Assembly (NCBI GenBank): GCA_050246755.1
Contig: JBFWVL010000001.1
Location: 1,280,001 to 1,344,000, forward strand
Direction of reading: 5' to 3'
DNA length: 64,000 bases
Source: Bacteriovoracia bacterium
Lineage (GTDB): Bacteria; Bdellovibrionota; UBA1018; CAIPTA01
A program made the position numbers and the translations under genes. Shown one piece after another: positions 1 to 64,000 of the stretch. A model generated the notes under the pieces. The model was not told the origin of the DNA. It did not search any database and saw nothing but the letters and a program-made list of their open reading frames with translations. Each line of letters begins with the position of its first letter. Position 1 is the first letter of the stretch.

Positions 1-636
1 CTGAAAAAGCTGCGCATAGACCCCTGGAGATAAGCCCCTTACCCCATTGGCGATCTGGAACAGCACTCCGTCCGAAACGGGCACCTTAATCACAAGCCAT
101 TTTAAATCCGGCAGATCGCGCACGATGCGCTGAATGGAGCCTAGTGCTTGCTCCGCGGGAAAATGCTCTAGCACATCCAGGAGACTCACCACCCGGGGAG
201 CGAAGGGCAAGCTTTCCCAGTCGGGCCAAAATTTTTCCCCCTTCTTGCTTTCCGCCATCACGAACCCGCGTTCAGTAAGCCATTTTTTCGAGAGCGCCGA
301 AGTCTCGAAACCACCCAGAGTCTTTAATCCATGGGAACGGGCCTCTTCCAGAAAGGGACCGCGTCCACATCCAAAATCAAGCCATCCATCGGCCTCGTCG
401 AGCAAAGGAACCAGATGGTTGAGAATGTCACGCGCCTGGCGTTTTCGCGTTTTTAGCAATGACGCCACGAATTTTTCATTCGTAGGCGTGTGCTCATAAT
501 AATCGGAGGAGAGCGGAAGCTCGGAATGCTCCGCCCCGCGATGCCCACAATGTGAACAAAGCCATACCGAAAAAACGGAAGATTGATATTCCCATTCGGT
601 AGGCGAAGCGCAAACGGTGCAGGAGCGAGATTGCAT
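1..636 (-). CDS. Class I SAM-dependent methyltransferase with N-terminal Zn-ribbon (runs off the window edge; 3' part missing)
   Basis: Not in ORF track. Manual translation from ATG at 636: MQSRSCTVCAS...WLCSHCGH...WLDFGCGRGPFL...LLDVLEHF; SAM motif DFGCGxG and DVLEH. Confidence 0.85.
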   Translation of the reverse strand, partial: MQSRSCTVCASPTEWEYQSSVFSVWLCSHCGHRGAEHSELPLSSDYYEHTPTNEKFVASLLKTRKRQARDILNHLVPLLDEADGWLDFGCGRGPFLEEARSHGLKTLGGFETSALSKKWLTERGFVMAESKKGEKFWPDWESLPFAPRVVSLLDVLEHFPAEQALGSIQRIVRDLPDLKWLVIKVPVSDGVLFQIANGVRGLSPGVYAQLFQ

Positions 637-701
637 GGCAAATCACGCTAATACAGCTCTGGAGAAACAGCAACGCTTCGGGTACCCTGGAAGCACCCAA
701 G

Positions 702-1679
702 ATGAAGATTGCCGTTGTCATTCCATCCTTCCGCGTGCGCAAACAAATACTCACCGTGCTTTCGGCTATCGGCCCGGAAGTAAGCCGTATTTTTGTGGTG
801 GACGATAAATGCCCGGAGAACAGCGGTAGTTTTGTGCGCGAAAACTGCCGCGATCCGCGCGTGCAGGTAATTTTCCAGAAAGAAAATAGTGGAGTGGGGG
901 GAGCCACCCTTCGCGGCTTCTTAGAAGCCGGCGCTCAGGGATACCAAGTGGCCGTGAAACTCGACGGCGACGGGCAGATGGATCCGAAGCTGATTCCTCT
1001 GTTGGTACGCCCCATTCTCGAAGGGAAGGCCGACTACACGAAGGGGAATCGCTTCCATTCGCCACGTAATCTTAAGGGCATGCCCACCACCCGCCTCCTG
1101 GGTAACGCGGGGCTGAGCTTTTTTGCTAAAATGGCCACGGGCTACTGGAACGTGATGGACCCCACCAACGGCTTTCTCGCGCTTCACACTTCCCTGCTGC
1201 CTCACCTAGATGCCGAAAAAATAGCGCAACGGTATTTTTTCGAGAACGATCTGCTTTTTCGGCTGGGCCTTTGCCGCGCGGTGGTCACGGATATGCCAAT
1301 GCGGGCTCATTATGGAGAAGAGAAAAGCAATCTCAGCGTAGTAAATTCGCTCATTACTTTTCCGTTTCGCCTATTGCTGCGCTTCTTAAAGCGGATGATC
1401 TACCGTTATTTCCTGAGGGATTTTAATATCGGTTCCGTGCTCATTTTAATGGGCGGATTTCTTTTTGCCTCTGGAAGCATATTCGGCGCCTACCACTGGA
1501 TCCTCAGCGCCGTCACCGGGCAGGTGGCCTCGAGTGGAGCGGTAATGATTTCCGCCCTACCGATTCTTTTAGGCTTCCAAATGCTTGGCTTCGCTCTTCT
1601 TTTCGACGTCTGGATGACGCCGCGGGAACCCGTGCATCCTTATTTTGCGGCCGAAGCGCAGGCCGAAACATCTCCGTAA
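702..1679 (+). CDS. GT2 family glycosyltransferase (polyprenol-phosphate glycosyltransferase-like) with C-terminal TM helices
   Basis: IAVVIPSF, VVDDKCPE, KLDGDGQMDP, DPTNGF motifs; two C-terminal hydrophobic segments. Confidence 0.9.
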   Translation: MKIAVVIPSFRVRKQILTVLSAIGPEVSRIFVVDDKCPENSGSFVRENCRDPRVQVIFQKENSGVGGATLRGFLEAGAQGYQVAVKLDGDGQMDPKLIPLLVRPILEGKADYTKGNRFHSPRNLKGMPTTRLLGNAGLSFFAKMATGYWNVMDPTNGFLALHTSLLPHLDAEKIAQRYFFENDLLFRLGLCRAVVTDMPMRAHYGEEKSNLSVVNSLITFPFRLLLRFLKRMIYRYFLRDFNIGSVLILMGGFLFASGSIFGAYHWILSAVTGQVASSGAVMISALPILLGFQMLGFALLFDVWMTPREPVHPYFAAEAQAETSP

Positions 1680-3574
1680 GCCAATCTTTCCAGCTTACCT
1701 AAATCATATACATTGGAAGAAATACCCCGAAACAAAAGCGCCGAGGATAGGTCTTTGCCGGGAAACCTGAGGGCTAAGCCAATATTGGTGCGGGCATCGA
1801 GCAGGTAGGTTCCGCGGCTCGAAGAGCAGAGACCACGCATAAATTTCGCGAAGTCTTTTTCCCCGTAGGTAACGAAGTCAATATCAGGTCTTTCCGTCAA
1901 AACCGTAACGCGCAGGCCAGAAAGATAATAGGTTTCGTTATCAGCCATCAAAACGATTAGCTCACCCTTGCCTGCATTGTCCCTCAGCCAGGCTTTCGAA
2001 TCGCCCGCCGTATGCGTGAGCAGATAAGGGATGCCGGGCGGGATCCGTATCGCCTTCACCAAAAGATGGAAGGGCAGGTGCGAGCAGGCCAGTATCGCTA
2101 TCACCAAAATCGTGACCCCCACTTTCTCTGCACGGTACTCAGAAAGAAAATTCAATCCCTCGCAGAAAAGTAAGGTTCCCAGGGCCGCCATCAGCGGAAG
2201 ATTTGCCCCGAGATAACGAATCTCGATATTTCCGCTGAACGAAAAAGAAAAAATCAGGAACGTAAAAAAAGCGATCGCTAAGTACATCGCGTGGTTCCGG
2301 AGAAAATCTCTGCTTTGGGGGCGGAAGAAAAGAAAAGGCAGCAGTAACCATCCGGCCATCATGGGGCTTTCCCGGAGAAGCGACCCTACGCGCTCCCCCA
2401 GCACACCAAATTGCAGGAGATTTTCGTTCGGATGTACGGTGGCGAAATTGTCTGCCCACGATTGACTTACCCAGGGGCTGGGAAAGCGATTCTGGAACAT
2501 CGGAAAAAATGGATTTTTCGTTAAATAGAAATTCCGTAGGAAAAATGCCGAGGCGGTTAGCAAGCTGACCATCGCGGATAGATACAGGCCCAATGCTTTG
2601 GCCAGGTATCCCCCGCGTGCCACGAAAAACAGGAAAGATATCGCAAAGGCGGGGGCCAGAAAAATGGCGGCGTTCAGCTTAGCGGCAATCGCCAAACCGA
2701 AGAAAATTCCGGCGAATACGTAGTTTTTCCAGTCCGATTCTTCTCGGTGGTCGAAAGCCCGCACCCAAAAAAGAAATGCGCCCAGCGCCCAGAAAGCCAC
2801 GCCGCAGTCATTCTTGGAAAGCCCGCCGGTCCATTGCAGGCTGGTGACGAATAAAAGAGAAAGGAAAACGAGAAATCTATCCCGGGCCCTGCCCCCGCGC
2901 GGAAAAAATAACGCGTCCGCCACCAAAGGAATGCCAATCCAACCCCAGAGAAGGTGAATCCATTGCGAAAATATCTGCGCGGCCACCAGGCCGTGGATCT
3001 CGCCACTGCGGGCGAAGAGCAGTTGCGGCCAAAGATAAAAATATTCCCAGGCAGAAGCCAATAATGCGTTGGGGAGCTGGGGATGCATGCGCACTGATCC
3101 AAGATCCACCCACAACCGCGGCCCCAACAGATGATAGATAAAGGGGTCGCCATGGGCGATCGGGAGAAAGGCGTTGAAAAAACGGAGGGCGATAACTACC
3201 CCGAGAATGGCGGAAATCCAACTGGATTTGGGCCAGGGAATTTCTTTACGGCCAAGAAATATTCCGATGGTAAGCAGGGCGAATCCAAACCATCTTCCCA
3301 TTTCCCCCAGAAATCCTAGGTGACCAAAAAAATAAGCCGACGCCACGGCGAGGAGGCTAGAGAAAAGCGCGGTATCGGCGAGGCCATTTCTGCCCATGCG
3401 CAGGGCAAAATAACGGCCCCACCCCCCAAAACCGAGCACGAAGCCGGCGAAGACGAAAAGCAGAGGAATAAAACCGAACCATGAATCTACCAGCTGCGTG
3501 ACGCGCGAAATGCTTAGCGCCGCCGCCAAGAGGGCAACGAGAGACAGCTTCTGCAGGAGGCGGGAGATGAACAT
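1640..3574 (-). CDS. Polytopic membrane protein, probable GT-C fold glycosyltransferase
   Basis: Many TM segments; GDPFIYHL loop, KND motif, RNFYLTKNPFFP and RYL motifs typical of GT-C-like proteins. Confidence 0.6.
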   Translation of the reverse strand: MFISRLLQKLSLVALLAAALSISRVTQLVDSWFGFIPLLFVFAGFVLGFGGWGRYFALRMGRNGLADTALFSSLLAVASAYFFGHLGFLGEMGRWFGFALLTIGIFLGRKEIPWPKSSWISAILGVVIALRFFNAFLPIAHGDPFIYHLLGPRLWVDLGSVRMHPQLPNALLASAWEYFYLWPQLLFARSGEIHGLVAAQIFSQWIHLLWGWIGIPLVADALFFPRGGRARDRFLVFLSLLFVTSLQWTGGLSKNDCGVAFWALGAFLFWVRAFDHREESDWKNYVFAGIFFGLAIAAKLNAAIFLAPAFAISFLFFVARGGYLAKALGLYLSAMVSLLTASAFFLRNFYLTKNPFFPMFQNRFPSPWVSQSWADNFATVHPNENLLQFGVLGERVGSLLRESPMMAGWLLLPFLFFRPQSRDFLRNHAMYLAIAFFTFLIFSFSFSGNIEIRYLGANLPLMAALGTLLFCEGLNFLSEYRAEKVGVTILVIAILACSHLPFHLLVKAIRIPPGIPYLLTHTAGDSKAWLRDNAGKGELIVLMADNETYYLSGLRVTVLTERPDIDFVTYGEKDFAKFMRGLCSSSRGTYLLDARTNIGLALRFPGKDLSSALLFRGISSNVYDLGKLERLAYGDVSACASAAK

Positions 3575-3660
3575 TTGTAGTTAAATAACCGTAATTCCGG
3601 TAATTTGAAAAGAAATTGCCCCGTAATCTGCGGTATTACAGGCCACAAGGATTAATTGAA

Positions 3661-5166
3661 ATGATTTCCCGTCCTGCACTTTTGCGCCAAATCATCTGGC
3701 TCTGGCTATTCTGCCTTTTGGCCCTGCGCTTCGTGTCTTTGTACGACACGGTTTTTATCGTGGATGAGCCTCTCTTCCAGCTGAAGCTGGATGAGCATAT
3801 CGCTCAGGGAACTTTTCCCCTTAGCAGTTTTCGTGGCAGCAGTATTCCTCTGCCCTACGGCGCGGGAGCGCTGTGGTTTTACGCGATACCCCGCTTGTTT
3901 TCCTGGAGTCCCTACGGCCTAATTTTCTTTCATATTTTGGCCGTTACGCTAGGTGCATTCTTATTTCTGAAAACCATTCATAAAAAATTTGGCGAGGAGC
4001 CCGCGCGCTGGTCGGGTTTGCTGATGGCGAGCTCACCGCTTCTTTTCTTCTTTTCCCGCCATCCCTGGGACAATACTCTTTTATTCTCCGTGGCGGCGGT
4101 CCTGCTTTGGTGCCTGGTGCAACTGGAAGAAGACGGGATGGAGTATCGATACCATGCCGTCATGGGATTGGCCGTGGGCTACGCACTAAATATTCACCTG
4201 ATGTTTGGGCCGGTAGCGCTCGCGCTCGGCCTGACTTTAATTTTCCGCGCCTGGAAAATGCATGGGCCGAGCGCGAAATCTTTCTGGCTTCCCCTGCTTC
4301 TGTTTGGGGGATGCGCCCTGCTCGTGCTGATTCCTTACCTTTGGGAAGCTTTTCGTATTATGCAGCTGGAGCATCCGCTCGAGCATACGAAGTACACTAA
4401 ACGGTGGGGGGACGGCCGCAACCTCTGGTGGCTACTGCAGAGGTCGGTGATTTTTTCCTCTATCTGGGGATCGCGCATTTACCTCGAAAACTTGCACCCA
4501 TACTTCCTGGCGTTCGTGGGACAGCCGTTTGCCTTTCTTTTTCGCAACGATCTTTTTGGCTGGTTCGCGAAAATTGCGGCCATCGCGGTGGCGGTTTCCT
4601 ATCCGGTACAATTCCTTCGTGGCCGCGCAAAATTCGATTCTCTGCGCCTTTTTGCTTCCCTCAGTCTCGCATCAATGATTTTAGTTCTCCATTATCTTAA
4701 TATACCGACTGCGCCTCACTACTTCCATTCGGTCTGGTGGCTGGTATTCTTGGGGGTGGCCGTTTCGCTCACCAAGCTAAATGGGATCGGCAAGAAATTT
4801 TTCGTAACCACCATCGTGCTCACGGCGCTGGTGAATACCGCCTTTATTCTCTCCAGCTTAGCTTTCTTCCATATCAATAAGGGGGGGAGAAATTTCCAAT
4901 TTTCAGTTTCTGTGGGCGAGCAGCTGCGCGCCATCCGGGAAATATGCGTGGAAGCAAACGCGAGGATTCCTAAAGAGGCGCGCGTGAACCTGGAGAAGGT
5001 GTGGGTCCTTGGGCCTTCGTTCACCTATATCGCGGCCCATATGCCGGAATGCCGGGGCGTCACGTTCTCCGCTCACCGGGAGCTCACCAATCCTAATTTC
5101 GTGCTCACTCATCCCGGCGATTCGGACACTAAGGCCGATATCGTCATAAACTGGATCTCTCCCTGA
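3661..5166 (+). CDS. ArnT/PMT-like (GT-C) glycosyltransferase
   Basis: DE motif in first loop (FIVDEP), multiple TM helices; ATG at 3661 preferred over TTG at 3616. Confidence 0.65.
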   Translation: MISRPALLRQIIWLWLFCLLALRFVSLYDTVFIVDEPLFQLKLDEHIAQGTFPLSSFRGSSIPLPYGAGALWFYAIPRLFSWSPYGLIFFHILAVTLGAFLFLKTIHKKFGEEPARWSGLLMASSPLLFFFSRHPWDNTLLFSVAAVLLWCLVQLEEDGMEYRYHAVMGLAVGYALNIHLMFGPVALALGLTLIFRAWKMHGPSAKSFWLPLLLFGGCALLVLIPYLWEAFRIMQLEHPLEHTKYTKRWGDGRNLWWLLQRSVIFSSIWGSRIYLENLHPYFLAFVGQPFAFLFRNDLFGWFAKIAAIAVAVSYPVQFLRGRAKFDSLRLFASLSLASMILVLHYLNIPTAPHYFHSVWWLVFLGVAVSLTKLNGIGKKFFVTTIVLTALVNTAFILSSLAFFHINKGGRNFQFSVSVGEQLRAIREICVEANARIPKEARVNLEKVWVLGPSFTYIAAHMPECRGVTFSAHRELTNPNFVLTHPGDSDTKADIVINWISP

Positions 5167-6173
5167 TGCCGTTCGCCATTGAAACCAAAGGCCTCACGCG
5201 CGCCTATGAAACCTACGAAAAGCCCGAGGGTGTATGGAACTCCATTCGTGGTTTCTGGAACCGAAAATACATTCAGCGCGTGGCGCTTCAGCCAACCGAA
5301 CTGAAAATCGAGCCAGGACAGATCATCGGGCTTGTGGGGGCCAACGGCGCCGGCAAAACTACTTTGCTGAAACTTCTTTCCGGACTGATCTATCCCACCG
5401 GAGGGCAGGCCCTCGTGCTGGGGCATGAGCCGTGGAAGCGCGAATCGGCCTACCTGCGCCGCATCAGCATCTTGCTCGGCCAAAAAAATCAGCTATGGTG
5501 GGATATTCCGGCATCCGATAGCTTCCGTCTTCTGGCCCAAATTTACGATTTGCCAATCGAAGGAATCCGCAAGCGCGTGCTCGAGCTGGCCGAAATGCTC
5601 GACTGCCGTCACGTGCTCGATGTGCAGCTGCGCCGCCTTAGCCTCGGCGAAAGAATGAAAATGGAGATCATCGGCAGCCTCTTGCACGAACCCGAGGTTC
5701 TTTTTCTCGATGAACCCACGATCGGGCTCGACGTAGTGGCCCAAAGTTCCATCCGGAAATTTCTTGCCGAATATGTACGCGATAAAGGTCCGACCGTTAT
5801 CCTGACCAGTCACTACATGGACGATATCGCGCGCCTGGCTGATCGGCTGCTCCTGATTTCCAAGGGCAGCATCGTCTATGACGGTACCGTGCCGGAATTC
5901 ATGGGTAAGTCGGAGCAAGTACAAAAAATCTCGCTCCGCTACGCCGAGCCGCTTGCCGCGGGGTTTTTGCTGAATTCCGAGCACAATCTCTTGGCCGGAG
6001 AACAGGAATTTAATTTGCAGCTTTCGAGCAAAGAATTGCCGGATGCCGTGCGGCGCCTCACCCAATTTGCCACCGTTCAATCCCTAAAAATCGAGGAGCC
6101 GGACTTTGAAGAAGTTATCCGGAAATTTTTGGAGACGGAATCTCGCGTTCTTCCGTCTCGCGGTAATCTCTAA
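5166..6173 (+). CDS. ABC transporter ATP-binding protein
   Basis: Walker A GANGAGKTT, LSLGERM signature, FLDEPTIGLD, TSHYM. Confidence 0.95.
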   Translation: MPFAIETKGLTRAYETYEKPEGVWNSIRGFWNRKYIQRVALQPTELKIEPGQIIGLVGANGAGKTTLLKLLSGLIYPTGGQALVLGHEPWKRESAYLRRISILLGQKNQLWWDIPASDSFRLLAQIYDLPIEGIRKRVLELAEMLDCRHVLDVQLRRLSLGERMKMEIIGSLLHEPEVLFLDEPTIGLDVVAQSSIRKFLAEYVRDKGPTVILTSHYMDDIARLADRLLLISKGSIVYDGTVPEFMGKSEQVQKISLRYAEPLAAGFLLNSEHNLLAGEQEFNLQLSSKELPDAVRRLTQFATVQSLKIEEPDFEEVIRKFLETESRVLPSRGNL

Positions 6174-6924
6174 TCTAGAGTACCGGCTAAATTTTTTCAC
6201 CGACGTGGTTCTGCACCCCGTGGTGACGGCCCTTATCGAGGTCACGCTGTGGCTCGCCGTATTTCGTACCATGGGTACCGAAAACCTCGCCGGATTCGGC
6301 CGCGATAGCTATCTGGCCTACGCGATTTGGGGCGCCTTTGTGTCGCGCATCACCGTCACCTGGATGTACGAGTTCAGGATGGTGGAAGAAATCGAGCTTG
6401 GCACGCTGAATAACCTCCTCGTGCGTCCACTTTCCTTTTTCGAATACTATCTCAGCCAATTTCTGGGCTACAAAATGATCAGTTCGGTATTCTCTTTGCT
6501 GATTCCGGTAATCGCCGTGCTCGCCTTCAAGCTTCCCGGAGACCTTCGCCGCCTACCTCTCACCCTTGTTTTTCTCGCCTTCTACTTAGTGCTCGTGCAC
6601 ACCATCAGCTTCTGCGTGGCTTGCTGCGCCTTCCGCCTCAATAAAGCCAATTCCCTCACGGCGGCAAAAAATTTGGGCCTGTGGCTTTTTTCGGGAGAGC
6701 TTTTTCCCATAGACATGGTGCCCGAGCCTTGGAAGGGGATCATGCTCTCTCTTCCTTTTAGCAACGGAGTATACGTGCCCGTAGCTTACCTAACGGGCAG
6801 GGCAGACGAAGCACTTCTCCTACACGGCTTCACCACCACATTTTTCGGATTGGTCTTCTTCGGCGCGCTCGGAGCTTACCTGTGGCGCTCCGGACTCAAA
6901 ATATATACGGGTACCGGCGCATGA
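6106..6924 (+). CDS. ABC-2 family permease (DUF990-like)
   Basis: EYRLNF...GTLNNLLVRP...FSGELFP motifs; follows ABC ATPase. Confidence 0.85.
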   Translation: MKKLSGNFWRRNLAFFRLAVISNLEYRLNFFTDVVLHPVVTALIEVTLWLAVFRTMGTENLAGFGRDSYLAYAIWGAFVSRITVTWMYEFRMVEEIELGTLNNLLVRPLSFFEYYLSQFLGYKMISSVFSLLIPVIAVLAFKLPGDLRRLPLTLVFLAFYLVLVHTISFCVACCAFRLNKANSLTAAKNLGLWLFSGELFPIDMVPEPWKGIMLSLPFSNGVYVPVAYLTGRADEALLLHGFTTTFFGLVFFGALGAYLWRSGLKIYTGTGA

Positions 6925-7703
6925 AATACCTCCGCCTCTATGCCGCCTTCTTTCGCGCCAGCCTAACGGCCGATATGGAATTCCGCGCGAATTTCGCGAT
7001 CAAGCTTACTACCGAATTTTTTTGGTATATCGCCCAAATCACGAGCTTCGCCGTGATCTTTCGTCATACTGATTCAATTGGTGGCTGGAGCTGGCCGGAA
7101 ATGCGGGTATTTCTTGGCATTCTTTTTCTCGTAGATTCGCTGTACATGGTTACGGTTGCCGCCAGCCTGGATACATTTTCCGACGTGGTTCGTAAGGGCA
7201 GCCTAGATCTTTTGCTCGCCAAACCGGTGAATTCCCAGTTTATGCTCAGCCTGCAACGCGCCTCCACCGCGAACTTGATCACCATTCTAGTAACTCTGGG
7301 CTGGCTCTCTTGGTCAATTTGGCAAATCGAGAATTTCGAGCCGTGGCGCCTAGTGTGGCTAGCGGTGGCGGTTCCTAGCGGGGCGATAATTTTCTACAGC
7401 CTCCGCTTTATGTTCGCCGCCACAGCCGTAATTTTCACCCGGGTGGAGAGCCTCAACTACCTTTGGTATAATTTTTATCGTCTCGGCCTGCGCCCCGACA
7501 CCATCTACGTGCCATGGCTAAAATATATTCTTCTCACCGCCATTCCCGTGGGACTCATCGCCAGCGTGCCCGCACGCCTGGTTTTAGGAATGGCCGGTAG
7601 CTGGATGGCAATCTGGTTGGTCGCGGTTGCCGCATTTTTTCTCTATGTATCCCACCGCTTCTGGCAAGCCACCTTACGTCACTATACCTCGGCTAGCAGT
7701 TGA
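6921..7703 (+). CDS. ABC-2 family permease (DUF990-like)
   Basis: EFRANF...GSLDLLLAKPVN...HYTSASS; ATGA overlap with the previous gene gives start 6921. Confidence 0.85.
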   Translation: MKYLRLYAAFFRASLTADMEFRANFAIKLTTEFFWYIAQITSFAVIFRHTDSIGGWSWPEMRVFLGILFLVDSLYMVTVAASLDTFSDVVRKGSLDLLLAKPVNSQFMLSLQRASTANLITILVTLGWLSWSIWQIENFEPWRLVWLAVAVPSGAIIFYSLRFMFAATAVIFTRVESLNYLWYNFYRLGLRPDTIYVPWLKYILLTAIPVGLIASVPARLVLGMAGSWMAIWLVAVAAFFLYVSHRFWQATLRHYTSASS

Positions 7704-7728
7704 GCGGTTGAGGTGGTAGAACCGCTCT

Positions 7729-10353
7729 ATGAAAAATCTGCTTATTTTCGTTTCTTTTTTTCTTTTCGCCTGCGCCGCGCAAACTAAAGACACACGTAAA
7801 ATTGCGGAAAGCAGTGCGGAAGAACAATCCAACCTTAGCCAAATAGAGGCGGCGCAGAGAGCGAAGCGCGTAACCCAGGTTCGCTACGACTTAGCGGTGC
7901 AACTAGACAGTGCGCCCACTTATCGCGGGCAGGAAACAATTTTTTTTAACCTTACCGACGCTGCCGATGACCTTCGCCTGGATTTTTTTCAGGGAGAAAT
8001 TCACTCGCTTCTGGTAAACGGAAAAGAAGTTTCGGTAACGCGAACGCCCACTTTCCTGATTTTAAAAAAAGAATGGCTTAAAGCCGGCACCAATACCGTG
8101 AAGCTTTCCTTCGCCACCGCGATGCAGACGAATGGCACCGGCCTGCATCGCTTCGAAGATCCGCTGGATAAATCGGTCTACCTCTATACGCAGTTTGAAG
8201 CTTTTTACGCGCATAAGTTCATGCCTTGTTTTGATCAGCCCGACCTCAAAGCGGTTCTGCGGCTAGACGTGACGGCACCGAAGAATTGGTCCGTGATCAG
8301 CACTACGCGCGAAACCTCGGTGGAAGCGAAGGGCGATCTGCGCATTTGGCATTTCCCGGCCACGGCTCCGCTTTCCACCTACCTTTATTCTCTTCACGCG
8401 GGCCCCTTCCAGGTTTGGGAGGACCGCTACGAAAATATTCCGTTGCGGCTCTTTGCGCGTCCCAGTATGGCGAAATTCGTGCAGCCCGAATTCTGGTTTC
8501 GGGCCACCAAACAAGGATTGGCCTTCTACAATAAATTCTTTGGGTACGCGTACCCATTCAAGAAATATGATCAGTTATTAGTGCCCGAGTTCAACGCGGG
8601 GGCCATGGAGAACGTGGGCGCCGTAACTTTTGCCGAGCGCTTCCTAAAACGCGGGCGCATGAGCCGCGAAGATCAGATGAACGTGGTGAGCGTACTGCTT
8701 CACGAAATGGCCCATATGTGGTTCGGCGATCTCGTGACCATGCGCTGGTGGAATGGGCTCTGGCTAAACGAATCATTCGCCACGTATATGTCGGCACTAG
8801 CAATGGACCAAGCCACCCCGTATAAGGAGTCCTGGACGGACTTTTTCTCCGACACCAAGCAGTGGGCGTATCACCAAGACCAGCTTTCTACCACGCATCC
8901 CATCGACGGAAACGTTCCGGATACGAACGCTGCCTTTTCGGCTTTTGACGGCATCACGTACGGTAAGGGGGCTGCGGTACTGAAACAAATGAGCCGCTGG
9001 CTTTCTCCCGCGGTATTTCAAAAAGGTGTCCAGTACTACATGAGCCGTCTTGCATTTCAGAATTCCGAGCTGAAAGACTTCATCGGTTCTCTGCAAAAAT
9101 TTTCCCCCCGCAATCTCACCAGCTGGGCCGACGTCTGGCTGCAGCAAGCGGGGGTAGACACGATTCACGTAAAGTTCACTTGCCAGAATAAAAAGCTCGA
9201 ACAAGTGTCTCTCTCCAGCACCTCCTCTTTACCGGCCAAGTTCCGCCCGCAGAGCCTGGTTCTTGGATTCTACCGCGTGAAAGAAGGCAAGCTGTCCCTC
9301 ACTTCCACCAAGCTGGTAGAGCTGGAAAAACCAGCGCAGAATTTTTCTTTTTCCGGCGCTTGCCCGGACCTCGTTTACCCAAATTACGGAGACCATGGCT
9401 ACCTAAAAGTTAGCCTAGACCCTTCCGCCGTTCCCGCGCTGTCGCATACTATCGGCACTATGCCCGACGTGCTTTCCCGCCTAATGCTCTGGGCGGATCT
9501 CTGGCAGATGGTGCGAGACCAAGAAATTTCTCTCTTGGACTATGCAGAAATTGCCGCTGCTCAGATCGCCACCGAAAGCAATGAAGAAGTGCTCAAGCTT
9601 ATCGATCGTTCCATCGGCGGCGTAGTTGGGTACTGGCCAACGAACAACCCGGCGGCGTCCCTCGAGCGGGATGCCTTCATTGAAAAACTGGAAAATATCT
9701 ACTTGGAAAGAATGGCCAAATCTCCCGCGGGCAAAGATTTACAATATTTTTGGTGGGACCGTTTCGTGGCCCTTTCCCGCTCCGCCGACGGCCTGAAGCG
9801 AAACGCCGATGCGCTAGCCGGCAAAGATCTACCTGCGGGCCTTACCCTTGACCAAGACCGCCGCTGGGCCGTGATTCGCCGTCTTTGCCGTTTCGCCTCC
9901 ACGGACTGTTTTGCAATGATTACCCGGGAATCCGAACGCGATAAATCCGATCGCGGCCAAAGAGCGGCGTTGAGCGCTAAAGCTATTTTTCCCGAGCTAA
10001 ACTCCAAAATTGCTCTTCTCGAAGAGGCTCTTCATTCTGATTCCCTTTCCCTGCAGAATAGAGAAGCCATTGCCTCGAATCTTTTTCCCCTGGAGCAAGC
10101 TGCATTTGCCGAAAGGCTGGAGAACGTCTTTTTTCGTTATTTCGCGGAAAATAAGCATAGCGGTGATTTCGAGATCTACGAAGCGATGACCAATACACTC
10201 TCTTCCCTTAACTGCGAGGAACGGCAATCTCGCAAGTTACTGGATTTTTTGGCCACTAACCAAGATTTACCGAGTCCTATCGCGCGCGGCTTTCGGGAAC
10301 AGCTGGACGAAGATACCCGGTGCCAAAAAATTCGTGCCCGAATAGGCCGGTAA
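7729..10353 (+). CDS. pepN: M1 family aminopeptidase N, probable lipoprotein
   Basis: GAMEN and HEMAHMWFG...LWLNES zinc motifs; N-terminal signal ending LFAC. Confidence 0.92.
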   Translation: MKNLLIFVSFFLFACAAQTKDTRKIAESSAEEQSNLSQIEAAQRAKRVTQVRYDLAVQLDSAPTYRGQETIFFNLTDAADDLRLDFFQGEIHSLLVNGKEVSVTRTPTFLILKKEWLKAGTNTVKLSFATAMQTNGTGLHRFEDPLDKSVYLYTQFEAFYAHKFMPCFDQPDLKAVLRLDVTAPKNWSVISTTRETSVEAKGDLRIWHFPATAPLSTYLYSLHAGPFQVWEDRYENIPLRLFARPSMAKFVQPEFWFRATKQGLAFYNKFFGYAYPFKKYDQLLVPEFNAGAMENVGAVTFAERFLKRGRMSREDQMNVVSVLLHEMAHMWFGDLVTMRWWNGLWLNESFATYMSALAMDQATPYKESWTDFFSDTKQWAYHQDQLSTTHPIDGNVPDTNAAFSAFDGITYGKGAAVLKQMSRWLSPAVFQKGVQYYMSRLAFQNSELKDFIGSLQKFSPRNLTSWADVWLQQAGVDTIHVKFTCQNKKLEQVSLSSTSSLPAKFRPQSLVLGFYRVKEGKLSLTSTKLVELEKPAQNFSFSGACPDLVYPNYGDHGYLKVSLDPSAVPALSHTIGTMPDVLSRLMLWADLWQMVRDQEISLLDYAEIAAAQIATESNEEVLKLIDRSIGGVVGYWPTNNPAASLERDAFIEKLENIYLERMAKSPAGKDLQYFWWDRFVALSRSADGLKRNADALAGKDLPAGLTLDQDRRWAVIRRLCRFASTDCFAMITRESERDKSDRGQRAALSAKAIFPELNSKIALLEEALHSDSLSLQNREAIASNLFPLEQAAFAERLENVFFRYFAENKHSGDFEIYEAMTNTLSSLNCEERQSRKLLDFLATNQDLPSPIARGFREQLDEDTRCQKIRARIGR

Positions 10354-10407
10354 ATGCGTCAATAATCACCTTTACTGCAGACCCGAAAATTCAGTAATAG
10401 ATATCCT

Positions 10408-11280
10408 ATGCCTGAACTTCCCGAAGTAGAAACCGCCCGCCTTCGCTTAGAAAAAGCACTTAAGGGCAAGGTGATCCGCGAAGCGGACGCCGATGCTTCC
10501 GACCGCTTTCTTTTCCTCGGTACCGATGCTCAAGAGTTTCGCCGGCTTCTCGAAGGCGCTAAGGTTAAAGCCACCGGGCGTAAAGGAAAATATTTTTGGC
10601 TGGAACTCGATCGTAAGCCCTGGCCGGTTTTTCATCTCGGCATGACGGGCGACGTAGAAATCCGCCACCTCGGCAAAGGCGTGCACCGTCCCGGTTGGGG
10701 CGGGCTTAAGCTTTGGAGCGAACGCGGCCGCGACCAGGCTCCCCCCGCCGGAGTTCCTTTCTTTACCCGTGTTCACCTTCGCGCGAACAACGGTACCGAA
10801 GTGGCGATCACCGACCCGCGCAAGTTCGGCCGGGTATTCTTCGCGGAGAATCCCTTACTGCATCCACGGTTGAAAAAACTCGGCTTCGATCCACTCCAAG
10901 ATTTTCCCGCGGCCAAGAAGCTCGCGCTTCTGCTCCGAAAGCGCAAAGCCCCCATCAAGGCAGTGTTGCTCGACCAAAAGCTTTTTGCCGGCGTAGGGAA
11001 CTATCTAGCCGACGAATTTCTTTTCCAAGCCAAAATATCGCCGCATCGAATCGCCGCGAAATTAAGTGCCGCGGAGGTCGCGCGACTGCGCGCGAAAATC
11101 ATTTCCGTGATCAAGAAGGCGGTAGCGGTAGAAGCGGACTATGAATTTTTTCCCAAAGGCTGGCTCTTTCATCACCGCTGGGGGAAAAACGTGAATGCGC
11201 GCACGCACACGAAGCAGAAAATCGTTCACGAAGAAATCGGCGGCCGCACTACCGCCTGGGTTCCGAGCGTGCAGAAATAA
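10408..11280 (+). CDS. mutM: Fpg/Nei family DNA glycosylase (zinc-less finger type)
   Basis: N-terminal MPELPEVE, GKY, HLGMTG, DPRKFG, H2TH motif LLDQKLFAGVGNYLADE. Confidence 0.9.
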   Translation: MPELPEVETARLRLEKALKGKVIREADADASDRFLFLGTDAQEFRRLLEGAKVKATGRKGKYFWLELDRKPWPVFHLGMTGDVEIRHLGKGVHRPGWGGLKLWSERGRDQAPPAGVPFFTRVHLRANNGTEVAITDPRKFGRVFFAENPLLHPRLKKLGFDPLQDFPAAKKLALLLRKRKAPIKAVLLDQKLFAGVGNYLADEFLFQAKISPHRIAAKLSAAEVARLRAKIISVIKKAVAVEADYEFFPKGWLFHHRWGKNVNARTHTKQKIVHEEIGGRTTAWVPSVQK

Positions 11281-12258
11281 TTAGGCGTTATACGCGCGGC
11301 TCGACGCGCGCTCCAGGCGGTCCCAAATCGCATCCCAGATTCCGCCTTCTTGTTCTTTGCGGCGAAACACGTAGATAAAGGTAGCGCCGGAATCCGAGCA
11401 CTCGCGCATCCGCAAATAGAGCGAACGGGCCGCAATCCGCGGGTTAGCGTCCAGACGTAGCTCCGCCCCCTGCACGTTGCGCTCAAATTGAAAATCCGCG
11501 CAAACTTCATCGCGGGTACTCTGCTTTAACGCCGGCCCATTCTGCCGGATGATCACGAGTGGAATATTGGGCATATAGTGATTTTCGGTATTGCCGGGTG
11601 AGGCCATACTGGACGCGCGCCGTACTTCGAACGGCAGTCCCCGCTCCTTTAGCGCCGCCTCGAGGAGATCGGCCGTCACGGCTCCTGGCCTCAGCACCGT
11701 CACGATGCCCTTGCCATTTTCTTCCGTGATGGCCACCACGGTGGATTCCAGGCCCACTTCAGACTGGCCCCCGTCGAGAATGAAAATATCCTCTTTTTCG
11801 AACCCTTTACGCACGTGTTCGGCCTTGGTAGGGCTGGTTTTCCCGAACTTATTGGCACTAGGGGCCGCCAGCGGAACCTCGCATTTCTTGATGAGCGCCC
11901 TAGCCACCGGATGCGCGGGCATGCGGATTCCCACCGTTTCTAGCCCGGCGGTAATGAGGGGATTCAAGTTAGGGTGTTTAGGTAAAACCATGGTGAGAGG
12001 GCCTGGCCAAAAACGCTCGGCGAGAAAATCCGCCAAAGGCGGCCAAGAGGAAATTACCTGTTCCTTTTGCTCTAGATCGTCGATGTGTACGATCAGCGGA
12101 TCGAAAAAAGGCCTTTCCTTGATGGCAAAGATCTTCCGGATCCCTTCTTCGCTCTGAATGGAGGCCGCTAAGCCATAGACCGTTTCTGTCGGCAGAGCTA
12201 CCACGCCCCCCGATAGGATCAATTTTTTCGCCTGCTCTAGCTCGTGGTCTAAGGTCAT
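11281..12258 (-). CDS. sua5: L-threonylcarbamoyladenylate synthase (Sua5 type)
   Basis: PTETVYGL, KERPFFDPLIVH, FWPGPLT, AAPSAN, SPG...HY Sua5 linker. Confidence 0.93.
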   Translation of the reverse strand: MTLDHELEQAKKLILSGGVVALPTETVYGLAASIQSEEGIRKIFAIKERPFFDPLIVHIDDLEQKEQVISSWPPLADFLAERFWPGPLTMVLPKHPNLNPLITAGLETVGIRMPAHPVARALIKKCEVPLAAPSANKFGKTSPTKAEHVRKGFEKEDIFILDGGQSEVGLESTVVAITEENGKGIVTVLRPGAVTADLLEAALKERGLPFEVRRASSMASPGNTENHYMPNIPLVIIRQNGPALKQSTRDEVCADFQFERNVQGAELRLDANPRIAARSLYLRMRECSDSGATFIYVFRRKEQEGGIWDAIWDRLERASSRAYNA

Positions 12259-12279
12259 AAATTATACTATAAGGGGCCT

Positions 12280-12912
12280 ATGAAACTCTTTGGTACCTAT
12301 CCCTCGCATTTTACCCGAAAAGTCCGGGTGGTTCTGCAAGAACTGGGGCTGGAATATCAGTTTAACGTGCTCCCGAGCTTAGGGGAAATAGGGGTAGAGC
12401 ATTTTGCCAATAATCCGCTCCTCCAGCTACCGACCCTAGTGTATGGCGAACGGGAAATTATCGAATCAGACATCATCTGCCGTTATTTACTGGAAAATTT
12501 TGGGCAAAAATCCCCGGAACTACGTTTTTTACCGTCGAGCGGGGATAAGTACGCTCACGAAAAAAGGTTAGCCGTAATGAATGGCGGCATGGCCGCGGGC
12601 GTTAAAATTATTCGCGGGAAACGCAGCAATATACCAAATTTTATGGAGTTCCTTTTGTTTCGCCAGGAAGCGGCCGCGCTCCAATCGTCCCTAAAGTGGC
12701 TCGATGCAGACTTAGGCCATCGTACTTGTTACCAGGCCGGCGAATTTACTCTGCTTGATATCACCCTGGTGAGCTTCGCCGACTGGGCCGTGTTCCGCGA
12801 AATGATTCCCTCGCTCGCCGCCTTTCCCAATCTTCAGCGCTTCGTGGAAGCCAATCGCGGTCGGCTTTCTTTGGCCAGCACTCATCCCGCGCTCGAGGGG
12901 CCGGTAAAATGA
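12280..12912 (+). CDS. Glutathione S-transferase family protein
   Basis: SHFTRKVRV, NPLLQLPTL, ESDIICRYL, FTLLDI N-cap motif. Confidence 0.88.
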   Translation: MKLFGTYPSHFTRKVRVVLQELGLEYQFNVLPSLGEIGVEHFANNPLLQLPTLVYGEREIIESDIICRYLLENFGQKSPELRFLPSSGDKYAHEKRLAVMNGGMAAGVKIIRGKRSNIPNFMEFLLFRQEAAALQSSLKWLDADLGHRTCYQAGEFTLLDITLVSFADWAVFREMIPSLAAFPNLQRFVEANRGRLSLASTHPALEGPVK

Positions 12913-13373
12913 AAACGTTTTGCCGCCTCTACTACCGCATCCCATTTTCCGAAACCGACGCTATGGGAATCGTTCATCACTCCAACCACGCCAAATATTT
13001 GGAACGGGGAAGGGTGGAATTTCTTCGCCTGATCGGCAGCAGCTACGGCGAAGTGGTAAAGGCGGGTTTTCATTTTCCCCTCACGGAACTTCGCACGGAA
13101 TTTAAACGCCCGCTGGTCTTCGATGAAGTAATTTTGATCGAAACCGAGATCTCGAAACTGACGCGCACCCGCATGAATTTTTCTTATAAAATTTATTCGG
13201 TGAAAGAGCTGGCCCTGCCTTCGCTGGCCCACGAGCCCTTTACCGAGCGCGCCAAAGTACTGGGCGAAACATTTCATTGCTGCACAAACATGCAGAACCG
13301 GCCGGTAGAAGTGTCGCCGGAATTATTTGCTACACTTCAAGGCGCGTATGGAGGCCAAGATGATAACGATTAA
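12909..13373 (+). CDS. YbgC/4HBT-family acyl-CoA thioesterase
   Basis: ETDAMGIVHHSNHAKYLERGR hot-dog motif. Confidence 0.9.
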   Translation: MKTFCRLYYRIPFSETDAMGIVHHSNHAKYLERGRVEFLRLIGSSYGEVVKAGFHFPLTELRTEFKRPLVFDEVILIETEISKLTRTRMNFSYKIYSVKELALPSLAHEPFTERAKVLGETFHCCTNMQNRPVEVSPELFATLQGAYGGQDDND

Positions 13374-14136
13374 ATCGGAGCGCGAGATCCAGCTGATGCG
13401 AGCCGCAGGAAAATTGGCCGCCAAGTGCCTTCGCGAAATGGGCGCGCTGGTAAAGGCCGGAAATACTCCGCTCGAGATCGATCGCGCTTGCCGCGAATGG
13501 ACCTCGCGCCACGACGCCATCCCCGCACCGCTTAATTATAAAGGCACTTACCCGGCCAGCCTCTGCGTTTCGGTGAACGATGTGGTTTGCCACGGCATTC
13601 CCGACAAGCGACCATTTAAAAACGGCGACATCGTGAATCTCGACGTTACGCCGATTCTCAACGGCTACCACGGCGACACGAACGCCACTTTTTTCGTGGG
13701 GGAGGTTCCGGAAGACGTGAGGAAGTTCGTGAGCACCGCGTACCTCGGGATGTGGGCGGGAATACGGCAGGTTCGTCCGGGAAATACGCTGGGCGACGTT
13801 GGCTACGCGATCGAGACGCTGGTGAAAGCTCGTGGTTATTCGGTTGTTTTGGAATATTGCGGCCACGGCATCGGCAGAAATTTCCACGAAGATCCGGTGG
13901 TAATGCACGTCGGTCGTCCCAAGCAGGGCGTGATTCTTAAGCCCGGCATGACCTTCACCATTGAGCCAATGATTAATATGGGTGGCGCAAAAACCACCGC
14001 GGACGACGACGGCTGGACCGCGCGCACGGCCGACGGCTCTTTGTCGGCGCAGTTTGAGCATACCGTGCTCGTTACTCCAGACGGCGTGGAAGTCCTTACC
14101 CTGGGAGAAGGCGAAACGCCTCCGCCGGCGCAATGA
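13360..14136 (+). CDS. map: Type I methionine aminopeptidase
   Basis: SVNDVVCHGIP, GYHGDT, GHGIG, FTIEPMIN, SAQFEHT; GGAGG upstream of ATG 13360. Confidence 0.96.
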   Translation: MITIKSEREIQLMRAAGKLAAKCLREMGALVKAGNTPLEIDRACREWTSRHDAIPAPLNYKGTYPASLCVSVNDVVCHGIPDKRPFKNGDIVNLDVTPILNGYHGDTNATFFVGEVPEDVRKFVSTAYLGMWAGIRQVRPGNTLGDVGYAIETLVKARGYSVVLEYCGHGIGRNFHEDPVVMHVGRPKQGVILKPGMTFTIEPMINMGGAKTTADDDGWTARTADGSLSAQFEHTVLVTPDGVEVLTLGEGETPPPAQ

Positions 14137-15218
14137 TCGACAGCCAAGAAATCATTGAACGAGCGCGCGGCACCGGGCCATTCTTCGCACTCGCGGAATC
14201 CAGAAAGCCTACCACCTTTGCGTGGGGAGAAGGAACGGGCGAAGAACTCTCTTGCCGGCTAAGTAAATTTTATTCTCCGCTCGATAAAAGCTCCGAGCTC
14301 TGGAGCGGATTCTCCCTCTTCACCAACCTGCGCCCCATGCATTCGGAGACTCTGGAGCGCCTTCCGCTCATTTCTCCGGTGCGCCACCTGCCTCCTCCAG
14401 CGGTAGAAGAAAAATCTAATTGGAATCAGCTTTGCGCCAAGATCGCCGACGCAATCGACTCTGGGCTGCTTCAAAAAGTGGTTCCCGCGCGCCTTCGCTC
14501 CTTTCCTCTCCATCCCGAAGAAAGAAGTAAAATTCTAGATTCTATCTTCGCCAATCTATTCGCTCCGTCTTCCGCGAATGCCTATCGATTTTTGGTGCGC
14601 GAGAAAGAAGACGTATTTTTTGGCGCGACGCCAGAATTATTATTTCGCCGAGAAAATGAAACCATTTTTGTGCCCGCCATCGCCGGCACTCGCGCTCTTT
14701 CCATCGCCACCGAGGCGGAAGCCACTGCCGATCTCATGGAATCCGCCAAAGAACGCGAAGAGCATTCGCTGGTGGTAGAGGGAATTATTTCCAGCCTCCG
14801 CTCGTTGGGCCTTAGGCCTAAAGCCCCCAAAGCTCCCGACATCCTGAAGGTGCCCGGCCATATCCACCTTTTTACGCCCATTTCGGCGGAAGATACTGGC
14901 CTGATCCCGAGTGAGCAATTGATGGCCGCGCTTCATCCCACCCCCGCCGTTGGCGGATGGCCAAAGGTGCCGGCACAGGATTTTCTTTTTACCCACGAAC
15001 GCTGGGACCGCGGGCTTTTCGCCAGCCCTATTCTTTTTCAATTCCCGGAAAAGGAAATCTGCTTGGTTGCTATTCGTTCCGGTTTACTCCGTGCAGACGG
15101 CTTACACCTTTTTGCGGGGGCCGGATTTGTGCGTGAATCCCAGGCCGAAACTGAGTGGGCCGAAACCGATCGAAAAATGGATGTTCTACAGTCTTTGCTC
15201 ACGGGAAAATCGCTATGA
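14133..15218 (+). CDS. menF: Isochorismate synthase
   Basis: KVVPAR, GATPE, AGT, KEREEH, LHPTPAVGG, IRSG, AGAG chorismate-binding motifs; first gene of men cluster. Confidence 0.85.
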   Translation: MIDSQEIIERARGTGPFFALAESRKPTTFAWGEGTGEELSCRLSKFYSPLDKSSELWSGFSLFTNLRPMHSETLERLPLISPVRHLPPPAVEEKSNWNQLCAKIADAIDSGLLQKVVPARLRSFPLHPEERSKILDSIFANLFAPSSANAYRFLVREKEDVFFGATPELLFRRENETIFVPAIAGTRALSIATEAEATADLMESAKEREEHSLVVEGIISSLRSLGLRPKAPKAPDILKVPGHIHLFTPISAEDTGLIPSEQLMAALHPTPAVGGWPKVPAQDFLFTHERWDRGLFASPILFQFPEKEICLVAIRSGLLRADGLHLFAGAGFVRESQAETEWAETDRKMDVLQSLLTGKSL

Positions 15219-16942
15219 ACGATTCTAACTCCACCTTATCATTTCGCGCGGCCCTCGTGGCGATGAGGCAACTGGAAGCCTCTGGAGTAAAAGTGGTCGT
15301 GGCGTCTCCAGGCCTGCGTAACTCCCCTTTGCTTTTAGCGGCCCACCAAACTCCCGGCCTAAAAGTTATAACCGCCGTAGACGAAAGGGGCGGGGCCTTC
15401 CTCGCCTTGGGTATCTGCCGGGCCAAGCGGGAGCCTACGGCCATCCTCTGCACCTCCGGCACGGCCGTGGCGAATTATTTTCCCGCTGTTCTCGAGGCAA
15501 ACCATTCTCAGCTTCCCCTGGTGGTATTAACCGCCGATCGCCCCACGGAGCTCGTGGGCACGGGGGCGAACCAGTGCACCGACCAAACGAAAATTTTTGG
15601 CTCGCACGTGCGGTTTTACGCCGAAGTAGGCCCCGTGGCCGCTACCGCTTCGAGCCTAGAGCAAGCAGCCTACGCCGTGGGACGCGCGGTCGCAAAGGCT
15701 CGGGGACCGAGCGCGGGCCCCGTGCACCTCAACCTCCGCTTTCGGGAACCTTTCCTCCCCGAAGCCGGAGCATTTCCCGACTCTTCGCGGCCCACCGGCC
15801 AACCCTGGGCATTTTTCCAGGCGATCTCTGCGCCGACGCAAGAACACGCCGAGGCGATCCGGTCGCTCCTCGAGGGTGCAGAACGCCCTTTAATCCTCCT
15901 TGGTCCAGCTCAACTTTCTAAGACTGACGCGAAGATGCTTGCGCAATTTTCGCACCGCACTCGCATTCCCCTGCTCGCAGAAGCGGCTTCCGGAATCGCT
16001 TTTCAGGGGAGTGATTCTTCTCCGTATACCATTCATCGTCTCGAAACGATTTTAGAGCAGATGCTGGATGGCAAGTTGCCCGCGCCGGACTTAATCCTCC
16101 GTTTCGGGGAACCCGTCACGGGCCGCGCACTGGGAAGGCTCCTCGCTAAGCATCCCGTTCCGCAATTGGTGTTTGAAGAATGGGGAGAGGCCAGAGAGCC
16201 GAATCTTCATCCATCTATTTTTCTCGAAGGCGGCCTATCTCTTTGGATTGCTTCGCTCGCTCAAATGGAGACTCCCCAAGTAAATCGCGCGTGGCCTGAA
16301 GGCCTGCTGAAAGCAGACGCGGATCTAGAATCCGACATAACGCTCCACCTCGACCAGGAAGACACGCTGACGGAGTGGCACTTCCATCGCGCGCTCGCCG
16401 AAAAAATCGGCGACTCCGCGGCGATTTTCATCGGGAACAGCATGCCGATCCGTGATTTTAATTCAGTATTTCCGCGCTCTCCAAAAAATTTCTCCGTGTT
16501 TGCGAACCGTGGCCTTAGCGGCATAGACGGCCTGCTGGCCACCGCGGCCGGAATCGCCTTCACCACGAAAAGTGAAACGCACGCCGTGGTGGGTGATCTC
16601 TCCGCGCTCCACGATATCAACTCGCTGGCCCTCCTCCATTCGTTACGCGAAGAAATAAACCTCACGGTTTGGGTGATGAATAACGGCGGAGGCGAAATTT
16701 TTCGGATTGTACCAACCGCAAAAACGGGAGAAAATATCGAGTGGTTCACCACTCCCCAGGAATTTGACCTGGCCGGCCTCGCAAAAGGATTCCGCATTTC
16801 TTACGCTCGTCTCTATAACCAGCAAGATCTTGCCGAGTTATCGGGAGAAGCATTTTCACATCGCGGAGTACGTCTGATCGAAGTTCTATTCGACCCGGAA
16901 ACTAATCTTCACGTGAGGAAGTCTTTCCAGGATCGCAAATGA
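15215..16942 (+). CDS. menD: SEPHCHC synthase
   Basis: SPGLRNSPL, DERGGAFLALG, CTSGTAVAN, TADRP, NSMPIRD, NRGLSGIDG, GDLSALHD, NNGGGEIF. Confidence 0.95.
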   Translation: MNDSNSTLSFRAALVAMRQLEASGVKVVVASPGLRNSPLLLAAHQTPGLKVITAVDERGGAFLALGICRAKREPTAILCTSGTAVANYFPAVLEANHSQLPLVVLTADRPTELVGTGANQCTDQTKIFGSHVRFYAEVGPVAATASSLEQAAYAVGRAVAKARGPSAGPVHLNLRFREPFLPEAGAFPDSSRPTGQPWAFFQAISAPTQEHAEAIRSLLEGAERPLILLGPAQLSKTDAKMLAQFSHRTRIPLLAEAASGIAFQGSDSSPYTIHRLETILEQMLDGKLPAPDLILRFGEPVTGRALGRLLAKHPVPQLVFEEWGEAREPNLHPSIFLEGGLSLWIASLAQMETPQVNRAWPEGLLKADADLESDITLHLDQEDTLTEWHFHRALAEKIGDSAAIFIGNSMPIRDFNSVFPRSPKNFSVFANRGLSGIDGLLATAAGIAFTTKSETHAVVGDLSALHDINSLALLHSLREEINLTVWVMNNGGGEIFRIVPTAKTGENIEWFTTPQEFDLAGLAKGFRISYARLYNQQDLAELSGEAFSHRGVRLIEVLFDPETNLHVRKSFQDRK

Positions 16943-17655
16943 GTTTCGTTTACCTGCACGGAATGGGGGGAAGCCCGGCAGATTGGCGCCAGGTGCAATC
17001 TTTTCTTCCCGGAACATCTATTGCTCTTCCGGCCAGCGAGTCGTTCGCCGAAATGATTCCTTTGCTCGCGGAAAAAATTTCAAAAGTTCCCGCGCCGGTG
17101 CTTTGCGGCTATTCAATGGGCGGAAGAGTCGCTCTTCTTTTGGCGGAAGAACTGCTGCGCCGGCAAATCCCGCCCGCGGGGGTAGCGCTTCTCTCCGCGG
17201 GTACGGGTATCTCCGGAGAAAAGGAGCGGGAGCTCCGCAACCAGATCGACGAGAAATGGGCTAAACTTGCCGCGGAGAATCCAGATAAGTTTTGGCAAGA
17301 CTGGTACCGGCAGCCCCTGTTCGCCTCTTTTTCCGCCCTACCGGTCCATCTGCAAAACGAATGGTTAATTGATAGAAAATCTATTGATTTCAATTATTTG
17401 TCTCAACAGCTGCGTGATCTTGGGCCGGCCAAACACCCCGACCTTCTTCCTATCTTTCCCAAGTTGCGGGCCGCTTCGATCTCCGTGCTTTACTTAGCCG
17501 GAGAACTGGATAAAAAGTACTTAGATCTCGCGCAAATACTGGCAAAACAGGAGCGGGCAACGGTGGAAATAATCCCGGGGGCCGGCCATATTTTGCCTCT
17601 CGAAGCGCCCAAAAAAATAGCGGAACGGTTGAGAGCTTTTTTCCCGTACGCGTAG
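16939..17655 (+). CDS. menH: Alpha/beta hydrolase, SHCHC synthase
   Basis: LHGMGG, GYSMGGRVAL, WYRQPLF, GELDKKY, AGH; between menD and menB. Confidence 0.88.
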   Translation: MSFVYLHGMGGSPADWRQVQSFLPGTSIALPASESFAEMIPLLAEKISKVPAPVLCGYSMGGRVALLLAEELLRRQIPPAGVALLSAGTGISGEKERELRNQIDEKWAKLAAENPDKFWQDWYRQPLFASFSALPVHLQNEWLIDRKSIDFNYLSQQLRDLGPAKHPDLLPIFPKLRAASISVLYLAGELDKKYLDLAQILAKQERATVEIIPGAGHILPLEAPKKIAERLRAFFPYA

Positions 17656-17667
17656 CAGGAGAAATAA

Positions 17668-18522
17668 ATGGCAAAAAATACCGACAGAAAAATTCTACCC
17701 GCCGATATTACTTGGCAACCCGCAGGAAAATTTCAGGATATTAAGTATGAAAAGTCTCCGGAAGGAATTGCCAAGATCACGATCAATCGCCCGGAATCAA
17801 GAAATGCTTTTCGCCCGCAAACCGTAAACGAGCTCATCACTTGCTTTAACGATGCGCGCGAAGATCCCAAGGTTGGCGTGGTCGTGCTGACCGGTGAAGG
17901 CCCTGATGCATTTTGCTCCGGCGGCGATCAGCGAGTACGCGGCGATAAAGGGTACGTAGGTTTCGATGGTGTACCACGCCTCAATATCCTCGACGTACAA
18001 AAGCAAATTCGCAGCATGCCAAAACCCGTGGTGGCGATGGTGGCCGGTTACGCAGTTGGTGGAGGCCACGTACTGCACGTAGTATGCGATCTCTCCATCG
18101 CGGCTGACAATGCCCGCTTCGGCCAAACTGGCCCCAAGGTGGGCAGCTTCGACGGCGGATTCGGCGCTAGCTACCTCGCCAGCATTGTCGGCCAAAAGAA
18201 AGCCCGTGAAATTTGGTATCTTTGCCGCCAATATAACGCACAGGAAGCCCTTGATATGGGACTCGTTAACACCGTGGTTCCCCTAGAAAATCTCGAATTG
18301 GAGACTATTTCTTGGTGCCGCAAGATTCTCGAGCATAGCCCGCTCGCGCTCCGTTGCTTAAAATCGGCCTTCAATGCCGATCTAGACGGCCAGTCAGGCA
18401 TCCAAGAGCTTGCCGGCAATGCCACTCTCCTCTATTACATGAGCGAAGAAGCTCAGGAGGGGAAGAAAGCCTACGTGGAGAAGCGCCGCCCGGACTTCGG
18501 TCGTTTCCCTCGGGTTCCCTAG
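17668..18522 (+). CDS. menB: 1,4-dihydroxy-2-naphthoyl-CoA synthase
   Basis: [34 protein letters not shown]. Confidence 0.97.
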
Positions 18523-19395
18523 ATGTCGCCTTGGATTTCCGCTTCCCGGCCTAAAACTTTGGTAGCGGGATTAATTCCGGTGGTTTTGGGTTCAGCCTTG
18601 GCCTTCCAGCAGGGGGGGTTTCGTCTGGCCGTATTCCTATGTGCACTAGGGGGAGCGCTGGCGATTCAGATCGGGACGAATTACGTAAACGACGCTTCCG
18701 ATTTCGAACGCGGGGCCGATAGCTTAGATCGACTCGGCCCCCCGCGAATGGCGGCTTCCGGGCTCCTCACTCCCAAAGCCCTCTACCAGGGAGCGGGCAT
18801 CGCATTTTTTATCGCATTGCTGTTTGGTATTTATTTAATCGCCACCGCCGGTCTTTGGATGTTGGCGATTGGCTTATTCTCTATTTTTTTCGCCGTAATT
18901 TATACTGCCGGTCCGTTTCCTCTCGCCTACCTTGGGCTCGGAGATTTTTTTGTACTCGTTTTTTTCGGCCTAGTGGCGGTGCTAGGCACGGTATTCGCTC
19001 ACTTGCACCGGATCCCGCCCGAAGCCACCTATCTCGCCTTAGCCACCGGACTGCAGGGCGTGGCGCTAATCGCGGTCAATAATCTTCGTGATATTCCTAC
19101 CGACAAAAAAGTGAACAAAAAAACTTTGGCCGTTCGTCTTGGCGATCGCGGATCAAGATTTTATTATTCCGCGCTCGTTTTTCTGCCTTACTTACTATGG
19201 CTTCCGCTACAAATGCGGCTCGGGGGAAGCTTTGGCTTTCTTCCCTTGCTTTCGCTTCCGCTTGCCTTCTCGAACGTCGATACTTGTTTTCGGATTCAGG
19301 ATCGCCGCCAGTTCAATCGACTTCTCGGAAAAACGGCCGCACTGCAGCTTCTTTTCGGAATTCTGGCCGTGGTCGCCCTGGTAAATGCCGCGTGA
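18523..19395 (+). CDS. menA: DHNA octaprenyltransferase
   Basis: RPKTL, NYVNDASDFERGAD, NNLRDIPTD...KKTLAVRLG UbiA motifs. Confidence 0.94.
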   Translation: MSPWISASRPKTLVAGLIPVVLGSALAFQQGGFRLAVFLCALGGALAIQIGTNYVNDASDFERGADSLDRLGPPRMAASGLLTPKALYQGAGIAFFIALLFGIYLIATAGLWMLAIGLFSIFFAVIYTAGPFPLAYLGLGDFFVLVFFGLVAVLGTVFAHLHRIPPEATYLALATGLQGVALIAVNNLRDIPTDKKVNKKTLAVRLGDRGSRFYYSALVFLPYLLWLPLQMRLGGSFGFLPLLSLPLAFSNVDTCFRIQDRRQFNRLLGKTAALQLLFGILAVVALVNAA

Positions 19396-20408
19396 CCTCC
19401 TCCTTTTCCTTCGCGGTGTACGAGCGGAATTTCACTGCACCTTTTCGTTATGGCCAAGAAACCCTAACCTCGCGGCGGGGCGTAATTATTCGCCGCCACA
19501 ACTCCGAAGGATCGTTCGTATGTTCCGAGGCATCACCTTTGGCGGGTCATTCTTCCGACCGCCTGGAAGAGGTGATTCAAACCTTGGAGCATAGCAGCTC
19601 CGCGCAGCTAGAAATGAATCTTATTCATTCAGAAAAATCTGCCGATCTCCCGGCCTCTCTCCGCTTCGCTCTCGAGGGCATTGCGATCCAAAGTGAAAAT
19701 TACGGAAATTTTCAGCCCGTTCACTCCAACGCGCTATTGCCGTGGCTAGGGCCAGAGCAAACACTAAGCCGTTTTAGAATTTTACAGCGTGAGGGTTACC
19801 GCACTTTTAAAGTCAAAATCAGCGACGAATCAATTTCGCAAATTCCCATTTTTTTAAAGTCGATTCCCGATACCGGCTGGAAAGTTCGCCTCGATGGAAA
19901 CCGCGCTCTTTCTCCGGCTCCACTTGCCCAATTTTTCCAGGAAGTCTCGCGCTTAGAATTGGCTGGACGCATCGACTACCTGGAAGAACCGCTTGCCGGA
20001 TGGCAGCATCCTCTTTTACGAGAATCCCCACTTGCGCTCGCGGCCGATGAAAGTGCCGGATCTCCGCAGGCGGCTTTGCGCCTTCTTGAAACGCCGAATT
20101 GCCCGCAGGTTTTCATCTTGAAGCCGACGGTATTGGGAGGATTAGCGTCTGTGTCACCGCTGGCCTCCCAGCTTAAGCGAGCGGGGAGACGCGCAGTATA
20201 CACTTCCGCCCTAGAGACTGAACCGGGCCGGCGCTCGATTATCGCTCTTTTGGGCAGGGAAGGAGCAGGAGAAGTGCATGGGCTTTCGACTGGCTTTTTG
20301 TTTCGCACCAATCTTCTTCCCGATGTCCCGCTATATGGAGAACTTCCGGTTATTTCCATGGAGGAAAAGCAGCTTTGGCAGGCATTAGACTGGCGCGGAT
20401 GCCCCTAA
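19392..20408 (+). CDS. menC: o-succinylbenzoate synthase
   Basis: Enolase-superfamily KVK, RLDGN, YLEEP, ALAADES, ILKPTVLGG; GTG start overlapping menA stop. Confidence 0.85.
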   Translation: MTSSFSFAVYERNFTAPFRYGQETLTSRRGVIIRRHNSEGSFVCSEASPLAGHSSDRLEEVIQTLEHSSSAQLEMNLIHSEKSADLPASLRFALEGIAIQSENYGNFQPVHSNALLPWLGPEQTLSRFRILQREGYRTFKVKISDESISQIPIFLKSIPDTGWKVRLDGNRALSPAPLAQFFQEVSRLELAGRIDYLEEPLAGWQHPLLRESPLALAADESAGSPQAALRLLETPNCPQVFILKPTVLGGLASVSPLASQLKRAGRRAVYTSALETEPGRRSIIALLGREGAGEVHGLSTGFLFRTNLLPDVPLYGELPVISMEEKQLWQALDWRGCP

Positions 20409-21706
20409 TTATAAAGGCTCCGCACACTCCTCCCGAAACGATTGCGGAGTCAGTCGCCGAGCGCGCGGCAATTCTAAACGCCGTCGAGGGAAAAGATTTT
20501 TTGTTGTTGCCGGTGGAAGATCCCATAGAAGCCATCACTTGGGCTGTCGCCTCTTTTTATTCTCCGCTAGCGGTTGTGCCGATTTCCGCCAGACTTCCAC
20601 ACGTGGCTCTTGAGCGGCTCCTCGCTCAGCTTCCAGCCGAAAAAATGATTCATTTGGCTAACCTACCAAAAGCCGCAAGGAAAATCCCGCTCGCCGAAAA
20701 ATCGCGCGAGCGCATTTGGGCGGTTCTCTTTAGTTCCGGATCCTCGGGCGAACAAAAAGGAATCGCTCTGAGCGGAAATGCGCTTGAAGCCAGCGCCCGG
20801 GCGCACGCGGCCCATTTGGAAATGCAATCCGGGAACTGGCTGCTTAATCTTCCGCTGTTTCACGTTGGCGGGTTCAGCGTGGTAAGCCGCTCCTTCTTTC
20901 TTGGTACCGGAATGGCGATAGGCTCGCCGAAATTTTCTGCCGAGGAAACGCGGGCATGGATAGAGAGCGGAGAAATTTCCGGGCTTTCCTTAGTTCCCAC
21001 CACGCTGCGGCGCCTGCTTGCGCTGCCAGATTTGCCTTTTCCGAAAAGCTTAAAAACCATTCTCGTGGGTGGAGCTCCGCTGCCCGATGAGCTTTTTACT
21101 CTGGCGCAGGCCCGGAATTTTCCCGTGCAAGCGACCTATGGAATGACGGAACACGCTTCCCAGATCGCTACCGCGAAGTGGCCGGGCAGTGGGCTTATTC
21201 CTCTTCCGGGAGTGAATATTTCTGTGGATAAGGCATCGGAAATTCTCGTTAGGTCGCCTTGCCTGGCTTCTGGTTTTTTTTCCGCCGGCCAGATTCAACC
21301 ACTGCCCCTCGAGGGCGGATTTTTCCGCACCGGCGACCTCGGTACCTTCGACGGGACCGCACTCGCAGTGCATGGCAGAAAATCGGACCTAATCCTTTCT
21401 GGCGGACTAAATATATTTCCGGCAGAAATCGAGAAAGAACTAGCCCAGTTTCCAGGCCTATCCGATTTTGCCGTAACCGGCTTGCCCGATACGGAGTGGG
21501 GTGAAGTGGCCTGTGCCGCCTATGTTTGCCTCGACCGAAAGCTGGATACACGGGAGTTACGGGCCTTTTTACAGGAGCGCCTAGATGCAAGAAAGGTCCC
21601 TAAGCACTTTGTCTCCCTCGACTACATACCCCGCTCTTCGCTGGGAAAGGTGATTAGAACGGAGCTGAAAGAACGTCTTCAGAAGAAGATTCTCGCCGTG
21701 GAATAA
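20399..21706 (+). CDS. menE: o-succinylbenzoate-CoA ligase
   Basis: FSSGSSGEQKG, LPLFHVGG, TYGMTE, TGDLG, GRKSDLILSGG AMP-binding motifs. Confidence 0.9.
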   Translation: MPLIIKAPHTPPETIAESVAERAAILNAVEGKDFLLLPVEDPIEAITWAVASFYSPLAVVPISARLPHVALERLLAQLPAEKMIHLANLPKAARKIPLAEKSRERIWAVLFSSGSSGEQKGIALSGNALEASARAHAAHLEMQSGNWLLNLPLFHVGGFSVVSRSFFLGTGMAIGSPKFSAEETRAWIESGEISGLSLVPTTLRRLLALPDLPFPKSLKTILVGGAPLPDELFTLAQARNFPVQATYGMTEHASQIATAKWPGSGLIPLPGVNISVDKASEILVRSPCLASGFFSAGQIQPLPLEGGFFRTGDLGTFDGTALAVHGRKSDLILSGGLNIFPAEIEKELAQFPGLSDFAVTGLPDTEWGEVACAAYVCLDRKLDTRELRAFLQERLDARKVPKHFVSLDYIPRSSLGKVIRTELKERLQKKILAVE

Positions 21707-22243
21707 ATGTCCTATCATGGACGTATGAATAAACCCTGGGCGCGCGGTCTAGTTAGCGCATTTCTAATTTTTCATTTAGTGGGAGTTTTCACCGCCCCCA
21801 ATCCTTACTCTTACTTAAGTCAATCTATTGCCCCCGTCTATCGCCCATACATGAATTTTTTCGGGCTCGCACACACTTGGGGATTCTTCGCGCCCGAGCC
21901 AATTTCCCCGCCACTTTATATCGACTACACGCTCGAAATGAAAAATGGACTCGCGGTAAGCGGTCGTTTTCCCGATGAAACCAACCCATTCTTTTTCCGT
22001 GATCGCCACAATCGCCGGATGAGCATGAGCCGCTTTATCGCCTCCACCGACGAAAATATACGCAATATGTTTGTGCGCTATTTATGCCGGCAGCACCCAG
22101 GCATGACGTCTGGAAAGCTTTGGCGCGTCGTGGGTTCACAACCTTCGCTGGAGATGGTGCAAAAAGGGGAAAGGCGGATGACCGATCCCGTAGAATTTAA
22201 GATCGACGTCTTGGGAACTTACTATTGCCCGGAGGACTTATGA
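21707..22243 (+). CDS. Membrane-anchored protein, SdpA/DUF5819-like partner of HTTM protein
   Basis: N-terminal TM, YMNFFGLAHTWGFFAPEP motif; starts immediately after menE stop. Confidence 0.55.
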   Translation: MSYHGRMNKPWARGLVSAFLIFHLVGVFTAPNPYSYLSQSIAPVYRPYMNFFGLAHTWGFFAPEPISPPLYIDYTLEMKNGLAVSGRFPDETNPFFFRDRHNRRMSMSRFIASTDENIRNMFVRYLCRQHPGMTSGKLWRVVGSQPSLEMVQKGERRMTDPVEFKIDVLGTYYCPEDL

Positions 22244-23190
22244 TTTCTTGGCTAAGATCACAAATCCTCGCGCTAGGCACGGGCTGGAATTATTTTTGGT
22301 TCGATTCACGCTCGAATGCCCAGCTCACGTCTCTGGCTATTTTCCGTTTTTGCTTCTGCCTGGTTATGTTTTTTTTCTATTTTTCTCGCGCATTCGACGT
22401 GGAGTTCTTCTATTCCGGAACCGGAATTCTTCCGGCCTGGTACGCAAAAAATTTGCCTTTCTTTCAATACCATCCAACTATTTTTACCGATTCCAGTCCG
22501 CTTTGGCTATTGCACGGCCTGCACACCCTATTTTTAGCGTTACTGCTTTCGCAGGCCCTTGGTTTGTTCACCAGGTTTTCCGCGATCGGCACGTACGTAT
22601 TGCATATTTTATTTTTGAACCGCAACCTCAGCGCCATATTTGGCGTAGACATGATCGGCACATTTTTTCTCCTCTACCTCTGCTTTGCAAACTCGAACGC
22701 CCGCTATTCCATAGACGCCTGGCTGGGCCGGGGAAGCAAGCGACAATCGGCGGCAAGCCATATTGCATGGCGCCTCATGCAGCTGCAGGTTTGCGTCGTT
22801 TATGGATTTTCCGGGCTGGAGAAGTGCAAGGGCACCCGCTGGTGGGATGGGTCCGCACTCTGGGATATTCTTTCCATGGGAAATCTACAGCGCTGGGATA
22901 TGAGTTTCATGGCACACGCCCCAGTGCTGCTCGCCACCGGAGTGTACGTAGTTCTTTTTTGGGAAATCTACGTTCCGATATTGGTTTGGGTACCACGCTT
23001 AAGATTACCGATGCTTCTATTCGGAACCTTCATGCACTTAGGAATTTTCCTATTCATGAATTTGCCGGGCTTTGGATTTATGATGATTTCTCTTTATCTT
23101 CTTTTCTTAAAGCAGAATGAAATCGAAAGTGGCGTGGCGAACGTGAAAAATCTCGTTAATAAATATTCGTTCATTCCCAGCCGTAGTTAA
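22240..23190 (+). CDS. HTTM-domain membrane protein (vitamin K-dependent carboxylase/SdpB-like)
   Basis: SLAIFR, LGLFTR, SIDA, LMQLQVCVVYGFSGLEK...WWDGSA, FMHLGI...MNL HTTM motifs; GGAGG RBS before ATG 22240. Confidence 0.85.
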   Translation: MISWLRSQILALGTGWNYFWFDSRSNAQLTSLAIFRFCFCLVMFFFYFSRAFDVEFFYSGTGILPAWYAKNLPFFQYHPTIFTDSSPLWLLHGLHTLFLALLLSQALGLFTRFSAIGTYVLHILFLNRNLSAIFGVDMIGTFFLLYLCFANSNARYSIDAWLGRGSKRQSAASHIAWRLMQLQVCVVYGFSGLEKCKGTRWWDGSALWDILSMGNLQRWDMSFMAHAPVLLATGVYVVLFWEIYVPILVWVPRLRLPMLLFGTFMHLGIFLFMNLPGFGFMMISLYLLFLKQNEIESGVANVKNLVNKYSFIPSRS

Positions 23191-23782
23191 AACTAATACT
23201 AATGCGCGGCTCGTGGGATGCATTCATCGGCACCTCATGCCTTAACCAGCTTTCAAACAGAAGCAGCGACCCTGATTTAGGGGCAAATTCCACGAAGGTG
23301 CGGTTCGTTTTGCTTGCTCCGGCTCTCTTCGGGGGCGCCCCCATAAAACCCGGTAGCCGCGGGTCCTCGAATTTAATCGCGCTAGCCCCCTTAGGGGTGC
23401 TTACGTAAAAAGTTCCGCTGATCACGGATAAAGGATGGAGATGCAGGCCATGATGCACATTTACCGGCATGATGTTTATCCAGCAATTGGTCATGGCAAG
23501 CCTACCGCCCTGCAAATCGAATTCGAGGGCGGCGGAAAATTTTCGCACGTGCCTATCAATAATTTTTTCCAGGGCGCCGAAAGTAGGAGACACCCGATGA
23601 AGGTTGTTGGCCGACGCATAGGAAGTAAATCCATTGCGGTAATTTTTCTTAGACCAATGCACACCCGCTACGTCCAAGCCGGCTATGTCATCCACTTCGG
23701 CTAAAAGCTGCCTTCGGCGAAATGATTTTCCCGTCAGCGTTGCTTGGTAGAGAAGCGTTGGAAATAGGCGCTCGATCGACAT
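23171..23782 (-). CDS. Putative 2OG-Fe(II) oxygenase (TIGR02466 family)
   Basis: LFPT, WINIM, HGLHLHPLSVISGTFYV, FEDPR, LFESWLRHEVP, RISISFN. Confidence 0.9.
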   Translation of the reverse strand: MSIERLFPTLLYQATLTGKSFRRRQLLAEVDDIAGLDVAGVHWSKKNYRNGFTSYASANNLHRVSPTFGALEKIIDRHVRKFSAALEFDLQGGRLAMTNCWINIMPVNVHHGLHLHPLSVISGTFYVSTPKGASAIKFEDPRLPGFMGAPPKRAGASKTNRTFVEFAPKSGSLLLFESWLRHEVPMNASHEPRISISFNYGWE

Positions 23783-23783
23783 T

Positions 23784-24263
23784 TTAGTTTCGAACTAAAT
23801 CAACCGAACACGCATAACGATTGCCGTTTGATATTACGCTGCGCGAACATAGTATTTTAACCGACTCATCGGTATCGGAAAAAATTTTTGCGTCGCCGAT
23901 GCGACCAACGTATACGACCCCGCTCATAGACTCGTAAAGCGCTTTCGCGTCTCCGCCAAAAAGCATCATTTCTTCTGCATCTTCCATTTCATCCGCCTGA
24001 ACGGAAACGGAGCAGGCGGTAGCCAAAAATGAATTTTGGCGGCAGCTGATTCCAATTGGGTTTTCCTTGCCTTCAAAAATTTTCTCTCTGGCTTCGTCGG
24101 TCCCGGATAGGGGCAAGTCCAAAGCGCCGAATAGCTGCAGGGCATTGGGGCCAGACAGGATCCGGGTTACCATCTTTTTATTTCCTGCGGCCTTCGGCAT
24201 GGCTTGCGCAGCTGGCAGGGCCGAGCAGAGGGCGAAGGCTAAGAGAGAAAGCGACTTTTTCAT
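23784..24263 (-). CDS. Secreted hypothetical protein with internal two-fold repeat
   Basis: Signal peptide (…AAQA); repeated unit G..A..L(F/Y)...KIF....I.C......ACSV. Confidence 0.75.
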   Translation of the reverse strand: MKKSLSLLAFALCSALPAAQAMPKAAGNKKMVTRILSGPNALQLFGALDLPLSGTDEAREKIFEGKENPIGISCRQNSFLATACSVSVQADEMEDAEEMMLFGGDAKALYESMSGVVYVGRIGDAKIFSDTDESVKILCSRSVISNGNRYACSVDLVRN

Positions 24264-24400
24264 TTTGTCTCCGTGGGTGATTCAAAGATCTAGGCGCAAC
24301 CTAGCATACTTGATTAAAATGGTACAACATAAAATTTAATAAAAGCGCCACCTTAGCTCCACCGAGGGGACGACCAAAAAAGCCGCGTGATTTTATATAG

Positions 24401-25159
24401 TTAGCGCCAAAAAAACCCTGAGGGCAGCACGACGGCCGCTTTTTCTGAGGTTACGATTGCAGAAGGATTCTCCCATTTCAGCTCTCCACCAGTAACTGCC
24501 CTTAGCTCAAGCACGGCCGTGGAAGAAATTGGGGTGTCGGGCCGTACCACGCGCGCGCTTACTTTGCCGCGCTCCACGATGAGATGCTGATTAGTTCTCT
24601 TTTTATCCGCGTCATCATATACCTCTACCAATACACTCGCCTCTTCTTGCGACTGAATCTCCACCTCGCCAATCGGGGAGCCCCATAAAACACGGATATT
24701 CTTTCCGATTATACGCACTCGGCCAACGCTTACCGGGGTGAACCGCATAAGCTGTCCGGGCGCTCTTTCGATAACCGCGCGAATGGGATTAACAGCTTGA
24801 AATTCGAATTCATGCCCCAAAGAATCATGGCAACGTAATTTTTTGGGATTCGGCGCGGGCTCGGTTAGCCAAACGGGCCGCGCGAAAGGGAAAAAAAGAA
24901 ATGGGCTGAGCTCGAGCCGCTTAGGCGGCCACAATGCCTCGGAAAATTTTCCGGAAGAGCTGCTACAGGTGCCGGCAATCTCGTCGAAATAATGGGAAAG
25001 CCGGTTTTTCCCGTTAAACCGCTCCTGAACGATGCTGAGAGAAGAATCGATTTTGAAAAAAATACTGCGCGAACCATGACCAGGACTTGTAAACCAAAAA
25101 TACGCGGCGATACCCGCTAAAAAAAAGACACCGATCAAAGCTAAAATGATTCTTTTCAT
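24401..25159 (-). CDS. Hypothetical membrane-anchored protein
   Basis: 252-aa ORF, N-terminal MKRII + hydrophobic stretch; overlaps upstream gene. Confidence 0.65.
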   Translation of the reverse strand: MKRIILALIGVFFLAGIAAYFWFTSPGHGSRSIFFKIDSSLSIVQERFNGKNRLSHYFDEIAGTCSSSSGKFSEALWPPKRLELSPFLFFPFARPVWLTEPAPNPKKLRCHDSLGHEFEFQAVNPIRAVIERAPGQLMRFTPVSVGRVRIIGKNIRVLWGSPIGEVEIQSQEEASVLVEVYDDADKKRTNQHLIVERGKVSARVVRPDTPISSTAVLELRAVTGGELKWENPSAIVTSEKAAVVLPSGFFWR

Positions 25160-26217
25160 TTCGATATATTTTCACCACTGATGAATTCTTGTGGCGCAGT
25201 CGCATTAACTGGATTCGGCTCCGGTATTCCTGGAGAAACTTGGCTAATTTCTGGCTGGTGGATAAAGGCCTGAAAGGCCGTCGTTCCACAAAATGGAGCC
25301 TCGAATTCTCTGCCGGTAATTCGAAAGCGGGCAGGATTACTGGCGTCGGAGGAGATCGGGTAATTACGTGCGGCGCAACTCTTGAGCGCCTCGCCCTCGG
25401 CACACTTAATGGCCGTTAAAATTAAAAATGGCGAAGTTGTTTTTTTAAAAGGAATGGAAAATTCTACCGCGCCCTTACTGAAGTCTATAAATTGATAATG
25501 AATTGCCACTGCATCCAGGTCGTCCGGAAGAATTTTATCTTGGGAAACGCTGCTGGGAGGAACCTCATCGGGAGAAACCACTAACGCGAATTTACCTGCC
25601 TGGTTATTTTTTAAAAAATCGGCCGAGGGCGTAATCTTCCCGGACAATAGAACGGAGCTAGAAGAGCAATTTTCGCCACCACCATGCCTATAGAAGCGCG
25701 TTAAATACAAATTCCCGATGTCCACCGCCTCAGGCACGTTCATGCTTTCTACTTGCTCCTTCGAGAGAGCAATTCTTTTTCTGCCATTTACCTGCGGCTG
25801 AGCGAGAAGCGATCGCATTTGCTCTAGCGAAGTAGAGGCATCGAATCGGTAGGTGGCAAAAACAGTTAAATTATCTTTGATCAGGCCTCTGCTTTTAAGG
25901 TCGGCTCGCGAAAATGTTCGGCTGAACTTTATGGGAAATTTTGGCTCCGGTATCGGTAGGCTGATCAAATCCACGGGCGCATAAAGCGGACCGCTGAAAA
26001 GATGAATAACTAGCTGTCCATGGCCATTCTTGACCGCGGCTTTAAGTGGCGGCGGAACAACAATCGTGCCCGAGATCGTAAATCGATCTTTCGGACCAAT
26101 CGCCAATGCTAGATCGGCTTTTTTCGCTTCGGGTGGGACGAAAAGAAAATAGAAAAATCCGGCGATCAATACAAAGGTGGCAGCTAAACCAGAGATAAAA
26201 ATGAGAAAAATTTTCAT
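25156..26217 (-). CDS. Hypothetical membrane-anchored/exported protein
   Basis: 353-aa ORF with N-terminal TM helix; GGAG-like RBS upstream. Confidence 0.7.
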   Translation of the reverse strand: MKIFLIFISGLAATFVLIAGFFYFLFVPPEAKKADLALAIGPKDRFTISGTIVVPPPLKAAVKNGHGQLVIHLFSGPLYAPVDLISLPIPEPKFPIKFSRTFSRADLKSRGLIKDNLTVFATYRFDASTSLEQMRSLLAQPQVNGRKRIALSKEQVESMNVPEAVDIGNLYLTRFYRHGGGENCSSSSVLLSGKITPSADFLKNNQAGKFALVVSPDEVPPSSVSQDKILPDDLDAVAIHYQFIDFSKGAVEFSIPFKKTTSPFLILTAIKCAEGEALKSCAARNYPISSDASNPARFRITGREFEAPFCGTTAFQAFIHQPEISQVSPGIPEPNPVNATAPQEFISGENISK

Positions 26218-26394
26218 AAGCCCTGCTCCCCTAACTCAGCTCTAATTATAGCTAAAACGCCTGCGTTTTCTTCGGTCAGACTGACGCATTCGTTACTACT
26301 ATTGTTTACTTTCACGGTTAGGAACAACAAGACAATCCGCATTTTAGATGGAGAATTTAGAACTTTGTTGCTTGAGGTACCGACTGCCTATAAG

Positions 26395-26419
26395 TGGCGG
26401 ATAGTTAGGAAATCCCACT
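26395..26419. repeat. Candidate att site: degenerate copy of tRNA-Ser 3' end
   Basis: TGGCGGATAGTTAGGAAATCCCACT vs TGGCGGAGAGAGAGAGATTCGAACT at 61863-61887: 17/25 identical, first 7 exact, same orientation. Confidence 0.5.
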
Positions 26420-26440
26420 AAATCACCAACTTAGATCATT

Positions 26441-26477
26441 AGTGCCCGGAGTTTGCCCGCCCCATGCGGACAAGCCC
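26441..26477. repeat. Candidate integrase arm-type sites (TGCCC repeats, 11-bp period)
   Basis: TGCCCGGA at 26443, TGCCCGCC at 26454, TGCGG at 26465; same 8-mers recur at 61729 and 61707. Confidence 0.55.
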
Positions 26478-26508
26478 CTTAGCACTACGAATAGCTCCGG
26501 TTGTTGTT

Positions 26509-27678
26509 TCAGGCACTGTGCTCCGCATTGAAAAGCTCCACGGTTCGATCAAGCACCGCCGTATCAGGCAAGAGCTTGAGGCTCGCCGTTCCGCCCTCAA
26601 TCTCAATCCCAGCAAGACGGATGTACCGCTGCATGGTCTTGATGTCTTTCCAACCTCCCATTTTCATCACAACACCAGGAGCCACGCGGTCGCGGATAAG
26701 CTGGGTCGCCCAGCAAGCCCGCAGGGTGTGAAACTTGATGCTCGGAAACCCGCAGCCATCACAGAAGGCCCGCAAGATTTTCGCCTGCTCCCCACGGCTC
26801 CAGGCAATGGGGTGAGGCAGAACGAACTTGTCGTCTCCTGTGACCGCCTTCAGCTCTTGCAGGAGCTTCAGGACTTGCGTGTTCCCGATTGGAACTGAGC
26901 GCCAGTAACGACCCTTGGTGGGGCCGATTCCCGTTTTGCTCGTCCAGTTGCGATGCACATAGATAAGGTTGTTTTCAAAATCCACTTGATCCCAGTGAAG
27001 CGCGTACAGCTCACCGGAACGCATTCCCGTGAAAAGTGCTAACGCCCAGTGATGGAACCACTCGTGCTTGATTTCGCCCGCGTACTTCAGCAAATCCCGA
27101 ATCTGTGTGAGATTCAGAATCTCCGGCATCTTCTCTTCTTCGCGGATCGAGCCTTTGAAGCCCTCCGTGGGAAACGAGACGACACCCTTTAGACGCCCAG
27201 AAAGCGTCGCCCAACGATAGACCGCATCAACCGCGATCCTTAGACGTTTGCGCCGCGATACCGAGACTGTCCGTTCAACGTGATCGAGAGTTTTCCAAGC
27301 CAGCGCACGGTCGACTTCTTTCGCGTGCAGCCGCTCCCATTCCTTGCAATGCGTTCTGATGACAATGGTGTAATCAGCAATCGTATTGGGATTGAGTTGT
27401 TTTTGGAAAATTGTCTCTGCCGCGTTGTAGCCGCTTGCGACCTTCTCCCATTCATCCACAAGGGTTGACCAGAGAAGACCTTTTTGTTCGGCCTCCAGCA
27501 ATTCGCGCTCGGCTTCAAGGAGGAGCTTTCGCTCTGCCTTTTCTGCGGCGGCCAGGGTTTTGAATCCCTTTTGCCGCTTATCAATCTCCAGCCCAACTTG
27601 GACGGAACTTGAACGCCTTGCACGGACTTTGAAAAGCTGCTCTCCGGTTTTTGAATCAATATATGAACTTACCGACAT
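26509..27678 (-). CDS. int: Tyrosine recombinase/integrase
   Basis: TGMRSGEL (R), TKG (K), FHTLR (HxxR), GGWKD...TMQRY (W, Y nucleophile). Confidence 0.95.
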   Translation of the reverse strand: MSVSSYIDSKTGEQLFKVRARRSSSVQVGLEIDKRQKGFKTLAAAEKAERKLLLEAERELLEAEQKGLLWSTLVDEWEKVASGYNAAETIFQKQLNPNTIADYTIVIRTHCKEWERLHAKEVDRALAWKTLDHVERTVSVSRRKRLRIAVDAVYRWATLSGRLKGVVSFPTEGFKGSIREEEKMPEILNLTQIRDLLKYAGEIKHEWFHHWALALFTGMRSGELYALHWDQVDFENNLIYVHRNWTSKTGIGPTKGRYWRSVPIGNTQVLKLLQELKAVTGDDKFVLPHPIAWSRGEQAKILRAFCDGCGFPSIKFHTLRACWATQLIRDRVAPGVVMKMGGWKDIKTMQRYIRLAGIEIEGGTASLKLLPDTAVLDRTVELFNAEHSA

Positions 27679-27923
27679 TTGAATCCTCCTTTGCGAGAGG
27701 ACTCAATGAGCTGCTTCAATTCGGACTTCTTAAACAACAGTCGTCCAAACGGTTTGTAGAAGGGAATCTTCCCTTGATTGACAAGGTTGCGAATCCGCTC
27801 CACACAAGGCGTTCCATCTTTGCGTAAGATACGCAAGTAAAGTGCCGCCTCGGAAGCACCCAACCAATCAGAGCCGTCAAAGCTAAGATTGATCGCCTGC
27901 TTCGGCGTGAGACTTACTTCCAT
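27669..27923 (-). CDS. Excisionase-like HTH DNA-binding protein
   Basis: WLGASEAALYL...IRNLVNQGKIPFYKPFGRLLFKKSEL; overlaps integrase start. Confidence 0.85.
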   Translation of the reverse strand: MEVSLTPKQAINLSFDGSDWLGASEAALYLRILRKDGTPCVERIRNLVNQGKIPFYKPFGRLLFKKSELKQLIESSRKGGFKCR

Positions 27924-28093
27924 AAGTCACCGCCCGTTTGAACTTCCAGAACTACTATTCGGTTGAGAAAGAGCAAATCACTCTTTTTACAGAGTGAAAA
28001 ATCAGATTTCACCATAGCAAAATCCCCGTGATTTTTCAAGAAATGAGGGGCGAGTGCGAGGCGGAAATCAGAGACGAAATTCGGACATTTTAC

Positions 28094-28513
28094 CTATGAA
28101 AATTCGTCTGCATGGGGCGTCTCAGAGTCCGCACAAATGGCTTCTGTGGATATTTCTTTCGGCGCACGAGGCTTGCGCGGTTTCTTGGGTTTTACGCTCT
28201 GCTCGTCGCTCATTAGAGCCTGTAGCGAGAGCGTTTCGCCGCGACCTTTTGCGTCTCGCACCCGTTTGAGGGCCTGCTTCAAGAATCGCTCCTGATCGAA
28301 GAACTGCGCGGCCAAGTCCGCTATCTCGCCCGCGCTCAGTTGTTCCGGCGCGTTCAGGAGATACCAGTTCAAAATGTCTTTCCTGAATAGCGAGACTCCT
28401 GCTTTGGAGTCCTGCACTTGCTTGATCCAACCATCGACGCGCTTCATGGCTTCCTCATAAAGCGTTACGCGGTCGTATTTCGGAATACGCTTCTTTTTGA
28501 TTTCTTCAGACAT
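28094..28513 (-). CDS. Hypothetical protein, possible DNA-binding accessory factor of the transfer operon
   Basis: 139-aa basic ORF coupled to upstream gene (TAATG); last gene of tra run. Confidence 0.65.
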   Translation of the reverse strand: MSEEIKKKRIPKYDRVTLYEEAMKRVDGWIKQVQDSKAGVSLFRKDILNWYLLNAPEQLSAGEIADLAAQFFDQERFLKQALKRVRDAKGRGETLSLQALMSDEQSVKPKKPRKPRAPKEISTEAICADSETPHADEFS

Positions 28514-28734
28514 TATTCAGCCCTCCACGTCGCAGGCTTTTCAATGATGTAGAGGTAATGGCCCTCTTCGTAGCGGTCAGATTCGATTTTGTCTGGAATC
28601 CATAGCGTTTTGACTTCGGCGTTCCTCAGCGATGGCGGGAGTTTCTTGTCTCCATTCGCTGCGGGTTTCTTTCCTATGGTAGAACACCCAACCAAGAGAG
28701 ATACAAATAAGGAAACTATAATCGTCTTTTTCAT
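28513..28734 (-). CDS. TraV/VirB7-like lipoprotein
   Basis: ATG at 28734 with AAGGAG RBS; lipobox LVGC; R....LWIP....EGHYLY.....W motif resembling TraV. Confidence 0.7.
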   Translation of the reverse strand: MKKTIIVSLFVSLLVGCSTIGKKPAANGDKKLPPSLRNAEVKTLWIPDKIESDRYEEGHYLYIIEKPATWRAE

Positions 28735-28832
28735 GCGGAAACTCTCCTTCGAGCTAGAACAAATAAGGATTTGGGAGCGTGAGATTTTTGTAAGGATGGG
28801 GAGTGATGCGGATTTTGATGCGGAAGGTGTAG

Positions 28833-29741
28833 TCATGCACGAAATTTTGAATTTCGGGCCGCTGAGGAAGTGCTTGAATTGAATCGCTTTAGATGGAAGT
28901 TGAGCATTTTCTCAGCGTAACCGTGGTGATGGGTTGGAGACGGCCTGGTTACGGATTGGTTACGACGAGCACTTTCTAAAAAATTATGGATGGATGATCC
29001 GGCGTTAGGGCCGAGGGCGATCACGGAAGCCCAGCCTGATTTTTTGAGATCATCGAGCAGCACGAAATTATGAATGTCTCGATAGCTGTTTGCGGTCGCC
29101 TGAAATGCGGCAATCATCGAACTTGCATGGCCCTTGCTTTGAACGATCCAGAGGACAGAGCTGATGCTTTTTTCTTCTGAGTAGAACACACCCAGAGCCT
29201 CGTATTCGTTCGCCCGCTTGCGACTGATTTCGACTTCCAGAGCTAAAAGCGTTTTGGCATTTGATTCGGGGAAATACCAAATTCCGTCTGGCTTGTGGCT
29301 TTGCAGTGGTCTTGCCCACCTGGGAAGATCGACGCCATCAATGCGACGTAACTCCTGCTCAGTCACAAAGCGAACGTCGGGGGCAGCCCCTTTTGGAATC
29401 CACTCACCATAATGGGCTGCAAGAACATGAAGGTCATGCCCGACGCTTTCGGAAGCATAGCCCACTTCCTTAAGCGTTAAGAGATTCGGCTGGATTGCTT
29501 TAAAACCCTTTGCCGTTAGCGTCCACACGCGAAAACTTCCCGAATCGTCTGAGCGAGTATCTAGGCAGCCTTTCTTTCGGAGGATCAGGAGCCGCTTGTA
29601 AGCCGTAAATTCCTTCCAGCGAAAGTCTGCCTCGAAGCGAAGAAAGATTGCCGAAGTGGAGGCAACCTTAACGCGCCAAAGGAAATGCAGGATCGGAAGC
29701 TCTGTGTTTGCCGAGAGCGAGAAAATCTTTTTCTTACTCAT
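28833..29741 (-). CDS. Replication-relaxation (MOBC-like PD-(D/E)xK) relaxase
   Basis: N-terminal wHTH (WTLTAKG), HDL, then KPDG...ALEVEISRK...Y; directly downstream of coupling ATPase. Confidence 0.7.
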   Translation of the reverse strand: MSKKKIFSLSANTELPILHFLWRVKVASTSAIFLRFEADFRWKEFTAYKRLLILRKKGCLDTRSDDSGSFRVWTLTAKGFKAIQPNLLTLKEVGYASESVGHDLHVLAAHYGEWIPKGAAPDVRFVTEQELRRIDGVDLPRWARPLQSHKPDGIWYFPESNAKTLLALEVEISRKRANEYEALGVFYSEEKSISSVLWIVQSKGHASSMIAAFQATANSYRDIHNFVLLDDLKKSGWASVIALGPNAGSSIHNFLESARRNQSVTRPSPTHHHGYAEKMLNFHLKRFNSSTSSAARNSKFRA

Positions 29742-31201
29742 ACGCCGACCTCTTTTGAATCTTCGCTAGGATCGTCAAGCGGAGTGACCTCATTAGAGGT
29801 GATGACTTTCTTCTCTCTCATCGGACTCAAAAGGGCCTCGATTTTGTCATCGGCAAGAAGGGGCACCTGCACCTCCGACATTTCAGTTCCATCGCGCCAG
29901 ATAGCACGGCCCTTGATGTCGGGAAGGTCTGCGGCGCGAACGCTATCTAGGATAGTCATGCTGGAGGCGTTGTCTGGCATGTGAAAGCAAAGACGGCCCT
30001 GCAAGTTTGTCTTGATCGTTCCGTCGATCACTTTCACATCGGGACGCTGGGTAGAGACGATGACATGAACGCCGACCGCGCGGCCTTGAGCCGCAAGCTG
30101 CGCCACGACCCGGCGAGCCTTAGAAGCACCCTCCGCATTTAGCTCCGCGCCAACGAGGAATAGCTCGGCAGCTTCATCTACAATGACAACGTGACGGCCA
30201 AAATCCTTGTCCGACTTGAAATCATCCGTCCATTTTTTCTTGTCTTTAGGGAGCGCGAAAAATTCTTCGATTTTATGACAGCTATTTTCTAGGAGAAACT
30301 TTGCCCGCTTTGCGATCACGCCTTGAAGACGGGCAAGGCGCTCGACCGCTTCTTGCGGGCGAATGATGACTTGAATCCTCGGCAAGTTATGAAACTGGAT
30401 CGACTCAAGGCCGTTCTTAAGGTCGATCAGCGTGAACTCACACGAGGGATTGTTCAAGTAAAGGGTCGAGATGAATTGCTTGAGATAAGTCGATTTACCG
30501 GAGTTACTTGTTCCTGCGATCAGCAGGTGCGGCGTCGATTCCAGGCTTGAGCGCTTCTGACCCGTGCGGGTGTTGCCGATAATGAAATTATAGCCTCTGT
30601 ATCCATAGGGGCTATCCAGGGTGATGATCTTCGGGATGTCTTTTTCGGCGTACTTGATTTTAATGAGGCCCTTGGTGCGAGCCTCCTTCATCTCCTCGAT
30701 GAATCCGAAAACATCCGTCTCCAGCTTTTCCCGCGCCTGCTTAAATGCCGAGAGCGGAACGCCATTCATGGAAAGCACCATCTCGCGCACACCACCATCA
30801 ATCGGGCGGTCAGCAATGAACGAAGGGAGGCGGCCCAAGGTGGTCTTAAGCCCCGCCTCGATGAAAATTGCCGTCAGGGTCGAAAGGAGCTTGTGTAGTT
30901 TCACGGCCTCCCTGATTCCCCAGAGCCAAAAGCCAGAGGTCAGAAGGGCCGCCTGGAACGTCCAATAAATGATGGGGTGATTGTATGGGTAGAGAAATGC
31001 GAGATGCGCTTTTTTTAGAAGCCACACATCAGCCCCGCAGGCAGTGAAAACGCTCAACATCACCGCCCACGCGCCACACTCGAAATAGGGAATAGTGCCC
31101 TTTCGCACGCCGTGCGCGACCTCGACGAAGGGGCGTGATAGGCGCTTCATTGCCCTGATAAACTTCCCGATGTTGTCCTGCTTTTCAGTTTTAGTTTTCA
31201 C
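29738..31201 (-). CDS. FtsK/SpoIIIE-family ATPase, probable coupling protein
   Basis: N-terminal TMs; PHLLIAGTSNSGKST, IDLKNG, IVDEAAEL, GRAVGVHVIVSTQRP. Confidence 0.9.
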   Translation of the reverse strand: MKTKTEKQDNIGKFIRAMKRLSRPFVEVAHGVRKGTIPYFECGAWAVMLSVFTACGADVWLLKKAHLAFLYPYNHPIIYWTFQAALLTSGFWLWGIREAVKLHKLLSTLTAIFIEAGLKTTLGRLPSFIADRPIDGGVREMVLSMNGVPLSAFKQAREKLETDVFGFIEEMKEARTKGLIKIKYAEKDIPKIITLDSPYGYRGYNFIIGNTRTGQKRSSLESTPHLLIAGTSNSGKSTYLKQFISTLYLNNPSCEFTLIDLKNGLESIQFHNLPRIQVIIRPQEAVERLARLQGVIAKRAKFLLENSCHKIEEFFALPKDKKKWTDDFKSDKDFGRHVVIVDEAAELFLVGAELNAEGASKARRVVAQLAAQGRAVGVHVIVSTQRPDVKVIDGTIKTNLQGRLCFHMPDNASSMTILDSVRAADLPDIKGRAIWRDGTEMSEVQVPLLADDKIEALLSPMREKKVITSNEVTPLDDPSEDSKEVGV

Positions 31202-32098
31202 TCATCCCCCGTTGTCGGCGAAGAAAAGGAAAAACTCTGTTCCGGCCTTCACCTCGATTACTGGCGCAGAGTTTTTGTATTCAGACGCAATCTGATTCGA
31301 CTCTTCGAGTGCAGCCTCGGCGGTACCGTTCAAGAGAGCGTTTCGCATAGTGGGCTTTCTGATCGTGGCCCCATATTGCCCTTCCGTTTCCTGAAGGGCT
31401 TGCGAAGCTCCCGAAAGAAATTTGAGCCCCACATTTGCCGCAAGTTTGATAGCGCGGCTTGCGATTTTCGATCCCTTTAACCCCATCGTCTTATCGGAGC
31501 TATCTGCGGCTTCCGCCGCCACCTGAGAAATATCACCGTCCTTGTGCAGAATTTTTGTGAACGCCACGAAAAGACGATCCTCAGTGGAAGCCCCTCGGCC
31601 CAAGATCGTCGATCCCGCCTCGATCAACGTTTCGCCATTCACTCGCACATCATCCTTCAAGATGGCTTTCACCGCTCCATTTGAGGCACCAGTCACTAGC
31701 TCGGCACGGACAAGAGTGCCGGGAGGAACTTGTAAATTTCTTGACCGCGCAATGAGCTTTGGGCCGGAGAGTTTGAGTGGAACTCCTGATCTTGGGGAAC
31801 GGCGGTTCTGATCCAACTGCCTTGCGTCCACGGCTCGGGAATAGTTGCCCTTTGTGGGATCAACTTGCTCCAAGCCGACCGAGGGAATCGACATCGGCGC
31901 ATGGGCTTCGATTGGTTCCTCGGGTTCACCGCGAAAGAAGGAAATGCCGATGGCGATAAACGCCATCAGCACCCCCGCGATCTTGTACCGCCTGCCTTGA
32001 TTGGCCTCGCGCCGAATGTAGCTGAAATTTTCAAGGAAGGTTTTTTTCGCCTTGCCCTCCGAAGTCATTTCAACGGATTCGATCTTGTCCGAGTTCAT
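31202..32098 (-). CDS. TrbI/VirB10-like conjugation protein
   Basis: Single TM; VPPGTLVRAEL, GSTILG, RLFVAFTKI, GLKG, PVIEVKAGTEFFLFF. Confidence 0.75.
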   Translation of the reverse strand: MNSDKIESVEMTSEGKAKKTFLENFSYIRREANQGRRYKIAGVLMAFIAIGISFFRGEPEEPIEAHAPMSIPSVGLEQVDPTKGNYSRAVDARQLDQNRRSPRSGVPLKLSGPKLIARSRNLQVPPGTLVRAELVTGASNGAVKAILKDDVRVNGETLIEAGSTILGRGASTEDRLFVAFTKILHKDGDISQVAAEAADSSDKTMGLKGSKIASRAIKLAANVGLKFLSGASQALQETEGQYGATIRKPTMRNALLNGTAEAALEESNQIASEYKNSAPVIEVKAGTEFFLFFADNGG

Positions 32099-32517
32099 TT
32101 TTTCCCCTTTCCCTTTTTGGGTGGCGGAGATGTTTCGGGCTTGGGTTCGATTGCATCCAGCACGCGAATCACGGGGCTTCCGCCCTGGGTCGATGTAATC
32201 AGGTCAAAGCTGAATCGCCGCCCGAAGAGATAAACGAACAAGTTGGAACGAGCGGCGATGTTAAGGGGCGAAATCGCAAGATCGTTTTCGACATACTCGA
32301 TTCCGAATGTTCCCGCACGCCCAAGGATAACCTTCGAGGGTTTAATCGGGAAACTTAACACCGTTCCCCGCGTTGAGATCAACACCTTGCCGATTGTCTT
32401 TTCGTCGAGCCGAACAACCTTCACCTCGTCAGCGAATGCGTTGAGCGTGAAGGCCATAAGCAGAGCGAAGATGAGGGCGAAAAAGAACAACTCGGAATGT
32501 CGTTGGTTATTTGCCAT
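32095..32517 (-). CDS. VirB9/TraK-like outer-membrane core protein
   Basis: Signal peptide; TVLSFP...SNLFVY...RFSFDL; position before VirB10-like gene. Confidence 0.55.
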   Translation of the reverse strand: MANNQRHSELFFFALIFALLMAFTLNAFADEVKVVRLDEKTIGKVLISTRGTVLSFPIKPSKVILGRAGTFGIEYVENDLAISPLNIAARSNLFVYLFGRRFSFDLITSTQGGSPVIRVLDAIEPKPETSPPPKKGKGKK

Positions 32518-33067
32518 CCTTTTTGTCCTCCGTCTTGATTGGGGCCACACGCAGGACGACAAGACCATACGGATTGCCGCTCGTGCGCGTGGCTTTTGCG
32601 ATGGAGACGGTCATTGGCATTTGAAATGCCGATCTGATTTTTCCAACGGACAGGATGCGGTCGGCATCCACAAGATAGTCGTCACCTTGCTTTGCGACGG
32701 AGTTCACAACGACCTTCTGTCTGATTTCCCGCCGCGCCAGCTCCGACTGTTCAGTGTCACGGGCCTTCAGTTCTTCCAGGGCGAAGTAGTCGCCAACGAC
32801 AGCCGCGCCGGAGTTAAACCGCTGCGCGATGGCCTCCCCAATAAACGCCTCGATTTCCTGCGGAGTCTGCGCTTGCGATTGCGTAGACGCTGCCGCAGAG
32901 AAGCACCCACGCTCAATTACAAGCGGCTCTTTGAAGGCAAATTTCAGTGCGATCATCAAAACGACGACGCAAACAAAAGTGACACCAAGCACAGCGATAC
33001 GAAGCACGTTGTTTTGTTTCGCAACGTCGGCCCAAGCCATAGAAAAACGCATAGATTTCCTTTCCAC
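32507..33067 (-). CDS. VirB8/TraE-like bitopic conjugation protein
   Basis: One TM then periplasmic domain ending RTSGNPYGLVV (NPxGL motif of VirB8/TrbF). Confidence 0.7.
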   Translation of the reverse strand: MERKSMRFSMAWADVAKQNNVLRIAVLGVTFVCVVVLMIALKFAFKEPLVIERGCFSAAASTQSQAQTPQEIEAFIGEAIAQRFNSGAAVVGDYFALEELKARDTEQSELARREIRQKVVVNSVAKQGDDYLVDADRILSVGKIRSAFQMPMTVSIAKATRTSGNPYGLVVLRVAPIKTEDKKDGK

Positions 33068-33103
33068 TTAATACGGAAAAAATCTGGATTCAGTGCGGCG
33101 TTC

Positions 33104-33970
33104 TTAGACACCTTTTGGTTTCAAGGATTTTTTGTCATCAGGTCTTGGAAACGCGCCAGCCGCCCCCTTCCCTGCGCTTACACCAGCAGAGACGCCCTTC
33201 TTGGCAACTAGGGTTGGACTGAAGGTCGCGGCCATCGCCGCCGTTCCAATGGCAGAGCTTGCCATTGACGACATTCCTTTTGATGCGAGGGCACTGACGA
33301 CTATTGGTGTTGCAAGAAGCGAGAGCGCCAGAATCAGGTTGAACGAAATCACTGTCAGGAAATTGATGTCGGCCTTGTTCATATCGCTCAGTGCGCTACT
33401 CCAAAGTAAAGCCGCCAGCGTCGCCCACACAATTTTCCACATACAGACTTCAATTAAAGAACGGTAGAGTGCCTTTGTCGCGCCCGCTGTCGCAGGCAGA
33501 ATGAAAAACGCAATCAGTATTGGCGAGAACACATACAGAATCGTCCAAACGTAGATGACCCCGGCGTTCGTGATGAAAACCGAGATGTAAAGAATGAAGA
33601 ATGTCACGAAGGAAAAAAGCATGATGATGCTGTCCTTCACCGCCGTCCAGCTCCATGCCATCGTATCGAGCTTTTCTTTCATCCTCGTGGTGACGAGATT
33701 AAAGTTGTTATAGTCGCCGATACGGGAAGCGAGTGCGTCGGTTACGTCGCTCAACGTATTCGTCACTTCGGCATAGCTGTGGAGCAAGAAGGCTGCGATC
33801 AGCACGCGCCCAACCAGCTCCGGCGTGAACGCCATTCCGCCGATAGGGAGCTTGAAGTATTCGCTTATCACCCCTACCAACACAAGAACGACGGCCAGTC
33901 CATAGAACATCGTCTCGAAGACGGCGTGGATATTCCGCGCCTCTTGAGCGAGCCACGATAAATCAGTCAT
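33104..33970 (-). CDS. VirB6/TrbL-like polytopic membrane protein
   Basis: Multiple TMs, SPILIAFFILPAT, Gly/Ala-rich C-terminal tail. Confidence 0.7.
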   Translation of the reverse strand: MTDLSWLAQEARNIHAVFETMFYGLAVVLVLVGVISEYFKLPIGGMAFTPELVGRVLIAAFLLHSYAEVTNTLSDVTDALASRIGDYNNFNLVTTRMKEKLDTMAWSWTAVKDSIIMLFSFVTFFILYISVFITNAGVIYVWTILYVFSPILIAFFILPATAGATKALYRSLIEVCMWKIVWATLAALLWSSALSDMNKADINFLTVISFNLILALSLLATPIVVSALASKGMSSMASSAIGTAAMAATFSPTLVAKKGVSAGVSAGKGAAGAFPRPDDKKSLKPKGV

Positions 33971-33972
33971 AC

Positions 33973-34671
33973 TCAAAACCTCGGAAGTTTGTAGTTAGGG
34001 TTTTGGGTCTTTAGGGATTCTCCGAGCTGGCCGGAAACATCCATCATGTGACGGGTCATTTCCTTATCTCGGTGGTTTTGAAGGGCCAAAGCTTGCGCTT
34101 GGATTTTTAGACCCGTCGCCTGGGTGCGAAGACTTTGATTCATTACTGTCAACATCACGCCCATGCTTTCGGCAGTGAGCTTTTGTGCGCCGCCAGGAGA
34201 AACTGCGTGACTGTATTGCTTGATGGCTTCCCCAATCTGGTCGATGTCAGCAGTGTATTTGTAGATGGAGTTATTGAGAGAAATTGCTTCCGCCACACTT
34301 TGATCCGTGTCTTTCTGCACTCTCGCATCCTGCGAAGGTGTCACGGCACCATAAATCTGCTCCAAGCCCCGCAAGGCTTGGTCGAACTTATCCCAATTTT
34401 TGTAAATTCCTGGGTCGATGTTGGGATAAATCGTCCTTACGATGCCGAGCGAATCGTTGATGCCTCGATTGATGTCTCGTAAGAGTCCAAGGGTGTCAGC
34501 CCCATTGCCGATAATCTCCTTGAGCGCAATGAGCTGCTGGGCCGTGTTCGTCACGATCTGAATTAGTAGCGGAATGTCGCCACCCCAAAAATCGGCGCGG
34601 CTGGTGGTTGGCGCGAACACCAGAACGAGAGCCATCAAATGAACGAAGATCACTTTCTTTAATTTCTTCAC
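33973..34671 (-). CDS. VirB5/TrbJ-like secreted protein
   Basis: GTG start, signal peptide, helical Gln-rich body; between VirB4 and VirB6-like genes. Confidence 0.55.
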   Translation of the reverse strand: MKKLKKVIFVHLMALVLVFAPTTSRADFWGGDIPLLIQIVTNTAQQLIALKEIIGNGADTLGLLRDINRGINDSLGIVRTIYPNIDPGIYKNWDKFDQALRGLEQIYGAVTPSQDARVQKDTDQSVAEAISLNNSIYKYTADIDQIGEAIKQYSHAVSPGGAQKLTAESMGVMLTVMNQSLRTQATGLKIQAQALALQNHRDKEMTRHMMDVSGQLGESLKTQNPNYKLPRF

Positions 34672-37088
34672 GAAACCCTCTCTTTCTCGAAAGCCGCAAT
34701 GCCGCGAGGATATTGTTCCGCGAGAATACGCAGCCGCATAAGATGGGAGTCATTCGGGCAATCCGCCGCGAGTTGATCGACAGCGGCCAAATCCTTCGGG
34801 TCGGTGGTAGCGATCCAGTATTCAAGCGGCGTGGATTCGACAACGGCGATGATGCGATTTTTCTGTGCTAGCAGAAATGCCTGAGATAGCCGCCCTTTCT
34901 CCTGGTAGAGTGACTTCACCATCTGCACTTCATTGTCGTTGAGGTCTAAAACCTCTTTCAGCCGTTCGCCGTCCACCTGCTGCTGGAGCAGCAGCCACTT
35001 GATCGAGCAGTTTGGCAGCAATGCCCCTGCGATCCGCGATTTAGCGAAGTCGTCTATGTCCTGCGAGATCGCAATGGCCGATGCCTTATATTTGCGGAAA
35101 GTTCTAAAAACCTCCTCGATGAACACGATCCCCGATTCGTTCTTGAGGAGCTTCCAGCACTCATCGAAGCAGAGGAATTTTTTGGTGAGCCGATCTTTTT
35201 GAACCTCGCGCCACACAAGATCGGTAATAAGGAACAGGCAAACGGCCTGGAGTTCCGGGTAGGTTTCCATGCCCTTGAGATCGAATGCGACCACTTGCTT
35301 ATCGAGGCTGATATTCGTCCTCTGATCGAGGAATTTGCCAAACAGCGAATCCCCGCACCAGGGTGCGAGAATTTTTCCGAAGCGGTTGATGGTTGGGTCT
35401 TTATGGTTGAGGAGAATCGTCCGGAGATCAGAGAGGCGTGGTGCCTTTGATGTCGCGTACACCTCTCTAATAGCCTCCTCCAGCTCGGCCCGCTCCAGCT
35501 TCGGCAGACGCGAAACATCTTCCTCCTTCGCCATGAGTTCGATCAACCCCACCAGAAATTTAATTTTCTGGTTCGAGACGACTTCCTCACCTGGGGCCAG
35601 GTCGAAAGGATTGATCGCAATTCCCTCGGAGACGCCGAGCGGAAGATATTGCCCCCCCAGGTTTTCGCAGAGCTTTTTATAGCTCCCGCCAATATCGACA
35701 AAGAAGATCTTAGGATTCTCTTTGAGCATCTGCATGAGGATGATGTTTGTGAGAAAGGATTTTCCGCTGCCTGACCCACCAGAGATCAGCATGTTGGAGT
35801 TCGTAAATTCTGAATCGAACGGGTCAAACTTCAAGAGCGCACCGGAGCCACTTCGTAAAAGAGCACTTGGCTCAGTGGTTCCCGTCCACGCACCGTAGAT
35901 CGGGAGGAGATCGGCAAGGTTTGATGTCTTCACTCGCTTGGATCGCTCCGCCGTCCGTGCATTAGGAATTGCCATCTGCGAGAAAATGTCGAAGGCCGCA
36001 ATCGTTTCCTGCATGGCTTCGCTACTCCCAAGACTTCGCACTGCAATGAGGGCCTGATTTACTTTGTCGTCCAGCTCCTCAAGGCTCTCCGATTTCAGGA
36101 GGATATTGAGACTCAGGCGAAAAACCTTTTCGCCACTAGCGATCATTTGCTCCAGCAGCGTTTCCAGGTCTTGCAGCTTTGCCTCGGATTCGATGTCAGA
36201 AACGCCGCTTCGCTTTCCCCGCGCCATTGAGAAAGCAATGCGCCTTTGTGTCTTGAGGCCCTCCATCTCCTTCGTCTGATCCGGCACATGAACGGAGAAA
36301 AACAGCCGCGATCCGAACGGAAGCCCCTGAAGGATTGCGCCAAGGCAGGAGTACGTCGCCTCCGGCAGAATCTTAAGAGACAAAACCCTATGATGGACTT
36401 TGCCGATGCAAAATCCCTCCTGAGAAATCGAGATGTCGGTGAGGCAAAGCGATTCACGCAGGTCTTCGGGGTCATACTGACCAAGCCCGATTTTGCGCGT
36501 GGGATTCCATTGCTTGTAGGTGAGTTTCAAAACTTCATCGGGGGCGAGAACGCGGGCGCTCAAACCCAATGATTTAATGCCCTGAAGCAGGTCTTCAAGC
36601 GTGCGGTCGAAGAAAGATAGCTCTTTCTTCAAACGATCTTCTGTTACTTCTTGAAATTTTGGTGTGAATGAAAAGAATTTCGTCCTATCGGTGAGTCGTT
36701 GCGAAAACGCCTTCCGTACAAAGATATGGAGATCGTACTTCGGGATGAATCCCTGCTGGTCAAATTTCCGAAACATCGAAGCGCGACCCAAGGCGAGCGC
36801 CTTTGCCGCCTCGTTGGTAGAGGCCAGCGCGGTTTTCTCAAAACCAGCGATCTCCTCTTCATTGCCATCTCGAATGTCGCAGACGAATTGAATGTCCAAT
36901 CCGCTTGGCAAGCTATTAAGAAATTGAATCAGACTTCCAGCTAGCGCGTTTTTTCCTTCATCAGAATAGGCAACCACATCTAGCGGCGAAACTCTGATGG
37001 CGGCCCCCAGCGAACCGTCCTCGAAAATCATGCGATCTTGTTCAAAGCCCCAGAGCTGAAGCTCATCGGTCAAAATGTCAGTTTTCAT
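34668..37088 (-). CDS. VirB4/TraC-family conjugative ATPase
   Basis: NMLISGGSGSGKSF, VDIGGSY, INPF, FDECW, RTFRKY...ISQ; 806 aa. Confidence 0.92.
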   Translation of the reverse strand: MKTDILTDELQLWGFEQDRMIFEDGSLGAAIRVSPLDVVAYSDEGKNALAGSLIQFLNSLPSGLDIQFVCDIRDGNEEEIAGFEKTALASTNEAAKALALGRASMFRKFDQQGFIPKYDLHIFVRKAFSQRLTDRTKFFSFTPKFQEVTEDRLKKELSFFDRTLEDLLQGIKSLGLSARVLAPDEVLKLTYKQWNPTRKIGLGQYDPEDLRESLCLTDISISQEGFCIGKVHHRVLSLKILPEATYSCLGAILQGLPFGSRLFFSVHVPDQTKEMEGLKTQRRIAFSMARGKRSGVSDIESEAKLQDLETLLEQMIASGEKVFRLSLNILLKSESLEELDDKVNQALIAVRSLGSSEAMQETIAAFDIFSQMAIPNARTAERSKRVKTSNLADLLPIYGAWTGTTEPSALLRSGSGALLKFDPFDSEFTNSNMLISGGSGSGKSFLTNIILMQMLKENPKIFFVDIGGSYKKLCENLGGQYLPLGVSEGIAINPFDLAPGEEVVSNQKIKFLVGLIELMAKEEDVSRLPKLERAELEEAIREVYATSKAPRLSDLRTILLNHKDPTINRFGKILAPWCGDSLFGKFLDQRTNISLDKQVVAFDLKGMETYPELQAVCLFLITDLVWREVQKDRLTKKFLCFDECWKLLKNESGIVFIEEVFRTFRKYKASAIAISQDIDDFAKSRIAGALLPNCSIKWLLLQQQVDGERLKEVLDLNDNEVQMVKSLYQEKGRLSQAFLLAQKNRIIAVVESTPLEYWIATTDPKDLAAVDQLAADCPNDSHLMRLRILAEQYPRGIAAFEKERVS

Positions 37089-37408
37089 CTAGCCCCCTTG
37101 CGCAATAGTCGCGGCGGTTTTTGAAAAATTCTTGATTCAGGGAATGCCCAAAGAGCTTTCGGCCTCACCCAGAATTTTCCTAGGTGCAGTAGATAGTTGT
37201 CGGGCTTGCCGCGCTTTCCGATGCGAATTGTGAGGGCCACTGCCAGAGTGGGGAGCCACACTAAAAACAACTTCCCCGAAGCTGCGCCGAACAGAAAATT
37301 TAGGATCGAGAGCAGGAAGAAGATGAACAGCAAGTCAGGAATTTCAAATCCCATGACTTGCAGCTTTTTCTCCAAGCACTGGCTGACGGGCGTTACTTTC
37401 AAAGCCAT
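37085..37408 (-). CDS. VirB3/TraL-like membrane protein
   Basis: ATG 37408 with GGAG RBS; two TMs and KRGKPDNYL motif; between pilin and VirB4. Confidence 0.7.
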   Translation of the reverse strand: MALKVTPVSQCLEKKLQVMGFEIPDLLFIFFLLSILNFLFGAASGKLFLVWLPTLAVALTIRIGKRGKPDNYLLHLGKFWVRPKALWAFPESRIFQKPPRLLRKGAR

Positions 37409-37482
37409 GTGTGATCTCCAACGAAAGAACCGCCGCCACCCAGAGAAAGACAATTCTCCGAGCGGCAGCGGGCGGGTGGCCC

Positions 37483-37767
37483 CTAGTGGATGAGTGTCTG
37501 GACAAATTCGATGATGGAGGGTGCGCCGAATCCGACGACGGCCCCCATGATCGCCAGGATCAGGTGCGAGCGAGCGTTCTGCGATCCCGTGAAGAACGAG
37601 AATGCAGCGAACACCAACCCCAGAATCCCAACGAGCGGAAGAACTGTATTGATGAGCTTTGACTGCACGGCCATCAGACTTGATTCAACGCTGGCAAACG
37701 CCATCGCGGGGGCCAGTAGCATCCCCACGGAGCCGAACAACGCGGCCCAGAACTTTTTGATTTTCAT
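37483..37767 (-). CDS. TrbC/VirB2-family pilin
   Basis: Signal peptide ending AFA, two hydrophobic helices, GAVVGFGAPSI. Confidence 0.85.
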   Translation of the reverse strand: MKIKKFWAALFGSVGMLLAPAMAFASVESSLMAVQSKLINTVLPLVGILGLVFAAFSFFTGSQNARSHLILAIMGAVVGFGAPSIIEFVQTLIH

Positions 37768-37846
37768 AAAACCCCTTTGCGAAATGGAAAGTCCTTCAAA
37801 CGGACTTTTTTAGTGGCGGGGTTGACTGTTGCGCGGGTGCCGAGCC

Positions 37847-38194
37847 TTAGTTGCTCGGATAGATGGACATATAGACCTTTTGTTTCGGAAGACGCAGGTT
37901 GATCTCCAGATACTCCTTCAAGTCGCTGCGCAAAATCGCGTAACCAACGGGATTTTGAAAATGCTCGCCGCTTTCGTTTTCGACTTTCTTGGTGAAGATC
38001 GTGAATTTTTCCGAGGAATCGCGGTTCATGCTTAGGTAATAGGTGACATTCGGGAACGGCCACAGCTTCAGGATGTAGTATTTCAGGTTTTCGTACTTCA
38101 GCGCATAGCCGATATGAAATGCGCTTTCAAGTTTCTGGCTGGTCTGGTTTCCAACAAACACATCATGCTTCATTTTATTCACTTCGAGTTCCAT
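37847..38194 (-). CDS. Hypothetical protein (aromatic beta-rich, two IG/VG-YA repeats)
   Basis: 115-aa ORF with AGGGGA RBS, upstream of pilin. Confidence 0.7.
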   Translation of the reverse strand: MELEVNKMKHDVFVGNQTSQKLESAFHIGYALKYENLKYYILKLWPFPNVTYYLSMNRDSSEKFTIFTKKVENESGEHFQNPVGYAILRSDLKEYLEINLRLPKQKVYMSIYPSN

Positions 38195-38247
38195 TGAAAT
38201 TCCCCTTTAAAAATTTATTTTTATGATTGGAGTCGGCGCGTATGTCC

Positions 38248-38373
38248 TTACTTGAGGAGCATGAGCAACTTCTTGATTCGCCGAACGATGGATCTAATCC
38301 TCCGATTACCGGAAACTTCTTCCTTGGAAATCGAATCGAGAATTACCCCCACCTCTTTTTTGACCGTCTTCAC
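38248..38373 (-). CDS. Small basic helical protein (41 aa)
   Basis: Not in track. GTG start after AGGAGG; MKTVKKEVGVILDSISKEEVSGNRRIRSIVRRIKKLLMLLK. Confidence 0.6.
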   Translation of the reverse strand: MKTVKKEVGVILDSISKEEVSGNRRIRSIVRRIKKLLMLLK

Positions 38374-38381
38374 TTGCCCTC

Positions 38382-38519
38382 CTATTGGCCCATGAGCCTT
38401 AGCGTATTGTTCAGTTCAGCAATCAAGCGGGCGTTGCTCATAATTTCTCGAATCGAGAGCGCCCCCATGAGTTCGTAAAGTTCGCGTTTGAGTAACATCA
38501 GCACTCTGGTTTCATTCAT
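38382..38519 (-). CDS. Small helical protein (45 aa)
   Basis: Not in track. ATGA overlap with upstream ORF, AGGGGG RBS; MNETRVLMLLKRELYELMGALSIREIMSNARLIAELNNTLRLMGQ. Confidence 0.6.
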   Translation of the reverse strand: MNETRVLMLLKRELYELMGALSIREIMSNARLIAELNNTLRLMGQ

Positions 38520-38671
38520 AAAATCCCCCTGCGAATGAATGCTTCTGGGTTCTTTCGATATAACTCGGATCGAGCGGCGTTTATTTTTTCTTGTACGCGA
38601 TCCGCTTCTTCAGAAGACCACCATAGCTTTCGGATTGCAGCCTTGAGAATTACGACAATCCTGCGCCTCAT
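38516..38671 (-). CDS. Small basic protein (51 aa)
   Basis: Not in track. ATGA overlaps on both sides; MRRRIVVILKAAIRKLWWSSEEADRVQEKINAARSELYRKNPEAFIRRGIL. Confidence 0.55.
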   Translation of the reverse strand: MRRRIVVILKAAIRKLWWSSEEADRVQEKINAARSELYRKNPEAFIRRGIL

Positions 38672-38898
38672 GCGACACCGCCCACCGATTCCTCGGTTTC
38701 ATCTTTTAGTTTTGCGATTTTCTCGCGGGATTTCTGGGCGGCGACCTTTTCGGCCCACGCCGGAATGGGGAGATCATCGGATGATCGCGGTCGATCCATA
38801 AGATCGGGGCTGTAGTTGCAGCTCACACAAAATGCGTGAGTTTTCAGAACTTCGTAGCCGCGTTCATTGCAGCGCGGGCACGTTCGTAGGTAGCTCAT
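38668..38898 (-). CDS. Small Zn-ribbon protein, first gene of leftward operon
   Basis: CPRC...CVSC; AAGGAG RBS. Confidence 0.75.
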   Translation of the reverse strand: MSYLRTCPRCNERGYEVLKTHAFCVSCNYSPDLMDRPRSSDDLPIPAWAEKVAAQKSREKIAKLKDETEESVGGVA

Positions 38899-39049
38899 AG
38901 CTTTTCTCCTTTGCTGGTGAGGCGGGCGGTTCTTCGCCCTCTCACCAAATTAAATTGCAAGGAGTGCCAGCTATTGCGTGATTGTGAGCCAACGCCCGAA
39001 GACCAAAGAGGAATTAGGGAAAACAGGCGGATTTTGCAGGATCGAAACA

Positions 39050-39265
39050 TTCAAAAATTTTGGTTGGATAAGCGCGAGATGCCCTTTTTGGGGGGGGCTC
39101 GCGTATTCAAGAAATTTGTCGGCCTTCAAAGATTTTGAACGTGTAGTTTATTCAGAGATATTCAATTTTTTTGAATACTCGAAATCAAACAAAAACAGTC
39201 TATTCTTCAATGAGTTACCTGCTAAAACTGGGGCCATCGCACCCTTAGTATTCAAAAAATTTGAA
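39050..39265. promoter_or_regulatory. Five palindromic TTCAA-N5-TTG(AA) boxes, candidate upstream activator sequences
   Basis: Copies at 39050-64, 39106-20, 39125-39, 39161-75, 39251-65; the last three are perfect TTCAA-N5-TTGAA. Confidence 0.7.
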
Positions 39266-39370
39266 GAACTAATTACATATTTGTTGTATATCAACCTCCC
39301 GAAGAGGGCCTATGGGCGCTGTTCTCGCGGTTTTTGAGGAGCTAACGGTTAAAGAGTAAACTTCTAGTTT

Positions 39371-39386
39371 TGGCATCGGTCTTGCT
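39371..39386 (+). promoter_or_regulatory. Sigma54 (-24/-12) promoter of the ycaO operon
   Basis: TGGCATCGGTCTTGCT with GG-N10-GC spacing, ~30 nt before ATG 39415. Confidence 0.8.
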
Positions 39387-39414
39387 CTCTTCGTGTTTAT
39401 CAGGGGGCCGATTT

Positions 39415-40386
39415 ATGATGGGCGATCTTGCTCAATACAATCAGAGAGTGAAAACGGGTTTTCAAAACCCACGGCTCTCACTCATTCCGAAAATCTCCAG
39501 TGAAGCGGAAATCAAACGGCCAGAGGGCTATGCACTTCCTGGGTTCGTGGCGCTCTCTGTAACTGCCGAAGCTGAGGGCTTAACGGCTACGGGCTACGGC
39601 GAAGGCCCGCGTGACCTTGCCCGCGGAAAGGCGATTTCCGAAGCATTCGAGCGATTGGCCCTCTTCAAATTCTGCGCGGACAGTAAAATCAGGGAAACAA
39701 GTAATGGCTGGGCCGCGCATCGTTCGGCTGACCTTGCGATCCGTGCGGCTACACTTGAATTGATTGAGCGTGATGTTGCTCTCAACTCATGGGAAGACGG
39801 CGGGCCTTTCTATGTAGTGCCCGAATCGCTTTGGCCGATGCCCTTATCTATATGGAAGGCAGAGCCACGCCCGCGCCTAGAATTTTTCGACCTTCGTATT
39901 CTTCTGAGTCAAGGTAACAACGGTGCGTGTATTTCTGCGCTCCTTTTTAACGAGAAGGAAAATTTCGTTGCGGGGCATGCCTCCGCGTTCAGGCTGGAAG
40001 ACGCGATTCTCTCCGCCGCAAATGAGTGCTTCAGGGCGGCACACTCCGCGATCCAATTTGAATTTCTCGCTGAGGTTACGGCTCTTCACGCTGGCGGGCC
40101 TGGAACTTGCGCCTCGCCAGGGGCTCACTCCCTGGCCTACGCCTACAAAGAGACGATGCCTGAAGTGGTGAGGATCGTGAGTGCCACGGAGAACGAAGTG
40201 CGCTCCCATTGGGAGCGACATCAAATCGTGTTGAACGACGTGAACCTCAGCGAATTCGATACGAAAACTTTTGAAGTTGACGACCGTATCGTGGCGCGAG
40301 TCAAAAGCCCCAGGCATCGGCAAATTTTTTGGGGCCGAACGAATGATTTGTCTAAACGAAACAAACACCCGCACTTTGTGGGTTAA
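39415..40386 (+). CDS. Compact stand-alone YcaO-family protein
   Basis: GYGEG...KAISEAFER; TSNGWAAH...LELIERD; GHAS...SAANE; C-terminal NKHPHFVG. Start moved to ATG 39415 because the TTG at 39370 overlaps the promoter. Confidence 0.85.
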   Translation: MMGDLAQYNQRVKTGFQNPRLSLIPKISSEAEIKRPEGYALPGFVALSVTAEAEGLTATGYGEGPRDLARGKAISEAFERLALFKFCADSKIRETSNGWAAHRSADLAIRAATLELIERDVALNSWEDGGPFYVVPESLWPMPLSIWKAEPRPRLEFFDLRILLSQGNNGACISALLFNEKENFVAGHASAFRLEDAILSAANECFRAAHSAIQFEFLAEVTALHAGGPGTCASPGAHSLAYAYKETMPEVVRIVSATENEVRSHWERHQIVLNDVNLSEFDTKTFEVDDRIVARVKSPRHRQIFWGRTNDLSKRNKHPHFVG

Positions 40387-40396
40387 GGAGGTAAGT

Positions 40397-40684
40397 ATGC
40401 GTAAAAATGCAATCAAAGGGATCTTGTTCTCAATCGCTAGTGCGACAGGGTTTTCCGCGCTTGCGGGAGAACTCCCACAGGGCTTGCACTTAGTCGAGGA
40501 GCTTCCCATTGAACAGCGGGTGATCGTGCATCAGCAGGTATTGAAATTTTTGAATGAGCATCCCGAAAATGCAGCCGATGCCAAGGTTATCGCGGTGGAT
40601 GAAAAGGGGACTGTATATGTCTTGGATGATAAGATGGAAAAAATGGCTCGTGTTGGTCAGCCTAGCTGCGTTGGTGGGCTTTAA
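40397..40684 (+). CDS. 95-aa secreted protein, candidate YcaO substrate/signal precursor
   Basis: Perfect AAGGAGGT RBS; signal peptide MRKNAIKGILFSIASATGFSALA; C-terminus KMARVGQPSCVGGL. Confidence 0.75.
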   Translation: MRKNAIKGILFSIASATGFSALAGELPQGLHLVEELPIEQRVIVHQQVLKFLNEHPENAADAKVIAVDEKGTVYVLDDKMEKMARVGQPSCVGGL

Positions 40685-42113
40685 TTCGCCAATGGCGATT
40701 GCTGGTTCGGAGAAGTCGGTGAATACGAAAAGCGTAAGAACGTATATGAATTTCGCCGGAGAAATTGATCCTGCCCATATTTTAACTATGGCTGATCTTG
40801 AACTCTCCGTTGCCCTGGCTACTCCGCTCGTCGTGTTCAATAACGAGCGCCAGGTGGTTTCGGGCTTGGCGGAAACATGGGCGATTCTTCCACCCGACCG
40901 TGTATCCTTCACCCTTCGCAAGAACCTCCGGTGGTCTGACGGCTCTTCTGTTACGGCTGCGGATTACAAAACTGCGCTGGAACGGGCGAAGCGCCTCTAC
41001 GCAAGTGATCTCAAGGCCCTATTTGAATCCGTCACCCGGATCGAGGCCCCCGACGACCGCACTCTTATTTTTATAACGAAGGGTGCAGTCTCGGAGAGCG
41101 GATTGCTGCTCAAGCTCACCGAACCCATGTATGGGCTCGTCGCCCTGAAGGGCGACGCTCTCGATCTTTCAAAGACTGTCGGCCCATTTTTCCTTAAAGA
41201 GAAGCGCGGCGATGTTTTGACCTTGGAGGCGAATAAAAATTGGTACGCCTACTCCAAGGATATGCCCTTGCTCGTCGAAATCAAACGCCCCAAAGATGGC
41301 TTTGATTTGATGGCAACTTTTGAGAAGGACGACTGGCCGAACCTGACCTCCGGCGGCTCGCTCATGCCGAAGGAAACCTTCGACCACTTGAGGAAAAACG
41401 GCTTCAAAACTTGGCAACGCAGTCTCGACAAGGTTTATAGCCTTTATCCCTCAAAGCGGTTTCTGAAAGCTGGAGGCGCGAACTTTATAAAAATCCTGGC
41501 AAAGAATGTGAATAACGCTTCATTGCTTAAGGGGCTCACTGGCTATGCCGACGCGGAACAATTTTTTCCGCGCGGCTATGAGCTGTACTCCGTTCGGCAA
41601 CCGAAGCTCCAAGCTCTCGACAAGTGGAGCGGCAAGAATGCCATAGTGGTTCTGTTGCTGGATACACCTGTTCTCTCTGGCATGCGTGAAGCCCTGGGGA
41701 AGACAATCTCGAATCTGTCAGGACATCCGGCCAAGATCGAAGTTATCCCCACCGCGAAATTGAGTGAACGTATGAAGCGCGGCGATTTCGACATTCTCGG
41801 CGTACAGGTTGCCGTCGCCGATCCGAATTTTGAAGGTGCGATGTCATTTTTTATCGAAAAAGATCCGCCGTTCATTCCGTCAGGAGAGGGCGCGGAGGAT
41901 TTTTCAGCCCAACTTCGCCAAGCACGCGGCCTACCTTCGTCGGCGGAGCGTTCCGCCCGCATGAGGGAGATTATCGTTCAAGCGCAGGAAGCGGGCCACG
42001 TCTTGCCTCTCTTCCATTTTTCTAGCATTGCCGTTGCAAAACCCGGCGTCGATCTATCGGAAATCCCGAACTCTGACGAAACGATCCTATTTTCCAAGGT
42101 GAGAATGCGATGA
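40617..42113 (+). CDS. Family 5 (oligopeptide-type) solute-binding protein, no permease adjacent
   Basis: IDPA, GLAETW, FTLRKNLRWSDGSSVTAADY, VGPFFL motifs; signal peptide WKKWLVLVSLAALVGFNSPMAIA; AGGGGA RBS before ATG 40617 (alternative ATG 40626). Confidence 0.85.
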   Translation: MSWMIRWKKWLVLVSLAALVGFNSPMAIAGSEKSVNTKSVRTYMNFAGEIDPAHILTMADLELSVALATPLVVFNNERQVVSGLAETWAILPPDRVSFTLRKNLRWSDGSSVTAADYKTALERAKRLYASDLKALFESVTRIEAPDDRTLIFITKGAVSESGLLLKLTEPMYGLVALKGDALDLSKTVGPFFLKEKRGDVLTLEANKNWYAYSKDMPLLVEIKRPKDGFDLMATFEKDDWPNLTSGGSLMPKETFDHLRKNGFKTWQRSLDKVYSLYPSKRFLKAGGANFIKILAKNVNNASLLKGLTGYADAEQFFPRGYELYSVRQPKLQALDKWSGKNAIVVLLLDTPVLSGMREALGKTISNLSGHPAKIEVIPTAKLSERMKRGDFDILGVQVAVADPNFEGAMSFFIEKDPPFIPSGEGAEDFSAQLRQARGLPSSAERSARMREIIVQAQEAGHVLPLFHFSSIAVAKPGVDLSEIPNSDETILFSKVRMR

Positions 42114-43474
42114 AATCCGAATCCTTGGAGCAAAATGTAAAACGCCAAGCCCTCGCCTGGACGAGTGCAGGCATCGTTTTCACCCTTTGCCTCACAGGAT
42201 CGCTTTCGCTTTTCCTTATGTTTAAGGATACCGAGCGCCAAGTCGAAACGCTCTCGACCTCGGCCATCACATCGGAGCGCACCGACATTCTTTCCGGCGA
42301 TATTCGTTCGATAGAACTGCGACTTAGAAAAAACTTTGGCATCGCGCCCGATGAAAGGCTACTTTTCCTCGACTCAAAACGTGCGCCCTGGGTTGGGGAT
42401 CTAAAACAGGAGAAGTTATCGCCTTGTGCGAGCCAAATTCCGTGCAGGCAGTGGTTTAATCAGCGGATCGTTCTCGAAAAGCCGATCTACTTTGACGACG
42501 AGGGAAAGCATCTCTGGGGTTACCTGCACATTGAAAAAGAGGCTAAGGCGAACTGGTCGCTGATTCTTGGCGTTGCAATCTCCATCGTGCTGGGAATGCT
42601 TTTTCAGGGAATCGGCGCTTATTACAAAACCCTAAAGTCCATTCGAGCGGTGAGCGCGGTACTCGCCGCGTGGGCGAAGAAAATTTCTGAAAACCCCAAA
42701 GACCAAAGCGCCTACACCCAAGTGCCATTCACGGAGATTGCGCCTGTTGGAAACGCGCTCCACGGCATGAAAGATTATATCGACGCGCTCGAAAGCAACG
42801 CCCGCGAACAAGGTGCCTTGGTCACGCTTCGCGGGATCGGCCACGACATTCTGAATCCCGTCGCCCGCATGAAGCGTATTCTTGGTCTTATCGAAATCGA
42901 AAAGCAATCCAATCCTGAAAACATCGCAAGCCTTCGCGCCAATCTCAAGCGCCTATCGAGTTATGCCGAGCAATTGAAGCTCATCTACAAGCGACAGATC
43001 GGCGAAGCAGACGACACCGCTCCCACCGTGGATGTTGCGAAGGAAGTGCGCGAGTTAGCCTCGGAGCTGTTGACCGATCCCGAAGCCATTGAAAAGGGCC
43101 TCAAGCTCCAAGTCGATGCGCAAACGCCCTGTGTGAGCCGGATTCCCGCTCCCGCGCTGAATCGGATTGTCGAAAATCTTTGCAGCAATGGCATCTACGC
43201 TAGCCCCGAAGGGGCCACGCTGTCATTGAAAGTAGAATCCAACGGCGACCGCGTTTCAATTCTCGTGCGTGACGAGGGCTCTGGCATTCCCGATGTGCTG
43301 CAAGCGAAAATTTTTGAGCCCGACTTTACCACTAAAGGCAATAAGGGCACGGGCCTTGGTCTTTTCGTGGTGAAGCAAATCTGCGAGCAATATGGCGGAC
43401 GAATCGCATTTTCGTCTAGCAAGAGCGGAACCGCATTCACTCTGGACTTTCCACGCGTGGAGGTGAGCCTATGA
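42110..43474 (+). CDS. Membrane sensor histidine kinase
   Basis: Two TMs around a periplasmic domain; H-box IGHDILNP, N-box ENLCSNG, DEGSGIP, FEPDFTTK, GTGLGL. Confidence 0.93.
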   Translation: MKSESLEQNVKRQALAWTSAGIVFTLCLTGSLSLFLMFKDTERQVETLSTSAITSERTDILSGDIRSIELRLRKNFGIAPDERLLFLDSKRAPWVGDLKQEKLSPCASQIPCRQWFNQRIVLEKPIYFDDEGKHLWGYLHIEKEAKANWSLILGVAISIVLGMLFQGIGAYYKTLKSIRAVSAVLAAWAKKISENPKDQSAYTQVPFTEIAPVGNALHGMKDYIDALESNAREQGALVTLRGIGHDILNPVARMKRILGLIEIEKQSNPENIASLRANLKRLSSYAEQLKLIYKRQIGEADDTAPTVDVAKEVRELASELLTDPEAIEKGLKLQVDAQTPCVSRIPAPALNRIVENLCSNGIYASPEGATLSLKVESNGDRVSILVRDEGSGIPDVLQAKIFEPDFTTKGNKGTGLGLFVVKQICEQYGGRIAFSSSKSGTAFTLDFPRVEVSL

Positions 43475-44841
43475 GCTACCGCATTCTCCTTGTGGACGAC
43501 GATAGAGAAAATCTGAACGTGAACAAGGCGATCCTCTCGGCCTCTGGCTACCAAGTTGCAACCGTGAAGTCGGGCCAAGAGGCCATCGACACAATCAAAT
43601 CAGCGAGGAAAGACTTTGCCCTGGTGCTAATGGACTATCACATGCCCGGTATGTCGGGGGCCGTCGCGGTAACGGAGATTAAAAAGATCAAGCCGCACCA
43701 GCAGATTTTGGCCTACTCCCTCGATGACAACCGCGATGTGATGCGCGAGACATTCAGGGCAGGCGTGGTCGATTTCCTCGACAAAAATTCCGAGAACGAG
43801 GTGCTGCTTTCAACTGTCGCCGCGTATTGCGAAAAGTACGAACAGGTTTTCCGCCCAATCGAAATCGACGATATTACCTCCGGCGAAAAAGAAAAATTCA
43901 TTCAAAGCGTAGGCATGATTGGATGCTCGGAGAAACTCTATGGATTGGCTCGTCAGATCGAGAAGGTCGCGCCGTCAAAGGCGACAACACTCATTCTCGG
44001 CGAGAGCGGAACGGGAAAGGAACTTGTGGCCCGCGCCCTTCATAAGCGCAGTGACCGCGCCGGCGGCCCGTTTATCGCCATCAACATTGCGGCGGAACCC
44101 GCATCGCTTCTCGACTCCGCATTATTCGGCCATCGCAAGGGATCATTCACAGGGGCAACGAACGATCAGCAAGGGAAATTCCAGCTCGCCAATAAGGGCA
44201 CGATTTTCTTAGATGAGATCGGCGACATGAGCCTTGACCTTCAAGTGAAGCTCCTCCGCGTTTTGCAGGAGCGCGAGATAACTCCGGTCGGAGCGGCGCG
44301 GCCCATTCCCGTTGATGTGCGTATTGTCGCGGCCACGCACCGCGATTTGTCGAAGATGGTTGTCGAAGGAAAATTCCGCGAAGACCTCTACTACCGTCTG
44401 AGCGCGGTGATCCTCGAAACCTCGCCGCTTCGGAATCGTCCCGAAGACTTGGAGCCGCTGGTAGTTCACTTTACACGGGAAATTTGTAAAGAAAACGGCT
44501 TCAGCCGTACATTTCACCGCCGCTGCCTTGAAGTGATGCGTGACTACTACTGGAAAGGAAACGTGCGCGAACTTCGCTCCGTAATCGAGCGCCACCTGAT
44601 CGCAAGCGACAGCGACTTGATCCGCGTCGAAGATTTAGATGCCCGCCTCTACCAAAAAAGAGAAACTGACGAACCAAAAACGCTGAAAGAAATCGACAAC
44701 TACCTTGAAGGGATCAAGAAGCAGATGGTGTTGGACGCAGTGAAAAGCACTCGCACCAAAGCGGAAGCCGCCCGGAAGCTCGACATTCCCCCGAACGGAC
44801 TTCACTATTTCGTGGTGAAGTACGGCCTCGATACGAAGTAG
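43471..44841 (+). CDS. Sigma54-dependent response regulator (NtrC-type enhancer-binding protein)
   Basis: REC (LVDDD, MDYHMPG), GESGTGKE, GSFTGA, FLDEIG, FREDLYYRL, WKGNVREL, C-terminal Fis-like HTH. Confidence 0.95.
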   Translation: MSYRILLVDDDRENLNVNKAILSASGYQVATVKSGQEAIDTIKSARKDFALVLMDYHMPGMSGAVAVTEIKKIKPHQQILAYSLDDNRDVMRETFRAGVVDFLDKNSENEVLLSTVAAYCEKYEQVFRPIEIDDITSGEKEKFIQSVGMIGCSEKLYGLARQIEKVAPSKATTLILGESGTGKELVARALHKRSDRAGGPFIAINIAAEPASLLDSALFGHRKGSFTGATNDQQGKFQLANKGTIFLDEIGDMSLDLQVKLLRVLQEREITPVGAARPIPVDVRIVAATHRDLSKMVVEGKFREDLYYRLSAVILETSPLRNRPEDLEPLVVHFTREICKENGFSRTFHRRCLEVMRDYYWKGNVRELRSVIERHLIASDSDLIRVEDLDARLYQKRETDEPKTLKEIDNYLEGIKKQMVLDAVKSTRTKAEAARKLDIPPNGLHYFVVKYGLDTK

Positions 44842-44862
44842 TCGCTGCCCTGGAATGCTTGC

Positions 44863-44895
44863 TCCGGCGCGATTGCCGCCGGTAGTCATTGATTT
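44863..44895 (+). terminator. Possible terminator hairpin after the response regulator
   Basis: CCGGCG-cgattgc-CGCCGG stem with only a loose T-rich tail. Confidence 0.3.
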
Positions 44896-44973
44896 TGCTG
44901 CCACTGTTTTGCATATCGTCTTTACTTGTCTCTGCTTGTCCTAGATAATTTTTGAACCGGATACTCACCTATA

Positions 44974-45204
44974 ATGGAGATGCGAATGCAGGCGATTGAG
45001 CCCTGGTACTCAGTTGAGGAAATTGCTCGTCACTTAGGCGTTTCAAAAGAAACGATCTATCGCTGGATTGAGCGCCGAAACATACCAGCTCATCGCATGG
45101 GGAAACTCTGGAAATTCAAACCTAGCGAAGTGGACGCATGGGTACAGAATGGTGGCGCTGCCGATGATCGCACGCACCGCAATCCACCGGAAAGCAGCGT
45201 GTGA
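44974..45204 (+). CDS. Excisionase-family HTH regulator heading the defence operon
   Basis: WYSVEEIARHLGVSKETIYRWI...IPAHRMGKLWKFKPSEVDAWV. Confidence 0.9.
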   Translation: MEMRMQAIEPWYSVEEIARHLGVSKETIYRWIERRNIPAHRMGKLWKFKPSEVDAWVQNGGAADDRTHRNPPESSV

Positions 45205-45208
45205 CCTG

Positions 45209-48200
45209 ATGGTAAAACTCGAAGAACTAAAACAATCACTCTATGTTCGCGGCTTAGAAGGCAACGAAGTCGTCCAGATTAAAAGTATCGAGAAGGTTAG
45301 CGAAGACGCAGTTACCGTTCTATATAAAAATGCTAAGGGGCAATTCCGCGAGCAGATGGTTCACAGGGCCGATGAAGCCCGCATAGAGCTAGTGGAGAAC
45401 AGTTCTCGCCCTTGGAGCTTTCAAGCGGATGGTGCGGAGTTTCGCCTTGGCCTCGAAGCTCAACGCATTCGACTCGCGCATCTTTTTGATCCGATGATGG
45501 CGGTTCACAGCTCCAATGTAGAACCGCTTCCTCATCAAATAACCGCCGTCTATGAGGCCATGCTGCCCAGGCAGCCGCTTCGCTTTGTACTTGCTGACGA
45601 CCCGGGCGCTGGCAAAACAATCATGGCCGGGCTTTTTATTAAAGAACTTATCATGCGTGCTGATGCTAAACGCATCTTGATCGTGACCCCTGGTTCGTTG
45701 AGTGAGCAATGGCAGGAGGAGCTTTATGAAAAGTTCGGCCTTCGTTTCGATTTATTCAGCAGAGAAAAAATGGAGCAATCCGTTCGTGGAAATTATTTTG
45801 AAGAACAAGACTACTTGATCTGCCGCCTCGACCAACTTTCGCGGAACGAGGAATTTCTATCAAAACTCCATGCGACGGAGTGGGATTTAGTCATTGTCGA
45901 TGAAGCTCACAAAATGTCCGCCAGTTTTACAGGCGGCGAGGTTAAGCGCACCGACCGATATGCTCTGGGCGAACAATTGGGAAAAATTACGCGCCACTTA
46001 CTGCTGATGACTGCAACCCCCCACAACGGTAAAGAAGAAGATTTTCAACTATTTCTTTCGCTGCTCGACAGTGACCGCTTCTATGGAAAATTCCGTGATG
46101 GAGTTCACAAGGTAGATGTGTCGGACATCATGCGGAGAATGGTCAAAGAAGAACTGCGTCGTTTTGACGGAACAAAACTCTTCCCACCACGATTTGCCTA
46201 CACCGTAAACTACCCACTTTCCGTGGGCGAGCAAAACCTGTACGACGCAGTGACAACTTACGTTCGAGAGGAAATGGATCGCGCCGATAGGTTATCTGCC
46301 GTAGATAAGCGCCGAGGCGGAACTGTTGGTTTCGCTCTTACAGCCCTTCAGCGCCGACTAGCTTCAAGCCCCGCCGCCATTCACGAATCACTTAAGCGTC
46401 GCTTGAATCGTCTTCAAGCGCGCCTTGAGGAAATGAAGAAAGTCAGCTCCGGCCAACTGCCAAAGAACACCTTGGACAAATATAACCAAGCGGTGCCCTC
46501 AAACTTCGACGATGCCGACGATGAAATGAGTTCGGAGGAGTACGAAGAGTTCACCGATGAAGTGATTGATCAAGCAACCGCCGCACAAACGGTCGAGGAA
46601 CTTCAAAAAGAAATCATCATTTTAAAGGATCTTGAACAAGAAGCTCGCAAGGTTCGACTTTCCGGTGAAGACAAAAAGTGGTCTGAACTTTCGACCCTGC
46701 TCCAGGGCAATCCCCACATGAAGGATAAGAAAGGCAACTTCCGTAAGCTGCTTATCTTTACCGAGAGTCGCGACACCCTTGATTACCTTGTGGAAAAGAT
46801 TGTAGGCGTCTTCGGAAGCCCCGATAAGATCGTGACGATCCACGGGGGAACGAATCGTGACCGAAGAAAAGAAGCCCAAGCCCTTTTCCGAAACGATCCG
46901 AATGTTCATGTAATGATCGCAACCGATGCCGCTGGCGAAGGCGTGAACTTACAAAACGCAAACCTGATGGTGAACTACGACCTGCCCTGGAATCCAAATC
47001 GGATTGAGCAACGGTTTGGACGTATTCACAGGATCGGCCAGACTGAGGTCTGCCATCTCTGGAATATGGTTGCGAAAGGAACCCGCGAAGGCGATGTGTT
47101 TCATACTCTTTGTGAAAAATTGGAAGTTCAGAGCAAGGCTCTCGGCGGCAGAGTGTTTGACATACTTGGCGAAGCCTTCGAGGACATATCACTCAAAGAT
47201 TTGCTGATTCGAGCAATCCGTACTGCCGACAGTGATGCTGTTCGCCGAGAAATTCGGAAGGTTGTGTCTGATAGTCTCGAAACCGAACGAATCCAAGAAC
47301 TCTACAAGCGCAATGCGCTAGTTGAGCAGCACATGAATCTCGACCAACTCTACAAAGTGAAAGAGGACATGGATCGCGCGGAGGCTCGCAAACTCCAGCC
47401 CTATTTCATTCGGTCATTCTTCGATGAGGCTTTCAAATCCCTCGGCGGCGATATTCGTGCGCGAGAAACTGGTCGATGGGAAATCGCTCACGTTCCGCCA
47501 GTCGTGATTGAGCGAGCCAAGCAACTTCTCGGCTCTAGGCATCCAGTGACCAGAACCTACCAGAGGGTTTGTTTTGAAAAGAATGTCGTGCCAATTGAAG
47601 ATCGACCCAAAGTTGATCTCATTCACCCCGGGCATCCTCTGATGGCTGCTGTCACGGACATTATACTTGAGAAAAATCGTGGAAAGCTCCGGGAGGGGGC
47701 GATCCTTGTCGATCCCGCAGATGAATCGAATGAGCCTCGGGTAGTGTTCATGCTTGAGCATTCGATTAAGGAAAGTTCTGGGGAACAAAAGGTAGTTTCT
47801 CAATCTTTGCAGTTTGTCTCCATCGAAAAAAATCTTCAGCCTACCAATGCGGGCTGGGCTCCGCATATTGATCTTCGCGCCATCAAAGCCGAAGAACGCG
47901 AACTCGTCGCCGATGTGATTGGCGCTCCTTGGCTGAAGACTGAACTTGAAACTAAAGCATTGGCTTATGCTTCGCAAGAAATGGCTCCCCTTCATTTCAA
48001 GGAAACCAAAGAGCGTCGAGAAACCTTTGCCGACAAGGTGAATCAGGCAGTTCACGAGCGCCTAACGAAGGAAATTTCCTATTGGGAAGATCGATACGTC
48101 AAACTTAAGGAGCAACAAAGTGAAGGCAAGCAGCCCCGAATGCAGCCAGAAAATGCTCGCCGCAAGGTAGAAGAGCTTAACGCCCGCTTGGATCAAAGGA

Positions 48201-48739
48201 AAAAAGAAATCGCAGCGATGAGAAATGTAATTTCATCGACGCCTAATGTAATCGGTGGAGCGCTAATTATCCCGGCTGGCCTCCTCGCTCAGAAGTCTGG
48301 CAATACGACGTTCACAATAGATTCAGAGGCTCGTAAGCGTATCGAGAAGATCGCTATGAACGCTGTCATGGATGTTGAGCGTGGTTTTGGCCATCATGTT
48401 TTCGATGTTTCCGCTGACAAATGCGGCTGGGACGTAACTGCGCGAATCCCCCCGAAGGACGAACTTCTTTTTGAAGATCGCCATATAGAGGTGAAGGGCC
48501 GCGCAAAAGGTCAGGAAACCATCACCGTCACAGCCAACGAGATCATGTACGCACTAAACCAGCGGGAGAAATTCATCTTGGCGATTGTGATTATAGATGG
48601 GGATAAATTCGAGGGGCCATTCTACGTCAAGAATCCTTTCAAGAGCCCGCCAGATTTTCAGAGTGAAAGCAGAAATGTTCCCCTGAAGGAATTGTTGCAG
48701 ATGTCCGTTAAGCCCGAGCAAACGATTAGGAGGGGCTAG
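45209..48739 (+). CDS. SNF2-family helicase with C-terminal DUF3883-like nuclease
   Basis: LADDPGAGKT, VDEAHK, LMTATPH, ATDAAGEGVNLQ, QRFGRIHRIGQ; C-terminal GWDV...IEVKGR; start at ATG 45209. Confidence 0.92.
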   Translation: MVKLEELKQSLYVRGLEGNEVVQIKSIEKVSEDAVTVLYKNAKGQFREQMVHRADEARIELVENSSRPWSFQADGAEFRLGLEAQRIRLAHLFDPMMAVHSSNVEPLPHQITAVYEAMLPRQPLRFVLADDPGAGKTIMAGLFIKELIMRADAKRILIVTPGSLSEQWQEELYEKFGLRFDLFSREKMEQSVRGNYFEEQDYLICRLDQLSRNEEFLSKLHATEWDLVIVDEAHKMSASFTGGEVKRTDRYALGEQLGKITRHLLLMTATPHNGKEEDFQLFLSLLDSDRFYGKFRDGVHKVDVSDIMRRMVKEELRRFDGTKLFPPRFAYTVNYPLSVGEQNLYDAVTTYVREEMDRADRLSAVDKRRGGTVGFALTALQRRLASSPAAIHESLKRRLNRLQARLEEMKKVSSGQLPKNTLDKYNQAVPSNFDDADDEMSSEEYEEFTDEVIDQATAAQTVEELQKEIIILKDLEQEARKVRLSGEDKKWSELSTLLQGNPHMKDKKGNFRKLLIFTESRDTLDYLVEKIVGVFGSPDKIVTIHGGTNRDRRKEAQALFRNDPNVHVMIATDAAGEGVNLQNANLMVNYDLPWNPNRIEQRFGRIHRIGQTEVCHLWNMVAKGTREGDVFHTLCEKLEVQSKALGGRVFDILGEAFEDISLKDLLIRAIRTADSDAVRREIRKVVSDSLETERIQELYKRNALVEQHMNLDQLYKVKEDMDRAEARKLQPYFIRSFFDEAFKSLGGDIRARETGRWEIAHVPPVVIERAKQLLGSRHPVTRTYQRVCFEKNVVPIEDRPKVDLIHPGHPLMAAVTDIILEKNRGKLREGAILVDPADESNEPRVVFMLEHSIKESSGEQKVVSQSLQFVSIEKNLQPTNAGWAPHIDLRAIKAEERELVADVIGAPWLKTELETKALAYASQEMAPLHFKETKERRETFADKVNQAVHERLTKEISYWEDRYVKLKEQQSEGKQPRMQPENARRKVEELNARLDQRKKEIAAMRNVISSTPNVIGGALIIPAGLLAQKSGNTTFTIDSEARKRIEKIAMNAVMDVERGFGHHVFDVSADKCGWDVTARIPPKDELLFEDRHIEVKGRAKGQETITVTANEIMYALNQREKFILAIVIIDGDKFEGPFYVKNPFKSPPDFQSESRNVPLKELLQMSVKPEQTIRRG

Positions 48740-51669
48740 TGGAACAGCTTCGCATTCCTAAAAAACTGATTGAGGTCGCACTACCACTTGATGCCATTAA
48801 TGATGCCGCTCAACACGAAAAATCCGTAAGGCACGGACATCCGAGTTCGCTACATCTTTGGTGGGCTCGGCGTCCTATGGTCGTTGCCAGGGCAGTTATC
48901 TTTGCACAAATGGTAAATGACCCAGGCTATGAAAGGAATTTGGGGCGCGGAATAAATAGGGAGAAAGCACAAATTGAGCGAGAGCGGCTGTTCAATATCA
49001 TACGTCGCCTCGTTGATTGGGAATCGTCTAATGACCCTGCTTTATTAAGAGAAGCAAATGAAGAAATACGACGTAGTTGGATGGAAACATGTGAGTTGAA
49101 CAAAGCTCACCCCAAAGCAGATACACTTTTTAACCCCAAGATTCTTCCAGGTTTTCACGACCCTTTTGCTGGCGGAGGTGCGCTGCCAATTGAGGCCCAG
49201 CGTTTGGGATTGAATTCGTTAGCATCCGACCTGAACCCAGTAGCGGTCTTAATTAACAAAGGCATGATCGAAATTCCTCAGCGTTTTCTAGGGAGGGCGG
49301 CGGCAAATCCCGACGACTCTGCAAATAAACTTCAAAATGCGTGGCCTGGACTTACGGGTCTTGCAGCCGACTTAAAGTACTACGGCAATCTCTTAAAACA
49401 GGAAGCTGAAAGCCGGATCGGGAAGTATTTTCCCGATGTTGAAATTCCCGTTGATGTAGTGGAGGGCGGGAAGAAAAAAAAATATCCCAGGGGCACAAAG
49501 TTTAAAGCCATAGCTTGGTTATGGACAAGAACAGTTAAAAGTCCAAGTCCGGCTTTTTCTAATGTCGATGTCCCAATTGCTTCATCATTCGTGTTGTCTG
49601 CAAAGTCCGGCAAAGAGGCTTATCTTGTGCCGAATATTGAGGGCGACTCAATTTCATTCTCGGTGAAACACGGGGTCGGCGCAGATTTTGAGAAAGCGAG
49701 ACTTGGAACAACGGCAGGCAAACGGAATGGATTCATTTGTGTAGTTTCTGGAGCCCCAATTGATTACGAGTATGTAAGATCCGAGGCGATGGCGGGAAGA
49801 CTGGGAGAAAGATTGATGGCTGTGGTTGTAGAGGGAGAAAGGGGCCGCATATATCTCCCTGCAACTAAAGAAATGGAAGATATTGCAAAATCAGCGACAC
49901 CGACATGGCAACCCGAAGAAGCGTTTTTTCAACAGGCGTTGGGATTCCGCGTGGGAAATTACGGAATGTCTAAATGGAGCGATCTTTTCACCAGAAGACA
50001 AACTTTAGCTCTCTCCACGCTTTGTGAGTTAATCCCCGAAATCAATTTGAAGGTTCAAAGAGATGCAATTTCTGCAGGCCATATGGCAGATGAAAAATCT
50101 CTTGAAGATGGCGGGTTCGGCTCAAGAGCCTATGGCGAAGGAATATCAACGTATTTGGCTTTCTTAATAGATCAGCTCGCAAATCATCTTTCAGAGCTAT
50201 GTGCATGGCACGTCAATAACGAGCAGCTCAAGAATACTTTTGCAAGACAGACGCTTTCAATGACTTGGGACTTTGCCGAAACTAATCCTTTTTCTGAATC
50301 AACGGGGAGTCTTTATAGCCTACTTGATCGGCAAGTTAAGGGAGTACTTTCGTTGTGTCAGAATGGCATCCCTGGTTGCTCAATTCAGGCAGATGCAGCA
50401 ACTCAGAATCTATCTGCAAATAAAGTTATTTCTACTGACCCTCCTTATTACGATAACATCGGCTACGCTGACCTATCTGATTTCTTTTATGTTTGGTTAC
50501 GCAAGTCTCTACAGCAGATTTATCCTAAGCTGCTTGCGCCGCCAGTCGTTCCAAAAATAGAAGAATTGGTCGCCACCCCAGACCGTCATGGAGGAAAGCG
50601 AACCGCAGAAACATTTTTTCTTAACGGAATGACCTCTGCGATGAAGCGGCTCGCAGATCAAAGCCACCCCGCGTTTCCAGTAACTATTTACTATGCCTTC
50701 AAGCAATCTGAGACTACTTCCCAAGAGGGAACCCATAGCACCGGATGGGATACATTCCTCTCCGCGGTTATTAAGGCGGGATTCGCAATCAGCGGTACAT
50801 GGCCAATTAGAACCGAACAAACAGCCGCGCTTAAAACAACGCGAAATGCACTTGCATCTAGTATTATTCTCACCTGTATAAAACGCGCTCCGGGAGCCCC
50901 GGTGGTTTCACGACGCGAATTTATTCGCGAATTAAATAGTATACTTCCAATTGCCTTGAGTGAAATGACGGCGGGTTCAAATACTCCACCCGTTGCGCCC
51001 GTTGATCTAAGTCAGGCAATCATTGGCCCAGGTATGGCTGTGTTTTCTAAATACTCAGCAGTACTGGAGGCGGACGGAAGTCCAATGGCTGTCAAAACGG
51101 CTCTTCAAATCATAAATAGATTTCTCGCAGAAGAAGACTTCGACCACGACACCCAGTTTTGTCTCCAGTGGTTTGAGGAGCATGGTTGGGCGACTGGAAA
51201 ATTCGGTGAGGCTGATGTCCTGGCGCGCGCAAAAGGTACGTCTGTCGACGGACTGCGTGATGCGGGAATCGTCGAAAGCGCGCACGGCTCTTTGAAATTA
51301 ATCAAGCCGAATGATTTAGACTCTGGCTGGATGCCAGAAAACGACACGCGAGTTTCTGTTTGGGAGTTGTTGCATCATATGATTGCACGCTTCGGCACAG
51401 AAGGGGAATCAGGTGCAGGAGAGCTACTTTCGAGAGCTGGACAAATCAGTGAAACGGTTCGGACATTAGCGTATCGGCTTTTTACTACCTGTGAGCGCAA
51501 GGGTTGGGCACAAGACGCAGGAAGTTACGATAGCTTAGTTAGAGCGTGGGACTCAATTGAATCCTCTGCTGGGGCGATTGGTTATAAAGGAACACAAATT
51601 TCACTTTTCAACTCCGATTCAGTTGCGAACAGCACGATCGATCAAAAGAAGTCGAGGAAGAAACGATGA
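48739..51669 (+). CDS. DUF1156-type adenine DNA methyltransferase
   Basis: [26 protein letters not shown] (SAM), TDPPYYD (catalytic). Confidence 0.92.
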
Positions 51670-54512
51670 CACTAAAACCGTGGCGAGAGCTTATCACTCC
51701 GCATAAAGATGTTCTGGATGGCACATTTAAGCAAAGCGAATTCGCAGCCGACCTTACTCAAGTTCAAAATGGCACGGCTTCGGGTGAATATAAGGATGCA
51801 GAAAAATTCTTTCAGCGCACCTTTATCACTGAAGGGATGCGACTCCTCCTTGACTCTGTTGCCAGGCGCATTTCCGGCAAAGGTGGTGACCCGGTTATTC
51901 AACTTCAAACATCCTTCGGGGGTGGCAAGACCCATACTCTCTTGGCCGTCTTTCATTTGACCCGGCGAGAAGTCAGTCCCGAAAAGATGAGCGGGATACC
52001 GCCCATTCTTGATGCCGCCGGTATTACCGACCTTCCCAAAGCCAGGATCGCAGTCATTGACGGCAATAATATGTCGCCAAGCAAACCACGAAAACGTGGC
52101 TCCGTTTTGGTGAACACCATTTGGGGCGAAATCGCATGGCAACTGCTAGGAGAGCCCGGATACAAGTTCGTTGCCGAAGCAGATAGAGAAGGCACATCGC
52201 CAGGGAAAGAGTCGCTAGTCGAGCTTCTCAAAAGCGCTGCTCCTTGCGTTGTGTTAATCGACGAGTTGGTTGCGTTCATCCGTCAACTTGAATCTGGGAA
52301 GTCTTATGTGGGTGGCACATTTGAGAGTAATTTGAGTTTCATTCAGGCTCTTACCGAGGCCATGAAATCTGTACCAAATGCACTTCTGCTGGCATCGTTA
52401 CCTGAGTCTGAAATTGAAGTCGCAGGGCCAATGGGCAAGCTCGCCCTTGATTCCCTTGAAAAATATTTTGCCCGCGTTGAATCTGTATGGAAGCCTGTGG
52501 CAACTCAAGAGGCATTTGAGATCGTAAAGCGTCGCCTATTTGAAGGAACTGGAAATCGAGTTGAAATCGAAAAAGTTTGTAAGACGTTTTTTAATTTCTA
52601 TATTGAGAATAACACCAAATTTCCGTCAGAGACGCAAACTAGTCAGTATTTTGATCGGCTGATCCAGTCTTACCCCATTCACCCAGAAGTTTTTGATCGC
52701 CTCTATACGGATTGGTCAACGCTTGAGAAGTTTCAGAGGACTCGTGGAGTCCTTCAATACTTGGCGATTATCATTCATCGACTTTGGAACTCTGGCGACA
52801 GCGATCCTATGGTGATGCCTGGTTCTCTTCCTCTCGAAGATGTGAATGTTCGCACGAAGAGCATCCACTATCTACCTCAAGGCTGGGAACCCGTGATCGA
52901 AACAGAAATTGATGGCCCTCGCTCAGTGCCAGCGGAAATTGACGGCAAAGAAGCACGCATGGGAGCGATTCGGGCCGCTCGCAGACTCGGTCGAACGCTA
53001 TTTCTTGGAAGCGCACCCTCGGCCAATACTCAAGGGGCAAGAGGATTGGCTTTGGATCACATCATTCTTGGAGCGGCCATTCCTGGCCAGGTGATTGGCG
53101 TCTATGAAGACGCGCTGAAACGTCTCCGCGATCAGTTACAATACTTGTTCGGCGATAGCAACCGCTTCTGGTTCGATACACGGGCGAACTTACGCAAAGA
53201 AATGGAATCCCGAAAGCTCCGCCTTGAAGGACGAGAACATATACTTCCCTGCATTCGTGAGTTTGTTACCAGCGATCTACGCGGAAATTCGGTTTTCGCT
53301 GGCGTTCATGTGTTCACGGATTCAGCGGACATCCCTGATGAAATTGGGCCGGGCCCCCGACTCGTGGTTTTGGCCCCAGAGCATTCAAGTGCGTACTCTC
53401 GGGCAAATGCCACTATCTCCCAGGACGCTGCCAGCAAGATTCTCGAAAAACGCGGTGATCAGCCTAGACAACGCCGTAATCGCATCGTCTTTCTCGCTCC
53501 CGATTATGACTCGCTCTCTCGCCTGAAAGAAAACGCGAAAACCTACTTGGCTTGGGAATCCATCGTTAAGGACATCAAGGACGAAAAACTAAACCTCGAC
53601 ATGCATAACTCTCGACAGGCTAAACAAGCCTTCGAGCAATCTGAGAAGGTCTTGCGCCAGAGTATTCGAGATTCGTTCAAGTGGATTTTGAATCCATACG
53701 AAGAACTCGCGGCAGGTCGATTCACCTTGAAGTGGGAGGCCACACAAGTCTCTGCGGGCGGATCAAACTTTATCGGTGCGATTGAAAACAAAATGCGTGA
53801 GGAGGAGTGGATCATCACAGAATGGTCGCCGATCCACCTCACCAACATTCTGAAACAGTGGTACTTTAAAGAAGCGCAGGCTGACGTAGTTACCAAGAAA
53901 ATCCTTAACGACTTCGCCAGCTATCTCTATCTCCCGAGGCTCACGTCTGACGTCGTTCTCAAAAATGCTATAGCCGAAGGCGTGATGGCGGATGATTTCT
54001 TTGGATTCGCTCAGGGAAAATCAGGTGAACGCTATTTGGGACTTAAAATTGGGGCACCCGCTAACATCTTTATCGACGACACCACTCTTATCGTCGAAAA
54101 GGGTGTTGCGCTAAAACAGCGAGAGCAAGAGCGAGTGGAGGCTCCATTGTCCTCAGCCGCCTCTAGTTCAAATTTAACCACTCCTTCTGCAAGTGGCTTT
54201 ACCGGAGGCACGACGGAATCTCGGACTGTCGCAGCTCATGGCGCTGGTTCGGCAAACTGCTTCACAGCATCCAAAGAACTGAACGCGAGAACAGCCAAGC
54301 TCCACTTCAATGACGTAATCGAAAAAGTGCTTCGTCAGCTTACGGAGCGAGTATCCACTGCCGTTACTGTTTCCGTCAGCATTGAAGCCATAGATGAATA
54401 CGAATTTGGGCTAGACGTGCAGAAGGCTATCCTTTCCGCTTGCGAGGAGCTTCAGTTTAATCGAAGTGAGTTCTATAGAAATTCGGATATCAAAGGGAGT
54501 GACCGCCAATGA
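51666..54512 (+). CDS. DUF499-family AAA+ ATPase
   Basis: [48 protein letters not shown]. Confidence 0.92.
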
Positions 54513-54528
54513 TGGCACATCGCTTGCC
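54513..54528 (+). promoter_or_regulatory. Sigma54 (-24/-12) promoter
   Basis: TGGCACATCGCTTGCC with GG-N10-GC spacing in the 40-bp gap before ATG 54553. Confidence 0.7.
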
Positions 54529-54552
54529 TAGAACAACAACCATGAGGAATCA

Positions 54553-54945
54553 ATGGACACACGGAGGTACATCGTGAGCATCAACGGCGCGGGCAAATTG
54601 CAAAAGATAATCAAGGGATTGCAGGATCGCGGGGCACTGAAAGGCATTGCTCTGCACGGCCCAACAAATAATGTCTTGTGGATCGAAAAGCGAACCGGAG
54701 AGTCCGAGAACCGGACAGAATTCAGTTTTCAAATCCGCATCGACCGCGTTGCCGGGAAAGATACTTGGTGGCCGATTTCGTACAGCAGCGCAAGTGGCGA
54801 AGCGATCAGTTGCGAAACTGTCTCCAACGGAAAGACACTAACGAATTTTGTGAAGCAGGATACGTTGATCGAACTGGCCGAAAGCTGGGCGAAGACCCTA
54901 GAGGCGGAGCTGGTGACAAAGACTGTGGATAACGTCTTGAGATAG
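54553..54945 (+). CDS. Hypothetical protein (130 aa)
   Basis: GAGGA RBS; no recognisable motif. Confidence 0.75.
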   Translation: MDTRRYIVSINGAGKLQKIIKGLQDRGALKGIALHGPTNNVLWIEKRTGESENRTEFSFQIRIDRVAGKDTWWPISYSSASGEAISCETVSNGKTLTNFVKQDTLIELAESWAKTLEAELVTKTVDNVLR

Positions 54946-54964
54946 ATGGTGAAACGGAGGGGCG

Positions 54965-56863
54965 ATGTCAACGCTATTTGCAGCTACATTTCTTAACGAT
55001 CACGTCGGGCAGATCAAGGTTGATCCAAAGATTGCGCTCATTGAATTGATTGCAAACGCCTCCGACGCTGGTGCTACCTCTGTAAAAATTGGCTGGCCCG
55101 CCGAAACTGGACAATCCATTACGATAGAGGACAATGGCATTGGAATGACGAAGGAGCAGTTTCTTTCTCGTTGGCAAACGCTTTCGTTTGATCGTCGCGC
55201 AAGCATTGGCAGAGAAGTGATCTTTCCTGATGATGTAAGCCCCAAACCGCAGCGCTCTCTCTTTGGGAAGAGCGGCAAGGGTCGCCATGCGTGCTTTTGT
55301 TTTTCGGATTCCTATCTTGTAGAAACATGGCGAGATGGAAAGCTCACAAAGAGCCGAGTGCAGGAGGCGCAATCAGCACAGGAGCCATTTCATGTATCAG
55401 TAATCGAAGAGGCCGAAACTGCTGGACACGGAACAAAAATCACAGTTGCGCTACAGCGAGGCATTCGGCTAACTGACGAAGAAGTCATTGATGTGATCGG
55501 GTCAAAGTTTCTTATTGATCCGAGTTTTTCCATCACCGTGAACCAAAGAGCAGTTTCTCTTACGACGATAAACGGGATTCGTGAAGAAGAGATCATGCTC
55601 AATGACGGCAGAAAAATTGCCGTGACAATTGTTGATTCGGAGGGTGCCGAAAGGCTCAATCGCCTTAGGGGCGTCGCTTGGTGGGTGAACAATCGTCTTG
55701 TCGGTTCACCATCATGGAAAAGTGTGGTCGGGGCCTCGGACTATCTTGATGGTCGAAGTAACCCAGCTAAGCGGTTCGCATTCGTGATAAAAGCCGATCC
55801 ATTGGATCAATATGTAAAAGAAGACTGGACTGGATTTAGAAATTCAGACCTTGTTCAAGAAGTCTTTGGCAAGGTTGACGATCTTATCCAAAAAAATATT
55901 TCGGGTTTGTTATCTGAGACGCGCCGTGAACGTAAAGTCGAAGTGCTCGAAGAGAATAAGCGAATTATTTCCGAGCTGCCCCCAAGCAGCCGCGTGATGG
56001 TTGGTAGTTTTGTTGACGCCGTTCAACGCGCTTGTCCTTCGATGAAACAAGACGATATGGCGAACGCTGTTCAAGTGTTTGCTAGGTTGGAGCAGGCTCG
56101 GTCGGGATATGATTTATTAAAGCAGCTCGCGGGATGCTCCTCCTCTGATTTGGATAGGTGGAACACCATCATACAAAAGTGGGACGCTCGTCAGGCGCAG
56201 GTTGTGCTCGATGAAATTGATAAGCGGATACAACTAGTGAGTGAAATGCGAAGGCTCGTCCACGAGCGGACGACAGATGAATTGCACGAGCTTCAGCCAT
56301 TGTTTGAGCAGGGTCTTTGGATTTTTGGACCACAATACGAAACGGTTGAATACGTTGCGAATCGTCGCTTAAAGACTATCGTTGATACATTCTTGAATGG
56401 AGATTCTGGCAAACTTCAGGCCCCAGCCACTCGACCAGATATAGTTGTGGCCCCTATTGGCGTTTGGGACTCGTCGAGATTCGATGCCGAAGGAAATGTT
56501 GTTGGCAGTGAGCGCGTGCTTGTTTTGGAGCTGAAAAAAGGGGGATATCACGTTCGCCAAGGAGAAGTGGATCAGGCACGAAACTACGCATTAGAGCTTC
56601 GTCGCGCTGGCGCAATCCAGGCATTCACTCGACTCGATTGCATCGTCATGGGATCAACAATTGAAAATCTCGTGAGCCCACTGGAAATCTCGGATCAAAA
56701 CCTTATCGTCACCCCAAGAACGTATGAGACAGTGCTGCGACAGGCCGATCTCCGTCTCTTCAATCTAAGAAAACGAATCCAAGACCTCGGCAGAGAGTTA
56801 CCCCATGACGATGAACTAGACTCCGTTATGGCCACGGGCATCCAGCAGGAGTTTCTCGCGTGA
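54965..56863 (+). CDS. GHKL (MORC-like) ATPase fused to C-terminal PD-(D/E)xK nuclease
   Basis: ELIANASDAGA, IEDNGIGMT, GKSGKGR, HGTKI; C-terminal LWIFG...RPDIVV...LELKK...QARNY. Confidence 0.82.
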   Translation: MSTLFAATFLNDHVGQIKVDPKIALIELIANASDAGATSVKIGWPAETGQSITIEDNGIGMTKEQFLSRWQTLSFDRRASIGREVIFPDDVSPKPQRSLFGKSGKGRHACFCFSDSYLVETWRDGKLTKSRVQEAQSAQEPFHVSVIEEAETAGHGTKITVALQRGIRLTDEEVIDVIGSKFLIDPSFSITVNQRAVSLTTINGIREEEIMLNDGRKIAVTIVDSEGAERLNRLRGVAWWVNNRLVGSPSWKSVVGASDYLDGRSNPAKRFAFVIKADPLDQYVKEDWTGFRNSDLVQEVFGKVDDLIQKNISGLLSETRRERKVEVLEENKRIISELPPSSRVMVGSFVDAVQRACPSMKQDDMANAVQVFARLEQARSGYDLLKQLAGCSSSDLDRWNTIIQKWDARQAQVVLDEIDKRIQLVSEMRRLVHERTTDELHELQPLFEQGLWIFGPQYETVEYVANRRLKTIVDTFLNGDSGKLQAPATRPDIVVAPIGVWDSSRFDAEGNVVGSERVLVLELKKGGYHVRQGEVDQARNYALELRRAGAIQAFTRLDCIVMGSTIENLVSPLEISDQNLIVTPRTYETVLRQADLRLFNLRKRIQDLGRELPHDDELDSVMATGIQQEFLA

Positions 56864-58236
56864 TGGACATATCCAAAACTCTGAACATTGGTCGAATAGA
56901 ACTATCTAACTTCCGTGGACTCGCGGAATGCAAGGTAAATCTTGATCCAAAATTGACCGTCTTTGTCGCGGAAAATGGAAGGGGAAAAACTGCAATCTTG
57001 GACGGTATCGCTGCGGCTATCGGCTATGTTGTCGATGGTATCGCGGCAACTCGGCAAGCCACTGGATTCTACTCAGATGATGTGCGACTCATTCGTAAAG
57101 ATGGCGGCGAAATGCTTCCGGTTTTGCCAACTTCTTTTTCCGTTGACGGTCATGTGTTTGGGCAAGATGTTCGATGGACACGCCTCTTAAGCAAGTATGG
57201 CAGCAGACCACGCACCAGCACAAAAGAATCCAAATCTGTTCGCAGATTAGCAGAAGATATTCGCGGCAAAGTAATTGGCAATCAGTCGGTTGAAAGCCGT
57301 GACGACTTGATTCTTCCTCTGGTTGCATACTACGGGACAGGCAGGTTGTGGGGCGACTCTCGGCTTACAAAATGGCGAAGTGATTCTGCCTCTCGACAAA
57401 ATGATCGTCTTGCTGGATATGTGGATTGCTTGTCCTCTCAATCGTCATTCAAACTCACAAGGGCCTGGTACGAAAGCAAATGGCGCGAAGCTGGCGATCC
57501 AAGATTTAAGACAGAAGGCAAAAATACCTTACCCCTCATTTCTGCGATCCGGGCGGCGACCTCTACAGTTCTCGAACCCACCGAGTGGTCGGGCCTGAAT
57601 TGGAACGCGACATATAATACTCTGGAAATAGAGCATCCGCAGTTCGGTGTTTTGCCGATGTCTTCGCTTAGTGATGGCGTGCGAACCATGCTTGCCTTGG
57701 TCGTCGATGTCGCCAGGAGATGTGCGACGTTGAATCCGCAGTTAGGCGAAGATGCCGCTCAAAGAACCCCGGGAGTTTTGTTGATAGATGAAGTGGACAT
57801 GCACCTTCACCCAAGATGGCAGCAGCGAGTGACCGATCTGCTACGGCGAGCGTTTCCATCGCTGCAAATTATTTTAAGCACGCATAGCCCTCACGTCCTC
57901 TCTACAGTCGATAAAAGCTCTATCCGCGTTATTAGATTGGAAGATGGCATCGCCCATGTCGAAACACCGGAATTCCAAACTCGCGGCGTTGAGAGTGCTG
58001 ATGTGCTTTCTACGATTATGGGAGTCGATCCCATTCCCAAGGTCGAAGAGGCTTCTTGGCTCAGAGAGTATCGGGGATTAATTGAAGATTCGCTTGCAAC
58101 CAGCGAGCGGGCTCTAAGTTTGAGGGCCATGCTCGAAAAGCACTTTGGCTCAAATCATCCCGTTATCTTAGACGCTGATCGGTTGATTCGTTTTCAGGAA
58201 TTTCGCCTGAAGAAAAAAACTTCGGAAAATTCTTAA
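56860..58236 (+). CDS. ptuA: PtuA-like ABC/SMC-type ATPase (Septu / retron-Ec78 effector type)
   Basis: AENGRGKT, YYGTGRLW, LSDG, DVARRCATLNP, LIDEVDMHLHPRWQQ, STHSP, GVES..L...MGVDP. Confidence 0.85.
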   Translation: MMDISKTLNIGRIELSNFRGLAECKVNLDPKLTVFVAENGRGKTAILDGIAAAIGYVVDGIAATRQATGFYSDDVRLIRKDGGEMLPVLPTSFSVDGHVFGQDVRWTRLLSKYGSRPRTSTKESKSVRRLAEDIRGKVIGNQSVESRDDLILPLVAYYGTGRLWGDSRLTKWRSDSASRQNDRLAGYVDCLSSQSSFKLTRAWYESKWREAGDPRFKTEGKNTLPLISAIRAATSTVLEPTEWSGLNWNATYNTLEIEHPQFGVLPMSSLSDGVRTMLALVVDVARRCATLNPQLGEDAAQRTPGVLLIDEVDMHLHPRWQQRVTDLLRRAFPSLQIILSTHSPHVLSTVDKSSIRVIRLEDGIAHVETPEFQTRGVESADVLSTIMGVDPIPKVEEASWLREYRGLIEDSLATSERALSLRAMLEKHFGSNHPVILDADRLIRFQEFRLKKKTSENS

Positions 58237-58239
58237 GCT

Positions 58240-58872
58240 ATGAAGCAATTAAATCGTGCAGCCGTAGCGCCGCCAGGAGTCCTTGTAAACTATTCTCATC
58301 CCGCGAACACATGGGATGATGTTTCGACTCCCGACAAAGCAGAGATTAGAACGGCTCTGGAACAAATGCAGGGACGCCGTTGCGCTTATTGCGAGGGCTC
58401 CATTGATGAACTTGGACAGCATATTGAACATTTCCGAAGAAAGCGGGTGTTTCCACATCTTACGTTCGCTTGGGACAACTTACTTTGGTGCTGCGATGCC
58501 CGCGACTCATGCGGGCATTACAAAGATAGAAAAGGATGGCCCTACGACATAAATCATCTGCTCAATCCGTGCATACACGACCCGGATAATTTCTTTCGAT
58601 TTAGAACAGACGGATCGATTTCGATCCGCCGAGGACTGAATCAGCAAGAACTAAGGATGGCGCAAGAGACTCTGCGAGTGTTAAACATCGATCCTGAGTG
58701 GGGGCGGCTACGCCAAATGAGAAAGCGTGCGGTCTCTACTTTTCTCACATTGCTGGACGACCTGAATGGTTTCACCGAAACCGAGCTTCAGCAGTTGCTT
58801 CAAGATGAATTAATTCAGGCAAGGGGTCTTCCATTTTACACCGTCGTCAGACACGCTTTAACTCGCGCGTGA
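58240..58872 (+). CDS. ptuB: PtuB-like HNH endonuclease
   Basis: MQGRRCAYCE, HIEHF, WDNLLWCC, SCGHYKD; follows PtuA. Confidence 0.85.
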   Translation: MKQLNRAAVAPPGVLVNYSHPANTWDDVSTPDKAEIRTALEQMQGRRCAYCEGSIDELGQHIEHFRRKRVFPHLTFAWDNLLWCCDARDSCGHYKDRKGWPYDINHLLNPCIHDPDNFFRFRTDGSISIRRGLNQQELRMAQETLRVLNIDPEWGRLRQMRKRAVSTFLTLLDDLNGFTETELQQLLQDELIQARGLPFYTVVRHALTRA

Positions 58873-59396
58873 AGGATTCTATGAATTACCAGGCCATCAA
58901 AGAGCTTGAAGAAAAACTACTTAAAGAGCTGAAACCTCTCGCCGAGGCTACGAGCCGAATCCGAGAAGTTCTGACTACGCACGCCAATGGAAAATCCTTG
59001 AAAGGCGATGAGGTAGTTGGCTGGCTTGGAGAAATTCAAGGGAAATTGCTTTTGGGTGGAACTCTAGTCGGAGACGATAATGAACATGATTTTGTAACTG
59101 AAGATGAGCGTCGAGTCTCGGTAAAAGCTCGAAGAGATAAGGGTGGCAGCTCTTGGAAGCGAACTAGCGGAATACCAAAAATTGAAGGCGATGACTGCCC
59201 AACCCACCTACTGTTTGTCCGATTGGATGAAAACTATTTGGTTAAAAATATGTGGCTCTATGAGTGGGCTTCCATCCTGAAGTCCGAGCGATTTAAGTCT
59301 CATAAAGTGCGTGGTTTACATCGCGCATATTTTTTTGAGGTAAATGAGCCGTCGGATAAAGGTCAAATGATCTATCCTTCAGTGAGCATTGATTGA
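58869..59396 (+). CDS. Small PD-(D/E)xK-like nuclease (DUF6998-like)
   Basis: VGWLGE...EHDFV...VSVKAR pattern. Confidence 0.5.
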   Translation: MKDSMNYQAIKELEEKLLKELKPLAEATSRIREVLTTHANGKSLKGDEVVGWLGEIQGKLLLGGTLVGDDNEHDFVTEDERRVSVKARRDKGGSSWKRTSGIPKIEGDDCPTHLLFVRLDENYLVKNMWLYEWASILKSERFKSHKVRGLHRAYFFEVNEPSDKGQMIYPSVSID

Positions 59397-60880
59397 TGAG
59401 CAAGACGAAACTCAGCAAGTCCAGAGTTGTCCTCGGCCTCCAGTGTTCCAAGGCACTCTACCTCTCCATTCATAAACCGGAGCTGGCGGAGGATGTCTCG
59501 GAGTCGCAACAGTTGATGTTTGATCAAGGGCACTCTGTGGGATTGCTGGCTCAAACTCGATTCCCTGGCGGCGTCGCTATAGATGCCCCGCCTACGGATT
59601 CGCAGGCCGCGCTCAAGAAAACGGCGGACGCGATTGCGAGCGGCACGCTTACGCTCTATGAGGCGACGTTTTGTCACGATGATGTACTTGTGAAGGTCGA
59701 TGTTCTAAATCGAGAGAGCCCTCGCCACGCCTGGGAAATAGTCGAAGTGAAATCATCAACGCAGGTGAAGGACGTTCACCTTTCGGATGTGGCCGTGCAG
59801 GTATGGGTGTGCCGAGGGGCCGGGCTCAAAGTGAAGACAGCTTCGGTAATGACTATCAACAATCAGTGCGTGTTACCCGATCTTTCTGATCTGTTCACAC
59901 TGACCGATGTTACTCAGGAGATCGACGACCATCTTAGTGATCTGCCGAAGGCGATAGCCGGGTTCAAGAAGATGCTGGCGACGACAGCGCAGCCGAATAT
60001 CGACATTGGCCCACACTGCGATGATCCCTATGATTGCAATTTCAAACCCCATTGCTGGTCGGCCAAGAAGATTCCAACAATTTCTGTATTCGATGTGCCC
60101 AGGCTTGCCACGAACAAAAAATGGGATTTTTATGGGAAAGGTAAGGTTCAACTCGCAAGCCTCGATGTGAGCGCATTCAACCAGACCCAAGTCCGAATGA
60201 TCGAATGCACCGTGAATGGGAAACGGTTCATGGATTCGGCAGGCATTGCTGCCGCATTAAAGGATTGGAAATTTCCACTGGCATTTTTGGATTTTGAAAC
60301 CGTCGGCTATGCCATCCCGAGGTATCCCAACCAGCGGCCTTATCAGCAAATTCCTTTTCAGTTCAGTTGCCACGTTCGAGCGACAAAGAAATCCACGCTA
60401 GAGCACCATGAATTCCTGAATGAATCCGACGCAGACCCTCGCGAAGCCATCAGCAAAGCTCTCTTGGACTCAGTTCCCAAAAGCGGAAGCGTTGTCGCAT
60501 ACAACATGGGCTTTGAAAGCGGCGTTTTGAAATCGCTCGCCGAAATGTTTCCGAAGTACCGCGCGCGGCTGTTGGAAATTGACGAACGCCTTGTCGATCC
60601 GTTGCCGATCATCCGATCCCACGTTTACGATCCAGAATTTCGCGGTAGCTTCAGCATCAAGGCCGTTGCCCCGGCCCTCCTTGGGAAATCTGCAAGTTAC
60701 GACGGCATGGCTGTTGGTGATGGTGGCGACGCGCAGGTGGCTTACCTTAGTATGACCGATCCAAAAACCGAGCCCGCCGAAAGAGCCCGTCTCCGACAAG
60801 CTCTCTTGGAGTATTGCCGCAAGGACACCTTGGGAATGGTTGATTTAGTTGATTGGCTATTTCAATCTTCTACGTCGTGA
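59393..60880 (+). CDS. DUF2779-type protein: Cas4/RecB-like nuclease plus RNase H-like exonuclease domain
   Basis: LSKS....LQCSK, VDVL...EVKSST, CDDPYDCNFKPHC; FLDFET, QIPFQFS, YNMGFE, SIKAV, LLEYCRKDT. Confidence 0.8.
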   Translation: MMSKTKLSKSRVVLGLQCSKALYLSIHKPELAEDVSESQQLMFDQGHSVGLLAQTRFPGGVAIDAPPTDSQAALKKTADAIASGTLTLYEATFCHDDVLVKVDVLNRESPRHAWEIVEVKSSTQVKDVHLSDVAVQVWVCRGAGLKVKTASVMTINNQCVLPDLSDLFTLTDVTQEIDDHLSDLPKAIAGFKKMLATTAQPNIDIGPHCDDPYDCNFKPHCWSAKKIPTISVFDVPRLATNKKWDFYGKGKVQLASLDVSAFNQTQVRMIECTVNGKRFMDSAGIAAALKDWKFPLAFLDFETVGYAIPRYPNQRPYQQIPFQFSCHVRATKKSTLEHHEFLNESDADPREAISKALLDSVPKSGSVVAYNMGFESGVLKSLAEMFPKYRARLLEIDERLVDPLPIIRSHVYDPEFRGSFSIKAVAPALLGKSASYDGMAVGDGGDAQVAYLSMTDPKTEPAERARLRQALLEYCRKDTLGMVDLVDWLFQSSTS

Positions 60881-60894
60881 GGTTGATTGTTTGA

Positions 60895-61149
60895 TTACTG
60901 TCTCTTAATCATTGCAGAGGCTGAACGTAGCTTCTGATGAAACACGAATAGGTCAACTCTGTAGAGTTCTATCAACTTCGCAATCTGATTGAGGGGTGCT
61001 TTAATGGGCTTTGTTTCTATCGACCTGATTTTAGATGGGGGTTCTCCGACTAAGCCAGCAACAAGATCAACGGTGAGCTGCGCTCTCACTCTTTGAGATA
61101 TTAAAAAATCACTTAGGATCTTGTTTGCTTGGTTCACCCTAGTATCCAT
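60895..61149 (-). CDS. XRE-family HTH protein
   Basis: LISQRVRAQLTVDLVAGLVG...IRSIE...IAKLIELY. Confidence 0.6.
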   Translation of the reverse strand: MDTRVNQANKILSDFLISQRVRAQLTVDLVAGLVGEPPSKIRSIETKPIKAPLNQIAKLIELYRVDLFVFHQKLRSASAMIKRQ

Positions 61150-61232
61150 ATCACAGTAAACGCATATAACGCATCTGGCTCTGGTTTACTATCGTAAATC
61201 TAACATCGTAAACGATTTTTTATCATGGGAGT

Positions 61233-61451
61233 ATGAAGAATGCTAATAATGATGTCCTCGCAAAGCTCCGAAAAGACGTTATGAGCGAAATAAACAAGCA
61301 TTATAAAACCGTCGAGCAGTTTTGCTGGGAGAATGACCTTAACAAGGCGACCCTTTCTAATTTTCTTAACGATAAAAAAGACTTTAGAGTCTCTACGCTT
61401 GCCCAGATAGCCAAGGCATTAGGTAGAGAACTAAAAATCTCGTTAAATTAG
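61233..61451 (+). CDS. XRE-family HTH regulator
   Basis: TVEQFC...LNKATLSNFLN...RVSTLAQIAKALG; GGGAG RBS. Confidence 0.85.
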   Translation: MKNANNDVLAKLRKDVMSEINKHYKTVEQFCWENDLNKATLSNFLNDKKDFRVSTLAQIAKALGRELKISLN

Positions 61452-61464
61452 AAAATTTGAAGGA

Positions 61465-61641
61465 CTATTTATCGCGCCCTACAAGCGCAGAGTTAAGGAG
61501 CTTCAAGCTCACGATCCCTTGGCGATGGGCTTTCACCGCTTCGTCACGCATAACCTGCGTGAGATCAATTAGCCCTCCAGTGAGACCGACCACTAACGCT
61601 AGCTTTACCAGCCCTAGAATAATTCGTGCGATTAGGTTCAT
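61465..61641 (-). CDS. Small membrane protein (58 aa)
   Basis: Not in track. GGAGGT RBS; MNLIARIILGLVKLALVVGLTGGLIDLTQVMRDEAVKAHRQGIVSLKLLNSALVGRDK. Confidence 0.65.
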   Translation of the reverse strand: MNLIARIILGLVKLALVVGLTGGLIDLTQVMRDEAVKAHRQGIVSLKLLNSALVGRDK

Positions 61642-61704
61642 AAAAAATACCTCCGTTAAAGTTGAAAGATTGAAGTTAAATACGGTGCAAATTCCCTAGT
61701 GGAA

Positions 61705-61742
61705 AATGCCCGCCGAGTGCCCAGGCGATGCCCGGACGGCCC
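61705..61742. repeat. Candidate integrase arm-type sites (TGCCC repeats, 11-bp period)
   Basis: TGCCC at 61707, 61718, 61729 plus GGCCC at 61738; same motif as the left end. Confidence 0.6.
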
Positions 61743-61814
61743 GTTAGAAGTTGTTATTTCTGGTGATGTTTGAAGAAGTCCGAGTGAGCTAACTCACTGA
61801 ATCCATTCGTTACT

Positions 61815-61842
61815 GTTTTCGGGGGCTTGCCCCCAAGAGAGA
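61815..61842 (-). terminator. GC-rich hairpin downstream of tRNA-Ser
   Basis: GGGGG-CTTG-CCCCC about 30-40 nt beyond the tRNA 3' end; no clear U-tract on the tRNA strand. Confidence 0.3.
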
Positions 61843-61862
61843 GACTATTCGCAATCTAAAGT

Positions 61863-61952
61863 TGGCGGAGAGAGAGAGATTCGAACTCTCGATACTCTTT
61901 CGAGTATGCACCCTTAGCAAGGGTGTGCCTTCGGCCACTCGGCCATCTCTCC
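61863..61952 (-). tRNA. tRNA-Ser(GCT)
   Basis: Reverse complement GGAGAGATGGCCGAGTGG...CACCCTT-GCT-AAGGGTG, long variable arm, GTTCGAATC, ...CTCCGCCA. Confidence 0.96.
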
Positions 61953-61976
61953 GAATGCGAAACGTAACAAATTAAA

Positions 61977-62053
61977 TGGTGCGCAGGAGAGGAATCGAAC
62001 CTCCGACCTCCAGATTCGTAGTCTGATGCTCTATCCAACTGAGCTACCCGCGC
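61977..62053 (-). tRNA. tRNA-Arg(ACG)
   Basis: Reverse complement GCGCGGGTAGCTCAGTTGGATAGAGC...CT-ACG-AA...GGTTCGATTCC...GCGCACCA. Confidence 0.96.
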
Positions 62054-62203
62054 AACGCTGAAATTCTCGTCGCACAATACTGTACTCTTTCAGGAAAACG
62101 CAAGCATTCCTTACCTCTGGACTTCATGCCGCTTGAGGGGAAGCTCGGCTCTCGATATAGTGGTCCACTTGGCTAAATTGAATTTACGCGGAGCATAAAA
62201 ACA

Positions 62204-63571
62204 ATGAATTCCTCTATTTTTCGTGAATACGATATCCGGGGCATTGCCGGAAAAGACCTTAGCGCGGATTTTGCGCGCTGCCTGGGACGAGCTTATGTCC
62301 GCCTGGCAGAAGCCCGTACCAAAAGAATAGGCCTAAATATCGCGGTTGGCCGCGATTGCCGGCTTAGCGGAGAAGAATATTCCAGGGCCCTGATGGAGGG
62401 AATTATGCAGGCGGGGGCTAAAGTACATTATTTGGGTTTAGTAACCACCCCCATGACCTACTTTGCCACGCACCAAGCCGGCGTGGATGGTTCGATTATG
62501 GTTACGGGCTCTCATAACCCTCCAAACTATAATGGCTTCAAGATTTGTATCGGCAAAGGGACGCTTTTTGGAAGCGATATCCAAGAGCTTCGCCAGCTAA
62601 TGGAGAATGACAAGCACGAAAAAGAACCGATTAAAATCCCGCCGCCCCCTCAAGATATTTTTCCGGCTTATACCGATTTCCTCCTGTCGAACATAAAAAT
62701 TAAGCGACCGTTAAAAATCGTGGTCGACGCCGGCAATGGCGCCGGTTCCCATTTCGGCCCAACGATCTACCGTAAGCTTGGTTGCGAAGTGGTGGAGCTC
62801 TTCTGCGAGCCAGACGGAAATTTTCCCAATCACCCGGCTGACCCGACCGTGGAAAGCAATCTCCAGGATATCGTGGCGGCCGTAAAAAAAGAGAAGGCCG
62901 ATTGCGGCATCGCCTTTGATGGCGATGCCGATCGCATCGGCGTGGTAAATGAAAAAGGCGAAATTCTTTGGGGTGATGAACTAATGATAATTTTTGCCCG
63001 CGATGTACTGAAAGCGCATCCTGGCGCCACCATTATTTCCGAGGTAAAGAGCTCGCATCGCCTTTATACTGATATCGAAAAGCACGGCGGCAAAGGTTTG
63101 ATGTGGAAAACCGGCCATTCCTTAATCAAATCAAAAATGAAAGAGACCGGCGCTAAATTGGCCGGCGAAATGAGCGGACATATTTTCTTTGCGGATCGCT
63201 TCTTCGGTTTTGACGATGCGGTTTACGCCGGCGCCCGTTTTCTCGAAATCCTCGCGAACACGAATGGCAAAGCCTCCGATCTTTTAGCGGGCGTGCCCAA
63301 AACGGTAAACACTCCGGAAATCCGCGTGGACTGCGACGACGACAAGAAGTTTGCCGTGGTGGAAAAAATCCAGGCTTCCTTGCGGACAAAATACCGCACG
63401 AATGAGATCGACGGTATCCGGGTAGAATTCGGAGACGCCTGGGGCTTGGTTCGCGCGTCGAATACGCAACCCGTGATCGTGATGCGGTTTGAGGCTCAGT
63501 CTCAGGCCCGGCTTGATGAGATTCGTGGTATAATCGAGGGTGAGGCGCGTAAAGCTGGGCTGAAGATTTAA
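62204..63571 (+). CDS. Phosphomannomutase/phosphoglucomutase
   Basis: IFREYDIRG, VTGSHNP, FDGDADR, GEMSGH, VRASNT. Confidence 0.95.
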   Translation: MNSSIFREYDIRGIAGKDLSADFARCLGRAYVRLAEARTKRIGLNIAVGRDCRLSGEEYSRALMEGIMQAGAKVHYLGLVTTPMTYFATHQAGVDGSIMVTGSHNPPNYNGFKICIGKGTLFGSDIQELRQLMENDKHEKEPIKIPPPPQDIFPAYTDFLLSNIKIKRPLKIVVDAGNGAGSHFGPTIYRKLGCEVVELFCEPDGNFPNHPADPTVESNLQDIVAAVKKEKADCGIAFDGDADRIGVVNEKGEILWGDELMIIFARDVLKAHPGATIISEVKSSHRLYTDIEKHGGKGLMWKTGHSLIKSKMKETGAKLAGEMSGHIFFADRFFGFDDAVYAGARFLEILANTNGKASDLLAGVPKTVNTPEIRVDCDDDKKFAVVEKIQASLRTKYRTNEIDGIRVEFGDAWGLVRASNTQPVIVMRFEAQSQARLDEIRGIIEGEARKAGLKI

Positions 63572-63577
63572 GGAAAA

Positions 63578-64000
63578 ATGGCAGATCTAGAAACAACCAT
63601 CATCATTCGCGGGGCGCGCGAGCATAACCTCAAGAATATCGATCTTGATCTGCCAAAGAATTCACTCGTCGTGATTACGGGGCTGTCGGGTTCCGGTAAA
63701 TCTTCCCTGGCTTTCGATACTATCTATGCGGAGGGGCAACGCCGCTACGTGGAAAGCCTTTCGGCATACGCTCGGCAATTTCTCGAACAGATGACGAAGC
63801 CCGACGTGGACTCCCTCGAGGGGCTCGCTCCGTCTGTTTCGATCGAACAGCGAACCACCTCGCATAATCCCCGGTCCACGGTGGGGACCGTGACCGAAAT
63901 TTACGATTACATGCGCGTGCTTTGGGCAAAAGTGTCCAAGCCTGGCGCGGAAGGCGCGGAGTCTTTTTCGCACAGCCAGGAACAAATTATCGATAAAGTA
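63578..64000 (+). CDS. uvrA: Excinuclease ABC subunit A (start only; runs off window)
   Basis: Not in track. [12 protein letters not shown]...[36 protein letters not shown]...[15 protein letters not shown]. Confidence 0.96.

What the first reader, a model, noticed from the sequence alone, without database searches (positions are those of the whole stretch)
38898..44841. Candidate new system: ICE-encoded YcaO-modified-peptide signalling circuit (ycaO - secreted precursor - orphan peptide-binding protein - histidine kinase - sigma54 activator)
Seen: five adjacent or overlapping genes behind a canonical sigma54 promoter, divergent from the conjugation operon. They encode a compact YcaO, a 95-aa Sec-signal protein ending VGQPSCVGGL, a family-5 solute-binding protein with no permease/ATPase, a two-TM kinase and an NtrC-type activator. 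No TfuA, E1-like partner, dehydrogenase, protease or exporter is recognisable. Established: YcaO enzymes use ATP to activate peptide backbone amides (azoline, thioamide, amidine), family-5 SBPs bind peptides, and orphan SBPs can feed ligands to kinases (LuxP/LuxQ logic). Inference: the small protein is modified at its Ser/Cys/Gly tail, exported and sensed by SBP+kinase. The activator would then drive its own operon (positive feedback) and possibly transfer genes, i.e. RiPP-type quorum sensing for a Gram-negative ICE. I do not know a described system with this architecture.
Basis: partly seen in the sequence, partly recalled or inferred. Interest (0 to 1): 0.92.

Follow-up and report, generated by a model that had tools for sequence, protein, structure and literature searches.

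The report
YcaO peptide-signal module on conjugative element
A mobile DNA element of a predatory Bdellovibrio-like bacterium carries a conserved five-gene circuit that looks like a maker-plus-receiver set for a chemically modified secreted peptide signal, a kind of cell-to-cell signalling not yet described for bacteria with two membranes.

Summary
The genes are a compact YcaO (39415-40386), a 95-aa secreted protein ending ..GQPSCVGGL (40397-40684), an orphan family-5 binding protein (40617-42113), a two-TM kinase (42110-43474) and an NtrC-type activator (43471-44841). They lie behind a canonical -24/-12 promoter (39371-39386), divergent from VirB2/B3/B4.

- The five-gene order recurs in 12 of 12 related loci. 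Two are cut by contig ends, and one ycaO is broken by an insertion.
- The tail motif P-[ST]-[CST] is kept in 25 of 26 family representatives, and two carry a duplicated cassette.
- The promoter and an upstream TTCAA-N5-TTGAA array keep their spacing.
- Distant modules (YcaO 25-35% identical) shrink the small gene to about 50-aa peptides ending G-[ST]-C.

The same genome has four T4SS loci, each with such a module. Three use a YcaO and one uses a radical SAM enzyme in its place.

Modification of the tail, export, binding by the SBP and control of transfer remain inferred. The closest analogues are agrBDCA and comQXPA. My paper searches found no description.

This scan noted the same kind of module before in two other genomes (e1-3911031, e1-4257529).

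Verdict: real, conserved and undescribed; mechanism plausible but unproven.

The parts
39050..39265 (.). Array of five TTCAA-N5-TTG(AA) palindromes (39050, 39106, 39125, 39161, 39251). It is the candidate enhancer (UAS) for the module's sigma54 activator and lies between the two divergent operons.
   Evidence: 3 perfect copies, against 0.18 expected in shuffles; only 9 perfect copies in the 3.5 Mb genome, and this is the only cluster; 3-5 copies with near-identical spacing (about 56/19/36/90) in 10 of 10 intact intergenic regions, including loci whose YcaO is only 44-49% identical.
39371..39386 (+). Sigma54-type -24/-12 promoter TGGCAT-N5-TTGCT (GG-N10-GC), 29 nt before the ycaO start codon.
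   Evidence: One search gives the single window match. Searches show the GG-N10-GC element at the same place, about 96-121 nt after the last palindrome, in all 11 loci with an intact upstream region. rpoN is present in the genome.
39415..40386 (+). Compact stand-alone YcaO-like enzyme (323 aa, no signal peptide or TM segment).
   Evidence: Pfam YcaO 4e-10. AF2 model pLDDT 89.3, pTM 0.87. Foldseek probability 1.0 to archaeal YcaOs 6ci7/6peu, McbD, LynD and Ec-YcaO, TMq 0.47-0.54. Invariant residues E76, E79, R80, E115, E118, R119, E204, P319 and H320 in 22 homologues.
40397..40684 (+). 95-aa precursor-like secreted protein. It has a signal-peptide-like N-terminus (MRKNAIK + 16 uncharged residues + ALA/GE), a small beta-alpha-beta-beta-beta domain and a disordered tail GQPSCVGGL holding the only Cys.
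   Evidence: dN/dS is 0.12-0.13 against two relatives, so it is a real coding gene. The tail motif is conserved.
40617..42113 (+). Orphan family-5 (peptide/nickel/opine type) solute-binding protein with its own signal peptide. Its first 68 nt overlap the tail of the small gene.
   Evidence: Pfam SBP_bac_5 8e-18. Profile against PDB: OppA 3e-18, AapF, NikA, MppA, AgaA, PrgZ 2e-7, MbnE 2e-5. No permease or ATPase of that transporter type was found among the window ORFs scanned. Overlap shown.
42110..43474 (+). Sensor histidine kinase with two TM segments (20-38, 151-169), a periplasmic loop of about 112 aa and an H-box GIGHDILNP.
   Evidence: Pfam HATPase_c 3e-22. Hydropathy and sequence.
43471..44841 (+). 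NtrC-type response regulator and sigma54 activator (REC with Asp in VLMDYHMPG, AAA+ with a GSFTGA loop, C-terminal HTH_8).
   Evidence: Pfam Sigma54_activat 5e-69, Response_reg 2e-21, HTH_8 0.0098. Motifs.
38955..38969 (-). Conserved TGGCAC-TC-CTTGCAA element with ideal -24 and -12 halves but GG-N8-GC spacing. A hairpin (about 38915-38947) and an RBS follow it, ahead of the T4SS operon leader gene. Its function is unexplained.
   Evidence: invariant core T/C-TGGCA[CT]-NN-CTTGCAA in 8 of 8 loci aligned, about 95 nt from the first palindrome. Also seen in L044.
38668..38898 (-). 76-aa Zn-ribbon-like first gene of the divergent T4SS operon. It diverges together with the module rather than with the T4SS genes.
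   Evidence: It is 60-65% identical to relatives whose VirB2/B3/B4 are 86-93% identical. A homologue sits between module and T4SS genes at the three other T4SS loci of this genome.

Best explanation
The five genes form one sigma54-dependent, self-activating operon of an integrative conjugative (T4SS) element. The operon encodes both the production and the perception of a post-translationally modified, exported peptide or small-protein signal.

Proposed order of events:
1. The cytoplasmic compact YcaO uses ATP to activate the backbone at the conserved P-[S/T]-[C/S/T] tail of the adjacent small protein. The most likely product is a thiazoline or oxazoline; a thioamide or YcaO-driven cleavage at that site are alternatives.
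2. The product leaves by its Sec-type signal peptide.
3. In the periplasm, or after release, the tail is read by the orphan family-5 binding protein, which signals through the periplasmic loop of the two-TM kinase.
4. The kinase phosphorylates the NtrC-type activator. The activator binds the TTCAA-N5-TTGAA array and fires the -24/-12 promoter of its own operon (positive feedback). It probably also influences the divergent transfer operon.

Shown here: gene content, operon structure, YcaO fold with conserved acidic motifs, conservation of synteny, tail motif, promoter and palindrome array, and recurrence of the design with other enzymes and gene orders.

Inferred: every biochemical step, the ligand, and the output.
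For: 1. Synteny. The order YcaO-small-SBP-HK-activator was found in 12 of 12 genome-contig loci. Ten show all five genes. L006 and L007 are cut by contig ends. It lies divergent from orf76-orf115-VirB2-B3-B4 in the 9 loci that reach that far, down to 32% VirB4 identity. Nine more distant modules (YcaO 25-35% identical) all keep YcaO, SBP and HK. Eight of the 9 show the activator; the ninth is cut.

2. Small gene.
- It is present after ycaO in 12 of 12 close loci with tail P-S-[S/C], and in 18 of 19 further loci.
- In distant modules it shrinks to 48-72 aa: a hydrophobic N-terminus plus a Gly/Ser-rich end such as ..GASCG..GATCG..GATCEK..GGSCK..GGTCDF.
- Of the 26 full-length representatives among the top 150 hits of a 1.84-billion-protein profile search, the tails read PSC in 19, PSS in 3, PTC in 2, PST in 1 and HST in 1. 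The variable third position is exactly the set of residues that YcaO cyclodehydratases cyclise.
- Two representatives duplicate the hairpin-plus-tail cassette.
- dN/dS is 0.12-0.13.

3. Enzyme. The model is confident, the fold is YcaO, and the ExxER/ELIERD-type motifs are invariant.

4. Regulation. The promoter and the palindrome array keep their spacing in all intact loci. The palindrome cluster is unique in the genome. rpoN is present. Sigma54-type sites lie before ycaO in 5 of 10 distant modules.

5. Modularity. This genome has four T4SS loci, each with a small secreted protein + SBP5 + HK + sigma54 activator. Three have a YcaO, in two different gene orders. One has a radical SAM enzyme instead. 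The radical SAM form recurs in 19 of 401 phylum genomes, followed by a small secreted ORF in 14 of 19 loci and by an SBP in 12 of 19.

6. Divergence. Between near-identical elements the module and orf76 have about 3-fold higher dN than the T4SS genes and cargo at similar dS: 0.14-0.22 against 0.02-0.08. This is what is seen at pherotype loci.

7. Precedents from abstracts only. YcaOs can recognise folded protein substrates or leaders without a partner (PMC13063428, PMC12455567).
Against: - No biochemical step has been tested.
- The YcaO scores far below the curated SagD-type cyclodehydratase cut-off (25.4 against 219 bits). It lacks the E1-like/RRE partner and the dehydrogenase of classical azole systems. 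No leader protease or dedicated exporter is present.
- A RiPP-like precursor with a Sec signal peptide must be modified before export, which is unusual.
- In the 95-aa form the exported product would be a folded protein of about 72 aa, not a short peptide. Family-5 proteins also bind nickel, opines and muropeptides.
- Two of 18 downstream small ORFs (L023, L032) end in GTGG-type tails without Ser/Cys.
- Eleven distant YcaO-SBP-HK triads show no T4SS gene within about 9 kb, so the module is not tied to conjugation.
- The T4SS-side element has GG-N8-GC spacing, which sigma54 is not known to use, so control of transfer genes is not established.
- In L010 an insertion has destroyed ycaO while the other four genes stay intact.
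- No RNA data were available.
Confidence: 0.5

Rival explanations
1. Sensor of an outside cue with a modified-peptide output. SBP, kinase and activator detect an external ligand, such as prey- or recipient-derived peptides, muropeptides, nickel or opine-like compounds. The YcaO and the small protein are products of the regulon (a bacteriocin-like, exclusion, adhesion or pilus-associated factor), not the signal itself.
For: The SBP profile matches OppA, MppA, NikA and AgaA about equally weakly, so the ligand class is open. The host phylum consists of predators that meet prey cell-wall peptides (background knowledge). YcaO and the small gene come first in the operon, as an output could. In L010 the sensor genes persist without an intact ycaO.
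Against: YcaO, or a radical SAM enzyme, plus a small secreted protein accompany SBP and HK in every gene order seen, including SBP-YcaO-HK with overlapping genes. This tight linkage across rearrangements is expected for a signal and its receptor rather than for one regulon member. The module diverges as a block faster than its surroundings.
Confidence: 0.25
2. The YcaO modifies a protein other than the small ORF: the SBP before export, the kinase, the activator or a host protein. This would resemble E. coli YcaO acting on ribosomal protein uL16. The small protein would then be a periplasmic accessory of the sensor whose Cys tail serves another purpose (metal or redox sensing, or covalent attachment).
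For: Stand-alone YcaOs that modify folded proteins exist (PMC13063428, abstract; archaeal McrA-modifying YcaOs are the best structural matches). In distant triads ycaO sits between the SBP and kinase genes, overlapping both. The 95-aa protein has a folded domain.
Against: The SBP has no Cys at all. The only feature that tracks ycaO through all the architectures examined is a small ORF with a Ser/Thr-Cys end. Short 48-56-aa forms have no folded domain to act as an accessory. Duplicated tail cassettes resemble multi-core precursors.
Confidence: 0.12
3. The YcaO-like protein is a non-catalytic scaffold or ATP-sensing subunit of the signalling complex, and no peptide chemistry takes place.
For: It is unusually small (323 aa; 283 aa at the third locus). 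It matches only the central part of the Pfam model. It has no partner proteins.
Against: The acidic residues of the two helix motifs, E204 and the C-terminal P-H motif are invariant in 22 homologues down to 29% identity. The motifs align with those of the M. jannaschii enzyme. At a sister locus the position is filled by a radical SAM enzyme, which argues for catalysis.
Confidence: 0.05

Closest known systems
agrBDCA (Staphylococcus) and comQXPA (Bacillus) autoinducing-peptide cassettes
   Same: One autoregulated operon holds a small precursor, its dedicated modifying enzyme, a membrane histidine kinase and a response regulator. The loci diverge faster than their surroundings (here). Knowledge of agr and com is recalled, and an earlier scan note also named them.
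   Different: No component is homologous: a YcaO (or radical SAM) stands in place of AgrB/ComQ. The precursor uses a Sec-type signal peptide. A periplasmic family-5 binding protein is interposed before the kinase. The regulator is a sigma54 activator. The host is diderm. The cassette sits on a conjugative element.
Azol(in)e-forming YcaO cyclodehydratases of LAP/TOMM/cyanobactin pathways (McbBCD, BalhCD, LynD/PatD)
   Same: YcaO fold, conserved acidic motifs, and an adjacent gene-encoded substrate with Cys/Ser/Thr at the conserved site. Some precursors carry repeated cassettes, as cyanobactin precursors do (recalled).
   Different: The score is far below TIGR03604. There is no E1-like/RRE partner, dehydrogenase, protease or ABC exporter. 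The protein has only 323 aa. A single conserved site lies near the C-terminus. The genes are linked to sensor genes instead of immunity or export genes.
Partner-independent YcaOs acting on proteins: archaeal McrA thioglycine YcaO (6ci7, 6peu) and E. coli YcaO on uL16 (PMC13063428, abstract)
   Same: These are the best structural matches. They work without an RRE partner and recognise folded substrates.
   Different: Those enzymes make thioamides in housekeeping proteins. No TfuA or obvious sulfur donor is present here, and the presumed substrate is a secreted small protein encoded next door.
Peptide-pheromone control of conjugation in Firmicutes (pCF10 cCF10/PrgZ/PrgX; ICEBs1 PhrI/RapI)
   Same: A mobile element encodes its own peptide signal. 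In pCF10 it also encodes its own OppA-family binding protein. PrgZ is a detectable relative of the SBP (4faj, 2e-7). The biology of these systems is recalled.
   Different: Those peptides are unmodified, imported through Opp and sensed in the cytoplasm. Here no permease is present, and a kinase plus sigma54 activator follow the SBP.
Binding-protein-dependent kinases (LuxP/LuxQ, ChvE/VirA, TorT/TorS, AioX/AioS/AioR)
   Same: An orphan periplasmic binding protein is encoded beside a kinase with a periplasmic loop. AioXSR also ends in a sigma54 activator, and ChvE/VirA controls a T4SS (recalled).
   Different: Their ligands are small metabolites from outside. None encodes its own ligand-making enzyme and precursor in the operon.
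Methanobactin operons (MbnA precursor, MbnE family-5 binding protein)
   Same: A RiPP with backbone heterocycles is bound by a dedicated family-5 SBP. MbnE is a weak hit (5icq, 2e-5).
   Different: MbnE serves uptake of a metallophore. There is no YcaO, kinase or sigma54 activator logic.

Membership tests
YcaO superfamily (PF02624) | Pfam model match above the gathering score | tested here: met
   39.9 bits against 25.7, but only profile positions 112-239 of 325. All 97 homologues except one 189-aa fragment carry PF02624.
YcaO superfamily (PF02624) | YcaO fold | tested here: met
   AF2 pLDDT 89.3. Foldseek probability 1.0 to 6ci7, 6peu, 6gri_D, 4v1v and 4q84, with TMq 0.47-0.54.
YcaO superfamily (PF02624) | Conserved acidic ATP/Mg2+-binding motifs | tested here: met
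   E76, E79, R80, E115, E118, R119 and E204 are invariant in 22 sequences. Both helix motifs align with MJ1094. Their role as ATP/Mg ligands is recalled, not tested.
YcaO superfamily (PF02624) | ATP-dependent activation of a peptide backbone amide | not testable with these tools
   Needs enzyme assay and mass spectrometry.
SagD/McbD-type azoline cyclodehydratase (TIGR03604, TOMM/LAP) | Curated family score | tested here: not met
   25.4 bits against a cut-off of 219.25. The third-locus YcaO scores 32.7 bits.
SagD/McbD-type azoline cyclodehydratase (TIGR03604, TOMM/LAP) | E1-like/RRE partner (C protein) and FMN dehydrogenase (B protein) in the cluster | tested here: not met
   No such domains in the five genes or in the neighbours scanned.
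SagD/McbD-type azoline cyclodehydratase (TIGR03604, TOMM/LAP) | Adjacent precursor with Cys/Ser/Thr at the modified site | tested here: met
   The P-[ST]-[CST] tail is conserved. That it is the modified site is inference.
TfuA-dependent thioamide-forming YcaO | TfuA partner gene | tested here: not met
   No PF07812 match in the genome, which is 95.7% complete.
Autoinducing modified-peptide quorum-sensing cassette (agr/comQXPA kind) | Precursor, modifying enzyme, kinase and regulator in one operon with a promoter dependent on its own regulator | tested here: inconclusive
   Gene content and a conserved sigma54 promoter plus palindrome array fit. Binding of the activator to the array was not tested.
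Autoinducing modified-peptide quorum-sensing cassette (agr/comQXPA kind) | Homology to AgrB/AgrD/AgrC/AgrA or ComQ/ComX/ComP/ComA | tested here: not met
   Pfam and NCBIfam give YcaO, SBP_bac_5, a generic HATPase_c kinase and an NtrC-type activator. The module works like these cassettes at most; it is not a member.
Autoinducing modified-peptide quorum-sensing cassette (agr/comQXPA kind) | Extracellular accumulation of the peptide and density-dependent response | not testable with these tools
   Needs culture experiments.
Binding-protein-dependent two-component sensor | Orphan SBP gene coupled to a kinase with a periplasmic loop, without a cognate permease | tested here: met
   4-nt SBP/HK overlap. 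TM segments 20-38 and 151-169. No Opp-type permease among the ORFs scanned. SBP-HK linkage is kept in 9 of 9 intermediate loci. In the 11 distant loci tblastn recognised SBP in 8 and HK in 9, and Pfam added HK in L062 and SBP in L063.
Binding-protein-dependent two-component sensor | Physical SBP-kinase and SBP-ligand interaction | not tested
NtrC-class bacterial enhancer-binding protein with sigma54 promoter | REC + sigma54-interaction AAA+ + HTH domains, a GAFTGA-type loop, a -24/-12 promoter, and rpoN in the genome | tested here: met
   Domains. GSFTGA and the Asp in VLMDYHMPG. Promoter. rpoN 6.7e-64.
Integrative conjugative element (T4SS type) | Integrase plus T4SS genes plus DNA-processing genes | tested here: met
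   Phage_integrase 5e-20, FtsK_SpoIIIE 1e-17, TrbI 3e-18, TraC/VirB4 and TrbC pilin. No relaxase family was recognised by Pfam among the ORFs scanned.
Integrative conjugative element (T4SS type) | Defined attL/attR borders | tested here: inconclusive
   No repeat of 14 nt or more with the tRNA-Ser/Arg region, and only chance-level 13-14-nt matches between the two flanks.

The most novel reading that the evidence does not exclude
Bdellovibrionota conjugative elements carry a family of mutually orthogonal pheromone circuits of RiPP type. In each, a gene-encoded peptide or mini-protein is matured in the cytoplasm by a minimal partner-less YcaO, or in sister modules by a radical SAM enzyme. It is exported by the general secretion pathway and read by a dedicated periplasmic family-5 binding protein, kinase and sigma54 activator. 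Each element in a cell would then have a private channel for counting its own kind and deciding on transfer; this genome holds four. That would be the first modified-peptide quorum sensing in diderm bacteria and a new minimal class of YcaO chemistry.
Probability: 0.3. Interest if true: 0.92.

Novelty: new variant of a known kind. Interest (0 to 1): 0.82.

Why it matters
Peptide pheromones matured by dedicated enzymes are a hallmark of Gram-positive signalling (agr, com) and of plasmid pheromone systems in those bacteria. Diderm bacteria are thought to rely on small diffusible molecules instead. A conserved operon in a diderm phylum that pairs a peptide-modifying enzyme and its likely precursor with a periplasmic receptor, a kinase and a sigma54 activator would fill that gap.

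It would also:
- show how a conjugative element can decide when to transfer;
- explain how several related elements coexist in one genome without cross-talk;
- offer the smallest known YcaO, with a gene-encoded and easily testable substrate, for studying partner-independent substrate recognition.

The whole circuit is about 5.5 kb with a defined promoter, so it can be tested directly in a heterologous host.

Tried and rejected
- Complex prediction of mature SBP (residues 30-498) with the mature small protein (24-95), each as an alignment: scores 0.29 and 0.00 against a mark of 0.32. There was no verdict and the controls were not run. This is neither for nor against binding.
Synteny rests on genome-contig loci and on the genomes held by the genome search.
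- Sequencing runs: no RNA holder was listed. Read laying was not used. There is no evidence on expression.
- att sites and element borders: none found.
- The profile of the small protein against 1.84 billion representatives gave 6148 hits at E up to 0.001. Most of the top 150 are giant repeat proteins matching only positions about 66-88, a VYVLD-type beta-hairpin motif. I set these 124 aside as motif-level matches and used only the 26 full-length proteins of 94-135 aa.
- The simple sigma70 scan found no promoter-like site in the 38899-39414 intergenic region. Consensus scans are weak evidence.
- The TTCAA-N5-TTGAA palindrome is not used by distant modules. It was absent from 9 of 10 upstream regions scanned, with one copy in L046. 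This is expected if each activator has its own site, but it means the enhancer assignment rests on the close family only.
- A strict sigma54 pattern was not found before ycaO in 5 of 10 distant modules.
- ESM Atlas gave only YcaO clusters and nothing new.
- Literature searches found no paper describing this architecture. Subscription-only papers are not covered.
- Co-variation of the tail with the SBP pocket was not attempted.
The signal peptides are my reading of the sequences.

Full report
**What is there**

The window is G000:C1:1280001-1344000 of a 3.5 Mb, 10-contig genome. Its relatives are Bdellovibrionota MAGs (record titles).

Five genes lie head to tail on the + strand between 39415 and 44841:
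- a 323-aa YcaO-like protein;
- a 95-aa protein;
- a family-5 solute-binding protein (SBP);
- a histidine kinase (HK);
- an NtrC-type response regulator with a sigma54-interaction domain.

The small gene follows the ycaO stop by 10 nt, behind AGGAGG. The SBP most likely starts at ATG 40617, inside the small gene in another frame (68-nt overlap). SBP/HK and HK/activator overlap by 4 nt.

The kinase has two hydrophobic segments around a loop of about 112 residues. The activator has the receiver Asp and a GSFTGA loop. The small protein has one cysteine (Cys91), and the SBP has none.

Upstream lies TGGCATCGGTCTTGCT (39371-39386, GG-N10-GC). Further upstream are five TTCAA-N5-TTG(AA) palindromes.

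On the other strand the operon for a Zn-ribbon protein, VirB2 pilin, VirB3/TraL-like and VirB4/TraC starts at 38898. Further along are TrbI/VirB10, an FtsK-like ATPase and a tyrosine integrase. This is a T4SS-type integrative element, but I could not find its borders.

Downstream of the module lie an Xis-like HTH gene, an SNF2 helicase/DUF1156/DUF499 set and further defence-like genes.

**Is it more than chance?**

Yes, on the comparative evidence.

The YcaO has 97 homologues in the 5.8-billion-protein collection. Nearly all are about 320 aa.

A scan of one genome per species gave 12 loci, all from Bdellovibrionota-type MAGs. tblastn of the window's proteins shows the same five-gene order in all of them:
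- Ten loci show all five genes.
- L006 and L007 stop at contig ends after three and four genes.
- In L010 the first third of ycaO is replaced by a three-ORF insertion.

In the 9 loci that extend far enough, the module is divergent from orf76-orf115-VirB2-VirB3-VirB4. This holds even where VirB4 is only 32% identical and YcaO 44-49%.

The promoter is kept in all 11 loci with an intact upstream region. It reads TTGGC-N-TTGCT with GG-N10-GC, lies 30-45 nt before the start codon, and sits about 96-121 nt after the last palindrome. All 10 full intergenic regions hold 3-5 palindromes with nearly the same spacing.

In the host genome there are only nine perfect copies of the palindrome. Three of them are here, and this is the only cluster. 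rpoN is present.

**The small protein**

It is a real gene: dN/dS is 0.12-0.13 against two relatives, with dS of about 1.4.

All 12 close loci have it, ending G-x-P-S-[S/C]-x(2-7). The AF2 model gives a modest-confidence beta-alpha-beta-beta-beta domain (residues 30-87, pLDDT about 76-80) with a disordered tail.

A profile search of 1.84 billion representatives returned 26 full-length family members among the top 150. The other 124 are giant repeat proteins that match only the hairpin motif, and I set them aside. The 26 tails read PSC in 19, PSS in 3, PTC in 2, PST in 1 and HST in 1. Two proteins repeat the unit 'hairpin + L-G-x-P-S-C-I-x-E' twice.

In more distant modules (YcaO 25-35% identical) the gene at the same place encodes only 48-72 residues. 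These have a basic-then-hydrophobic N-terminus, a short linker and a Gly/Ser-rich end such as GASCG, GATCG, GATCEK, GGSCK, GASCR or GGTCDF. Two end in GTGG-type tails, and one locus (L033) has no such ORF.

So the one constant is a Ser/Thr followed by Cys/Ser/Thr a few residues from the C-terminus. The position that varies does so only among the residues that a YcaO can cyclise.

**The enzyme**

The alignment of 22 homologues keeps E76, E79, R80, E115, E118, R119, E204 and a C-terminal P-H motif invariant.

The AF2 model is confident (pLDDT 89.3, pTM 0.87). Foldseek finds only YcaOs at the top: the partner-independent archaeal enzymes first, then McbD, LynD and E. coli YcaO (probability 1.0, TMq 0.47-0.54). 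The two helix motifs align with MJ1094.

It is not a member of the curated SagD-type family (25.4 against 219 bits). It has no E1-like partner, dehydrogenase or TfuA.

Two abstracts show that YcaOs can recognise folded protein substrates or leaders without an RRE partner (PMC13063428, PMC12455567; abstracts and outlines only).

**How general is the design?**

In a sample of 401 genomes of the phylum, 63 (48 of 204 genera) have a compact YcaO of this family at E up to 1e-10. The distribution is patchy: 2 of 4 other genomes of the same genus, and some of the best matches lie in other families.

Nine intermediate loci all keep YcaO-small-SBP-HK. Eight of the 9 show the activator; the ninth is cut. 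T4SS genes lie beside five of them. In two (L050, L051) the module is co-directional and directly upstream of the T4SS operon.

Eleven still more distant loci show a rearranged core, SBP-YcaO-HK, with overlapping genes. Most have a small secreted ORF just upstream of the SBP, and some of these end ..RTICL..GGTICF or ..SVICTG... No T4SS gene was seen within about 9 kb of these, so the module is older and wider than its link to conjugation.

**Four modules in one genome**

This was the most telling result. The genome has four VirB4 loci, each with a sensor module:
1. The window.
2. C6 33.5-43.6 kb. Same order, YcaO 31-33% identical, small-protein tail ..EPSCWTAPF, its own sigma54 site, divergent from the T4SS genes.
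3. C6 145.7-156 kb. Order: activator, 92-aa secreted protein ending ..YSVICY, SBP, 283-aa YcaO, HK. It is co-directional with the T4SS operon.
4. C5 220-231.5 kb. Order: activator, radical SAM enzyme (PF04055 2e-23; best NCBIfam matches are rSAM/SPASM peptide maturases, all below cut-off), 112-aa secreted protein ending ..KIPSEW, SBP, HK, then the T4SS genes.

The radical SAM form recurs in 19 of 401 genomes. A small secreted ORF follows in 14 of 19 loci and an SBP in 12 of 19; the loci reach only 1.5 kb either side.

One class of peptide-modifying enzyme replaces another while the small secreted protein, SBP, kinase and activator stay. This is hard to explain unless the enzyme acts on the small protein and the product belongs to the sensing function.

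**Divergence pattern**

Between the window and near-identical elements (L009, L003), VirB4, VirB3, VirB2, orf115, the Xis-like gene and the helicase are 86-95% identical (dN 0.02-0.08). orf76 and the five module genes are 61-78% identical (dN 0.14-0.22). dS is similar and near saturation throughout.

The module is therefore the fast-evolving part of the element but remains under purifying selection. This fits diversification of signal-receptor specificity, though relaxed constraint would also explain it.

**Mechanism I commit to (confidence 0.5 for the whole chain)**

1. The cytoplasmic YcaO recognises the hairpin-plus-tail of the small protein, or the leader of the short forms. It activates the amide before the third motif residue, giving an azoline. 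A thioamide or cleavage at that site is less likely.
2. The product is exported by its signal peptide.
3. The tail is bound by the SBP, which switches the kinase.
4. The phosphorylated activator binds the palindromes and opens the -24/-12 promoter of its own operon.

My estimates for the separate links:

| Link | Probability |
|---|---|
| The module is a functional unit | 0.95 |
| Sigma54 autoregulation | 0.8 |
| The small protein is the YcaO substrate | 0.65 |
| The product is the SBP ligand | 0.45 |
| Density or element census controlling transfer | 0.35 |

Control of the transfer operon is the weakest link. Its leader carries a perfectly conserved TGGCAC-TC-CTTGCAA with GG-N8-GC spacing, about 95 nt from the first palindrome, in 8 of 8 aligned loci and in L044. 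I cannot explain this element.

**Comparison and novelty**

The logic matches agrBDCA and comQXPA (precursor, modifier, kinase and regulator in one self-activated operon) and the pheromone-controlled conjugation of Firmicutes. pCF10 even encodes its own OppA-type protein, PrgZ, which is a detectable relative of this SBP. None of the parts is homologous to those systems.

The SBP-kinase-sigma54 part resembles LuxPQ, TorTS and AioXSR (recalled).

Searches of 8.4 million papers and preprints found no description of a YcaO linked to an SBP, a kinase or quorum sensing, or of YcaO systems in Bdellovibrio.

The scan itself had noted the rearranged form of this module in two other genomes. Those are unverified notes, not independent evidence, but I found the same rearranged form at the third locus of this genome.

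I rate it a new variant of a known kind: autoinducing modified-peptide cassettes built from entirely different parts in a diderm host.

**Limits**

No experiment, no expression data, no verdict from the complex prediction, no neighbourhood data for most database homologues (closed), and no signal-peptide predictor.

Noticed in passing
window 38955-38969 (-), hairpin about 38915-38947: A TGGCAC-TC-CTTGCAA element before the T4SS operon has ideal -24 and -12 halves but GG-N8-GC spacing. It is invariant in 8 of 8 aligned loci and in L044, is followed by a conserved hairpin and RBS, and lies about 95 nt from the first palindrome. It could be a non-canonical promoter or another protein's site; I cannot tell which.
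   Followed up: partly
window 54513-54528: A second canonical -24/-12 motif, TGGCACATCGCTTGCC (GG-N10-GC), lies directly after the DUF499 gene and before a 130-aa ORF and a GHKL/AAA defence-like gene run. No TTCAA-N5-TTGAA palindrome is near it.
   Followed up: partly
G000:C5:220042-231483 (L068): The fourth T4SS locus of the genome has a radical SAM enzyme in place of the YcaO: activator, rSAM, 112-aa secreted protein ending ..KIPSEW, SBP5, kinase. Related loci end ..APSYK, ..SPSPWGGG, ..APSAW. This P-S-x-W/Y tail resembles the P-S-C-W tails of some YcaO modules, which hints at a common precursor ancestry.
   Followed up: partly
L078, L079, L080 (small ORF after the rSAM gene): Some small proteins of the rSAM-type modules begin with ..[KT]RRSILGIL.., a twin-arginine-like signal. 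It would allow export after folding or modification.
   Followed up: no
L010:563-2837: In one relative, three minus-strand ORFs of 515, 118 and 113 aa replace the 5' third of ycaO and the regulatory region. The layout looks like an IS66-type insertion (the name is recalled, not tested). The remaining four module genes are intact.
   Followed up: partly
window 38668-38898 (-) and its homologues: The 76-aa Zn-ribbon protein that leads the T4SS operon diverges with the sensor module (61-65% identity) rather than with the T4SS genes (86-93%). A homologue sits between module and T4SS genes at the three other T4SS loci of this genome. It may be the link between the module and transfer.
   Followed up: partly
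window 40617-40684: The tail of the small protein and the signal peptide of the SBP are encoded by the same 68 nt in two frames in the close family. In the paralogous C6 locus the two genes merely abut, so the overlap is not essential.
   Followed up: yes
window 45068-54512: An SNF2-type helicase with a NOV_C nuclease-like end, a DUF1156 protein and a DUF499 protein form a three-gene defence-like cargo set directly after the module. The helicase is 94.6% identical in L009.
   Followed up: no
proteins P0098-P0247: The V-Y-V-L-D beta-hairpin of the small protein matches a repeat found 7-24 times in giant proteins of 578-4401 aa. It looks like a propeller-type repeat motif and does not indicate common function.
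   Followed up: no
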